Positions 1-32,000 of a stretch of DNA of 32,000 nt are shown here, piece by piece (within the stretch, counting starts at the first letter, position 1; every line of letters begins with the position of its first letter). The position numbers were made by a program, and so were the translations under genes. Origin of the DNA: an uncultured Clostridia bacterium. GTDB taxonomy: Bacteria > Bacillota > Clostridia > Oscillospirales > Ruminococcaceae. A model generated the notes under the pieces. That model made no database searches, was not told the DNA's origin, and worked only from the letters and a program-made list of their open reading frames with translations. The stretch covers positions 1 to 32,000 of the forward strand of contig CAMVGH010000005.1 of assembly GCA_947166945.1 (NCBI GenBank). The letters run 5' to 3'.

Positions 1-432
1 GCCGCAGGCTTCTGAGGCTTTCTGATAGCAGTCCATGAGGTCGGGGTCTTCGAGGCACGGAAAATCCACGCTCATGACCTTAACATTCTTTTCAAGCATG
101 AGCTTGAATCGCACGAATATGAACCGATACCATTCGTAGGAATATAACGAATTCATCATAGTCGCGGCAGCCTGCACGCCGGTGAATATAAGCATCAGCA
201 CGAGAAGCTCCGACGGATCGCCGTTCCCGGTTATCATATCTATTATGAACTTCGAGATGAATGTCCAGAGGTAGTTCATGAACGGCGCACAGACAATACC
301 GAGCGCACAGAACGCCAGCATTGCCTTGTCATATTTCACGATCGCAGAGAATACCCACCTCATGTTGCTCATAAGCCCGTATTCTCTGTGCAGCGGGTTC
401 TTTTCTTCATCGTTTTTTGACCTTTTTTTCAT
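1..432 (-). CDS. ABC exporter (fused permease/ATPase type), N-terminal transmembrane part only; gene continues past the window start
   Basis: Absent from the ORF track because it runs off the edge. Reverse-strand ATG at 430-432 with GAAAGG 8 nt upstream. It reads MKKRSKNDEEKNPLHREYGLMSNMRWVFSAIVKYDKAMLAFCALGIVCAPFMNYLWTFISKFIIDMITGNG... and stays open for 144 codons to position 1. The hydrophobic helix pattern is typical of the N-terminus of ABC exporter TMDs. Confidence 0.55.
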   Translation of the reverse strand, partial: MKKRSKNDEEKNPLHREYGLMSNMRWVFSAIVKYDKAMLAFCALGIVCAPFMNYLWTFISKFIIDMITGNGDPSELLVLMLIFTGVQAAATMMNSLYSYEWYRFIFVRFKLMLEKNVKVMSVDFPCLEDPDLMDCYQKASEACG

Positions 433-550
433 TTGAATTGCCTTTCGTAGATATAGCACGGCATATCCGCCGCGCGGGTATGCTGCATAAAAATTATTTC
501 AGAAAAATTTTTCAGATACTTATGAATAGCAGCATTGTAAACAAACATTG

Positions 551-1513
551 TTATGTTCGATCCAAGCTTTCAAAAACCTTATCCATATTTCTGTAAAACA
601 AAGGCATCTGAAGATCATGCTTTTTGCCTTCATCATACACACAGCGGCAGCCGTACAAAATATCATTGACATCATTATGCAGGGTCATTATCCTTGATGT
701 GAGTTCATTTCCCGCAAAGAGCTTCTTCATTGCTATTCCCGCAATTCCGGAAGGAATTTTATAAGGGAATATCTCATTATTGTATTTTTTCAGGTCAACA
801 CCTCTTGCGCTGACAGTTTTTAAGGTTTCTCTTATACATTTTACAGCCATAGTCAATGCTTTGGAGTCTGACATAAGCTCCCTTGCAAGTCTGTTCGGGT
901 CATCTATTCTGCCTTCCCGTGCGGCAGTTGAAGTAACTCCGGCATTTATTGCCATATGTACCCATATCCATTCAAACATATCGTATGGAATTTCCTGTCT
1001 GATATCAGCCGAGTCCAGAAGCGAGATAAGTTCATCGTAATTTGCTGTCTTCGCTTTTTCTCTGCTCTCAAGCATTATATGATCGAAAAGAACACAGTTA
1101 AGTCTGCCGTTGTTTTCCATTTTACCGCCCGCAGTGGGGAATGCAGTGACATAACTGTAATTTCCCAGTATTTCTTCCACTTCTTTCCGTTCGTTCCAGA
1201 AATTGCAGAATAAGATAACCGTTCCCCTAAGATCTCTGTCATTCAGAGTTTGTATAGCTGCTTCCAGCTTACCGCTTGCAACACTTATCAGGATAAAGTC
1301 ATATTCGTCGTGTTCCGGGGCAGGCTTTACGATGTACTCGCCGTCCTTTTCCTCGCCTTTAGGGGCGTATCTTCCGTCAAGAAGATGTATCGGGAGCGAA
1401 TCCGGGACCTGCTTGCCCTCTCTGATGATGTGGAATGTATCGTGACCGGCCTGCTGAAACGCATAAGCGTATGTCGTACCTATAACACCTAAACCTAAAA
1501 CAGCTATCTTCAT
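551..1513 (-). CDS. Ketopantoate reductase family protein (2-dehydropantoate 2-reductase, ApbA/PanE-like)
   Basis: 320-aa ORF. N-terminal Rossmann motif MKIAVLGLGVIGTTYAYAF. Length and helical C-terminal half fit the ApbA/PanE family. RBS AAGGAG 8 nt upstream of ATG 1513. Confidence 0.8.
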   Translation of the reverse strand: MKIAVLGLGVIGTTYAYAFQQAGHDTFHIIREGKQVPDSLPIHLLDGRYAPKGEEKDGEYIVKPAPEHDEYDFILISVASGKLEAAIQTLNDRDLRGTVILFCNFWNERKEVEEILGNYSYVTAFPTAGGKMENNGRLNCVLFDHIMLESREKAKTANYDELISLLDSADIRQEIPYDMFEWIWVHMAINAGVTSTAAREGRIDDPNRLARELMSDSKALTMAVKCIRETLKTVSARGVDLKKYNNEIFPYKIPSGIAGIAMKKLFAGNELTSRIMTLHNDVNDILYGCRCVYDEGKKHDLQMPLFYRNMDKVFESLDRT

Positions 1514-1573
1514 ATTATGGCTCCTTTTTCATAACCTGACTATGCTCGAACCGGTACTGTAGTATATCAATTT

Positions 1574-1602
1574 ATTATACCACAAATCAGTATATATGTA
1601 AA
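1574..1602 (-). promoter_or_regulatory. Sigma-A type promoter for the reductase gene (TTTACA-N17-TGgTATAAT)
   Basis: Reverse strand: TTTACA (1597-1602), 17-nt spacer, TATAAT (1574-1579) preceded by a TGG extended -10. It lies ~60 nt upstream of ATG 1513. Confidence 0.5.
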
Positions 1603-1792
1603 GCATTTCCGGCAACGACTTGATTTAAGGGATCAGGTCAGATTTCAGTCTGTAACCGGATTTGATGACCTCATCTGGAAGATCACCGGGAGCATATCAC
1701 TGTTGCGCGCACCCGCTGCTGCACTTATTGCCAATGTATAACGAAAAACAGAAACGGCAATGTTATTGAGTTTTTTGCAGGCGAATGCAAAA

Positions 1793-1963
1793 TCAGCCTG
1801 TCTTATATTCAAGCTGAAAATCATTCAGCCGTCTGACAGATTCCTGAAAAGCCTCATATTTCTGGCTTACATCATCGACCAGCTTTTCAAATTCTTCTGC
1901 ATTAGTGATCTTGACACCGACAGACAGTTTCATCGGTTCTGTATTACGAAATATATCTGCCAT
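1793..1963 (-). CDS. Small hypothetical protein (56 aa), helical, phage-like
   Basis: Below the ORF-track size cutoff. ATG 1961-1963, stop TGA 1793-1795. Reads MADIFRNTEPMKLSVGVKITNAEEFEKLVDDVSQKYEAFQESVRRLNDFQLEYKTG. RBS-like GAAAGGAGAAATAATG upstream. Confidence 0.4.
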   Translation of the reverse strand: MADIFRNTEPMKLSVGVKITNAEEFEKLVDDVSQKYEAFQESVRRLNDFQLEYKTG

Positions 1964-2023
1964 TATTTCTCCTTTCGGGCATAAAAACAGCGCATACCCA
2001 AGGGCGTGCGCTGAAAATAATTA

Positions 2024-2188
2024 TCATTCCGCAGAAATACGCTTATACTCTTCTTCGTACCACTGTCTCAGTGCTTTTTCCTCTTTTACAAAAGCATCCT
2101 TGACTGGTTTTTCTCTGCATCTTTCACAAAGTTCGCGAAGCTTGTCTCTAAAAAGCTCTCTTAATTTTTCTAATTCTTTTTCTTTCAT
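2024..2188 (-). CDS. Small hypothetical protein (54 aa), charged coiled-coil-like
   Basis: ATG 2186-2188 preceded by GAGAGGTGGTTAAG. Reads MKEKELEKLRELFRDKLRELCERCREKPVKDAFVKEEKALRQWYEEEYKRISAE. Its ATG overlaps (ATGA) the stop of an upstream start-less ORF (...NVYENATLNVLERKLNGEHISDEDEQHEIVKATCSELGIEYERWLR). Confidence 0.4.
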   Translation of the reverse strand: MKEKELEKLRELFRDKLRELCERCREKPVKDAFVKEEKALRQWYEEEYKRISAE

Positions 2189-2363
2189 CTTAACCACCTC
2201 TCATACTCAATTCCTAATTCCGAGCAGGTTGCCTTTACTATTTCGTGTTGTTCGTCCTCGTCGGATATATGTTCTCCATTCAGCTTTCTTTCCAACACAT
2301 TCAAGGTTGCGTTCTCATAGACATTGTAAACATCATTGCTGTCAATGGGTTTATTAAACGCCG

Positions 2364-2853
2364 TTAAATACTTCTACCGTTTATTTTATCACCATTCTTC
2401 CCGTCTGTCAACAGATTCAGCGAGTTTTCTTCCGCTGAATTTGCTGACAGTTCCGCCAAATTCAACGTTGAATCGCTCTCTGGAAGAGCTTCCCGTTCCG
2501 CTATCATCTGATCGAGCCTCTGCTCTATCTCCTCGATAGAGGTTCCTTCAAGCATTCTGTCGATATCTGCCTGAATGTCTTCAAGCGTCTCCTGCGGTGT
2601 GGTGACCTTGCACCGGCAGAACGGGTGCATCGGAGGACAGTTCACGCCGACAGCCGCTTCGGATATCTTGAACCGCTCGCCGTCGAGATCGTCGCAGGTG
2701 TGGCAGACGTTCCCCGCGTCTGAACGAGCAGTATTCGTCCTCTCCCTCGAATCTCACCTCAAGTTTTTTCATCTGCACATATTCAGGAATAGATACCATT
2801 ATTTCTGCAGCAGCATGAAAACCGCTGTTATTCCTGTAAATACATACTCCCAT
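2364..2853 (-). pseudogene. Phage head-morphogenesis protein (MuF / SPP1 gp7-like), C-terminal fragment, apparently frameshifted and N-terminally truncated
   Basis: The frame of ORF 2364..2645 extends upstream (no ATG) as ARSDAGNVCHTCDDLDGERFKISEAAVGVNCPPMHPFCRCKVT. This is the C-x2-C...LDG...PPxHPxCRC signature of MuF-family minor head proteins. An in-frame TGA at 2754-2756 cuts it. ORF 2581..2853 overlaps in another frame. Only ~130 of the usual >300 aa are present. Confidence 0.5.
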
Positions 2854-2913
2854 TCCGGCACATCTGCCAGATGCGCCGGAACGGGAGTATTGTTATATTA
2901 TGATCAAATGCTC

Positions 2914-5900
2914 TTATTGTGAAATGCTGCCCTCTATGTGGTTTCTTCCGCCGTCAGATGTGTACGCAAGATCGGAGGAAGCGTTTTTCAGCAGCTTTAC
3001 AGGGATCGTTTCATCATCGGTCAGCGGGTCTCTGAGGGTACCTCCGTAGTCAACAGTAAAGTGAACGCTGCTGTTTTCCGGCGAGAACTCAAAGCTGATA
3101 TCCACCTCGGTATCATTGCCGAACTCAACAAATGAACTGTTCATGCAAAGTTCCTCTGCAACAGTCAGCAGCTTAAGATGCACCTTCTGTGGGACCATAT
3201 ATCTGTGCGAAAAGCTGTCAACCTCATGTATGAGCGACAAAGCATCGGACTTGTTATCCTTGAGCTTATAGGTTAATATCCTGAGATGATTAATGAACTG
3301 ACGCGTCTTGTCCTTTGCCGGCGAAGTGAATATCTGTTCGGGTTCACCCTCCTCATAGATCACGCCCTCGTCCATATAGAACACGCGGTTTGAAACGTCT
3401 CTCGCAAATTTCATCTCATGTGTGACGATAAGCATAGTCATGCCCTTCTGCGCGAGATTTCTGATGACCGTGAGCACCTCGCCGACCATGGTGGGGTCAA
3501 GTGCCGAAGTAGGCTCGTCAAACAGCATTATCTCGGGATCCATTGCTATCGCTCTTGCAATTGCGACACGCTGCTGCTGACCTCCGGAAAGTTCATACGG
3601 ATAATTGTAAGCTTTAGCCATAAGTCCCACGGCATCAAGAAGCGCCATAGATCTCTCGTAAGCTTCCTGTCTGCTGCGCTTCAGCAGCTCGGTCTGTGCC
3701 AGCATGATATTTTCCACGACCGTAAGATGTGAGAACAGGTTGAATGACTGGAACACCATTCCCACGCGTCGGCGAAGCCTGCTGTAGTCGTATCCCGGAG
3801 CAAGAGTATCCTCGCCGTCGAACAGTATCTTTCCCTTGTCGGGGATCTCAAGATGATTTATGAGGTTAAGAAGCGTGCTCTTTCCGGTACCGGAAGGTCC
3901 GATCACCGAAATAACGTCTCCCGTTTTTACAGTGCAGCACACATTTTTGAGCGGAGAAGCTTCCTCAAAGCTCTTGGCAAGTCCGTCTATGACAAGCAGA
4001 TCCTTGCTTGCGCCGGCGGATTTGTCTGCTGAGATGCCGGTCTCCGGAATGTTGAAATCCTTGTTGATGCCTTTAAGCCTGCGTGCAGGGTCAATACGGT
4101 TTATTTTCCCGCTTATGAGCTTCATTATCAAAATAAGAAGATTTGAAAGCAGGAAATAAATCAGTGCGGCAGTCAGGAGCGGGAAGAAAGCATCATATGT
4201 ACGGCTGCGTATGATATCCGTTACCTTTGTGAGCTCCATGACCGAGATATACCCCGCGACAGAAGTAAGTTTGACCATTGATACGAGCTGTCCGCTGTAA
4301 ACGGGAAGAATATGCTGCATTGCCTGAGGGAGCACGACCTTGACAAAGCCGTGTACAGGTGTAAATCCCAAAGCCTTTGCCGCGCGTGCCTGACCCGGCG
4401 GTACAGCCTCGATCCCGCTTCTGAATATCTCGGAAACATACGCCGCGAAGTCAAGTGAAAATCCTATGACACATATAGCGAACGCGGATATTTTATCATT
4501 GTTGAAGATAAGATAGTACAGCACCATCAGAAGCACAAGTATCGGTATCCCCTGCACCGCTTTGACATAGAGCTGTGCAAACGCTGTAACGGCAGCGTTC
4601 CTGCTCATTCTCATGCGGCAGATCACCGCACCGAGAATGGTTCCTATAACTCCGGAAAGCAGGGAAAGGAGAATCGTCGCCAGCACACCGCTGAGAACCA
4701 TTTTCCAGCGTTCGTCATTGATAAAGTTTATCCTGAAACCGTTGAAAAGATTCTTTGCAAGTATTTCAGCTTTTGAAGCCGTGACAGTTTCAGCATCGGT
4801 GCGTTCCACGATGTACATATAGCTGCGGATAACGCTGTCAGTGATATTGAGCTGCTCAAGACGTTCCGGAGTTATGAAAAGTGTGTCTGCCATAATATCA
4901 TAGGCTCCGGTGGCAATACCGGCAACCTGGGTGGGATAATCAACGCACTCATACTTCGGTTCATAACCGTATTCAAGGCAGAATCTGTCAACAAGATCCA
5001 CGAACATTCCCGTAGGCTGATCGCCCTTGAAGAAAGTCATCGGGAACCATGTTCCGGGGGTGCATACATGAAGAATACCGTTTTCTCCGGAAAATGTATA
5101 GTTCAGCGAAGAATCGCCGTCCTCGGGCATATTGATCCACTTATTGACAATAAGCCGGTATTCACCGCTTGTCTCTAACTTCTCAAGGAATTGGTTGAAT
5201 TTGTTTTTAAGGTCATTGCCTTTTTCGTCCTTACGCGTGCCGAATCCGTAATCTATAGTAGTCAGCGGTTCATATATGTACGCCAGATCCTTATAGTTCT
5301 CGTTTATCATGGCGATCTGGGTGTAGTATGCGGCAACCGCATCGACCTTGCCGCTTTCAAGAGCCGCAAACATATCCGCAAAATTGTTGTAATTCTCGAT
5401 CTGAGAACCGGGTATCAGCTGCTCCGGCAGCACCGCAAGCTCCGAACCCGTGATACCGGCTATCTTTACGCCGGGACGCTTTATGAAATCAAGACCATGG
5501 CGGTTAGGCGTATAGGCGTAATTGGCAGAGGCTACGATGACAGAGACGTCCGAAAAGCCATCTTCCTGACCCGGAAACATTGAGTTTTTATTTGAATTCA
5601 TCATTACCGTGAACTGCGGATTGTTCCGGAGTATACTGTCAACATCTTCATTCGGTGCAATGAATCCGTCTATCGTGCTGTTTGCAAGAAGAGAAGGCAG
5701 CTCGGAAAAATCTTCCGCATAGACGATAGTTGCGTCCGGCCAAGTCTGTTCCGACAGTGCTGCAAGCTCCGAATGCTGCACTGCACCTATGTTCCTGCCG
5801 TTCAGGTCGGCGAGATCTTTCCATTCTCCGCGCTCTCCGATCGTATCTGCTGTTCCTATGACCTGCGGCAGTACGATGATCAGCAGGACTACAAAGCATA

Positions 5901-5952
5901 TCAATATCTTTGCCAGCAGTATCTTCTTTTTTCTTCTCTGTTCTTCTTTCAT
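2914..5952 (-). CDS. Single-polypeptide amino-acid-type ABC importer: signal anchor + substrate-binding (SBP_bac_3-like) segments + permease (His/Glu/Gln/Arg family) + ATPase (GlnQ-like) + ~120-aa C-terminal domain of unknown function
   Basis: 1012-aa ORF with RBS AAGAGGAA. N-terminal TM KILLAKILICFVVLLIIVLPQV. Binding-protein-like segments at aa ~50-400 (GMFVDLVDRFCLEYGYEPKY...GAYDIMADTLFITPERL). Permease EAA loop SEIFRSGIEAVPPGQARAAKALGF. Walker A GPSGTGKST, signature LSGGQQQR, Walker B MLFDEPTSALD. The C-terminal aa ~893-1012 carry no transporter motif. Confidence 0.9.
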   Translation of the reverse strand: MKEEQRRKKKILLAKILICFVVLLIIVLPQVIGTADTIGERGEWKDLADLNGRNIGAVQHSELAALSEQTWPDATIVYAEDFSELPSLLANSTIDGFIAPNEDVDSILRNNPQFTVMMNSNKNSMFPGQEDGFSDVSVIVASANYAYTPNRHGLDFIKRPGVKIAGITGSELAVLPEQLIPGSQIENYNNFADMFAALESGKVDAVAAYYTQIAMINENYKDLAYIYEPLTTIDYGFGTRKDEKGNDLKNKFNQFLEKLETSGEYRLIVNKWINMPEDGDSSLNYTFSGENGILHVCTPGTWFPMTFFKGDQPTGMFVDLVDRFCLEYGYEPKYECVDYPTQVAGIATGAYDIMADTLFITPERLEQLNITDSVIRSYMYIVERTDAETVTASKAEILAKNLFNGFRINFINDERWKMVLSGVLATILLSLLSGVIGTILGAVICRMRMSRNAAVTAFAQLYVKAVQGIPILVLLMVLYYLIFNNDKISAFAICVIGFSLDFAAYVSEIFRSGIEAVPPGQARAAKALGFTPVHGFVKVVLPQAMQHILPVYSGQLVSMVKLTSVAGYISVMELTKVTDIIRSRTYDAFFPLLTAALIYFLLSNLLILIMKLISGKINRIDPARRLKGINKDFNIPETGISADKSAGASKDLLVIDGLAKSFEEASPLKNVCCTVKTGDVISVIGPSGTGKSTLLNLINHLEIPDKGKILFDGEDTLAPGYDYSRLRRRVGMVFQSFNLFSHLTVVENIMLAQTELLKRSRQEAYERSMALLDAVGLMAKAYNYPYELSGGQQQRVAIARAIAMDPEIMLFDEPTSALDPTMVGEVLTVIRNLAQKGMTMLIVTHEMKFARDVSNRVFYMDEGVIYEEGEPEQIFTSPAKDKTRQFINHLRILTYKLKDNKSDALSLIHEVDSFSHRYMVPQKVHLKLLTVAEELCMNSSFVEFGNDTEVDISFEFSPENSSVHFTVDYGGTLRDPLTDDETIPVKLLKNASSDLAYTSDGGRNHIEGSISQ

Positions 5953-6019
5953 AATTATTCCTCTTTTTCCGGGTTATCCCGCGCAGATCCGCATACAATG
6001 CTTTCCGGACACTTTTTGT

Positions 6020-6047
6020 ACTATACCACATAAATTGTAAATAGCAA
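6020..6047 (-). promoter_or_regulatory. Candidate promoter of the fused ABC importer (TTGCTA-N16-TGgTATAGT)
   Basis: Reverse strand: TATAGT at 6020-6025 with a TGG extended -10, and TTGCTA at 6042-6047. It lies ~65 nt upstream of ATG 5952. Confidence 0.35.
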
Positions 6048-6270
6048 GCCGATACCGGAAACTGATTTTTCAGATACAATTATTCGCTTCCGTCCAGGAC
6101 GGTTTCAATCGATCTGACGGCTTCTCCGACACCGCCGGTTTGAGCCGGATCTGCTGTTTTTCCTATTATACCACATCTGACCGAAACGGTCAATAGGAAA
6201 AGCCGGAATAAGCTCTCACGATATGCCACATACTCCGCTGCTGACAATATCAGGGCTTTTTACAATTATT

Positions 6271-6303
6271 GCCCTCTTGTTCGGTGCAAGAGGGCATTTT
6301 TCT
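6271..6303 (+). terminator. Rho-independent terminator-like hairpin with no obvious upstream plus-strand gene
   Basis: GCCCTCTTG (6271-6279), loop TTCGGTG, CAAGAGGGC (6287-6295), followed by ATTTTTCTGTCTTT. The T-tract is present only on the plus strand. Confidence 0.45.
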
Positions 6304-6336
6304 GTCTTTATTATACGCTGATGGTGTCACATTTCG

Positions 6337-6563
6337 TCATTCTTCTTTAAGACTTTTCTTGATACGGCTTAACGATTCGGGAGCGATACCGAGATATGTC
6401 GCTATATACTGCTGTTTCACGGTCTGACATATTTATTGAACAGAAGCAGCGCTGCCGTTTCACCGAATACCTCACCGCAGAAGCGTTTAGCAAATCCCCT
6501 GAAATATATTTCCTTGCAGATACCGCTTGTCAGATTGCTGTTTGTTGTGTTATAATTGACCAT
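6337..6563 (-). pseudogene. Crp/Fnr-family transcription regulator remnant (C-terminal HTH part, frameshifted)
   Basis: Frame 1 (ATG 6561-6563) reads MVNYNTTNSNLTSGICKEIYFRGFAKRFCGEVFGETAALLLFNKYVRP*. A shifted frame continues TVKQQYIATYLGIAPESLSRIKKSLKEE* (stop 6337-6339). This is the typical Crp/Fnr HTH (xxxIAxYLGxxxExxSRxxKxL). The whole cNMP-binding N-terminal domain is missing. Confidence 0.5.
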
Positions 6564-6741
6564 GGTGCAATTCTCTCCTTTGGTACATGGTTTTGTCGTT
6601 ATTATCATTATACCATATTGGAGATGATATTGCACTGTTTTTTTGCAATTTTCAATTTTTTATTTGCCTCTATCCCTTTATTTATCGGCTTTCGTCCGGT
6701 TTTCTGTAATTGATTTTGGGGAAACTTAAATTATCCGCGTA

Positions 6742-6770
6742 TTGACAAATCTGTCCGGAAGTGTTATAAT
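6742..6770 (+). promoter_or_regulatory. Consensus sigma-A promoter of the MarR gene
   Basis: TTGACA (6742-6747), exactly 17 nt, TATAAT (6765-6770) with a TGt extended -10. It is followed by a TAAC-N7-GTTA inverted repeat (possible operator). Confidence 0.6.
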
Positions 6771-6810
6771 AGTAATTGCTAACAATATTAGTTATTTTAT
6801 GGGGGACTGT

Positions 6811-7239
6811 ATGACATATAGTGAACTTGCGGAAGAACTGTTACAGCTCATGGTCAAAAGCCCATATATGAAAATAATTCGCGAGCTCGGGAAAACAACA
6901 AAACCGGAGATATTTGTCCTGATGTATCTCAGAACACACGGCGGCAGGGCTTATCCAAAAGAGCTGAGCGATGCTTTTCTTGTGAGCACTGCAAGGATCG
7001 CCGTTATACTCAATAAGCTTGAAAATGAGGGATATGTGCGCCGCTTGGCTGACACTGCCGACAATCGGCATACTGTAGTTGAGATGACCGAAGCCGGCGA
7101 GCGGCTTACGGCTGACCGGAAAGCAGAAGTGCTGACACGGCTCACCGGAATACTGGAGCTTCTCGGTCCTGATGATGCGGCTGAATATATCCGGCTGCAA
7201 AAGAAGATCACAGAAGCGGCGGAAGGTTTATTACTATAG
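6811..7239 (+). CDS. MarR family transcriptional regulator
   Basis: ORF 6742..7239 in the track. The upstream part of that ORF overlaps the promoter, so the start is placed at ATG 6811 (MTYSELAEELL...) after GGGGGA. Winged-HTH segment ELSDAFLVSTARIAVILNKLENEGYVRRLADTADNRHTVVEMTEAG. Confidence 0.85.
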   Translation: MTYSELAEELLQLMVKSPYMKIIRELGKTTKPEIFVLMYLRTHGGRAYPKELSDAFLVSTARIAVILNKLENEGYVRRLADTADNRHTVVEMTEAGERLTADRKAEVLTRLTGILELLGPDDAAEYIRLQKKITEAAEGLLL

Positions 7240-7355
7240 GAGCTCCTGGGACTAAAGCGGGAATGTAAGGATATTGAGCAGTTCAGAGATCAGACTGTTG
7301 AATTCTGTAATTAACCCGTTCATCGGGTAAAATATATTTTTCGGAGGTTTTAAAT

Positions 7356-7796
7356 ATGGGAACACTTATGAAATTAAAAGGCTTTATGAAGCTGAACGGC
7401 GATCTCAGACCGCTGCTTGTAAGAGGCGGTATTCACGAGATACTGCTCGATCTGGACGGAGACAAGGAAGCGGATATCGCCATAATCGACGCCGATTCCG
7501 ACGGCGATATAGATACTGTTGCTATTGACCTCACCGGCGACGGCGAGTTCAATGTCTATATCAGAGACACCGACGGAAACGGAGTGCCGGACACGGTGCT
7601 TTTCCTCAATGACGGCGATGAAACATCAAAGGTGGTCTCCGGCAGCAAGGAAGAAACGGAAGCTGCATTTATAGCGGGCGCACAGATGCTTTACAAAGCG
7701 ATAATGGTAGCCGATTATGTGGCTTCGGAGATCGAAGCGGGACTGAGAGAGCTGGATAAGGAAGTCCGCCGCCTGAGAAAAGAATACAGAATTTAA
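7356..7796 (+). CDS. Hypothetical acidic protein with repeated DxDxDG-type (EF-hand-like calcium-loop) motifs and a C-terminal helix
   Basis: 146-aa ORF with RBS GGAGG 8 nt upstream. Contains DLDGDKEAD / DADSDGDID / DLTGDGEFN / DTDGNGVPD / NDGDE in aa 30-90. No signal peptide. Confidence 0.7.
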   Translation: MGTLMKLKGFMKLNGDLRPLLVRGGIHEILLDLDGDKEADIAIIDADSDGDIDTVAIDLTGDGEFNVYIRDTDGNGVPDTVLFLNDGDETSKVVSGSKEETEAAFIAGAQMLYKAIMVADYVASEIEAGLRELDKEVRRLRKEYRI

Positions 7797-7811
7797 CGGA
7801 GGAAAATAAAA

Positions 7812-8444
7812 ATGCTTGAAAATGTAATTGCAGTAGTATTTGATGTGGAGAGTGAGGCATATCAGGCTATAACCGAGCTGAAAAATGCGGCTGTAACACC
7901 GGATTATGTGGTGTCGCAGGCTGCTCTTGTCAAAAGAGAGTCCGGAGCTGTAAGCGTCCGCGACAGCTTCGATATCGGCGTTGAGACGCGGGATGACACC
8001 TACGCCGGCGGTCTTATAGGAATGCTTACCGGAATCCTCGGCGGTCCGATAGGTATGATACTCTGCGGCAGCATGGGTTCGCTCATTGGCAGTGCCTTTG
8101 ACGCTGGTGAAGCGGTTCAGAACGCTTCGATAATCGAAAAGGTCGCTCAGAACATTGGTGAAGGTCAGACCGCGCTGCTGCTTATGGCGCAGGAAACATC
8201 GGGAAACTCCATAGAGAGCAGACTGTCAAAATTCGCTGTTACTGTCACGCGCTATGATGCGGCGGAAGTACAGGCTGAGATCGACGAAGCCGTGAAGCTG
8301 CAAACAGAAATGAAAAAGGAAGCACAGAAGCGGCTTCGTCAGGAAAAATCCGACGAGATCAAGGCGAAGATGCAGAAATTCAGTGACGATATGAAGAATC
8401 GTTTTGAAGAGCTTAAATCCAAGCTCGGCGGGAACGGTAAATAA
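7812..8444 (+). CDS. DUF1269-like membrane protein (glycine-zipper) with C-terminal coiled coil
   Basis: 210-aa ORF with RBS GGAGGA. The N-terminal VIAVVFDVESEAYQAITELKN...ALVKRESGAVSV fold and the glycine zipper GGLIGMLTGILGGPIGMILCGSMGSLIGSAFD match my recollection of DUF1269. The lysine/glutamate-rich tail is extra. Confidence 0.7.
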   Translation: MLENVIAVVFDVESEAYQAITELKNAAVTPDYVVSQAALVKRESGAVSVRDSFDIGVETRDDTYAGGLIGMLTGILGGPIGMILCGSMGSLIGSAFDAGEAVQNASIIEKVAQNIGEGQTALLLMAQETSGNSIESRLSKFAVTVTRYDAAEVQAEIDEAVKLQTEMKKEAQKRLRQEKSDEIKAKMQKFSDDMKNRFEELKSKLGGNGK

Positions 8445-8452
8445 TAAAAAAC

Positions 8453-8485
8453 GGGCTGCCTGATAACAGGCAGTCCCATTGTTTT
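8453..8485. terminator. Bidirectional rho-independent terminator between convergent genes
   Basis: GGGCTGCCTG-ATAA-CAGGCAGTCCC, flanked by an A-run (8445-8451) and ATTGTTTT (8478-8485). Confidence 0.6.
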
Positions 8486-8506
8486 AATGTGGTATCCCCG
8501 GAAAAT

Positions 8507-8899
8507 TCAAAGTGTGAATCGTTTTGCAAACTCTTCCGCTTCTTTCAGCTGTGTTTCATTCGGTTTACCCCGGAAATACAGTGTCTCTTCCGATACGGAG
8601 ATCCCTTTTTCTTCAAGACTTTTTCTTATCAGGTCAAGAGCGTGTCTGGACAGCCAGCTTGTGGAAAAGACCACGGCTTTACCGACTTTGTCTGAGGACA
8701 GTGTATCGATATACGATCTTAGGTTAGCATCTATTCCGTAAGCATAAAGCGCTCCTCCAATAAAAAGTATATCGGTTTTATCTTTAATTGCCGCACCCGT
8801 GTCGGTAACAGAAACCGCCGTAACGCCGGCGGCTTTTGCTATCGCCTCCGCGACAGCTTTTGTATTGCCGGATCTTGAATAAAAGCGTACTTCAGTCAT
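8507..8899 (-). CDS. Flavodoxin family protein
   Basis: 130-aa ORF with RBS GGAGGAA. N-terminal FMN phosphate-binding loop YSRSGNTKAVAEAIA and the ILFIGGALYAYG pattern. Confidence 0.8.
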   Translation of the reverse strand: MTEVRFYSRSGNTKAVAEAIAKAAGVTAVSVTDTGAAIKDKTDILFIGGALYAYGIDANLRSYIDTLSSDKVGKAVVFSTSWLSRHALDLIRKSLEEKGISVSEETLYFRGKPNETQLKEAEEFAKRFTL

Positions 8900-9080
8900 T
8901 GTCTGTTCCTCCGCATCTGCACTTGTGACAGCATTTATGTCCTTCCGGCATTTCGGGCATTTCTGAACCGGTCAGCGCTGCCCTGATGACTCTCCAATGC
9001 ACTCCGAGAAAAAGCCCGCAACATAATCCGAGCAATACGGAGATAATACATAATGGTATCTTGTTGTTACTCTTTTTCAT
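8892..9080 (-). CDS. Small Cys-rich membrane protein (resembles FeoB-associated Cys-rich membrane peptides)
   Basis: 62-aa ORF with RBS AGAAAGGAAAT. One TM (IPLCIISVLLGLCCGLFLGV), then a GHKCCHKCRCGG tail. It overlaps the flavodoxin start by 8 nt, which suggests translational coupling. Confidence 0.55.
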   Translation of the reverse strand: MKKSNNKIPLCIISVLLGLCCGLFLGVHWRVIRAALTGSEMPEMPEGHKCCHKCRCGGTDND

Positions 9081-9128
9081 TGTATATTTCCTTTCTTATC
9101 CGAAGGTATCGGTGATATCTGTATTTTG

Positions 9129-9157
9129 ATTATACATTGAAACGGGAAGATTGTCAA
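9129..9157 (-). promoter_or_regulatory. Consensus sigma-A promoter for the Cys-rich peptide/flavodoxin pair
   Basis: Reverse strand: TTGACA (9152-9157), 17 nt, TATAAT (9129-9134). Confidence 0.55.
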
Positions 9158-9162
9158 TACGT

Positions 9163-9792
9163 TTATCCGGTCAGGCTGAATTTCGTTTCAGTCCCCTCTT
9201 TCAGTCTTTTGAAATTTTCTTTGTGCCTTGCGATCACAAGCAGCGCCGATAACGCGGAAAGCACCAGCACCGCCGGACTTTCCGCGCCGAGTATCGCAAG
9301 CATCACCGGGCAGGAGAGCGATGAAACGCAGGCGCATACCGACATATACTTTACCGTGAACAGAAGGATCAGAAACAGTACCGTGGCTATCAAAGCCATT
9401 CTCCAGTCAACGAACCATATCGTTCCGAATCCTGCCATAAAAGCCTTGCCGCCCTTGAAACCGTACCACACGGGAAAGCAGTGTCCGAGCATTCCGAACA
9501 GCCCGGTGAAAGCCGCGCCGAACTGCGTCATACCGTAAAGACTGCCGAATATGACCGAAGCCGTGAATGCCGGTACCGCAGTTTTCAGTATATCGAGAAG
9601 CATAACGGATACCGATGCCGGATTGAGCCCATAGGCCCTCTTGAAATTGGTGAAGCCGGGATTACCGCTTCCGAGTTTTCGGATATCCTGCCTGTAAAGT
9701 GCTTTTGAAATAATTATAGCCGGATTGAGACCGCCGAGCAGATATGCGGCGGCAGCCGCTGCTGCGCACAATAAATAAAACCGGATATCCAT
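9163..9792 (-). CDS. plsY: Glycerol-3-phosphate acyltransferase PlsY (acyl-phosphate dependent)
   Basis: 209-aa polytopic ORF with the hallmark GSGNPGFTNFKRAYG motif. Its start lies 2 nt after the fakA stop. Confidence 0.9.
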   Translation of the reverse strand: MDIRFYLLCAAAAAAAYLLGGLNPAIIISKALYRQDIRKLGSGNPGFTNFKRAYGLNPASVSVMLLDILKTAVPAFTASVIFGSLYGMTQFGAAFTGLFGMLGHCFPVWYGFKGGKAFMAGFGTIWFVDWRMALIATVLFLILLFTVKYMSVCACVSSLSCPVMLAILGAESPAVLVLSALSALLVIARHKENFKRLKEGTETKFSLTG

Positions 9793-9794
9793 GA

Positions 9795-11426
9795 TCAGCT
9801 CACCACCATTATGTAGTCATATATATCCTGACCGCCGTAGTTGATATAAGTCTCAAGCTTAGGGTATTTTTCACGAATATATGATCGTATGTCGTCGGTT
9901 GTTTTGGGATCCGCGCATTTTCCTTCGAGAATTATCAGAGCAGAGTGTTTTTCGGGTTCGGTAAGCGCGATCGCCGCAGTCGCCGTATCATAACAATCTG
10001 TGTCGGAAGAAACGATATGCTTTCCGATTATTCCGATGTACTCGCCTTTTTTGACCGAAAGTCCGTCCATTTCCGTGTCACGGATGCTTCGTGATATCTC
10101 AGCCGTGACCGTGCCTTTCATTGCCTCATTCATATCGCGTTCTATGTCGTCTGCGTTCTCACGGTCAAGGTCGAGCATCGAAAGTACGGAATAGCAGTCT
10201 CCTATGTTTTTTGTGGGTATCACGCGGACATCCGACTTTTTGTACAGTTCAGCCGCCTGCTTAGCCGAGAGAATGATATTGCCGTTGTTCGGGAGAATGA
10301 ACACCGTATCCGCGTTGGCTTCGTCAAAAGCGGAAATCAGTTCACCGGCAGACGGGTTCATTGACTGTCCGCCGTTTATTACGATATCGGCGCCGAATTC
10401 TCTGAAATGATCGCGTATCCCGTCGCCGTTTGCTACTGCCGCCACAGCGTATTTTTTACGCTGCTTTTGCTTTTTCTGCTCCTTCGCAATTATTTCGTTG
10501 TGCTGCATCATCATATTCTCTACCTTGACAGTAAGGAATTCTCCGTACCTGCGGCAGTACTCCAATACCTTTTCCGGAGTCATCGTATGTATGTGCAGCT
10601 TTACTATACTGCCGGTCCTGAAAGCAACTATCGAATTTCCTATTTTGTTCATATATCCGATAAGATCGTCAATGCTGAATTCATCTATGCTGCATTTGCA
10701 CTTTTGCAGCCGCACGAGCACCTCGGTGCAGTAGCCGAGTTCAAGCACGCTGTCCTCGGTAAACAGATCGGTATTTACCTTTCCGGTCTGTTCGGCGGAT
10801 ATGCGGAGCGGCTCGTATTTTTTTCCGTTAAGTGAGCTGCTCATACCTTCCAGAATATATACAAGCCCCGCGCCGCCGGAATCGACAACGCCCGCCTGCT
10901 TCAGGACATCGAGCTGATCCGGGGTGCGTTCAAGAGCCTTTTTCGCTTCGCTGATGCAGCAGTCAAGAAATTCCTCGATGCTGTCGTATCTGTTGTGTTC
11001 CACAGCCTCTCTTGTCTCCCGCGCCACAGTGAGCATTGTTCCCTCCGTCGGAGTCACCACAGCGCTGTATGCACGCTCCACTGCCTTGCGGACTGCCCTT
11101 TCAATGTCCGCGACACCTGCTGTTTCAAGTCCGTACAAGCCCTCCGCAAGCCCGGCAAACATCTGTGACAATATGACCCCGGAATTTCCGCGGGCAGACA
11201 GCAGCATATTGTCTGCCACTGTCTCCGCAGTTTCCGAAAGATTGTCGGAAATGCAATCCGCCTCCGCACCGCCCTGTATGGTCATGGTCATATTGCTTCC
11301 CGTATCTCCGTCGGGTATCGGGAATACATTAAGATCATTGACCTCGTCGCAGTGCTGACGCAAAAACGCTGCTCCGCTTTTCACCATATTCCTGAACATT
11401 ACCCCGGTTATCTGCTGTGTCGGCAT
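9795..11426 (-). CDS. fakA: DAK2 domain fatty-acid kinase subunit FakA (YloV family)
   Basis: The track ORF runs to 11474. The start is placed at ATG 11424-11426 (MPTQQITGVMFRNM...), 5 nt after GGAGGAG and overlapping the upstream TAA (TAATG). Carries NVFPIPDGDTGSNM (Dak2 phosphate-binding motif). 543 aa, the typical YloV/FakA length. Confidence 0.9.
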   Translation of the reverse strand: MPTQQITGVMFRNMVKSGAAFLRQHCDEVNDLNVFPIPDGDTGSNMTMTIQGGAEADCISDNLSETAETVADNMLLSARGNSGVILSQMFAGLAEGLYGLETAGVADIERAVRKAVERAYSAVVTPTEGTMLTVARETREAVEHNRYDSIEEFLDCCISEAKKALERTPDQLDVLKQAGVVDSGGAGLVYILEGMSSSLNGKKYEPLRISAEQTGKVNTDLFTEDSVLELGYCTEVLVRLQKCKCSIDEFSIDDLIGYMNKIGNSIVAFRTGSIVKLHIHTMTPEKVLEYCRRYGEFLTVKVENMMMQHNEIIAKEQKKQKQRKKYAVAAVANGDGIRDHFREFGADIVINGGQSMNPSAGELISAFDEANADTVFILPNNGNIILSAKQAAELYKKSDVRVIPTKNIGDCYSVLSMLDLDRENADDIERDMNEAMKGTVTAEISRSIRDTEMDGLSVKKGEYIGIIGKHIVSSDTDCYDTATAAIALTEPEKHSALIILEGKCADPKTTDDIRSYIREKYPKLETYINYGGQDIYDYIMVVS

Positions 11427-12325
11427 TACTTGTTCTCCTCCGCTCTGTAAGTTACTTCCTTTCCGAAGCCCCACACGCCTATGGCATCGGGACCCACAGA
11501 CGCACCGATTATAGGTCCGATATATACCGTGACGATATCTTTCGGTTTTATTATATCATTTACCATATTTTTCAGATTGCTGACCTCTTCCGGGTCACAG
11601 TCCGCGTGCGCAATGTAAACCGTCTGCGCTGATGCGTCTCCTATGCTTCCCGCAAGCAGATCTGCGATCTCTTCCAGCGATCTCAGCCGTCCGCGTACTT
11701 TCTTTATCGGTGTCTGCACACCGTCGGCATCGGAAATGAGTATCGGCTTCACTCCCATAAGGTTTCCGAAGAAAGCACTGCTTGCAGTGACGCGTCCCGC
11801 GCGTTTCAGAGAATCGAGAGAATGAACAGTCACGAACTGATTTACCCGCTTTCTTGCAGAACATACAGCCTGTACGATCTCATCGTGATCCTTTCCCTCT
11901 GATGCAAGCTCTGCCGCAAAGACAGCAAGCATACCTATGCCTATGCTCGAATTCATTGAATCAATGCAGGAAATCCTTGCGTCAGGATATTCTTTTTTCA
12001 GTTCTTTTGAAACGACAAGGCCTGTATTTACAGATCCGGATTGTTTTGATGAACAGCCTATATAAATAATATCATATCCTTTGTCAAGGTATTCTGTGAA
12101 TATCCGTTTAAACTCATTCACGGGAACTTGGGTCGTTGTAATACGTTCTCCGCTGCGCAGGATATCATAGAACTCCTTCGGTGTCCGATCGTCCCATGAG
12201 AGAAGCGCGGGCGACTCTTTCCCCTTATAAACCGTGTTCATCTTCGCATAGTCAATATCGTACTTTTCCAGCAGATCTGTACTCAGATCGGCGCAGGAAT
12301 CCGTTATGATCTTGATGTTATTCAT
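11426..12325 (-). CDS. fakB: DegV family fatty-acid-binding protein (FakB-type)
   Basis: The track ORF runs to 12445. The start is placed at ATG 12323-12325 (MNNIKIITDSCADL...) after GGAGGAAAACAC. DegV hallmarks are present: ITDSxxDL, GCSSKQSGS, IDSMNSSIGIG. It is directly coupled to fakA. Confidence 0.9.
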   Translation of the reverse strand: MNNIKIITDSCADLSTDLLEKYDIDYAKMNTVYKGKESPALLSWDDRTPKEFYDILRSGERITTTQVPVNEFKRIFTEYLDKGYDIIYIGCSSKQSGSVNTGLVVSKELKKEYPDARISCIDSMNSSIGIGMLAVFAAELASEGKDHDEIVQAVCSARKRVNQFVTVHSLDSLKRAGRVTASSAFFGNLMGVKPILISDADGVQTPIKKVRGRLRSLEEIADLLAGSIGDASAQTVYIAHADCDPEEVSNLKNMVNDIIKPKDIVTVYIGPIIGASVGPDAIGVWGFGKEVTYRAEENK

Positions 12326-12342
12326 GTGTTTTCCTCCGTGAT

Positions 12343-13452
12343 TTATTCCAATAGAAGTTTTGCGATCGCCTTTGCCGCATCGGTACGCAGTTTTTTCATT
12401 TTGCCGGCAAGCACCATACCGTTTTCCATGCAATATCCGAGACATTGCCGAAGCTCCGCGTCACCCCTGTATGAAAGGCAGACATTGTGTCCGGCAAGGA
12501 ATTCGAGGTTAAGGCGTTCCTGACCGTATGACTCTCGGTTTATTATCATCGGGAGCCCTATATTTATCATTTCCGTGGTGCTGATACCGCCGGCTTTTGT
12601 GACAGCCGCGTCGCTTGCCGCCATATATTTTTCGACTTCATCGGTGTAACCGATATTGACAAGCTTTACGCTGTCAGGGATCGTCATTTTTTCGACCGCA
12701 TCAAAGGATCTCTTATTTCTGCCGTTTATAACTATCACCTGACAGGGGATCCCGCACTTCATCAGACTTTGTACGATCCGGTGAGCCCCTGCCCAGTCCC
12801 CGCCGCCGAACATCACAAGTATCGTAAACATATCTGCGTCAAGACCAAGCTCGCCCCTTACCAAAGCCTTATCATAGTCAAGCAGAAAAGCTTCTTTTGT
12901 CGGTATTCCCGTCACAGCTATCCTGCTTTCATCAAATCCCATCCGGATACAATCCGGTATAAGCTCACGATGTGCGACAGTTATAATGTCGGCATCTGAA
13001 GCGCTGTTCCAATACGGTGTGACATTGTAGTCAAGATTCGACAAAATTATCCTGAACCTGAGGTCATACCGCTTCCGCAGAATCGTTGCCGTTATAGCCG
13101 GGAAGAAATGCGTGCAGTATATCACATCGGGGCTGATATCCCTGATCCGCTTATATACGCTTTGTGTCATGCCCTCGGCGGCGCGCAGAACAGCGGCATT
13201 TCCGCGTCTGTGTTCGCTCCCGTTCTGTGCCGCATAATATCCGCGGTCGTAGATCCCCGGAATGATGCTCATTGAGGCTGCGTAGCCGTACTTGTAGATC
13301 AGCCTTGTCTGTCTGTCCGAACAATCCTTCATCACGTCGGTTACGCTTATCCCGACACTGCTGTCTGCCGCTTTCAATGATTCAGCTACCGCCCCGGCAG
13401 CTGAATTGTGACCGCTCCCGATACCTGCGGAAAGGATAAGTATTCGTTTCAT
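12343..13452 (-). CDS. Diacylglycerol glycosyltransferase (MGDG-synthase N-domain + GT28 C-domain; UgtP/YpfP-like glycolipid synthase)
   Basis: The ORF starts MKRILILSAGIGSGHNSAA (ATG 13450-13452; the track begins 2 codons earlier at a GTG). The C-terminal VTKAGGISTTEMINIGLPMI motif is typical of the GT28 C-terminal domain. Confidence 0.8.
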   Translation of the reverse strand: MKRILILSAGIGSGHNSAAGAVAESLKAADSSVGISVTDVMKDCSDRQTRLIYKYGYAASMSIIPGIYDRGYYAAQNGSEHRRGNAAVLRAAEGMTQSVYKRIRDISPDVIYCTHFFPAITATILRKRYDLRFRIILSNLDYNVTPYWNSASDADIITVAHRELIPDCIRMGFDESRIAVTGIPTKEAFLLDYDKALVRGELGLDADMFTILVMFGGGDWAGAHRIVQSLMKCGIPCQVIVINGRNKRSFDAVEKMTIPDSVKLVNIGYTDEVEKYMAASDAAVTKAGGISTTEMINIGLPMIINRESYGQERLNLEFLAGHNVCLSYRGDAELRQCLGYCMENGMVLAGKMKKLRTDAAKAIAKLLLE

Positions 13453-13478
13453 AGGCACTAACCTTTTTCATATATATC

Positions 13479-13590
13479 GACATATTATAACACAGAAAAA
13501 TAAACTGAAAATAAACTTTTTGTGCTTTTTTGAAAAATATTTCAAGAAAACAGTGCTTGTTTATTTTCAGTTTGAAGTTATATATTCGCG
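13479..13590. repeat. Palindromic divergent-promoter module, copy A
   Basis: AAACTGAAAATAAAC (13502-13516) and its perfect complement GTTTATTTTCAGTTT (13559-13573), 42 nt apart. The same arms and flanks recur at 15188-15310. The minus-strand -10 TGtTATAAT (13484-13489) lies 12 nt beyond the arm. Confidence 0.7.
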
Positions 13591-13646
13591 CACATTTCCG
13601 AATGCACGCATCAGTTTGTATTCTGATGCCCCTTTAGAGGTTTCCT

Positions 13647-14051
13647 TTAGTGAACCGAACACGAAAAATCGTTATGACAGCAGGGGCAGCATACCGTGTG
13701 ACTGCCTTTCCGCTTCGGGAGCCGGAGCGTTTTTTTGCAGTTCGGGCAAGTGCGGTAAACATGAGTCTTCCGGTCGGCAAATTTTCGTTTTTGCAGGTTG
13801 AAAAAGCTCCTTACCTTTCCTGTAATCCCGAGGAACCACTCGTTTTCCCGCCGTCTCTCGTATATTTTCTTCGACATACTGCGGTAGATGCTCCAGATCA
13901 TTATCGCCATTATCAACGCGTACAGAATTGCCGAGCGCACAAAGCCATTGACAATTATCAGCACAATGCTTATAATAAGCAGGGCGGTGTTGAGCTGGTC
14001 GCTGCCATAGCGCCCGCCCATGAATCTTATTACATTTTCTCTGAATTTCAT
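13647..14051 (-). CDS. Membrane protein with C-terminal zinc ribbon
   Basis: 134-aa ORF with RBS GAGGAG. Two TM helices (LLIISIVLIIVNGFV, ILYALIMAIMIWSIY). C-terminal CPNCKKTLRLP...CCPCCHNDF. Confidence 0.75.
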   Translation of the reverse strand: MKFRENVIRFMGGRYGSDQLNTALLIISIVLIIVNGFVRSAILYALIMAIMIWSIYRSMSKKIYERRRENEWFLGITGKVRSFFNLQKRKFADRKTHVYRTCPNCKKTLRLPKRKGSHTVCCPCCHNDFSCSVH

Positions 14052-14072
14052 TTATATCATCTCCTCTTTTAA

Positions 14073-14534
14073 TCAGAACACGGGATAGAAGAACAGCGAG
14101 AAAACAAATCTTAACAGTGTCATTATCAGCGATACCTTGATAAACGAGCGTAAAATATCAAAAAAGCCGAAAGACCGCTTTTCGCTTCTTCTGCCAAACA
14201 GATCGTTAAGATCATATTCGTAGTATCTTCCGCCGTAAGCATTGCGGTATGCTTCAAACGGGTCAGTATAGCTGTTTCCGGTGCTTTCGTAAGCGTGATG
14301 ACCGCGTGCGTAACCGCTGTAAGAGCTGTCTGCACCCGTGTATGCTTTTTTACCGGAACGAATATCCCTGATAGCTTCGTAAGCGCTGTTTATCTCTTTC
14401 ATCTTCGCTTCGGCAGCTGCGTTGCCGGGGTTGAGATCGGGGTGATACTGACGGGCGAGCCTCTTGTAAGCCTTTGATATTTCTTCATCGGTCGCGGTTG
14501 AAGATACTCCGAGAACGGAATAAGGATCGTTCAT
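14073..14534 (-). CDS. J-domain (DnaJ-like) protein with C-terminal membrane anchor
   Basis: 153-aa ORF with RBS AAGGAG. Contains [36 protein letters not shown] (HPD motif). C-terminal hydrophobic tail [20 protein letters not shown]. Confidence 0.85.
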
Positions 14535-14989
14535 TTGCGTTCTCCTTTCCTGTTTTTCATAACTTATCTCTTTTTATAAATTCTATCAGAGTATCTTTAC
14601 AATTCAGTTAGTCTTATGTGAAAACTGAATGAAAATTTCCAAAACATCGGTTACACAAGATTTTATTGCTTTTCGTTATAGGAGAAATGTGCAGCCGATG
14701 TCTTATCAAGCGGATAAGGCAAACCGCCGATAAGCAAAAAGACCGCAAGCCGGATTTTGGAAAGGATCTATGCAGTACGATTTTTCTTTTTTAGGCTTGC
14801 GGCTTATCGAACAGCGGGGGACGCTGTCAATAAGCATTGATTTATTACCGCATAATGCGCACATACGGCGAGGTTCTTGATTCATATGTGCGTGTGCATT
14901 ATACGGCTTACAGACGGTCTTTGGCAAGACCGGGGCAAGTGATATTCAGAATACACTTATGAAGTATGTTACCCACCATTTTAAGGCAG

Positions 14990-15169
14990 TCAGTTATTTT
15001 TCGCTTTCGCATTCTTTCGCTCTTTCAGAATATTTTCGTATTTCCTGTAAACTTCTTCAATTTCGTCCGAGTTGTGAGATTCCACAAACTGCCCGTAGGA
15101 CATATTGTTTTTTTCGGCAGCCCAAGCTATTGCCTTGAATTTGAATTCTGTCGAGGGAAATTTTTCCAT
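14990..15169 (-). CDS. Small hypothetical protein (59 aa)
   Basis: Just below the ORF-track cutoff. ATG 15167-15169 after AAAGGAGATAAGCT; stop TGA 14990-14992. Reads MEKFPSTEFKFKAIAWAAEKNNMSYGQFVESHNSDEIEEVYRKYENILKERKNAKAKNN. Driven by the copy-B promoter. Confidence 0.5.
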   Translation of the reverse strand: MEKFPSTEFKFKAIAWAAEKNNMSYGQFVESHNSDEIEEVYRKYENILKERKNAKAKNN

Positions 15170-15187
15170 AGCTTATCTCCTTTATGC

Positions 15188-15310
15188 GGACATTATAGCA
15201 TAGAAATATAAACTGAAAATAAACTTTTCGTACTTTTTCGGAAATTTTCTTTATTTTTTCAAAAACACTGTTTTGTTTATTTTCAGTTTAGATTTGTATG
15301 TTATTATATA
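15188..15310. repeat. Palindromic divergent-promoter module, copy B
   Basis: AAACTGAAAATAAAC (15210-15224) and GTTTATTTTCAGTTT (15275-15289), 50 nt apart. The minus-strand -10 TGcTATAAT (15192-15197) and the plus-strand TATTAT (15302-15307) each lie 12 nt beyond an arm. Confidence 0.7.
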
Positions 15311-15311
15311 T

Positions 15312-15343
15312 AAAACGGCGGCCGCTCCGAGACAGCCGTTTTT
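15312..15343 (+). promoter_or_regulatory. Terminator-like hairpin in the 5' leader of the RR/HK operon (possible attenuator)
   Basis: AAAACGGC (15312-15319), 15-nt loop, GCCGTTTTT (15335-15343). A second GC-rich hairpin follows: GGAGCGG (15364-15370) / CCGCTCC (15381-15387). Confidence 0.35.
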
Positions 15344-15407
15344 ACGCAGGGGCGCGGGAGAATGGAGCGGCAGAGGCTCCCCGCTCCGGTCAGATATGGA
15401 GGAACAA

Positions 15408-16082
15408 ATGATAAATATACTTGCAGTAGATGATGATAAGAACACGCGCCGGCTTATCGAAGAAGTTCTCAAAGGCGCGGGGTATAATGTCATAACAGCG
15501 GAAAACGGCGCGGACGCGCTGGAAAAGCTTGACAGCGAACATATAGATCTGATCGTTCTTGATATAATGATGCCGGAAATGGACGGTTACGAGCTGACGG
15601 AAGCTCTGCGGAACTCGGATAATGATCTGCCGATTTTGATGATCTCGGCAAAGCAGCTCCCCGAGGACAAGCGCAAGGGCTTTCTTGTGGGTACCGACGA
15701 CTATATGACAAAGCCAATCGATGAAGAAGAGATGCTCCTGCGGATAAAGGCGCTGCTGCGCCGGGCGAAGATCGTCAGCGAACGGAAAATAGAGATAGGC
15801 GATGTTACGGTAAGCTACGACAATATGAGCGTGACCCGCGGCGGTGAGACAGTCACCCTGCCACAAAAGGAGTTCCTGCTTCTGTACAAGCTTCTTTCCT
15901 ACCCCGGCAAGATATTCACCCGCATACAGCTCATGGACGAGATCTGGGGCAACGACAGCGAAACAGGGTGGGAAACGGTAACGGTGCATATAGGCAGGCT
16001 CCGCAAGCGTTTCGAAAACTGGAATGAATTTGAGATCGTGTCGGTACGCGGTCTCGGATATAAGGCGGTAAAAAATATATGA
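15408..16082 (+). CDS. OmpR/PhoB-family response regulator
   Basis: The start is placed at ATG 15408 (MINILAVDDD...), 5 nt after GGAGG; the track ORF extends upstream through the promoter. Acceptor region DLIVLDIMMPEMDG. C-terminal winged helix LPQKEFLLLYKLL...VTVHIGRLRKRF. Confidence 0.9.
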   Translation: MINILAVDDDKNTRRLIEEVLKGAGYNVITAENGADALEKLDSEHIDLIVLDIMMPEMDGYELTEALRNSDNDLPILMISAKQLPEDKRKGFLVGTDDYMTKPIDEEEMLLRIKALLRRAKIVSERKIEIGDVTVSYDNMSVTRGGETVTLPQKEFLLLYKLLSYPGKIFTRIQLMDEIWGNDSETGWETVTVHIGRLRKRFENWNEFEIVSVRGLGYKAVKNI

Positions 16083-17158
16083 GTAAGCTGTCACGGGAAG
16101 AAAGAAGGTCACGCATAGCACTGTCACTGCTTGTTACTGTTGTCATTTTTGCACTGCTTGTCGTGATAGGCGGAACGATCACCGGACTGGTCTTTCTGCT
16201 TATAAATCTTGGTTTTGTTTCGGACAACAGACTGCTCGAGCACGGAGCAGCAGTCGCCATTCTTGTTATCATCAGTGTTCTGCTCGGAGGAGCGTTGTCC
16301 TATCTTTTCAGCCGTATAACAATGAAGCCGGTAAACAGGATAATAGACAGCTTCAATCAGCTTGCTTCGGGAAATTTCAGCACACGGCTTGAATTTACAG
16401 GATCATGGGCAAAACACGCAACGGTCAGAGAGATAACCGACAGCTTCAATACAATGGCAGAGGAGCTTGAAAACACGGAAATGCTGCGTTCCGACTTTAT
16501 CAACAATTTCTCGCATGAGTTCAAAACTCCGATAGTGTCGATATCCGGGTTTGCTAAACTGCTCAAACACGGTAATCTCACTGAAGAACAGAAAGCCGAA
16601 TATATAAGCATCATAGCAGAGGAATCATCACGTCTCGCAAGTATGGCGACAAATGTTCTTGATCTGACGAAAGTGGAAAATCAGACCATACTCACCGGTC
16701 AGACCACATTCAACCTCTCCGAACAGATACGGGGCTGCATACTGCTGCTTGAAAGCAAATGGAGCGCAAAACACATCGAGCTGCACATAGATTTTGATGA
16801 GTATGATGTTTATGCCAACGAGGAAATGCTCAAGCAGGTATGGATAAATCTGATAGACAACGCGGTCAAGTTCTCGCCGGATTACGGTATCGTTTCGGTC
16901 GGGATATCGAAAAATAACGGGCTTATCACAGTCTCTGTCACCAACAGCGGCGTGGATATCCCCGCCGAATGTATTGACAGGATATTCAACAAGTTCTATC
17001 AGGCTGATGAGTCCCATTCCTCCGAGGGTAACGGCATAGGGCTTGCGATAGTGAAGCAGGCAGTGAAGCTGCACGGAGGTACGGTCATCGCGGACAGCAG
17101 AAAAGGCAGAACGACCTTTACGGTCATGCTGCCGGCGAAAAAGGAAGCAGATATATGA
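16079..17158 (+). CDS. Sensor histidine kinase (2 TM with short loop, HAMP, HisKA, HATPase)
   Basis: ATGA overlap with the RR stop. Two N-terminal TM helices separated by ~12 aa. HAMP-like PVNRIIDSFNQLASGNFSTRLE. H-box FSHEFKTPI. G-boxes NSGVDIP...GNGIGLAIVK. Confidence 0.9.
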   Translation: MSKLSREERRSRIALSLLVTVVIFALLVVIGGTITGLVFLLINLGFVSDNRLLEHGAAVAILVIISVLLGGALSYLFSRITMKPVNRIIDSFNQLASGNFSTRLEFTGSWAKHATVREITDSFNTMAEELENTEMLRSDFINNFSHEFKTPIVSISGFAKLLKHGNLTEEQKAEYISIIAEESSRLASMATNVLDLTKVENQTILTGQTTFNLSEQIRGCILLLESKWSAKHIELHIDFDEYDVYANEEMLKQVWINLIDNAVKFSPDYGIVSVGISKNNGLITVSVTNSGVDIPAECIDRIFNKFYQADESHSSEGNGIGLAIVKQAVKLHGGTVIADSRKGRTTFTVMLPAKKEADI

Positions 17159-17265
17159 AAAGATTAGTTTTTGCAGTGCTGACCTTGTTATCGGCAGTTA
17201 TGATGCTGGGACGGCATATCTATAGCAATAGGAGAAACGAATGGCTGAACAGGGAGAGAATGTAA
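17155..17265 (+). CDS. Possible 36-aa membrane micro-protein coupled to the kinase gene
   Basis: ATG 17155 overlaps the HK stop (ATGA). Reads MKRLVFAVLTLLSAVMMLGRHIYSNRRNEWLNRERM. It overlaps the start of the next ORF by 25 nt, so only one of the two starts may be real. Confidence 0.25.
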   Translation: MKRLVFAVLTLLSAVMMLGRHIYSNRRNEWLNRERM

Positions 17266-17549
17266 TAAAAACACCGCCGAAGTGGCTTGTCATAATATTG
17301 ATATGTGTCATGGTAATAGTAATTGGTCTGATAGCACTTTATCATGACACAAGTTCATATATGATGTATGATGAATTTCAGAAAAATATCGAATCCGGGA
17401 ACATATCGTCAGTTACAATTGAAGGCTTCAAAGTTTATTTTAAAACAGATGATGATAACAAAAAATACTACACTGTCAATCCGAGAACCGACGATTTTAA
17501 GGAATGGCTTAACGAAATGGGGTTAGAGGTATGGGATAAGACAAGTTGA
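17241..17549 (+). CDS. Hypothetical N-terminally anchored membrane protein
   Basis: 102-aa ORF with RBS GGAGAAACGA. TM WLVIILICVMVIVIGLIALY, followed by YDEFQKNIESGNISSVTIEG, which is reminiscent of the FtsH N-terminal extracytoplasmic segment. Confidence 0.6.
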   Translation: MAEQGENVIKTPPKWLVIILICVMVIVIGLIALYHDTSSYMMYDEFQKNIESGNISSVTIEGFKVYFKTDDDNKKYYTVNPRTDDFKEWLNEMGLEVWDKTS

Positions 17550-17618
17550 GAACACCCCCAGGAGTATATATATTGGGCAATACTCAGCGCGTTCTATTAC
17601 TTTCTTGTCGATCCTCAT

Positions 17619-17963
17619 GTGCTCGATGCGCTGGATTGGCTGTCTCACAATCTGTCATTCTCCTTCTGCATCGGTTTTTTCTACGGGATATTTGTGATAG
17701 ATCTTGCTTATTCAGCGCAGATAATGAAAAAGATACGGAAATTCGCAGATGAGAGCAGAATTGTAATAAGACTTGATGAACTTCGGGATGATATATACTC
17801 AGCAATAAAACAATATGGCAAGCCGCATTTTCTTCTGTCTATCCCTTCGGAGACGCAGCTCAGGGAAATGCTTGAAAAATACAGGGACGATCATTTCAGC
17901 GCCGAGAAGCTGAAAGAGCATCTGCACATTATAACAGAAAAGGACAATAAAAATGTTACTTAA
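17619..17963 (+). CDS. C-terminal fragment of a polytopic membrane protein (resembles the PF06541 / DUF1113 family); possibly a gene remnant
   Basis: GTG start in the track. The frame is open back to the TGA at 17547 (EHPQEYIYWAILSAFYYFLVDPHVLDALDWL...) with no ATG. The last TM plus charged tail (FFYGIFVIDLAYSAQIMKKIRKF...) match the C-terminus of that family as I recall it. About 100-150 N-terminal residues are missing. Confidence 0.45.
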   Translation: MLDALDWLSHNLSFSFCIGFFYGIFVIDLAYSAQIMKKIRKFADESRIVIRLDELRDDIYSAIKQYGKPHFLLSIPSETQLREMLEKYRDDHFSAEKLKEHLHIITEKDNKNVT

Positions 17964-18261
17964 ACGATCATTGGCTCAGACCTTCTCCCAAAAAGCCATA
18001 AACTACATTTCCGGCGCCCCCGAAAAGAATATGCTGAAACTTCTTTGATTTATGGAATCTGTCGGCTGGGATAAAAATCAGTCAAAGACTTTCAGAACTA
18101 TACTTGAAAATCCGGGCGATCTATGGTATAGTTATATTATGAATATGTGGGAGGATATTGATGTAGAGCAGATAAAGGTATTCTTCAATACCCTCGCCCT
18201 CAATGCCTCGTTCTTCGGCATGCAGGAACAATTGCGGGGACTGTACAGCCGGTATGAGTGA
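17953..18261 (+). pseudogene. N-terminal remnant of a radical-SAM-family gene, interrupted by an in-frame TGA and truncated before the CxxxCxxC core
   Basis: ATG 17953 overlaps the previous stop. Reads MLLKRSLAQTFSQKAINYISGAPEKNMLKLL*FMESVGWDKNQSKTFRTILENPGDLWYSYIMNMWEDIDVEQIKVFFNTLALNASFFGMQEQ.... This pattern precedes the ...PWAILMDPTSACNLxCxGCWAAEY core in clostridial radical SAM proteins (from memory). The ORF ends at 18261 without that core. Confidence 0.4.
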
Positions 18262-18288
18262 TAATTGAAACAACTGAAAGGAAGATCT

Positions 18289-18993
18289 ATGAAAATAACA
18301 ACAATCCTGTTCGATCTTGACGGCACTCTACTGCCTATGGATAACGAAGAATTTACAAGAGAATATTTTAAGCTTCTACGCCGGAGGTTTGTCCCGCTCG
18401 GATATGACAGCAAGGCTCTTGTTGACGGTGTCTGGGCAGGTACATACGCAATGGTGAAGAATGACGGAAGCTGCACCAACGAGAAAGCTTTCTGGAATAA
18501 GTTCGCAGAAAAAATGGGCATTGGCATATTAAAGCACAAGCCCTTGTTTGATGCGTTTTATCTTGAGGAGTTCAACGAAGCAAGAAAAGTATGCGGTTTC
18601 AACGAAAATACAGTACGCATCGTGAGATCCTTAAAAAACAGCGGTTACAGGATAGCTCTCGCGACAAATCCTATATTTCCCGCAGCCGCGACAGAAAGCC
18701 GTATCCGCTGGGCAGGATTTGAACCCTCGGATTTTGAGCTGTACACTACCTATGAAAACATCGGGTACTGCAAACCGAACACAGAATATTACAAAGAGAT
18801 ACTGCACCGTTTAAATGTTTCTGCTGAAGAGTGCGTAATGGTAGGAAACGACGTCGGCGAGGATATGGTAGCAGAAACTGTTGGAATAAATGTTTTTCTG
18901 CTCACCGATAACCTTATCAACAAAGAGAAAAAGGATATATCGGTATTTCACAGAGGTGGGTTTGATGATTTGGCGATTTATTTGAATATATAG
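18289..18993 (+). CDS. HAD family hydrolase
   Basis: The start is placed at ATG 18289 (MKITTILFDLDGTLL) after GAAAGGAAG; the track start at 18265 is a TTG. HAD motif I DLDGT, motif II ALATNP, motif IV GNDVGEDM. Confidence 0.85.
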   Translation: MKITTILFDLDGTLLPMDNEEFTREYFKLLRRRFVPLGYDSKALVDGVWAGTYAMVKNDGSCTNEKAFWNKFAEKMGIGILKHKPLFDAFYLEEFNEARKVCGFNENTVRIVRSLKNSGYRIALATNPIFPAAATESRIRWAGFEPSDFELYTTYENIGYCKPNTEYYKEILHRLNVSAEECVMVGNDVGEDMVAETVGINVFLLTDNLINKEKKDISVFHRGGFDDLAIYLNI

Positions 18994-18999
18994 TAAAAA

Positions 19000-19755
19000 T
19001 CACTTCTTCATCTCCAGGACATACTCGTCATACTCAATCTTACTGTCCAGCGCCTTAGTCCTCATCTCAATAGCATAATCAGCCCACTTCTGAAACTCCG
19101 CCTGCGTCATTTTCTTTTTGAGATACCGGGCATAGTGAGCCTTGTATGCCTTGTGATAAACGCTCCAGATCGGGTCGGTCTTTAGCTTGTCGTTGAACTT
19201 CTTCCGGTGTCCGAGGTCTCGGCAGCATTTGTCAGGCTGCCCTTTGACCGGACGCTTACAGTAGTTGGAGTAAAAGCCGCGTTCCAGTACAAAGTACCGT
19301 CCGCACAGATCACACTTGCGGGGCAGATAGCGGTTCTGCAATCCCTTGAACAATTCAATATACAGGAAACCTCCGATCGTCGAGAAGTGATAATTCTCGC
19401 AAAGCACGGAGGTTTTCTTGCGTTTGAGGACTTTGTAGGTAAGCGTCATAGTGCCGGACGGTATGAGTTTATCATAATTGCTTAATTTCTTGCTTGCTTC
19501 GCTGTTGAACTCGTCAAGCACTTCCGCAATTTCTTCGTTTGTCAGGAATTCCTCGCGGCTGTGTATCTTTTCTAGAAACGGCTCATAGGCACGCTTCACG
19601 CGCAGCAAGTCCTCAAAAATTGTGATGTAATGGTAAATGAAGTCCTTTAGCTCGGCATTGAGTTTCAGAACTTCGTCTATCATATCCGGTTCATCTATTT
19701 CGTCAAGCGGCTCGCCGACACGGAATGAAGTCAGCATACGGTCATGCTTATACAT
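19000..19755 (-). CDS. Hypothetical Cys-cluster protein of mobile-element type (DUF6076-like by recollection)
   Basis: 251-aa ORF. Contains CDLCGRYF...YC...CC..GHRKKF, a zinc-ribbon-like cluster. No convincing RBS. Its stop lies only 6 nt from the convergent HAD stop. Confidence 0.6.
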   Translation of the reverse strand: MYKHDRMLTSFRVGEPLDEIDEPDMIDEVLKLNAELKDFIYHYITIFEDLLRVKRAYEPFLEKIHSREEFLTNEEIAEVLDEFNSEASKKLSNYDKLIPSGTMTLTYKVLKRKKTSVLCENYHFSTIGGFLYIELFKGLQNRYLPRKCDLCGRYFVLERGFYSNYCKRPVKGQPDKCCRDLGHRKKFNDKLKTDPIWSVYHKAYKAHYARYLKKKMTQAEFQKWADYAIEMRTKALDSKIEYDEYVLEMKK

Positions 19756-19845
19756 ATGTCAAAGAGCCACTAAGTAACCCCATGCAATAGGCAGAATCAA
19801 ATTCGATTACAACATATCAATTCATTGAAGAGAGCAGCGTTTTAT

Positions 19846-20370
19846 TCAGGAACGTTGCTCTTTTTGAAAAAAATCGCGTTTTAAGCCCGTAAAGGTAATG
19901 GGAATGGAAAGTATATTACCCACCGATTCCGGACGATTTACAGAGGCAAAAATTACCGTTTTTCTTCCCGGATCCGTCCCGAAAATGAACAGTTCAAGGC
20001 AGCTTCCTTTAGCGGAAGCAAAATGCAGGAAGGAGGTCAGCATTGCAGGCACGTAATGCCGAGAACAGGTATTCATACGGAAGTCAGCCCAAAGTGCCGC
20101 AAGGATGCGGCTGTATGCGCTGTGCCGACATATTTCCTCACAAGGGAGATTATCGGCAATATGGCGGTAATGCTGTAAGAAACAGCCGTGTGCGAGGTTT
20201 CCGTACACGGCTGTTACATAACTTTTATAATTTAAATATCCGATTCGCTTTTGGATTTCTGTAATTGAACGAGTTGCATACTGAGCATAGAGATTTGTTA
20301 CAGCCGAAGGGGCACCGGGTATCGCGGTACTGTACACATCTGTTATATCATAACAGCCGGTATAAAGCAA
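19846..20370 (-). CDS. Hypothetical protein (weak call; TTG start, no RBS)
   Basis: It is the only long ORF in 19756-20472 on either strand. No recognisable motif. The stop codon sits in the loop of a hairpin (19832-19860). Confidence 0.3.
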   Translation of the reverse strand: MLYTGCYDITDVYSTAIPGAPSAVTNLYAQYATRSITEIQKRIGYLNYKSYVTAVYGNLAHGCFLQHYRHIADNLPCEEICRHSAYSRILAALWADFRMNTCSRHYVPAMLTSFLHFASAKGSCLELFIFGTDPGRKTVIFASVNRPESVGNILSIPITFTGLKRDFFQKEQRS

Positions 20371-20472
20371 GTATCATTTTACGGTATCAGCAGCGGAATC
20401 TTTATGCGGTGCCATGATGACGGAGCGATCGGTGCTTTTTCGGGATACTGACCTGCGGGGGAGTTCTTTTTG

Positions 20473-23400
20473 TCACGATATCATTGATCCGGCTTTCCTT
20501 ATAACTCGCTCATAAACTTCCATTGCATAATCATGCTTTTTCTTTATATCATCGAGCCGCCCTTCTTTTCCCGCACACTCAAGCTCGTAAGCAAGTTCGG
20601 AGAATCTGACCGCGCCTATCATCTTTGATGTGCTTTTGAGTCCATGTATCAGCACGGTATATCGTTTCAGATCACCGTTTTTCAATGCCGATTCAAGCTG
20701 TGCGGTCTTTTCCGTTTTTTCCTTGATATAGGTGTCAAGCATTTCACGGTAGAAGTCCTCTTCATTCATGCAATACTCCAGCCCGACATTTTTATCTATC
20801 ACATCATTTGTCTCATCGTCCTGCGTGTTTTCCTGCACCGGACCGGCGTGAGCCGTCTGTGCCGCGGCTGTATCATCTGCCGCGGCAGCAGGAACGGGAT
20901 CCGCAGAAGTCCCGCCGGTCCTGATGTCAGCGTCAGCGGTCTTATATCCGATTTTTTCGGCGGGCAGATACTTTTTCAGTATCATTTCAAGACTTCTGAC
21001 TTCAACCGGCTTCGACAGATAATCGTCGAAGCCTGCCGAAAGGTATTCCTCCTTCGCGCCGACTATGGCATTGGCGGTCATCATTATCACCGCAGTGTTC
21101 TCGCCCAGCAGACCTGCAGTTTCCATATTCTTCCGCGTTTCAAGACCGTCCATACCCGGCATCATGTGGTCAAGGAAGATAATGTCATACCTGTTCTGTG
21201 TAACCGCCTTTAAAGCGTCGCTGCCGCTGGCAACGATATCGACCTTTATGCCTGTGCGTTTGAGAAGTCCTTTCGCAACTTTAAGATTCATCATGTTGTC
21301 ATCTACGACAAGAACTCTCGCATCGGGAGCGTAGATATACTCCCGGCTGTTTTCATTGTGACGGGACAGGCGCAGACGCTCCTCATAGTCACCGATAGGC
21401 TCGTCGTCAACGACCTCCTGCACTATATCGAACCAGAACCGTGAGCCCTCGCCGTAAACGCTGTCAAGCTGAAGCTCGCTTCCCATCATGACGAGAAGCT
21501 TCTGAACGATGGAGATGCCGAGACCGGTACCCTCGATCGCCCGGTTTTTCTCGCTGTCAAGCCTTCTGAACGACTCGAAAAGCGCATCTCTGTCCTCGGG
21601 GCGGATACCGATACCGGTGTCCTGCACCTCGGTACGCAGCGTTATCCTGTCTCCGTTTCTGTCCGCAATAAGCATACGCAGGGTGACACTGCCCTTGGGA
21701 GTGTATTTGACCGCGTTTGTGAGTATATTGGTGATTATCTGTCTTATGCGCACATCATCGCCGTAAAGAGTTTTGGGCAGCTTCCTGTCGATCTCTGTCC
21801 TGAATTCAAGATTCTTCTGTTCGGCTCTTTCAAGTACCATATTGACCAGATCGTTTATCATCAGCGCGGTGTCATAACTTACAGGCACTATCTCCATTTT
21901 TCCGTCCTCTATCTTTGAAAAGTCGAGAATGCTGTTTATGAGCGTAAGCAGAGTGCGTCCGGCATTCTGTATGTTCTCGGAGTACTCCCTGATATCATCG
22001 CTGCTGCTCTCGCGCATTATCATTTCATTCATACCGAGAACCGCGTTTATCGGGGTGCGTATCTCATGCGACATCTGCGCCAGGAACTGCGATTTTGCCT
22101 GACCTGCTTTTTCGGCTTCCGCGGCGGAATTTTCGAGAGTTTTCCGCACCCGCTTCTGCCATACGATCATTATATGGAGCAGTGAGCCTGTTATCGCTAT
22201 ACCCGCGCCGAATATCACTATGAAGACAATGATGTAGCGTACAAGACTGCCGTATATCACATTCCAGTTTTTCGCGCAGACAATAGTGAAGCCGGAGGTA
22301 GGGTCGGGTACTGCATAAAAGGCTTTGTAGCTGCCGTCATAGTCTTTGATGATGACAGTGTCCCCGGCGAGCACCGCATTGAGATAACCCGCCTGTTCAA
22401 GTGTTACCACGTTGCTTTCCGACATCTGATACTCCGGAGCGGGGTGATTTATGATCTGCCCGTCCGCGTCCGCAAGAAACGCATACCCCTCATCGGTATA
22501 GCTCGAATCAAGTATGCCGGTAAGCTTGTCAAGGAAGAAATCTATTCCGAAAACACCTAAGAAATTGCCGGTCTTGTCATATACTCTTTTACTGAATGTG
22601 ACGCAGTAAGCTCCTATCTGTTCGTCATAATACGGGGCGGATACGGAGAAGCCGTCCTCTTTTTCCGACTCTATGGAATCTATGTACCACTGTCTTTCCT
22701 CAACGTGCCAGTCATCATCGGGCTCCCAGCCGTTGTTCATAATAACCGTATGCTCCGCGCGGGGATCGGTCATGTATGATACCGAGATATCATCATACTG
22801 CACGGTGATATCGTTCAGCCATTCAACGCATTTGTCATAATCACCGAGCATTTCCGGCTCGGCGGAAATAAAGCTCACAAACATATCCAGTACGCTTTTC
22901 TGCTCGACTATCCACGACTCAAGTTCTGATGTGTAATCTCCCGTTTCCTTTTCCATACGGGTATTGCCCCAGTTTATCATAAGTACCGTCGATATCGCGA
23001 TGCACAGTATCATCGTTACCGTGAGCAGCGCTATGATACCGGCGCAGGCATGCTTGTTGGTGCGGTCGGAGATGTCTGAATCGGCATGTACGTCTTTTAT
23101 TATCCTGCCGCTCTCATTCTCCTTTTTGTCGGCATCGGTATCTACCGTATAAAGCGAGGCAAGTGCGGATTTCATTTTGAGCGAGGACTCACGCAGACGC
23201 TCCATATAGACTTCCGGCTCGTCGCTTGACCGGAGAAGGCGGTAATCGCTGCGCTTCACTATGTCTTCCATAGGCGCACTTATTCTGGCAACCGCGCCGC
23301 TGACTGCGCTCTCGGTATATTTAAGGCGCTGCTCTATCCTTCCCCTGTAACGTATGCTGAAAATGTACAGCAGTATCATTCCCGCAATAAGGCAGAGATT

Positions 23401-25143
23401 TACCGCCGTATTCGCAATGATACCTGTCATATTGTTCCGGTAGAGAGCGGTCTGGCTGACTACGGACAGCAGATACCATTCATTCGCGGTACGGTTGTAG
23501 AAGACAACGCTGTCGGTACCGCTTATTTTTGTGTGGAAATTAAGTGAGCTCTCACCGGAGGAAAGTATTCTCTGGAATACGGCGGTGTACTGCGGCAGAG
23601 CTGCGGAAATAGGCTGACCTACCGCGGCAACATCGGCATAACCGACTATCTGACCGCTCCCGCTGACAATAAGGGCGTCACCGCCCGCAATACTTATCCT
23701 TGAAACGCTCTCCTGCAAGCCTGTCAGGTTGAAGTCGAGCGCGACTACAGTCGTTCCGTCGGACAGCAGTTCCGACACCGTGAAGCACATTTCTCCCGAC
23801 GCAAGATCAAGATATGGGGCAGTATAATAGATACTGCCGCTTCCCTTTTTGCGTGCGCCCTTGTACCAGTCGCGCTGAACAGGGTCAAAATCCTCCGGCA
23901 TCACAAAATCCGGAATGCTGTACCAGTCCTCGCCCGCGGCATAGACGTTCGTGCAGCTTCCGACGGAATTGTAGTCCTTGTTAGTTTTGAGATAGGCGTC
24001 GATCTCGTCTCCCGAAGCGTTTTCCTTGTAGAGCAGCTCCAGTCCCGACGCTATCTGTCTCGTGAGTATCTCCGCCTCGTACAGTGTCTGTTCAAGGTCT
24101 CCCGATACCGATTCGAGCTGTGCGCGTCCTATCGCGTCTGCCTGTCCGCTTATCATCGAGTAGAACAGCCGGAAGTTGAATACCAGCACCAAACTCATGG
24201 CAGCGGTGAACACCGCCAGCAGCGCATAATTGAAGCGCTTTGAAAGGATATGCTCCGTTCCCCTCCTGCTCTTTTCCTTCGGACTGTACGCAAAGAGCAG
24301 ACCGAAGCAGCCCCTGCCGCAATTGCAGGCTACAGCCGAGGAAGCCTTCACGAAATAAATATTGCGGAATATCGCGTATTTCCGGACTGTCTCCGCTATT
24401 TTTCCAAGCTCGGTGTCATCGAGTCCCGCATAGGTTATGAAAAGCGTGTCGGTCTCAATGTCATTCCTGCCGTGCAGCTGTCCGCGTATATAGGAGCGCA
24501 TCGACGCTTCGTGAAGTCCGTACACCATGCCGCCTACGGCGATCCTGCTTTTCTTCATCACAAGCATGGGACGCAGCAGCATTCTTTCACACAGCTTGCG
24601 CATGCCGCTGCCGAGCCTGCCGTTCCTGTTCATAAACTCAAGCTCGCGCACTATGAATGTCGATGATACCCTTGAAGCGTACTCACTGACCTCCGCACGG
24701 AGCTGCTGCATATTATGCTCTTCTCTTGCAAGCTCCGCCGCCCTGAGAACGACAAGTCCGAGGCCGCTGGAGATCTGTCCGGAGTCGAGAACATATACGC
24801 CGGGTACGCTTTCAGCCGCTTTTACCGCGTTGTCGTAGCCCTTGCTCGCATACCGCCCCATTGTTATGTGAAGTATCGCGGTATTGCCGCGTATGTTTTC
24901 TCTGAAAAAACTCAGATAATCCTCTTCCGAAGCAGCGTCCGACATAACAACATCGTCCGTTGTTTCCATATAATCAAGAAGATCGTCGGGGCTTATTTCC
25001 ACGCCGTCAAGAAACTGACCGTCCCGTGTCCTGACAATGTTGGGAAGGACTCTGACCGAATATTCCCTGACAAGCTCCGGCGGCAGGTCACAGACGCTGT
25101 CGGTGGTTATCAGTATGTGAGGCTGTTCCCTTTCTTCACTCAT
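20473..25143 (-). CDS. Hybrid sensor histidine kinase with N-terminal DegV domain: DegV - TM - dCache - TM - linker - TM - dCache - TM - HisKA - HATPase - REC - HPt
   Basis: 1556-aa ORF. Aa 10-287 align with the stand-alone DegV at 11426-12325 (ILITTDSVCDL; VLDSGQISSGLGLVVLRAAELA). Cache motifs RDWYKGA and ERQWYIDS, each between TM helices. H-box QMSHEIRTPINAV (His codon 22066-22068). G-boxes DTGIGI...GTGLGISIV. REC IIFLDHMMPGMDG. HPt HGLKSTSKMIGA. Confidence 0.9.
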   Translation of the reverse strand: MSEEREQPHILITTDSVCDLPPELVREYSVRVLPNIVRTRDGQFLDGVEISPDDLLDYMETTDDVVMSDAASEEDYLSFFRENIRGNTAILHITMGRYASKGYDNAVKAAESVPGVYVLDSGQISSGLGLVVLRAAELAREEHNMQQLRAEVSEYASRVSSTFIVRELEFMNRNGRLGSGMRKLCERMLLRPMLVMKKSRIAVGGMVYGLHEASMRSYIRGQLHGRNDIETDTLFITYAGLDDTELGKIAETVRKYAIFRNIYFVKASSAVACNCGRGCFGLLFAYSPKEKSRRGTEHILSKRFNYALLAVFTAAMSLVLVFNFRLFYSMISGQADAIGRAQLESVSGDLEQTLYEAEILTRQIASGLELLYKENASGDEIDAYLKTNKDYNSVGSCTNVYAAGEDWYSIPDFVMPEDFDPVQRDWYKGARKKGSGSIYYTAPYLDLASGEMCFTVSELLSDGTTVVALDFNLTGLQESVSRISIAGGDALIVSGSGQIVGYADVAAVGQPISAALPQYTAVFQRILSSGESSLNFHTKISGTDSVVFYNRTANEWYLLSVVSQTALYRNNMTGIIANTAVNLCLIAGMILLYIFSIRYRGRIEQRLKYTESAVSGAVARISAPMEDIVKRSDYRLLRSSDEPEVYMERLRESSLKMKSALASLYTVDTDADKKENESGRIIKDVHADSDISDRTNKHACAGIIALLTVTMILCIAISTVLMINWGNTRMEKETGDYTSELESWIVEQKSVLDMFVSFISAEPEMLGDYDKCVEWLNDITVQYDDISVSYMTDPRAEHTVIMNNGWEPDDDWHVEERQWYIDSIESEKEDGFSVSAPYYDEQIGAYCVTFSKRVYDKTGNFLGVFGIDFFLDKLTGILDSSYTDEGYAFLADADGQIINHPAPEYQMSESNVVTLEQAGYLNAVLAGDTVIIKDYDGSYKAFYAVPDPTSGFTIVCAKNWNVIYGSLVRYIIVFIVIFGAGIAITGSLLHIMIVWQKRVRKTLENSAAEAEKAGQAKSQFLAQMSHEIRTPINAVLGMNEMIMRESSSDDIREYSENIQNAGRTLLTLINSILDFSKIEDGKMEIVPVSYDTALMINDLVNMVLERAEQKNLEFRTEIDRKLPKTLYGDDVRIRQIITNILTNAVKYTPKGSVTLRMLIADRNGDRITLRTEVQDTGIGIRPEDRDALFESFRRLDSEKNRAIEGTGLGISIVQKLLVMMGSELQLDSVYGEGSRFWFDIVQEVVDDEPIGDYEERLRLSRHNENSREYIYAPDARVLVVDDNMMNLKVAKGLLKRTGIKVDIVASGSDALKAVTQNRYDIIFLDHMMPGMDGLETRKNMETAGLLGENTAVIMMTANAIVGAKEEYLSAGFDDYLSKPVEVRSLEMILKKYLPAEKIGYKTADADIRTGGTSADPVPAAAADDTAAAQTAHAGPVQENTQDDETNDVIDKNVGLEYCMNEEDFYREMLDTYIKEKTEKTAQLESALKNGDLKRYTVLIHGLKSTSKMIGAVRFSELAYELECAGKEGRLDDIKKKHDYAMEVYERVIRKAGSMIS

Positions 25144-27193
25144 CTGTGTCCTCCCGCAAAAATTGTTCCAGAACTCTGTGCATATTTTTCATGGATACCG
25201 GCTTTGAAAGGAATCCGTCAAAGCCCATACTGAGGAAATTGTCCCTCGCGCCGCTCATGGCGTTGGCGGTAAGCGCCACTATCGGTCTGTGCCTGTAATA
25301 GCCGCCGCTCAGATTCCGTATCGCTTTCATAGCGTCCGTACCGTTCATATCCGGCATCATGTGGTCCATAAATATGATATCAATGTTCTCGGAGCTGCAT
25401 ATACCGATAGCCTCCGGACCGCTCGCCGCCGAAAATACTCTTAATCCGAACCTTTGCAGCATGCCCTTTGCCACCATTATGTTCATCGGCTCGTCGTCCA
25501 CCACAAGAGCCTTCTTACCGGGCGGCAGAAGGGACAGCTCATCTTCGGTCTCAACGTCCATTCTTGCGGTCTGCGCTCCGGGACCGGATCGCTTTAAGAA
25601 GCCCACTACCGCCGGAAGATACACAGGCTTTCTGATGATGCTGACAGAACTGTCGGCGGGAAGCGTGAACTGGCCGCCCGAAAATACACATACCCAGCAT
25701 TGCTTTGCGATCCTTTCAAAATATGACGGGTCACTGCCATATTCGGCTTCGGCAATAAAAATGTGCGTTACGCCGCCCTTTTCCATCCGTTCTCTGAGCT
25801 GTGCCAGCGAGGTCACAACCGTTACGTCAACGCCCAGTTCTTCATGGACATGATCCACTGTCTTGTAATAGTACTCTCCCACTTCGCGACGCGCGTATTT
25901 CGACCTGTCAAACCAGCATACCGCATGATATTTTCCCGCACCGGAGATGCCTATGCAGCAAGTCCGGTCAGCCACCTTCTGCGGAACGGTGACGTGAACG
26001 TGAGTCCCCTTGCCGCTGCTTTCAAGTTTTACAAAACCGTGCATTGAACGCACTATCCCGTGGACTATCGCAAGTCCGAGACCAAGCCCGCCCCTGCGCC
26101 GCTCGGTGCTGTCATCGGCTGCAAAAGTGCCGCTGAACAGGCGGTTCCTGTATTTGTTCTCGATGCCCACGCCCGTATCATATACGTCTATATTGAGGTT
26201 GATATCATCTCCCTGCGGACGGGAGCTGACATAAAGATATCCGCCGCCGGACTCCGTGAATTTCACCGCGTTGTCAAGCAGACATTCGAGTATCTTGCGG
26301 AGACGCTTTGCATCGCCGATAAGCACACGCGGTACGGCAGGAGATAAATCGACTGCAAAATCCGCGCCTATGTATGACTTGGTAAAAACGTTCCGTATCG
26401 TGTCATAGATCACCGACTCCGTCTCGTACTCGCTTTCCGCGATACGGAAACGGTCAGTCTGAAGTTCGGAGAATATAAGTATGTCGCTTATCTGGCGCTG
26501 TATGCGCTTTCCGGCACTGTACAGCGCGTACAGGTCATCACTGTATTTTTCCGGAAGACCTGCGTCAAGCATCAGCTCGCTCAGTCCGCAGATCACGTTT
26601 ATGGGCGTTCTGAGCTCGTGGGACATATTGGCAAGAAACTGCTTTGTATCATTTTTAGCGTCTGCCGCTTCCCGGCGCAGTTCGTCCTTTTCATTCCCGT
26701 CCTTGCGGCCGATCAGGATAAAATATACGGCTATCCCCGCCGCGAACGAAAGGCAGAAGATCCCGAGAGCTATTCTTGAATAGACCGTAGTTGGAGTATC
26801 GGCATTCAGATATCCGGTTATAAAAATATTCACGGCGATGTATATAGGGTATGACAGAACCGTCAGCAGAACAAGCTTGACATCATTCTGCCGCGAGAGT
26901 ATAACTATAAGCAGGCACAGTAATATCGGTATATCGGTTATGGGTATGCCGTGAAGAGCATAGAACATCAGAACTCCGAGAATGACGATGATATACAGGT
27001 ACAGCCTGACCGCGGGCTTTCCCGTGTCCGTAAAATGCATCACCCAGCATAAAGCGCACGCACCGGTTATGATGGGTATAGCCGGAAGTTCCCACTGTGA
27101 CAGTACGATTATTATATCAAACAGCACCGTCATCACGGAAAACATACCGAGTAAGATCATGTGAAATGATGTTTCAAGATCCCTGCCGCGCAT
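25136..27193 (-). CDS. Polytopic hybrid histidine kinase (5-6 TM - HisKA - HATPase - receiver-like insert lacking the Asp - REC)
   Basis: 685-aa ORF. Hydrophobic for its first ~160 aa. H-box NMSHELRTPINVI. G-boxes DTGVGI...GGLGLGLAIV. Aa ~410-535 form an alpha/beta-like segment (HIFIAEAEY where a receiver would have D). C-terminal REC IIFMDHMMPDMNG. 8-nt overlap with the downstream gene. Confidence 0.9.
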   Translation of the reverse strand: MRGRDLETSFHMILLGMFSVMTVLFDIIIVLSQWELPAIPIITGACALCWVMHFTDTGKPAVRLYLYIIVILGVLMFYALHGIPITDIPILLCLLIVILSRQNDVKLVLLTVLSYPIYIAVNIFITGYLNADTPTTVYSRIALGIFCLSFAAGIAVYFILIGRKDGNEKDELRREAADAKNDTKQFLANMSHELRTPINVICGLSELMLDAGLPEKYSDDLYALYSAGKRIQRQISDILIFSELQTDRFRIAESEYETESVIYDTIRNVFTKSYIGADFAVDLSPAVPRVLIGDAKRLRKILECLLDNAVKFTESGGGYLYVSSRPQGDDINLNIDVYDTGVGIENKYRNRLFSGTFAADDSTERRRGGLGLGLAIVHGIVRSMHGFVKLESSGKGTHVHVTVPQKVADRTCCIGISGAGKYHAVCWFDRSKYARREVGEYYYKTVDHVHEELGVDVTVVTSLAQLRERMEKGGVTHIFIAEAEYGSDPSYFERIAKQCWVCVFSGGQFTLPADSSVSIIRKPVYLPAVVGFLKRSGPGAQTARMDVETEDELSLLPPGKKALVVDDEPMNIMVAKGMLQRFGLRVFSAASGPEAIGICSSENIDIIFMDHMMPDMNGTDAMKAIRNLSGGYYRHRPIVALTANAMSGARDNFLSMGFDGFLSKPVSMKNMHRVLEQFLREDTDE

Positions 27194-27196
27194 ACG

Positions 27197-29557
27197 TCAT
27201 ACCTCTCTCATTTTATAATCCACATCTTCGTCTATCATTGCGAGCATTATGTCCGCAAACCTCGGGTCAAACTGTGTACCCCGTCCTTTTTCGATCTCGC
27301 TTCGGACTTTTTCCTGAGACATCACGTCACGGTAGCTTCTGCGGCTCGTCATAGCGTCGTAAGCATCTGCTACGGCGATTATCCTTGCTTCCTCGGGAAT
27401 ATCTCCGCCTTTCAGACCGTCCGGATAGCCTCTGCCGTCATAGCGCTCATGATGCCACCTTGCACCTGTCGCAAGCTTCGGCATCTCCTGTATATTTTTC
27501 AGTATCCGTGCGCCCATTACCGGGTGGGTCTTGATGATCTCATATTCTTCGTCTGTGAGACGAGCAGGCTTGTTGATCACAGCGTCGGGAATACCAATCT
27601 TGCCTACATCATGCAGAAGTCCCATCATATAGATGTCGCTCTGCCGCTGCGCCGGATATCCCGCGCGCCTTGCTATCTCCATTGAATACTCCGCGACTCT
27701 GCCGGAATGTCCGTTTGTATAGGTATCCTTTGCGTCGATCGCGTCGGCAAGAGACTTTACAACGTGCAGAAACAAAGCTCTGTTCTCACCGGTTTTGCGT
27801 TCCACTTCAGCGCTAAGAGAGCGCTGAAGGGTAGTCAGCTCAATAGTATGCCTTACACGAAGCAGAAAGATCTCCGGAGCAAACGGCTTTTTGATAAAAT
27901 CCATAGCGCCGAGGGAAAGACCTTTGCTCTCCGACTCCGTATTATCATCGGCGGTAAGGAATATTACCGGTATCTCCGATATTTCCCGCTCCATGCTGCG
28001 GAGCTTTTTAATTGTTTCAAATCCGTCCATGTCGGGCATTTTTATATCGAGAAGAATAAGATCGGGAATGCTTTTTTCGACATGATCAAGCAGATCCTGA
28101 CCGGATCTGAGCGTGGTGACACCGTATCCTGCTTTGTTCAGTATATGTTCTGCCATGCGCAGATTCGGGTAATCGTCATCAACAACAGCTATGCTGATCT
28201 TGTCGGAATGCTTCACATGATCGTCCGTGCTGCCGACGAACTCCGTTTCAAACGACGCAAGGAGCTTGTCGCCGTGCAGCTCACACCAGCTGCGGAGAAG
28301 ATTGCCGATGACCTTTTCCGTCGCTTCCCTGCGGACATCTGTGAGAAACACAAAATACCTGTCCGAGCGGTTTCGCATGAAAATGTCGGATTTCCGCAGA
28401 GATTCCCTTATATGATTTCCGAATTCGGTACAAAGCTCCTTGTATTCGTCCTCATCAGTACCCGCGTTCCGGGACAGCGTAAACATCACTTTGCAGGCTG
28501 TCCGGTTATTGCGTATGATGTACCTCATCACATATCTGTAAACATACGCGAAAGATTCGCTGTCGAGCTGCAATGCGACATTCGGTATAGAGCGTTCGCC
28601 GAGTATCTCCGAAACACTGTGGATATCAAGGATATCATTTTCTTCATCGTCCGGGAAATCATCTGCGCTGTACAGCGCACAGCCATGCTTTCCGTGCCGC
28701 TTTACGCTGTAAAGCGCCTTGTCCGCAAGCTTCAGAAGAGAATCATAGTCGTTGCCGTGATCCGGCACCGCCACAGCTCCTATCGACGCGCCGATAGGTA
28801 TCTGCATATCTTCGCCCATAAGCTTCTTTGCGTCTCTTATCATGTCCTCATTTATTTTCGCCGTGATCTCCGAAAGCCTTTCATGGCTGAGCTTTTCCGG
28901 GCAGAATGAAACAAACTCGTCGCCTCCGAACCTTGCCACCCTGCTCTCTTTCGGAAGGGCGGCGGAAACTATCCGCGAAAAGCTTATCAGCACCTCATCG
29001 CCGGTCTCATGACCGTAGATATCATTTACAAGTTTGAACGAATCAAGGTCGATCATCAGCATACAGCCCGATTCAGATGAACACAGCCGTGAAAATTCCA
29101 CGCCGGCAGCTCCCTTGTTCAGAAAGCCCGTGAGTTTGTCGATCGTCGCCTCGTTCTTGAAGTTCAGCATTTTTTCCTGCTTTGATAAGACATTGTTTAT
29201 GCGGCGCAGAAAAACTTCCGGAACAAACGGTTTTTTTATGTAATCCGATACGCCGGCTTCAAATCCGTGAGTCTCGGCGTCTGCACCCTCGGCAGCGGTA
29301 AGAAAAACGACCGGGGTCTCCTCCCACCCGTTTGCCTTTTCAGTCTCGCGCAGCTTTTCGAGTGCTTCAAAGCCGTCCATTTCCGGCATGCTTATGTCAA
29401 GCAGTATCAGATCGGGTGTGCCGTTCACGGCTACGCAGTCAAGAAGCTCCTTGCCCGAACTCAAAGACGTAACGCGCATATCGTTCCGGCTTAGTATATA
29501 TCCTGCTACCTTCAGATTTAAGATGTCATCATCAACAACTATTACCCACTTTTCCAT
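27197..29557 (-). CDS. Dual-receiver c-di-GMP turnover protein: REC - GGDEF - degenerate GGDEF-like - REC - HD-GYP
   Basis: 786-aa ORF. REC1 LILLDISMPEMDG. Intact RFGGDEFVSF (nt 28913-28927). Middle segment SDIFMRNRSDRYFVFL (GGDEF replaced by RSDRY). REC2 LILLDIKMPDMDG. HD-GYP motifs LLHDVGKIGIPD and HHERYDGRGYPDGL. Confidence 0.9.
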   Translation of the reverse strand: MEKWVIVVDDDILNLKVAGYILSRNDMRVTSLSSGKELLDCVAVNGTPDLILLDISMPEMDGFEALEKLRETEKANGWEETPVVFLTAAEGADAETHGFEAGVSDYIKKPFVPEVFLRRINNVLSKQEKMLNFKNEATIDKLTGFLNKGAAGVEFSRLCSSESGCMLMIDLDSFKLVNDIYGHETGDEVLISFSRIVSAALPKESRVARFGGDEFVSFCPEKLSHERLSEITAKINEDMIRDAKKLMGEDMQIPIGASIGAVAVPDHGNDYDSLLKLADKALYSVKRHGKHGCALYSADDFPDDEENDILDIHSVSEILGERSIPNVALQLDSESFAYVYRYVMRYIIRNNRTACKVMFTLSRNAGTDEDEYKELCTEFGNHIRESLRKSDIFMRNRSDRYFVFLTDVRREATEKVIGNLLRSWCELHGDKLLASFETEFVGSTDDHVKHSDKISIAVVDDDYPNLRMAEHILNKAGYGVTTLRSGQDLLDHVEKSIPDLILLDIKMPDMDGFETIKKLRSMEREISEIPVIFLTADDNTESESKGLSLGAMDFIKKPFAPEIFLLRVRHTIELTTLQRSLSAEVERKTGENRALFLHVVKSLADAIDAKDTYTNGHSGRVAEYSMEIARRAGYPAQRQSDIYMMGLLHDVGKIGIPDAVINKPARLTDEEYEIIKTHPVMGARILKNIQEMPKLATGARWHHERYDGRGYPDGLKGGDIPEEARIIAVADAYDAMTSRRSYRDVMSQEKVRSEIEKGRGTQFDPRFADIMLAMIDEDVDYKMREV

Positions 29558-29651
29558 ATAGCAATCCTTTCTGAAACAAGCTGCTGTCTGTTTCGGGAGC
29601 CTTCTTTACTGCGTCATGCAGTTACATAAATATCTCCTGAACTGTTACGTT

Positions 29652-30299
29652 TCATACCTGCCTGTACATCGCAAGCATCATAGCTTTGAGCGTTTCAAGC
29701 TCCTTCATATCGTCAGATCCCGTTTCCGGCTTATATACAAGCCCCACCGCGTATCTTGTGACCGCCGCAAGCATGAGATGAAGCGTTGTTGAGAACATTT
29801 CCGCTTCCGGTATGTCGGTACGGACCGTCTTATCCGTCTTTGCCCGCTCATATATCATACGGAAGTACTCTCCGAAATTATCTATCATGCCATAGTATGT
29901 TTCAAGAGCAGTTTTTTCTGTTCCTGCACTTTCCACATACATATTGAACATCTGATTGAAACGCAGAAGATCCTTTTTCTCACGGTACAGCATCAGAAAT
30001 CCGTCAAGGTAGAATTCGAGGATTTCCGCCGCTGTCATGCCGTCAATGTTTGCTTCCTCACGCCTCTTGCTGTCCAGTTCCCGGATCTCATTCCATTTTT
30101 TTATAGCTACTTCGATCACAAAACCCTGTTTTTTTTCGAAATAACGGTAAAGTGTTGCTATCCCGCAGCCTGCCGCATCAGCGATATTCTGCATAGATAC
30201 GGACTCTATGCCTCTCTTTGTAAAGATCTCAAATCCTTTTTCAAGCAGAACAGTCCGCCTTGCAGCCATCAGTTCCGCATCAGATTCCCTGCTCCACAT
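29652..30299 (-). CDS. TetR/AcrR family transcriptional regulator
   Basis: HTH SMQNIADAAGCGIATLYRYFEKKQ. The start is placed at ATG 30297-30299 (MWSRESD...) because the first ATG of the track ORF (30351-30353) lies inside the predicted promoter. Confidence 0.85.
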   Translation of the reverse strand: MWSRESDAELMAARRTVLLEKGFEIFTKRGIESVSMQNIADAAGCGIATLYRYFEKKQGFVIEVAIKKWNEIRELDSKRREEANIDGMTAAEILEFYLDGFLMLYREKKDLLRFNQMFNMYVESAGTEKTALETYYGMIDNFGEYFRMIYERAKTDKTVRTDIPEAEMFSTTLHLMLAAVTRYAVGLVYKPETGSDDMKELETLKAMMLAMYRQV

Positions 30300-30343
30300 A
30301 CTCTTACCGCCTTTTGATGATCCATTGTCTATATTTGATAAAC

Positions 30344-30372
30344 ATTTTATCATAGGGTACGGAATTTGTCAA
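30344..30372 (-). promoter_or_regulatory. Sigma-A promoter of the TetR gene (TTGACA-N17-TAAAAT)
   Basis: Reverse strand: TTGACA (30367-30372), 17 nt, TAAAAT (30344-30349). Confidence 0.5.
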
Positions 30373-30545
30373 TAGAATTGATAATATAAAATCCTGCCGA
30401 TATCTGATACCGCATTTATTGAATTATAGGAAATAAAAAAATATATGTTCTGAATACATATAGGAATATTATGATTTTTTTGAACGAAAAGATTTATGCA
30501 GGATCATTAAACAATGTAATAACCTACAAAGTTTTATTTTGGTTA

Positions 30546-30574
30546 TTGACAAAAACGGGTTTTACGGATATAAT
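30546..30574 (+). promoter_or_regulatory. Consensus sigma-A promoter of the ABC permease/ATPase operon
   Basis: TTGACA (30546-30551), 17 nt, TATAAT (30569-30574). It lies ~75 nt upstream of ATG 30651 (RBS AAAGGAGA). Confidence 0.6.
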
Positions 30575-30650
30575 GTGAGCTGTAATCATATATTGCCTAT
30601 ATGTTTACTATGTTTATGCCGGCCGCACCTGAAAAAAGGAGACATATAAA

Positions 30651-31424
30651 ATGAAAAAGAACATAACTGCGATACTGCTCGGACTTATCGTCCCTGCTGT
30701 CATCATAGCTCTCTGGTGGTATGTGACGGAATTCACAGCCATACCGCAGACGATACTCCCGAAAATAAGCTCGGTAGCAGAACGCATAGGTGTGATGTGG
30801 GAAAAGGGACAGATACAGAGCGATCTTCAGATAAGCCTGACGCGTGTTCTTCAAGGTTATCTCGTTTCAGCCGTGCTTGGCGTGACACTGGGAACTGTCA
30901 TGGGAATGTCGCAGACTGCAAAGAAGATGCTTCAGCCTGTACTTACAGTTGTAAGACAGATACCGATAATCGCGTGGATACCGCTTCTGATACTATGGTT
31001 CGGCATCGGCGAGAGCTCAAAGACAGTAGTTATTGTAATAGCATCGTTCTTTCCGATAATGATAAATACACAGGCGGGAATAAGCGGCACGCCGCTCGAA
31101 TATGTCGAAGTCGCAAAACTGTACAGACTTGGTGCGCTCCGTACTTTCTTCCGGGTCTATCTGCCTCACGCGCTTCCGCATATTCAGACAGGACTCAAAC
31201 TCGGTCTCGGCGTGTCATGGATGGCTGTAGTCGCGGCTGAACTCATAGCATCGACGTCGGGTATAGGTTACAGTATGAGCTATGCGCGCACCCTGATGCA
31301 GTCGGACGTTGTAATAATATGTATGCTCCTCATCGGCATTGTCGGTATCATTATGGACAAGGCAGTTTCCTTGATCTTTGACGCGCTTACGCCGTGGGAG
31401 AAAAAAAGAAGGGAGAGGGGTTAA
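30651..31424 (+). CDS. ABC transporter permease, NitT/TauT (sulfonate/nitrate/taurine) family
   Basis: 257-aa ORF with 6 predicted TM helices. The conserved loop ...EYVEVAKLYRLGALRTFFRVYLPHALPHI and overall pattern are typical of SsuC/TauC-like permeases. Confidence 0.85.
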   Translation: MKKNITAILLGLIVPAVIIALWWYVTEFTAIPQTILPKISSVAERIGVMWEKGQIQSDLQISLTRVLQGYLVSAVLGVTLGTVMGMSQTAKKMLQPVLTVVRQIPIIAWIPLLILWFGIGESSKTVVIVIASFFPIMINTQAGISGTPLEYVEVAKLYRLGALRTFFRVYLPHALPHIQTGLKLGLGVSWMAVVAAELIASTSGIGYSMSYARTLMQSDVVIICMLLIGIVGIIMDKAVSLIFDALTPWEKKRRERG

Positions 31425-32000
31425 GTGGCTGCGGAAGAAAAACCTATCCTTGAGATAAAACATCTCAACAAGACGTTCAATATTGACGGGAAGCAGGTCG
31501 AGATACTGAAGAACATAAATATTGACATAAAGCGGGGCGAGTTCATTACAATAGTCGGACACAGCGGATGCGGCAAATCAACGCTCCTGAAAATAATCGC
31601 AGGACTTGTGAATTACAGTGACGGCGAGGTCATCAGAAACGGCAGACCCGTAAAAGGACCGGACACGGACTGCGGAATGGTATTCCAGGAGCACAGGCTC
31701 CTGCCGTGGCTGAAAATAAAGGACAACATCGGATTCGGACTTGATCGCAGGAACAGGAAAAACTGGGAAGAAAGAGTACAAAGACAGATCGAACTTGTAA
31801 GACTCGGCGGATTTGAGAACGCCTATCCTTCACAGCTTTCCGGCGGCATGAGCCAGAGAGCCGCTATTGCGAGAGGTCTCGCCGCCGATCCGGATATCCT
31901 GCTGCTCGATGAGCCTCTCGGTGCTCTTGACGCTCTTACGAGAGTGCAGATGCAGAAGGAGATACTCCGTATCTGGCACGATAAGGGAACCACCATGATA
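31425..32000 (+). CDS. ABC transporter ATP-binding protein, NitT/TauT family (3' end outside window)
   Basis: GTG start at 31425, directly after the permease TAA, with RBS GGGAGAGGGG. Walker A GHSGCGKST, Q-loop VFQEHRLLPW, signature LSGGMSQR, Walker B LLLDEPLGALD. Open to the window end. Confidence 0.85.
   Translation, partial: MAAEEKPILEIKHLNKTFNIDGKQVEILKNINIDIKRGEFITIVGHSGCGKSTLLKIIAGLVNYSDGEVIRNGRPVKGPDTDCGMVFQEHRLLPWLKIKDNIGFGLDRRNRKNWEERVQRQIELVRLGGFENAYPSQLSGGMSQRAAIARGLAADPDILLLDEPLGALDALTRVQMQKEILRIWHDKGTTMI

Follow-up and report, generated by a model that had tools for sequence, protein, structure and literature searches.

The window, by which we mean the whole 32,000-nucleotide stretch of DNA analysed here, which comes from a rumen Clostridia bacterium, carries on its minus strand two histidine kinase genes (HK1 and HK2) and a response regulator gene that lie side by side (Table 1). 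HK2 is a single uninterrupted open reading frame (ORF listing) with an ATG start, and its product runs from an N-terminal DegV domain through TM1, a dCache module, TM2, a linker, TM3, a second dCache module and TM4 to HisKA, HATPase, REC and HPt domains. All four kinase and relay domains (HisKA, HATPase_c, REC and HPt) score over the Pfam cutoff, and the phosphorelay residues H1026, D1325 and H1500 each lie in a canonical motif; HK2 therefore has the makeup of a hybrid (unorthodox-type) histidine kinase. The linker between the sensor modules has no Pfam match at E<=1, and NCBIfam has no dedicated model for the protein: solely the generic DegV model scores over its cutoff, while all hybrid-kinase equivalogs fall under theirs. 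The preliminary description of this gene, a complete DegV domain joined to a hybrid kinase that has two dCache modules, REC and HPt, is borne out by Pfam and by the single reading frame, down to the four transmembrane segments, the three phosphorelay residues and the RDWY (R424) and RQWY (R817) motifs. By the positive-inside rule the DegV domain is predicted to be cytoplasmic, and the topology agrees with the one cytoplasmic (DegV) and two extracytoplasmic (dCache) modules proposed there.

Table 1. Features of HK2 and its neighbouring genes in the window (HK2 domains listed from the N to the C terminus)
Feature	Position	Strand	Evidence or remark
HK2, DegV/double-dCache hybrid histidine kinase with REC and HPt, 1556 aa	20473..25143	-	ORF, Pfam
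DegV (FakB-like), aa 10-285, predicted cytoplasmic	24289..25116	-	Pfam, AF2, Foldseek
TM1, aa 304-322	24178..24234	-	hydropathy; Lys/Arg-rich segment KEKSRRGTEHILSKR just before
dCache module 1, aa 330-560, predicted extracytoplasmic	23464..24156	-	Pfam dCache_1
TM2, aa 579-597	23353..23409	-	hydropathy
Cytoplasmic linker of ~105 aa, aa 598-702, joining the two sensor modules	23038..23352	-	
TM3, aa 703-721	22981..23037	-	hydropathy
dCache module 2, aa ~725-968, predicted extracytoplasmic	22240..22971	-	dCache_1, second stretch; MCP-like_PDC_1, aa 774-875
TM4, aa 971-989	22177..22233	-	hydropathy
HisKA, aa 1016-1081, phospho-acceptor His1026	21901..22098	-	Pfam
HATPase_c, aa 1128-1240	21424..21762	-	Pfam
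Receiver (Response_reg), aa 1277-1386, Asp1325	20986..21315	-	Pfam
HPt, aa 1467-1532, His1500	20548..20745	-	Pfam
HK1, partner hybrid kinase, 685 aa	25136..27193	-	directly upstream of HK2
Response regulator REC-GGDEF-REC-HD-GYP, 786 aa	27197..29557	-	upstream of HK1 and HK2
TetR-family regulator	29652..30353	-	upstream of the cassette; Pfam; weak association

HK2 is a genuine single gene encoding a four-pass membrane hybrid kinase. Its 90% cluster holds 33 full-length members of 1551-1561 aa from independent assemblies, and six species-level genomes carry it at 94-99% identity. The same architecture and operon are kept by three orthologues that are more distant, with DegV domains 57%, 50% and 47% identical. 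Since these full-length members and the unbroken architecture of the orthologues show that the fusion is no assembly error, and N-terminal DegV kinases are found also in related loci L001, L002 and L015-L020, the probability that two separate genes were joined artificially, through a frameshift, an overlooked stop codon or chimerism in the assembly, a reading for which we found no supporting point, is negligible. In the orthologue P0121, at 57% identity and with the same architecture as HK2, the DegV domain is 52% identical, compared with 50% for HPt, 58% for dCache module 1, 72% for dCache module 2 and 41% for the inter-sensor linker; DegV is thus not decaying, its identity being comparable to that of HPt and the first dCache module.

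The assignment of the N-terminal domain is firm at the level of family and fold. Pfam DegV (PF02645) matches it with E 2e-38 and 132.7 bits (cutoff 27) over profile positions 2-278 of 280, and NCBIfam TIGR00762 with 146.2 bits against a cutoff of 99.7. An AF2 model (pLDDT 92.6, pTM 0.90) aligns in Foldseek with 45 DegV/FakB chains at TM 0.78-0.87, with E down to 1e-24, and by this model the domain keeps the two-domain EDD / FakB fold. It shares profile and two-lobed fold with the FakB/DegV proteins compared (S. aureus FakB1 and FakB2, S. suis FakB2, and 2DT8 of T. thermophilus), although the solved FakBs are only 18-26% identical to it and are free-standing proteins of about 290 aa, whereas here DegV is the N-terminal domain of a large membrane protein. 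The end-to-end relationship to the stand-alone DegV of the same window, asserted in the preliminary description, was reproduced by BLASTP (HK2 aa 1-291 against 11426-12445; 289 columns, 20% identity, E 4e-11). The mechanical reading frame of that stand-alone gene extends to 12445, and its DegV domain begins at aa 44, compatible with the start at 12325 given in the preliminary description.

In FakB2 the fatty-acid carboxylate is bound by T61, S93 and H266 together with R170 (PMC10848957), and alignment to FakB2 places S68, S100, Asn274 and R176 of HK2 at the respective positions. Across 120 related clusters the S68 position is Ser in all 120, the S100 position Ser in 119, the Asn274 position Asn in 117 and the R176 position Arg in 75. 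Judged from sequence, these changes at the carboxylate site are conservative and compatible with binding, and the most likely ligand of the domain is a fatty acid or an acyl compound close to it. Binding may not be a property of the whole clade, since among distant members (50% representatives) the S93 position is G, T, D or N and the R170 position K, Q, L or Y. The preliminary description had pointed to the Ser-rich loop, and the difference is real (the canonical SS is replaced by G96-R97); it is, however, no evidence for lost binding, because the altered residues are the equivalents of S89/S90, and the carboxylate-binding S93 is a separate serine that is kept as S100.

The proposal that the domain was repurposed from hand-off to FakA, which had been hung on that loop, draws its support from other residues. 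The FakB substitutions L181D and R202A each abolish FakA binding (PMC10848957), and these FakA_C docking positions are R187 and Y208 in HK2. In the related family they are A, T or S for L181 and M, V, I or L for R202, whereas the stand-alone FakB of the window retains Leu at L181 and the Arg of the 'RG' motif. The R202 column differed between two MAFFT runs and was settled by HMMER pairwise alignments and the canonical 'RG' motif; under either alignment HK2 has no Arg or Lys at aa 205-210. A FakB-like fold and a predicted carboxylate site that are kept, combined with docking residues that are lost, most likely mark a regulatory module and not a substrate carrier. The domain might still pass fatty acid to FakA, the fusion merely localising it, given its fully FakB-like fold and a complete FakA/FakB/PlsY cluster that lies 9 kb off on the same strand (FakA at 9795-11474). 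This is very improbable in view of the altered docking residues, the loss of His266, the mere 20% identity to the window's own FakB, and the membership of the domain in a clade of His-Asp relay proteins that is embedded in signalling proteins across hundreds of genomes and, unlike FakB, has invariant residues of its own (C18, C185, C275 and H92).

The two extracytoplasmic modules were compared with dCache-type amino-acid sensors. The AA_motif of dCache_1AA sensors reads YxxxxRxWY...Y...D (PMC8915833); module 1 has F419xxxxR424xW426Y427 followed by Y440/Y444 and a candidate Asp in VVALDF, and module 2 has W812xxxxR817xW819Y820 followed by Y838/Y839 and a candidate Asp in GIDFF. The motif is incomplete in both, its first Tyr being F419 and W812, and the gap to the second Tyr in module 2 is 18-19 residues against 13-17 in the AA_motif; the pairing of Tyr and Asp with Y144 and D173 of PctA was made by eye, unaligned, in both modules. 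The dCache modules would add inputs from outside the cell, probably amino-acid-like ligands.

HK1 has six predicted transmembrane segments, HisKA (H192), HATPase, a conserved insert of about 150 aa and a REC domain (D610). Its insert (aa 405-555) has no Pfam match at E<=1, and at the same threshold its transmembrane region gives just two insignificant matches (E ~0.2). The TGA stop of HK1 overlaps the ATG of HK2 by 8 nt, and start and stop overlap or abut likewise at the junction of HK1 and the DegV gene in 14 of 16 loci with an N-terminal DegV. In almost every one of 80 related loci, the gene immediately upstream of the one with DegV encodes a kinase of the HK1 type with the same insert, and the REC domain of HK1 is 48-61% identical to those of its orthologues from both operon types. 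The regulator upstream has intact GGDEF, HD and GYP motifs and is presumed to be the output of the relay; conservation of a REC-HD-GYP regulator, which may or may not have GGDEF, extends to L001, L002, L006, L007, L009, L010, L011, L014 and L017. A TetR gene, by comparison, also lies upstream in L001, though not in L002 or L006. Both the conserved partner kinase and the upstream c-di-GMP regulator had been overlooked in the preliminary description.

The fusion is not unique: across gut and rumen Clostridia, in at least 338 species-level genomes, phosphorelay proteins carry DegV domains of the same clade. The family is frequent among Lachnospiraceae and Oscillospiraceae from gut and rumen, and its cultured carriers include Acutalibacter caecimuris, Schaedlerella arabinosiphila DSM 106076 and Mediterraneibacter agrestimuris DSM 111629. 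Of the 80 loci examined, most encode HK-REC-DegV proteins, and in about 62 of the 80 (about three quarters) DegV is C-terminal, after REC; the other architectures are DegV-6TM-HK-REC-HPt, HK-REC-DegV-HPt, REC-DegV-HPt and a kinase-less DegV-HPt. The outputs in these loci are most often single receiver proteins, and c-di-GMP enzymes also occur.

Different parts of HK2 have different closest relatives. Its body (sensor, kinase core and REC) is closest to double-dCache hybrid kinases that lack DegV (P0122, P0123, P0130, and gene 1 of L019 and L020), with identities of 35-43% in the sensor, 63-68% in the core for most of them, and about 60% in REC. In these kinases, as in HK2, four TM segments and two dCache modules precede HK-REC-HPt; unlike HK2, they begin at TM1. 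The DegV domain of HK2, on the other hand, is closest to those of the DegV-6TM kinases (42-46% identity), and from this discordance we conclude that the kinase body was exchanged while DegV stayed behind HK1. Domain shuffling within the cluster is suggested by L019 and L020, where a DegV-less kinase adjoins HK1 and a DegV-6TM kinase. One suggestion is that kinase bodies were placed into a frame of DegV and HPt that itself stayed conserved, on which the HPt similarities (80 bits versus 48-72 bits) are too low to decide.

We hypothesize that Clostridia have built a specialised 'signalling DegV' clade into His-Asp phosphorelays, and that the DegV domain of HK2 binds lipid in the cytoplasm and acts as a regulatory module within a relay of two kinases that controls c-di-GMP, a reading to which we give a probability of roughly one half. 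The relay would consist of three genes: HK1 (6TM-HK-REC), the translation of which is coupled to that of HK2; HK2 itself, supplying the sole HPt; and the REC-GGDEF-REC-HD-GYP regulator. From the gene order, phosphoryl groups of both kinases would pass through His1500 to the regulator, which would make and break c-di-GMP, and the group of DegV relay proteins as a whole probably links cellular lipid status to c-di-GMP signalling. The analysis shows the integrity of the gene, its domains, the fold and residue pattern of DegV, the conservation of the operon and the distribution of the clade; from these we infer the identity of the ligand, the direction of regulation, the route of phosphotransfer and the c-di-GMP output. 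As for the point of action, the presence of the clade after REC, in the stretch from REC to HPt, and joined to HPt in a protein without a kinase makes an effect on REC/HPt phosphotransfer or on the partner receiver more likely than one on autophosphorylation alone.

The preliminary description saw one cytoplasmic and two extracytoplasmic inputs converging on a single autokinase. In its classical form this would have DegV bind a cytoplasmic fatty acid and, as one of three inputs, control only the autokinase of HK2 through TM1 and the sensor. DegV does occupy the usual place of an input domain in HK2 and in its DegV-6TM-HK relatives, it lies just about 18 residues from TM1, and its predicted carboxylate site is retained. 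This reading is possible but doubtful: it is too simple for the 80 loci, in most of which DegV follows REC, and it must also accommodate the placements between REC and HPt and on the kinase-less DegV-HPt protein, as well as a kinase body that was swapped behind DegV with the HK1-DegV junction kept. With such placements, DegV is in general not best described as the input domain of a single autokinase.

We consider it unlikely that DegV has lost small-molecule sensing and was exapted for docking, dimerisation or membrane association, for example to recruit the HK1 receiver or to hold the relay at the membrane. That DegV might serve so as a ligand-independent scaffold is suggested by clade-invariant surface residues that differ from canonical FakB (Y218 in addition to C18, C185, C275 and H92), by the variable S93 and R170 positions of distant members, by the constant adjacency of DegV to a REC-ending gene or a REC domain, and by the membrane contacts of FakB caps (PMC10146087). 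The near-invariance of Ser, Ser and Asn in its own subfamily and in the 120 closest clusters is nevertheless hard to explain without a ligand. Nor is a fixed REC-DegV interface supported by the AF2 model of the REC-DegV protein P0105 (pTM 0.69), in which the linker has pLDDT <50 and the domains show no confident packing.

A quite improbable but more far-reaching alternative is direct coupling, in which an acyl-phosphate held by DegV phosphorylates the Asp of an adjacent receiver, or REC~P discharges onto the bound fatty acid. Phosphoaspartate and an acyl-phosphate are both acyl phosphates, and acetyl-phosphate donates its phosphoryl group to receiver Asp; in the DhaK/L/M system an EDD-fold substrate binder is coupled to a phosphorelay, and DhaK and DhaQ are distant fold matches of HK2 DegV in Foldseek. 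FakB proteins hold fatty acid and acyl-phosphate alike (PMC10146087). Direct coupling would explain why DegV sits in the post-REC slot that is otherwise that of HPt (which trades places with DegV from one operon type to the other), and why the predicted carboxylate site was kept and FakA docking lost. If true, a His-Asp relay would sense the pool of acyl-phosphate and fatty acid in phospholipid synthesis through exchange of phosphoryl groups and not through allostery. The idea is purely inferential, though: AF2 predicts no REC-DegV interface, roughly one family member in three lacks a conserved R170 equivalent, and we know of no precedent.

The preferred reading, a lipid-binding regulatory module in a relay, has partial parallels in known systems. 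In RpfC-RpfG of Xanthomonas, an HK-REC-HPt hybrid kinase that binds DSF, a fatty-acid signal, passes its signal to a c-di-GMP phosphodiesterase of the REC-HD-GYP type (PMC5391125). HK2 is likewise a hybrid HK-REC-HPt kinase paired with a REC-HD-GYP regulator, and a fatty-acid-type ligand is plausible for it too; RpfC, however, senses DSF by a short periplasmic/TM sensor (5 TM) in place of DegV and two dCache modules, and the clostridial system differs in having two kinases, a regulator with an added GGDEF, and a host among the Firmicutes instead of the Proteobacteria. The ORFs scanned in the window include no crotonase-type reading frame and no RpfF-type DSF synthase. One member of the DegV-kinase family bears the NCBI label 'RpfC'. 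In S. aureus the fatty-acid pool and Fak components are connected, indirectly, to the two-component system SaeRS (PMC5539427). The preliminary description cited this link, and its analogy to HK2 is conceptual only, as there is no covalent or known physical connection of DegV and kinase in the Fak-SaeRS case, and regulator and output are different ones.

The recruitment of an EDD-superfamily substrate binder as a regulatory ligand sensor has a precedent in the Dha systems. In DhaK/DhaL-DhaR of E. coli and DhaQ-DhaS of L. lactis, EDD-fold substrate-binding subunits or their paralogues act as sensors for transcription factors, and PDB entry 2IU6, from the L. lactis system, is among the distant Foldseek matches of HK2 DegV. 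These systems belong to another branch of the superfamily (TM ~0.5), serve transcription factors and not a His-Asp relay, and are unfused.

Sensor domains known from two-component kinases include PAS, Cache, GAF and the like. A full-text literature search for DegV fused to a kinase, regulator or phosphorelay gave only unrelated co-mentions; consistent with the earlier statement that no characterised DegV-kinase was known, none is described in the literature searched, and the same holds for a phosphorelay into which a FakB-type lipid carrier is built as a module. If DegV reports the status of fatty acids or acyl-phosphate, these proteins would constitute a direct and genetically tractable link from the supply of membrane lipids to lifestyle decisions in major commensals, known links such as Fak-SaeRS being indirect. 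Their fused, split and permuted versions, which occur naturally, would also form a set with which the action of DegV on a relay could be dissected.

The preliminary description had read, from the DNA, a complete DegV domain joined to a double-dCache hybrid histidine kinase with receiver (REC) and HPt domains, and this is borne out by the ORF listing and by Pfam: HK2, the product of ORF 20473..25143 (-), runs for 1556 aa from an ATG start without interruption, and DegV, dCache_1, HisKA, HATPase_c, Response_reg and Hpt, the families it had proposed to search, are all matched. HK2 also scores above the cutoff of the NCBIfam DegV domain model, and the alignment to the stand-alone DegV at 11426-12445 was reproduced by BLASTP (HK2 aa 1-291, 289 columns, 20% identity, E 4e-11); H1026, D1325, H1500, RDWY (R424) and RQWY (R817) lie at the positions originally described. 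Four TM segments emerge from a Kyte-Doolittle scan, with Lys/Arg-rich stretches on their predicted cytoplasmic sides; this places the DegV domain, a linker of ~105 aa and the kinase core in the cytoplasm and both dCache modules outside. Each dCache module has most of the amino-acid-binding AA_motif, with the first Tyr replaced by Phe or Trp, so that amino-acid-like ligands are possible candidates.

Features of HK2 and of neighbouring genes in the window
Feature	Position	Evidence or content
DegV	HK2 aa 10-285	Pfam E 2e-38, 132.7 bits vs cutoff 27, profile 2-278 of 280
dCache_1	HK2 aa 330-560 + second stretch	Pfam
MCP-like_PDC_1	HK2 aa 774-875	Pfam
HisKA	HK2 aa 1016-1081	Pfam
HATPase_c	HK2 aa 1128-1240	Pfam
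Response_reg	HK2 aa 1277-1386	Pfam
Hpt	HK2 aa 1467-1532	Pfam
TM segments	HK2 aa 304-322, 579-597, 703-721, 971-989	Kyte-Doolittle
FakB2 T61, carboxylate site	HK2 S68	S 120/120 related clusters
FakB2 S93, carboxylate site	HK2 S100	S 119/120 related clusters
FakB2 H266, carboxylate site	HK2 N274	N 117/120 related clusters
FakB2 R170, carboxylate stabiliser	HK2 R176	R 75, Q 27, K 15 of 120 related clusters
FakB2 L181, FakA docking	HK2 R187	A/T/S in 120 related clusters
FakB2 R202, FakA docking	HK2 Y208	M/V/I/L in 120 related clusters
Conserved cysteines	HK2 C18, C185, C275 (nt about 25090, 24589, 24319)	nearly invariant in signalling DegV clade
HK1 insert	HK1 aa 405-555; 25526-25981 (-)	between HATPase and REC
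1012-aa single ORF	2914-5952 (-)	two SBP_bac_3 stretches, BPD_transp_1 permease domain, ABC_tran ATPase
Lipid cluster	9163-13458 (-)	PlsY, FakA (Dak2/FakA_M/FakA_C), stand-alone DegV/FakB, MGDG-synthase-like glycosyltransferase
Two-component pair	15273-17158 (+)	OmpR-type response regulator, HAMP histidine kinase; genes overlapping

The structure prediction proposed earlier for aa 1-290 returned a confident DegV/FakB fold (AF2 with 46 homologues, pLDDT 92.6, pTM 0.90), with TM 0.78-0.87 to 45 FakB/DegV chains in Foldseek and next matches to FakA_C and DhaK/DhaQ at ~0.5. FakB, the free-standing carrier serving FakA, holds the fatty-acid carboxylate through T61, S93 and H264/266, with R170 stabilising, and FakB2 L181D and R202A lose FakA binding (PMC10848957). 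Residue mapping, with FakB2 numbering verified against the 4X9X sequence, points to a polar ligand site that is essentially retained and FakA-docking hot spots that have been lost. The change noted earlier in the Ser-rich loop does exist, but it affects the equivalents of S89/S90 and not S93. In more distant 50% representatives the residues at S93 and R170 are variable, and the Ser/Asn signature is common to many stand-alone proteins of ~280 aa. In the window's canonical FakB the T, S, R and L and the Arg of 'RG' are all preserved, and the H266 position is Ser. In place of the three conserved cysteines, canonical FakBs carry Ser/Ala, Gly and Thr/Ala/Val, respectively. The ligand head-group motifs (TDSVC and NCG) are flanked by C18 and C275, and the cysteines might have a function in metal binding or redox chemistry.

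DegV relay proteins are widespread rather than unique. At least 262 clusters matched HK2 aa 1-620 in a word-indexed search, nearly all of the best 120 combining DegV with HisKA, HATPase or REC. Pfam on examples distinguishes a majority type B (TM-HisKA-HATPase-REC-DegV, ~897 aa), a type A closest to the window protein (DegV-6TM-HisKA-HATPase-REC-HPt, ~1020-1070 aa), and REC-DegV, HK-REC-DegV-HPt, REC-DegV-HPt, dCache-HK-REC-DegV and kinase-less DegV-HPt forms. Scanning one genome for each GTDB species, guided by motifs, confirmed at least 338 loci, the best 80 of which carry HK-REC-DegV (62), DegV-HK-REC-HPt (8), DegV-dCache-dCache-HK-REC-HPt (8), DegV-HPt (1) and a REC-DegV fragment (1); one Oscillospiraceae locus with an HK-REC-DegV gene has an extra stand-alone signalling-clade DegV gene (L077:88-1032) directly upstream of its type-B cassette. 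Titles of these 80 name Lachnospiraceae, Oscillospiraceae, Acetatifactor, Hungatella, Oscillibacter and Lawsonibacter, and Schaedlerella arabinosiphila DSM 106076 and Mediterraneibacter agrestimuris DSM 111629 are cultured carriers. One type-A locus (L017, CAYOHM010000020.1) comes from a MAG that bears the label 'uncultured Alistipes sp.' (Bacteroidota); as all other labelled carriers are Clostridia, this probably reflects misbinning and not transfer.

Operon reconstruction shows that a second hybrid kinase, HK1, almost always directly precedes the DegV-bearing gene. Its hallmark is an insert of ~150 aa that can be recognised in HK1 at nearly all 80 loci; in the window the insert has no Pfam match even at E<=1, and hydrophobic residues alternate along it in a manner suggestive of a degenerate receiver-like domain. 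Type-B loci read REC (or REC-HD-GYP) / HK1-REC-HPt / HK2-REC-DegV, and type-A loci and the window read [REC-(GGDEF)-(REC)-HD-GYP] / HK1-REC / DegV-...-HK2-REC-HPt. The HK1 REC of type A is 56-61% identical to that of type-B HK1-REC-HPt, the window's is 48% identical to the HK1 RECs of both, and HK2 RECs pair weakly with those of type B; both kinases are therefore orthologous across types, DegV and HPt having effectively exchanged positions. In the window the HK1 TGA overlaps the DegV ATG by 8 nt (ATGAGTGA); the upstream stop is overlapped by 4 or 8 nt, or abutted, in 14/16 N-terminal-DegV loci, L001, L002 and L006 being arranged likewise. Across the 80 loci DegV nearly always adjoins a REC, either in the same protein or at the beginning of the following gene, and HPt often accompanies it; DegV is thus a recurring relay module. 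A minimal relay (L060:4308-8593) consists of HK-REC (561 aa), DegV-HPt without a kinase domain (442 aa) and REC-GGDEF (437 aa). The window's upstream regulator is REC-GGDEF-REC-HD-GYP with GGDEF, HD and GYP motifs intact; since HK1 has no HPt, H1500 of HK2 is the only one in the cassette, and both kinases presumably feed the regulator through it.

We hypothesize, with a probability of about 0.5, that the HK2 DegV domain is a cytoplasmic, membrane-proximal, lipid-binding regulatory module in a two-kinase/HPt relay controlling c-di-GMP; it would act more likely at the REC/HPt level than on autophosphorylation alone. A classical autokinase input is unlikely, and a scaffold without ligand, set beside the essentially retained polar site, somewhat more so. 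Direct acyl-phosphate/REC phosphoryl exchange is improbable; in an AF2 model of a REC-DegV protein the domains were not confidently packed against each other (pTM 0.69, linker pLDDT <50), leaving a rigid REC-DegV interface unsupported. The domain qualifies as DegV/FakB by fold and profile but fails the FakA-docking residue test for a functional FakB, and a tethered working FakB is very improbable.

That HK2 is an artefact joining two genes can be dismissed: cluster members and orthologues from independent assemblies in practice exclude a missed stop or a chimeric assembly. The exact protein is in a public collection, in a 90%-identity cluster (n=33) whose 15 listed members, from independent assemblies, all measure 1551-1561 aa, under the NCBI names 'DegV family EDD domain-containing protein [Ruminiclostridium sp.]' or 'histidine kinase [Oscillospiraceae bacterium]'. 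Conservation of the fusion, which the preliminary description had proposed to test, extends to six species-level genomes (94-99% identity), each a MAG from rumen or gut, to two Lachnospiraceae MAGs (L012 and L013; DegV 50% and 47%) and, when 1.84 billion representatives were searched with aa 1-1010, to one other 50%-cluster representative of complete architecture (P0121, 1568 aa, 57% identity, HK2 6-1008 aligned to 3-1005). The DegV domain is under selection, because it is as conserved against P0121 (52%) as HPt (50%) or dCache1 (58%). The match to the closest relatives (L007, L010, L014; 94-97% identity) breaks off at 20542, ~aa 1534, just past HPt; in those genomes another HK-REC gene follows 4 nt past the stop, and in the window and L009 a 174-aa unannotated ORF and a DUF6076 gene (19000-20472) replace it. 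A strain-level rearrangement or insertion looks to have replaced the last ~22 codons.

With its two dCache modules, HK2 represents a rare chimeric form of the group. In domain-by-domain BLAST its sensor region (35-43%), kinase core (66-68%) and REC (~60%) are closest to DegV-less double-dCache hybrid kinases (P0122 and the first genes of L019 and L020), the core sharing no more than 48-52% identity with type-A DegV kinases, and its DegV domain most resembles type-A DegV (42-46%). In L019 and L020 the gene for the double-dCache kinase is directly followed by those for HK1 and a DegV-6TM kinase. From these similarity ranks and this gene order, HK2 appears to have arisen by domain shuffling inside such a cluster, in which DegV may have remained just downstream of HK1 as one kinase body was swapped for another.

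Elsewhere in the window, the canonical lipid cluster lies 9 kb from HK2 on the same strand, the 1012-aa ORF would unite in one polypeptide an ABC importer's substrate-binding, membrane and ATPase components, and the two-component pair appears unrelated to the DegV cassette.

DhaK and DhaQ serve as sensors for DhaR and DhaS, a conceptual precedent within the EDD superfamily; 2IU6, a DhaQ structure, is among the Foldseek matches. RpfC-RpfG couples a fatty-acid-sensing HK-REC-HPt kinase to a REC-HD-GYP regulator (PMC5391125); the HK2 system shares this plan but has another sensor and two kinases, and no RpfF was seen among the window ORFs scanned. The Fak-SaeRS link is indirect (PMC5539427). The literature searches yielded no paper on DegV in kinases, regulators or HPt proteins, and NCBIfam no dedicated model. 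HK2 is a real feature, a sensor kinase or relay carrying an undescribed module.

Follow-up and report, generated by a model that had tools for sequence, protein, structure and literature searches.

Hybrid-kinase relays that feed c-di-GMP enzymes are already known. The closest described example is RpfC/RpfG, the DSF system of Xanthomonas, in which a hybrid kinase of HisKA-HATPase-REC-HPt architecture conveys a fatty-acid signal to a REC-HD-GYP phosphodiesterase. Larger networks, such as LuxN/LuxQ/CqsS-LuxU of Vibrio and those of the GacS/RetS/LadS type, gather several hybrid kinases with different inputs.

We analysed a window of DNA (the whole stretch of 32,000 nucleotides) from a rumen/gut Clostridium. 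It encodes three tightly coupled large minus-strand genes, preceded by a gene for a TetR-type regulator:

20473..25143 (-): ORF of 1556 aa, hybrid kinase DegV-TM-dCache-TM-linker-TM-second PDC/Cache-TM-HisKA-HATPase-REC-HPt, hereafter the DegV kinase (Pfam, transmembrane segments)
25136..27193 (-): ORF of 685 aa, hybrid kinase HK685, 5-6 TM sensor-HisKA-HATPase-pseudo-receiver (probable)-REC (Pfam, hydropathy)
27197..29557 (-): ORF of 786 aa, the effector, REC1-GGDEF-degenerate GGDEF-REC2-HD-GYP (Pfam, homologues, motifs)
29652..30353 (-): ORF of the TetR gene

The locus shares with RpfC/RpfG the combination of an HK-REC-HPt sensor with a REC-HD-GYP regulator, and orthologues of its DegV kinase are paired with REC-REC-HD-GYP proteins lacking the GGDEF domain. 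It differs in having two kinases instead of one, in the input, where a cytoplasmic DegV domain and Cache domains take the place of the N-terminal membrane sensor of RpfC, and in the effector, which carries a REC-GGDEF part and a dead GGDEF in addition to what is found in RpfG. No enoyl-CoA hydratase-type gene that could be a DSF synthase (rpfF/rpfB-like) is present in the annotated parts of the window or of the related loci. There was also no match to the RpfC equivalog; the best NCBIfam matches, TorS, BarA, and LuxQ, did not reach their cut-offs. Judging from these comparisons, the resemblance lies in domain logic and not in orthology. NCBI names some of the short DegV kinases 'RpfC'.

With the LuxU- and Gac-type networks, the locus would share the convergence of several hybrid-kinase inputs on a single HPt and a single response regulator. 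Here, however, the HPt is fused to a kinase, the output is a c-di-GMP enzyme instead of a transcription factor, and the kinases share an operon with the regulator.

Organization of the gene cluster

The three large genes are translationally coupled: a 3-nt gap separates the effector and HK685 genes (TGA-cgt-ATG, with AGAGAGG about 8 nt upstream), and the HK685 and DegV kinase genes overlap by 8 nt (ATGAGTGA, with GGGAGGA upstream), so the spacing proposed in the first-pass annotation holds on the sequence, with ribosome-binding sites present. That annotation had also counted two HisKA histidines, one HPt histidine, and four receiver aspartates, with no DNA-binding output domain in the three big genes and with an intact GGDEF and an intact HD-GYP, both in the first gene, as sole effector domains. 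Pfam and the motifs in the translations agree with all of this: the H-boxes read MSHEIRTP and MSHELRTP, the HPt motif HGLKSTS, and the receiver motifs LLDISMP, LLDIKMP, FLDHMMP, and FMDHMMP. All phospho-acceptor and catalytic residues in the cluster are intact.

Two features flank the large genes:

29558..29651 (-): 94-nt spacer between the TetR and effector genes, with no terminator and no convincing promoter
20174..20215 (-): likely terminator of the unit, a strong hairpin with an 11-bp stem followed by UUUCUU (sequence and fold)

Our promoter scan of the spacer returned no site scoring at least 9/12, in line with the earlier reading, and the spacer shows neither a terminator nor significant structure (MFE z +0.88). 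Terminator-like sites inside the unit are at chance level (14 vs 11.2 ± 2.9 in shuffles). The hairpin and U-tract downstream of the last gene are missed by the simple terminator scan because the loop is longer than the scan allows.

An effector with two receivers and a degenerate GGDEF domain

The domains of the effector are as follows:

29198..29548 (-): REC1, Asp54 (Pfam and motif)
28688..29149 (-): GGDEF diguanylate-cyclase domain, RFGGDEF, intact active site (Pfam and motif)
28202..28669 (-): degenerate GGDEF-fold domain, residues 297-452 (AF2, Foldseek, conserved motif)
27863..28192 (-): REC2, Asp504 (Pfam and motif)
27260..27754 (-): HD-GYP phosphodiesterase domain (Pfam HD_5 6e-37)

Pfam recognises the two REC domains (1.5e-53), the first GGDEF (1e-33), and HD_5 (6e-37, 127 bits). 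More than 120 clusters of homologues are 58-99% identical to the effector across its full length, and in the 120 homologues the catalytic residues vary little or not at all. The HD, HHE, and GYP motifs, invariant in this set, predict an active phosphodiesterase. The turn of the first GGDEF domain, GG(D/E)EF in general and RFGGDEF here, is conserved in 118-120 of the 120. This domain has no RxxD I-site, the sequence five residues upstream of the turn being PKES; such a site is common in GGDEF cyclases, not obligatory.

The first-pass annotation had overlooked the domain at residues 297-452. In Foldseek, the top matches to its AF2 model (pLDDT 78.5) are with few exceptions GGDEF domains (TM ~0.6, E as low as 1e-5), while hhalign alone gives no significant match. 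RNRSDRYF replaces the GGDEF turn, and five residues upstream, at the position of the I-site, lies RKSD (R388-D391), which is conserved in the 120 homologues; the RxxD is also kept in split proteins. On the evidence of the model, we regard this domain as a catalytically dead GGDEF fold, and the motifs indicate that it keeps the inhibitory-site RxxD that the active GGDEF lacks, with I-site and active site split over tandem domains. The REC1-GGDEF part matches the PleD family and DgcR, both below cut-offs. Retention of RxxD in a dead GGDEF is reminiscent of the degenerate-GGDEF receptors PelD and PopA, and PelD and PleD are among the structural matches. Unlike in PleD, WspR, PelD, or PopA, the two sites are here divided between neighbouring domains and the polypeptide runs on into REC-HD-GYP.

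Two hybrid kinases with different inputs

Both kinases have the features of hybrid HisKA-class enzymes: the H-box histidine, the N, G1, and G2 boxes, and a fused receiver with its acceptor aspartate. Their sensory and accessory regions are:

26699..27193 (-): polytopic membrane input domain of HK685 (hydropathy, conservation)
25526..25972 (-): receiver-like CheY-fold domain of HK685, residues 408-556 (AF2, Foldseek)
23464..24156 (-): dCache_1 sensor domain of the DegV kinase, first extracytoplasmic (Pfam, topology)
22234..22980 (-): PDC/Cache-like sensor of the DegV kinase, second extracytoplasmic (Pfam MCP-like_PDC_1 3e-16, topology)

In HK685, Pfam identifies HisKA, HATPase_c, and REC; an HPt is absent. 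The membrane input domain has no Pfam match, and its residues E5, W34, W50, H53, R63, Y78, D87, and R140 are conserved in at least 15 of 19 HK_A sequences. The middle domain, likewise overlooked in the earlier reading, is modelled by AF2 with a pLDDT of 86.7. Foldseek matches it to CheY-like folds, among them receivers and the CikA pseudo-receiver (TM 0.5-0.6, weak E-values), and hhalign places HIFIA opposite IIFMD (E 0.004, probability 8.7%). It is probably a pseudo-receiver, apparently without a phospho-acceptor aspartate, the structural support being modest.

The DegV kinase matches DegV (2e-38), dCache_1 (1e-32), MCP-like PDC (3e-16), HisKA, HATPase_c, REC, and Hpt (2.6e-7), and hydropathy places its transmembrane segments at 304-322, 579-597, 703-721, and 971-989. 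Its complete architecture was found in only 8 homologue clusters.

A DegV domain fused to a histidine kinase

The N-terminal domain of this kinase belongs to the DegV/FakB family:

24289..25116 (-): cytoplasmic DegV domain (FakB-like fatty-acid-binding fold) with Ser68, Ser100, Arg176, Asn274 (Pfam, TIGR00762, PDB, residue survey)

It matches the profile at full length and above the curated cut-offs: 132.7 bits to PF02645 (cut-off 27; positions 2-278 of 280) and 146 bits to TIGR00762 (cut-off 99.7). Matches to DegV/FakB chains in the PDB reach 3e-23. Like FakB/DegV proteins (4X9X, 2DT8, 6MH9), it has the full-length fold, the DS motif, and equivalents of Ser93 and, in the window, Arg170.

In FakB2, Thr61, Ser93, and His266 reportedly form a triad of hydrogen bonds to the carboxylate. 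At these positions, checked in FakB2 numbering against the 4X9X alignment, the window has Ser68, Ser100, and Asn274. Thr61 is replaced by Ser in 108/108 fused DegV domains and His266 by Asn in 105 of the 108, Ser93 being kept, whereas canonical stand-alone representatives show T-S-R-H at the surveyed positions. By this pattern, kinase-fused DegV domains form a distinct subfamily with Thr61→Ser and His266→Asn. Both replacements retain hydrogen-bonding side chains; the change of His266 could nonetheless mean that the ligand is something other than a fatty acid.

The fused forms also differ from FakB in their genetic context: in 174 related loci, there is no FakA gene within 10 kb. The window does encode a FakB-FakA-PlsY operon of the canonical kind, including a normal DegV protein, but separately (9163-12445), ~9 kb away. 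Arg170 (Arg176 in the window) is presumably the residue needed for FakA-dependent phosphorylation.

The domain usually sits elsewhere in the protein. It follows the receiver directly in 93 of the 108 fused homologues, and among the long fused representatives in 45 of 54, and so occupies a slot normally taken by an HPt or an output domain; N-terminal forms are a minority. One might therefore imagine DegV as a chemical partner of the relay, exchanging phosphoryl groups between the receiver aspartate and a held fatty acyl carboxylate or acyl-phosphate, and in this way either producing acyl-phosphate or reading its pool in phospholipid synthesis. Receivers do autophosphorylate from small acyl phosphates. 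Arg170 is said to lie next to the acyl-phosphate in FakB2, and it is retained in the window, in 15/15 N-terminal forms, and in 54/93 C-terminal ones. Yet about 40% of the C-terminal forms have Gln, Lys, or another residue there, with wide variation among 50% clusters; the window's DegV domain lies at the far end from the receiver in a 1556-aa protein, with four transmembrane segments between it and the kinase core; PlsX/PlsY genes are as absent as FakA within 10 kb in the 174 loci; and such chemistry has no precedent. We consider it highly improbable. If true, it would wire the acyl-phosphate pool of membrane lipids into two-component and c-di-GMP control through a new phosphotransfer element.

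We favour instead a sensory role for the domain. In Staphylococcus aureus, the fatty-acid status handled by Fak/DegV proteins influences the two-component kinase SaeS (Ericson et al. 2017, PMC5539427). That link is indirect, through the effect of the free fatty-acid pool on SaeS, whereas here the DegV fold is a covalent part of the kinase. DegV-kinase fusions occur throughout rumen and gut Clostridia: one search gave over 100 clusters at the 90% identity level and another gave dozens at the 50% level; we found no literature on them and no curated family that covers them. An input of the DegV/FakB fold has not been described before for a histidine kinase. If it binds fatty acids, these kinases would directly and covalently link lipid status to second-messenger or receiver signalling, and free unsaturated fatty acids are likely to be a major stress for such rumen/gut Clostridia.

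Origin of the HPt domain

The HPt and the site of its fusion are located at:

20548..20745 (-): HPt domain (HGLKSTS), the only one of the cluster (Pfam Hpt 2.6e-7)
20869..20880 (-): junction of an in-frame ~2.6-kb deletion, with ~10 nt of microhomology, ACAGCCGCGG (comparison with sister strains)

The domain scores 31.2 bits against PF01627 (cut-off 24.6) and has the conserved histidine in HGLKSTS. It is ~98% identical to the C-terminus of HK871 in L006 (the related loci carry L numbers) and ~50% identical to the native HPt of DegV-kinase orthologues. Comparison with sister strains indicates that the DegV kinase acquired the HPt of a third kinase, encoded next to it, through an in-frame deletion of ~2.6 kb; those strains retain the third kinase. 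The statement that only the DegV kinase carries an HPt is accurate for this locus, but it apparently describes a recent accident in which the third kinase was lost; in the common type of module the HPt is on the other kinase. This chimeric origin had gone unnoticed in the earlier reading. That the HPt is foreign to the DegV kinase counts against a relay through it.

The fusion might be an assembly artefact, the true genome having the sister-strain arrangement with the third kinase. The source is a metagenome-assembled contig, and of the 15 cluster members listed, only the one from this contig ends in the chimeric C-terminus. Set against this, a k-mer collapse would need more than the ~10 nt common to both sides of the junction, the reading frame continues through the fusion into an intact HPt, and the flanks on both sides are 96-98% identical to L006, which together make an artefact very unlikely. 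Such a strain-level swap shows that these relays can be rewired freely.

Conservation and diversity of the module

More than 90 loci of Lachnospiraceae, Oscillospiraceae, and Ruminiclostridium contain the trio of response regulator, polytopic hybrid kinase, and DegV-fused hybrid kinase, which therefore forms a real unit. Co-occurrence in related genomes, which the first-pass annotation had named as a check, holds for the three large genes and not for TetR, found in one other of the 174 loci. In 7/7 related loci with an N-terminal DegV, the DegV kinase gene directly follows a kinase gene of the HK685 type, overlapping it where checked, and the HK_A/HK_B-DegV pair is adjacent in 69/69 informative metagenome loci. 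The gene directly before the pair, in the same orientation, encodes a protein with a receiver in nearly all loci. The trio appears to be one version of a widespread module that has seemingly never been studied.

The c-di-GMP output varies more. A c-di-GMP enzyme comes first in the window, L173, L001-3, L090, L007, L009-12, L014, L016, L017, L087, and L088; in L024 a REC-GGDEF-dGGDEF gene follows the kinase pair rather than preceding it. Modules of the largest subfamily sampled begin with a gene for a stand-alone receiver of ~120 aa; among metagenome loci with room upstream, such a receiver comes first in 58 of 60. The proposal that c-di-GMP turnover is the output is correct for this locus, where it is the only enzymatic one, but it does not extend to the module in general. 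Fully read modules have at least one HPt, on either kinase; the exception is L090, where none was detected on either.

Effectors of this family are found much more widely than the kinase pair, and some orthologues have no kinases next to them (L174, L015), so other kinases may also feed the effector. This raises the question of whether kinases and effector are mere neighbours, the pair signalling mainly to a receiver protein elsewhere in the genome and the effector being driven by other kinases or acetyl phosphate. Such genomes encode many hybrid kinases (five in a row in L004), and most sampled pairs adjoin a bare receiver, not a c-di-GMP enzyme. But translational coupling in the window, the same-orientation receiver gene directly upstream of the pair at nearly every locus, and the relatedness of the terminal receivers (41-49% identical among themselves versus 38-40% to kinase receivers) argue for dedicated partners, and we judge independence quite unlikely.

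The TetR gene

The gene upstream of the trio and its promoter are:

29652..30299 (-): TetR/AcrR-family regulator, 215 aa (Pfam TetR_N 7e-12)
30344..30372 (-): sigma-70-type promoter of the TetR gene, TTGACA-17-TGnTAAAAT (11/12 match, extended TG)

The protein has an N-terminal TetR helix-turn-helix (TetR_N 45.4 bits vs 24). We place its start at 30299 because the promoter (30372-30344) overlaps the ATG at 30353; relatives are publicly annotated at 215 aa. The promoter, TTGACA-N17-TAAAAT in the first-pass annotation, is confirmed, with an extended TG. It is possibly the promoter of the whole four-gene unit.

A homologue exists only in the sister contig L173 (98.7% identical) and is absent from the other 172 of the 174 loci; the gene is lineage-specific and lies outside the conserved module. 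The claim that TetR is the first gene of the unit survives only for this lineage, where it moves with the block and may therefore be co-transcribed. In a stronger version, TetR would be an integral first gene that senses acyl-CoA or a fatty acid alongside DegV. The 94-nt gap, free of terminator and promoter, would fit, as would the four consecutive accessions in a related metagenome-assembled genome. The block common with L173 begins at 30403, ~30 nt upstream of the -35 box, beyond which the flanks differ (ABC permease in the window, HAD hydrolase in L173). L090 has a TetR-family gene at the equivalent position, but it is unrelated. The absence of homologues from 172 loci weighs against integration, and a 10/12 promoter-like site within the TetR gene (29905-29877) could drive the effector operon independently. 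Moreover, TetR faces a divergent ABC-permease gene whose promoter is perfect and whose start is spanned by a palindrome, the classical TetR arrangement. The suggested acyl-CoA or fatty-acid ligand found no support: similarity to KstR, FasR, and MftR is confined to the helix-turn-helix and far below family cut-offs, and the ligand domain matches no named subfamily and no NCBIfam family above cut-off. We regard an integral, lipid-sensing TetR as unlikely.

A probable multi-input phosphorelay

The order of regulator, HK_A, and DegV kinase is conserved in distant relatives and the genes are coupled, which makes a shared phosphorelay a reasonable reading. The best explanation, which we hold to be probable, is one operon of three large genes, possibly transcribed from the TetR promoter, that encodes a multi-input His-Asp-His-Asp relay. 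The branched relay proposed earlier is partly supported, by coupling, conserved gene order, and intact residues; its c-di-GMP output is not general to the module, and its HPt placement apparently arose recently.

HK685 would sense through its polytopic membrane domain, and the DegV kinase through two Cache/PDC domains outside and the DegV domain inside, the latter most likely responding to a fatty acid or a related carboxylated lipid. The four transmembrane segments between the DegV domain and the kinase core speak against this view of DegV, as does the replacement of Arg170 in about 40% of C-terminal fused DegV domains. Each kinase would autophosphorylate and pass the phosphoryl group to its own receiver, and both would then converge on the one HPt, located at the C-terminal end of the DegV kinase, if partners and direction are as we propose. 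From there, the phosphoryl group would reach the effector's two receivers, which are 49% identical to each other, and shift the balance between GGDEF cyclase and HD-GYP phosphodiesterase, in a sense that may differ between the domains. The dead GGDEF, if its RxxD binds c-di-GMP, probably adds feedback.

The effector is unusual in that a dead GGDEF with a product-binding motif is flanked by a cyclase on one side and an HD-GYP on the other, both equipped with a receiver of their own; this design may be a built-in c-di-GMP homeostat. Phosphorylation of both receivers would turn on synthesis and hydrolysis together unless they respond in opposite ways.

Gene organisation and transcription signals

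By the names that near-identical proteins carry, the source is a Ruminiclostridium/Oscillospiraceae-like MAG. The ORF call placed the four minus-strand genes where the first-pass annotation had put them, and Pfam searches gave them the following domains.

Genes of the cluster and their Pfam domains
29652-30299, minus strand: regulator; TetR_N
27197-29557, minus strand: effector, 786 aa; REC, GGDEF, REC, HD_5 (HD-GYP)
25136-27193, minus strand: HK685, the second kinase, 685 aa; HisKA, HATPase_c, REC
20473-25143, minus strand: DegV kinase, 1556 aa; DegV, dCache_1, MCP-like PDC, HisKA, HATPase_c, REC, Hpt

The 3-nt gap between effector stop and HK685 start reads TGAcgtATG, with AGAGAGG upstream, and the 8-nt overlap between HK685 and the DegV kinase is ATGAGTGA, with GGGAGGA upstream. 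The two H-boxes, the HPt histidine, the four receiver aspartates, and the GGDEF, HD, HHE and GYP motifs are all present in the translations. HK685 probably contains an additional pseudo-receiver: the model of residues 408-556 (pLDDT 86.7) has a CheY-like α/β fold that Foldseek matches, with modest scores and E-values, to receiver domains and to the CikA pseudo-receiver. The profile alignment with receivers is weak (hhalign E 0.004, probability 8.7%), and its register puts Ala at the acceptor-Asp position. The count of four aspartates still holds.

The promoter proposed for the TetR gene (TTGACA-17-TAAAAT, 30372-30344) was recovered. It covers the first ATG of the ORF, which upholds the start at 30299, and public annotation of the relatives gives an agreeing length of 215 aa. 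The 94-nt TetR-effector spacer contains, as first thought, no convincing promoter (none with ≥9/12 matches), and scanning and folding found no terminator or significant structure in it. Terminator-like sites within the unit do not exceed the chance rate. A strong hairpin with a U-tract tail lies ~260 nt past the last stop codon (~20174-20215, from sequence and fold). It falls in a stretch of ~630 nt past the DegV kinase (19846-20472, minus strand) with no recognisable gene, where a 174-aa ORF starting at TTG gave no Pfam match; a DUF6076 gene follows at 19000-19755. An Rfam scan found no c-di-GMP riboswitch or other RNA in the window.

An effector with a second, degenerate GGDEF domain

Residues 297-452 of the effector lack a Pfam match. 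Their AlphaFold2 model (mean pLDDT 78.5, core >90) retrieves GGDEF domains almost exclusively from the PDB (Foldseek E to 1e-5, TM ~0.6). In the structural register, the GGDEF turn is replaced by RNRSDRYF, and the motif RKSD (R388-D391) stands exactly five residues upstream, at the position of the RxxD inhibitory site. This RKSD is kept in 120/120 effector homologues, and RxxD (RKSD, RKTD or RRSD) is also found in proteins in which the REC-GGDEF part and this middle domain form a separate gene. In the active GGDEF, PKES or PxGS takes the place of RxxD. The alignment of the middle domain with the effector's own GGDEF has the expected register without being significant (hhalign probability 0.2%), and the assignment therefore rests on the structural model and Foldseek. 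The predicted architecture is thus REC1 - GGDEF - dead GGDEF with I-site - REC2 - HD-GYP, in which the dead GGDEF is a candidate c-di-GMP-binding regulator.

A conserved kinase module with exchangeable output

Orthologues of the 1556-aa kinase form only eight clusters, at 53-94% identity. In every case (loci L001-L006), a 682-692-aa orthologue of HK685 overlaps and directly precedes the DegV-kinase orthologue. The first gene in L001-L003, upstream of the HK685 orthologue, encodes a 462-aa REC-REC-HD-GYP protein; further hybrid kinases take its place in L004. That locus (1-16548) has at least six consecutive hybrid histidine kinase genes on one strand (851+, 867, 1526, 682, 1547 with DegV, and a 616+-aa Cache kinase), and its 16.5 kb include no response-regulator output gene.

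The effector family is much larger than this set and tightly conserved, with more than 120 clusters at 58-99% full-length identity in Lachnospiraceae, Oscillospiraceae, Ruminiclostridium and Saccharofermentanaceae. Using the effector as query, we scanned a genome collection and assigned domains by BLAST; the scan yielded at least ~15 close relatives, whose co-occurrence numbers are samples and not a census. Two kinases follow the effector in eight loci (L007, L009-L012, L014, L016, L017), the same gene order occurs in L087 and L088 and, in part, in L089, and L024 shows the reverse placement, with a REC-GGDEF-dead GGDEF gene after the kinase pair. Among these loci the effector is either whole or split into REC-GGDEF-middle domain and REC-HD-GYP proteins. 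The first kinase, of the HK685 type (HK_A), has a polytopic membrane domain (TM6), HisKA, HATPase, a middle domain, REC and HPt. The second (HK_B) has a five-TM domain, HisKA, HATPase, REC and DegV. In this common form, unlike in the window, DegV is C-terminal, right after the receiver, and the HPt is on the other kinase. DegV has this C-terminal position in 93 of 108 DegV-kinase homologues and is N-terminal in the other 15.

A metagenome scan with fused-DegV patterns gave 80 loci, whose DegV domains are 72-99% identical to one reference, so that they represent one large subfamily and not independent samples. HK_A or its HPt end lies directly 5' of HK_B in all 69 loci with any upstream sequence. 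Of the 60 with room for a first gene, 58 have a stand-alone receiver of ~120 aa in that place. A c-di-GMP domain is absent from all of these metagenome loci, and likewise from L091 and L092. The stand-alone receivers are closer to the effector receivers (41-49% identity) than to the kinase receivers (38-40%). The conserved core is thus a receiver protein, HK_A and the DegV kinase, with an exchangeable first-gene output. The view that c-di-GMP turnover is the only output holds for the window and at least 16 further loci examined, but not for the family as a whole, in which most of the sampled kinase pairs adjoin a bare receiver. The analysis shows gene coupling, motifs, folds and synteny.

In a variant module (L090 5014-13147), an unrelated TetR-family gene precedes the genes for a REC-HD-GYP-GGDEF protein of 678 aa, an HK685-like kinase of 696 aa and, last, a DegV-5TM-HK-REC kinase of 1048 aa. 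The C-terminal part of the 678-aa protein contains an RxxD (RTVD...YSSMQYL) and is possibly a degenerate GGDEF, which would reverse the order of the catalytic domains.

Several modules have an extra dCache-HK-REC-HPt kinase beside the DegV kinase (L011 6546-9260; L016 12321-15104; downstream genes of L113, L117 and L120). Its kinase core shares 55-65% identity with the core of the window DegV kinase, against 45-49% for HK_B, which suggests that the 1556-aa protein arose by the joining of a DegV domain onto this third type of kinase.

A chimeric HPt domain, probably left by a recent deletion

The first-pass annotation placed a single HPt on the DegV kinase. This is true of the window, but not as an ancestral trait: comparison with the sister-strain locus L006 (96% nucleotide identity) points to a recent deletion, with ~2.6 kb (L006 5535-8180) missing from the window. 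Residues 1 to ~1427 of the window kinase correspond to the L006 DegV kinase. The next gene in L006 encodes a hybrid kinase of 871 aa with a multi-TM input, and it is the C-terminus of this protein that the last ~129 window residues, with the entire HPt, match at ~98% identity; across the regions they share, identity between the two L006 kinases is only ~50%. The junction (~20869-20880) is in frame with ~10 nt of microhomology, and the window parts from its sister contig L173 at 20854. Among the 15 cluster members listed, only the window's own sequence has the chimeric C-terminus. It could have been produced by an assembly error, but this is less likely because the microhomology is too short for k-mer collapse. 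The deletion would have removed the DegV kinase's own HPt together with the sensor, kinase core and receiver of the third kinase. Sister strains, which retain the ~2.6 kb, thus have three kinases and two HPt domains.

Probable sensory inputs of the two kinases

The DegV domain has the full-length DegV/FakB fold (Pfam 2e-38; TIGR00762 above cut-off; PDB FakB/DegV chains to 3e-23). We take the FakB2-defining residues to be Thr61, Ser93, Arg170, Arg202 and His266, with Arg202 docking FakA. Their positions were mapped and checked on the 4X9X alignment. The corresponding residues of the window domain are Ser at 61 and 93, Arg at 170 and Asn at 266. Across 108 fused DegV domains, Thr61 is replaced by Ser in all, Ser93 is kept in 105 and His266 is replaced by Asn in 105. 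Arg170 persists in every one of the 15 N-terminal forms but in just 54 of the 93 C-terminal ones; the loop with position 202 does not align reliably, and the references differ among themselves there. When 1.84 billion representatives were searched, 218 proteins reached E ≤ 1e-30. The best 150 of these include 45 C-terminal and 9 N-terminal fusions, and among them Asn266 marks fused DegV and T-S-R-H the canonical stand-alone proteins. These signatures indicate that the fused domains form a distinct subfamily, with hydrogen-bonding side chains retained at the carboxylate site. Most simply, they would be inputs that bind a lipid or fatty acid; a conserved role in FakA-type phosphorylation is made less likely by the variability of Arg170. 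Some 20 stand-alone DegV proteins of ~280-300 aa (P0241-P0389) carry the fused-type signature (Ser61, Ser93, Arg/Lys170, Asn266) instead of T-S-R-H; they could be fragments of genes or unfused representatives of the sensor subfamily. DegV is mid-protein in other fusions (e.g., of 726, 816 and 856 aa).

Hydropathy predicts for the DegV kinase a cytoplasmic DegV, TM1, an external dCache, TM2, a ~100-aa cytoplasmic linker, TM3, a second external PDC, TM4 and the kinase core. Several polar and aromatic residues of the HK_A membrane domain are conserved (E5, W34, W50, H53, R63, Y78, D87, R140), which suggests that the domain is a real intramembrane sensor.

The TetR gene and the upstream boundary

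Only one of the 174 fetched loci, L173 (98.7% identity with the window across 9.6 kb), has a homologue of the window TetR; the TetR-family gene upstream of the L090 module was rejected as an orthologue, as similarity is limited to the HTH. The block common to L173 and the window begins at window 30403, ~30 nt upstream of the TetR -35 box, and beyond it the window has an ABC permease (30651-31424, plus strand) where L173 has a HAD hydrolase (L173 1-1125). This synteny break marks a strain-level rearrangement breakpoint at the cluster edge. Together with the consecutive accessions of the four genes in related MAGs, the block start and differing flanks argue that the TetR gene travels with the block in the window/L173 lineage. 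This, and the spacer lacking terminator and promoter, favours the proposal that TetR is the first gene of the unit, while its rarity among the loci and a 10/12 promoter-like site within the gene speak against it; co-transcription with the three large genes is possible.

The TetR gene is divergent from the permease gene, whose promoter region (30546-30608, plus strand) has a perfect sigma-70 consensus (TTGACA-17-TATAAT, 12/12). After this consensus, an 11-nt inverted repeat, GTAATCATATA-N5-TATATGTTTAC, spans the point where the transcript should begin; the repeat is a putative TetR operator. The suggested fatty-acid ligand for TetR found no support: the NCBIfam similarity to KstR, FasR and MftR covers the HTH only and is far below cut-offs.

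A model of the relay and its relation to known systems

All steps of phosphotransfer, the ligand of DegV and the positive or negative direction of regulation are inferred. In the most likely mechanism, two hybrid kinases (three in the ancestor), receiving intramembrane, extracytoplasmic (Cache/PDC) and cytoplasmic (DegV) inputs, would autophosphorylate and hand the phosphate to their own receivers. One HPt would serve both kinases and phosphorylate the receivers of the effector; at 49% identity to each other, REC1 and REC2 are both plausible targets. The balance between cyclase and phosphodiesterase would then shift, with possible product feedback through the dead GGDEF.

In RpfC/RpfG, a fatty-acid-responsive HK-REC-HPt kinase feeds a REC-HD-GYP protein. 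This is the closest functional analogue of the cluster, which differs in its inputs and has no linked DSF synthase. The convergence of several kinases on one HPt recalls LuxN/LuxQ-LuxU. The relay logic is thus familiar. Three features appear to be undescribed: the family of DegV inputs, the distribution of active site and I-site over two GGDEF domains, and the dual-receiver cyclase/HD-GYP enzyme. In NCBIfam, no equivalog reaches its cut-off for the cluster proteins, and only the DegV and GGDEF domain models pass. No study of DegV-kinase fusions emerged from our search of the literature on DegV/FakB with histidine kinases and on GGDEF/HD-GYP in Lachnospiraceae. Fatty-acid handling is tied to a kinase, indirectly only, in the Fak-SaeRS system of S. 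aureus (PMC5539427).

Other lipid and two-component genes of the window

The window also encodes a canonical lipid operon (9163-13458), and a normal fatty acid kinase is therefore present beside the kinase-fused DegV.

Genes of the lipid operon
12343-13458, minus strand: MGDG-synthase-like glycosyltransferase
11426-12445, minus strand: stand-alone DegV/FakB (Pfam 3e-64)
9795-11474, minus strand: FakA (Dak2, FakA_M, FakA_C)
9163-9792, minus strand: PlsY

We rejected a functional link between the cluster and this FakA-FakB-PlsY operon 9 kb off: none of the 174 related loci has FakA or PlsY nearby, and the proximity is thus incidental. A separate, classical two-component pair lies at 15273-17158 (plus strand), in which an OmpR-type regulator (REC, Trans_reg_C) and a HAMP-HisKA-HATPase kinase overlap by 4 nt.
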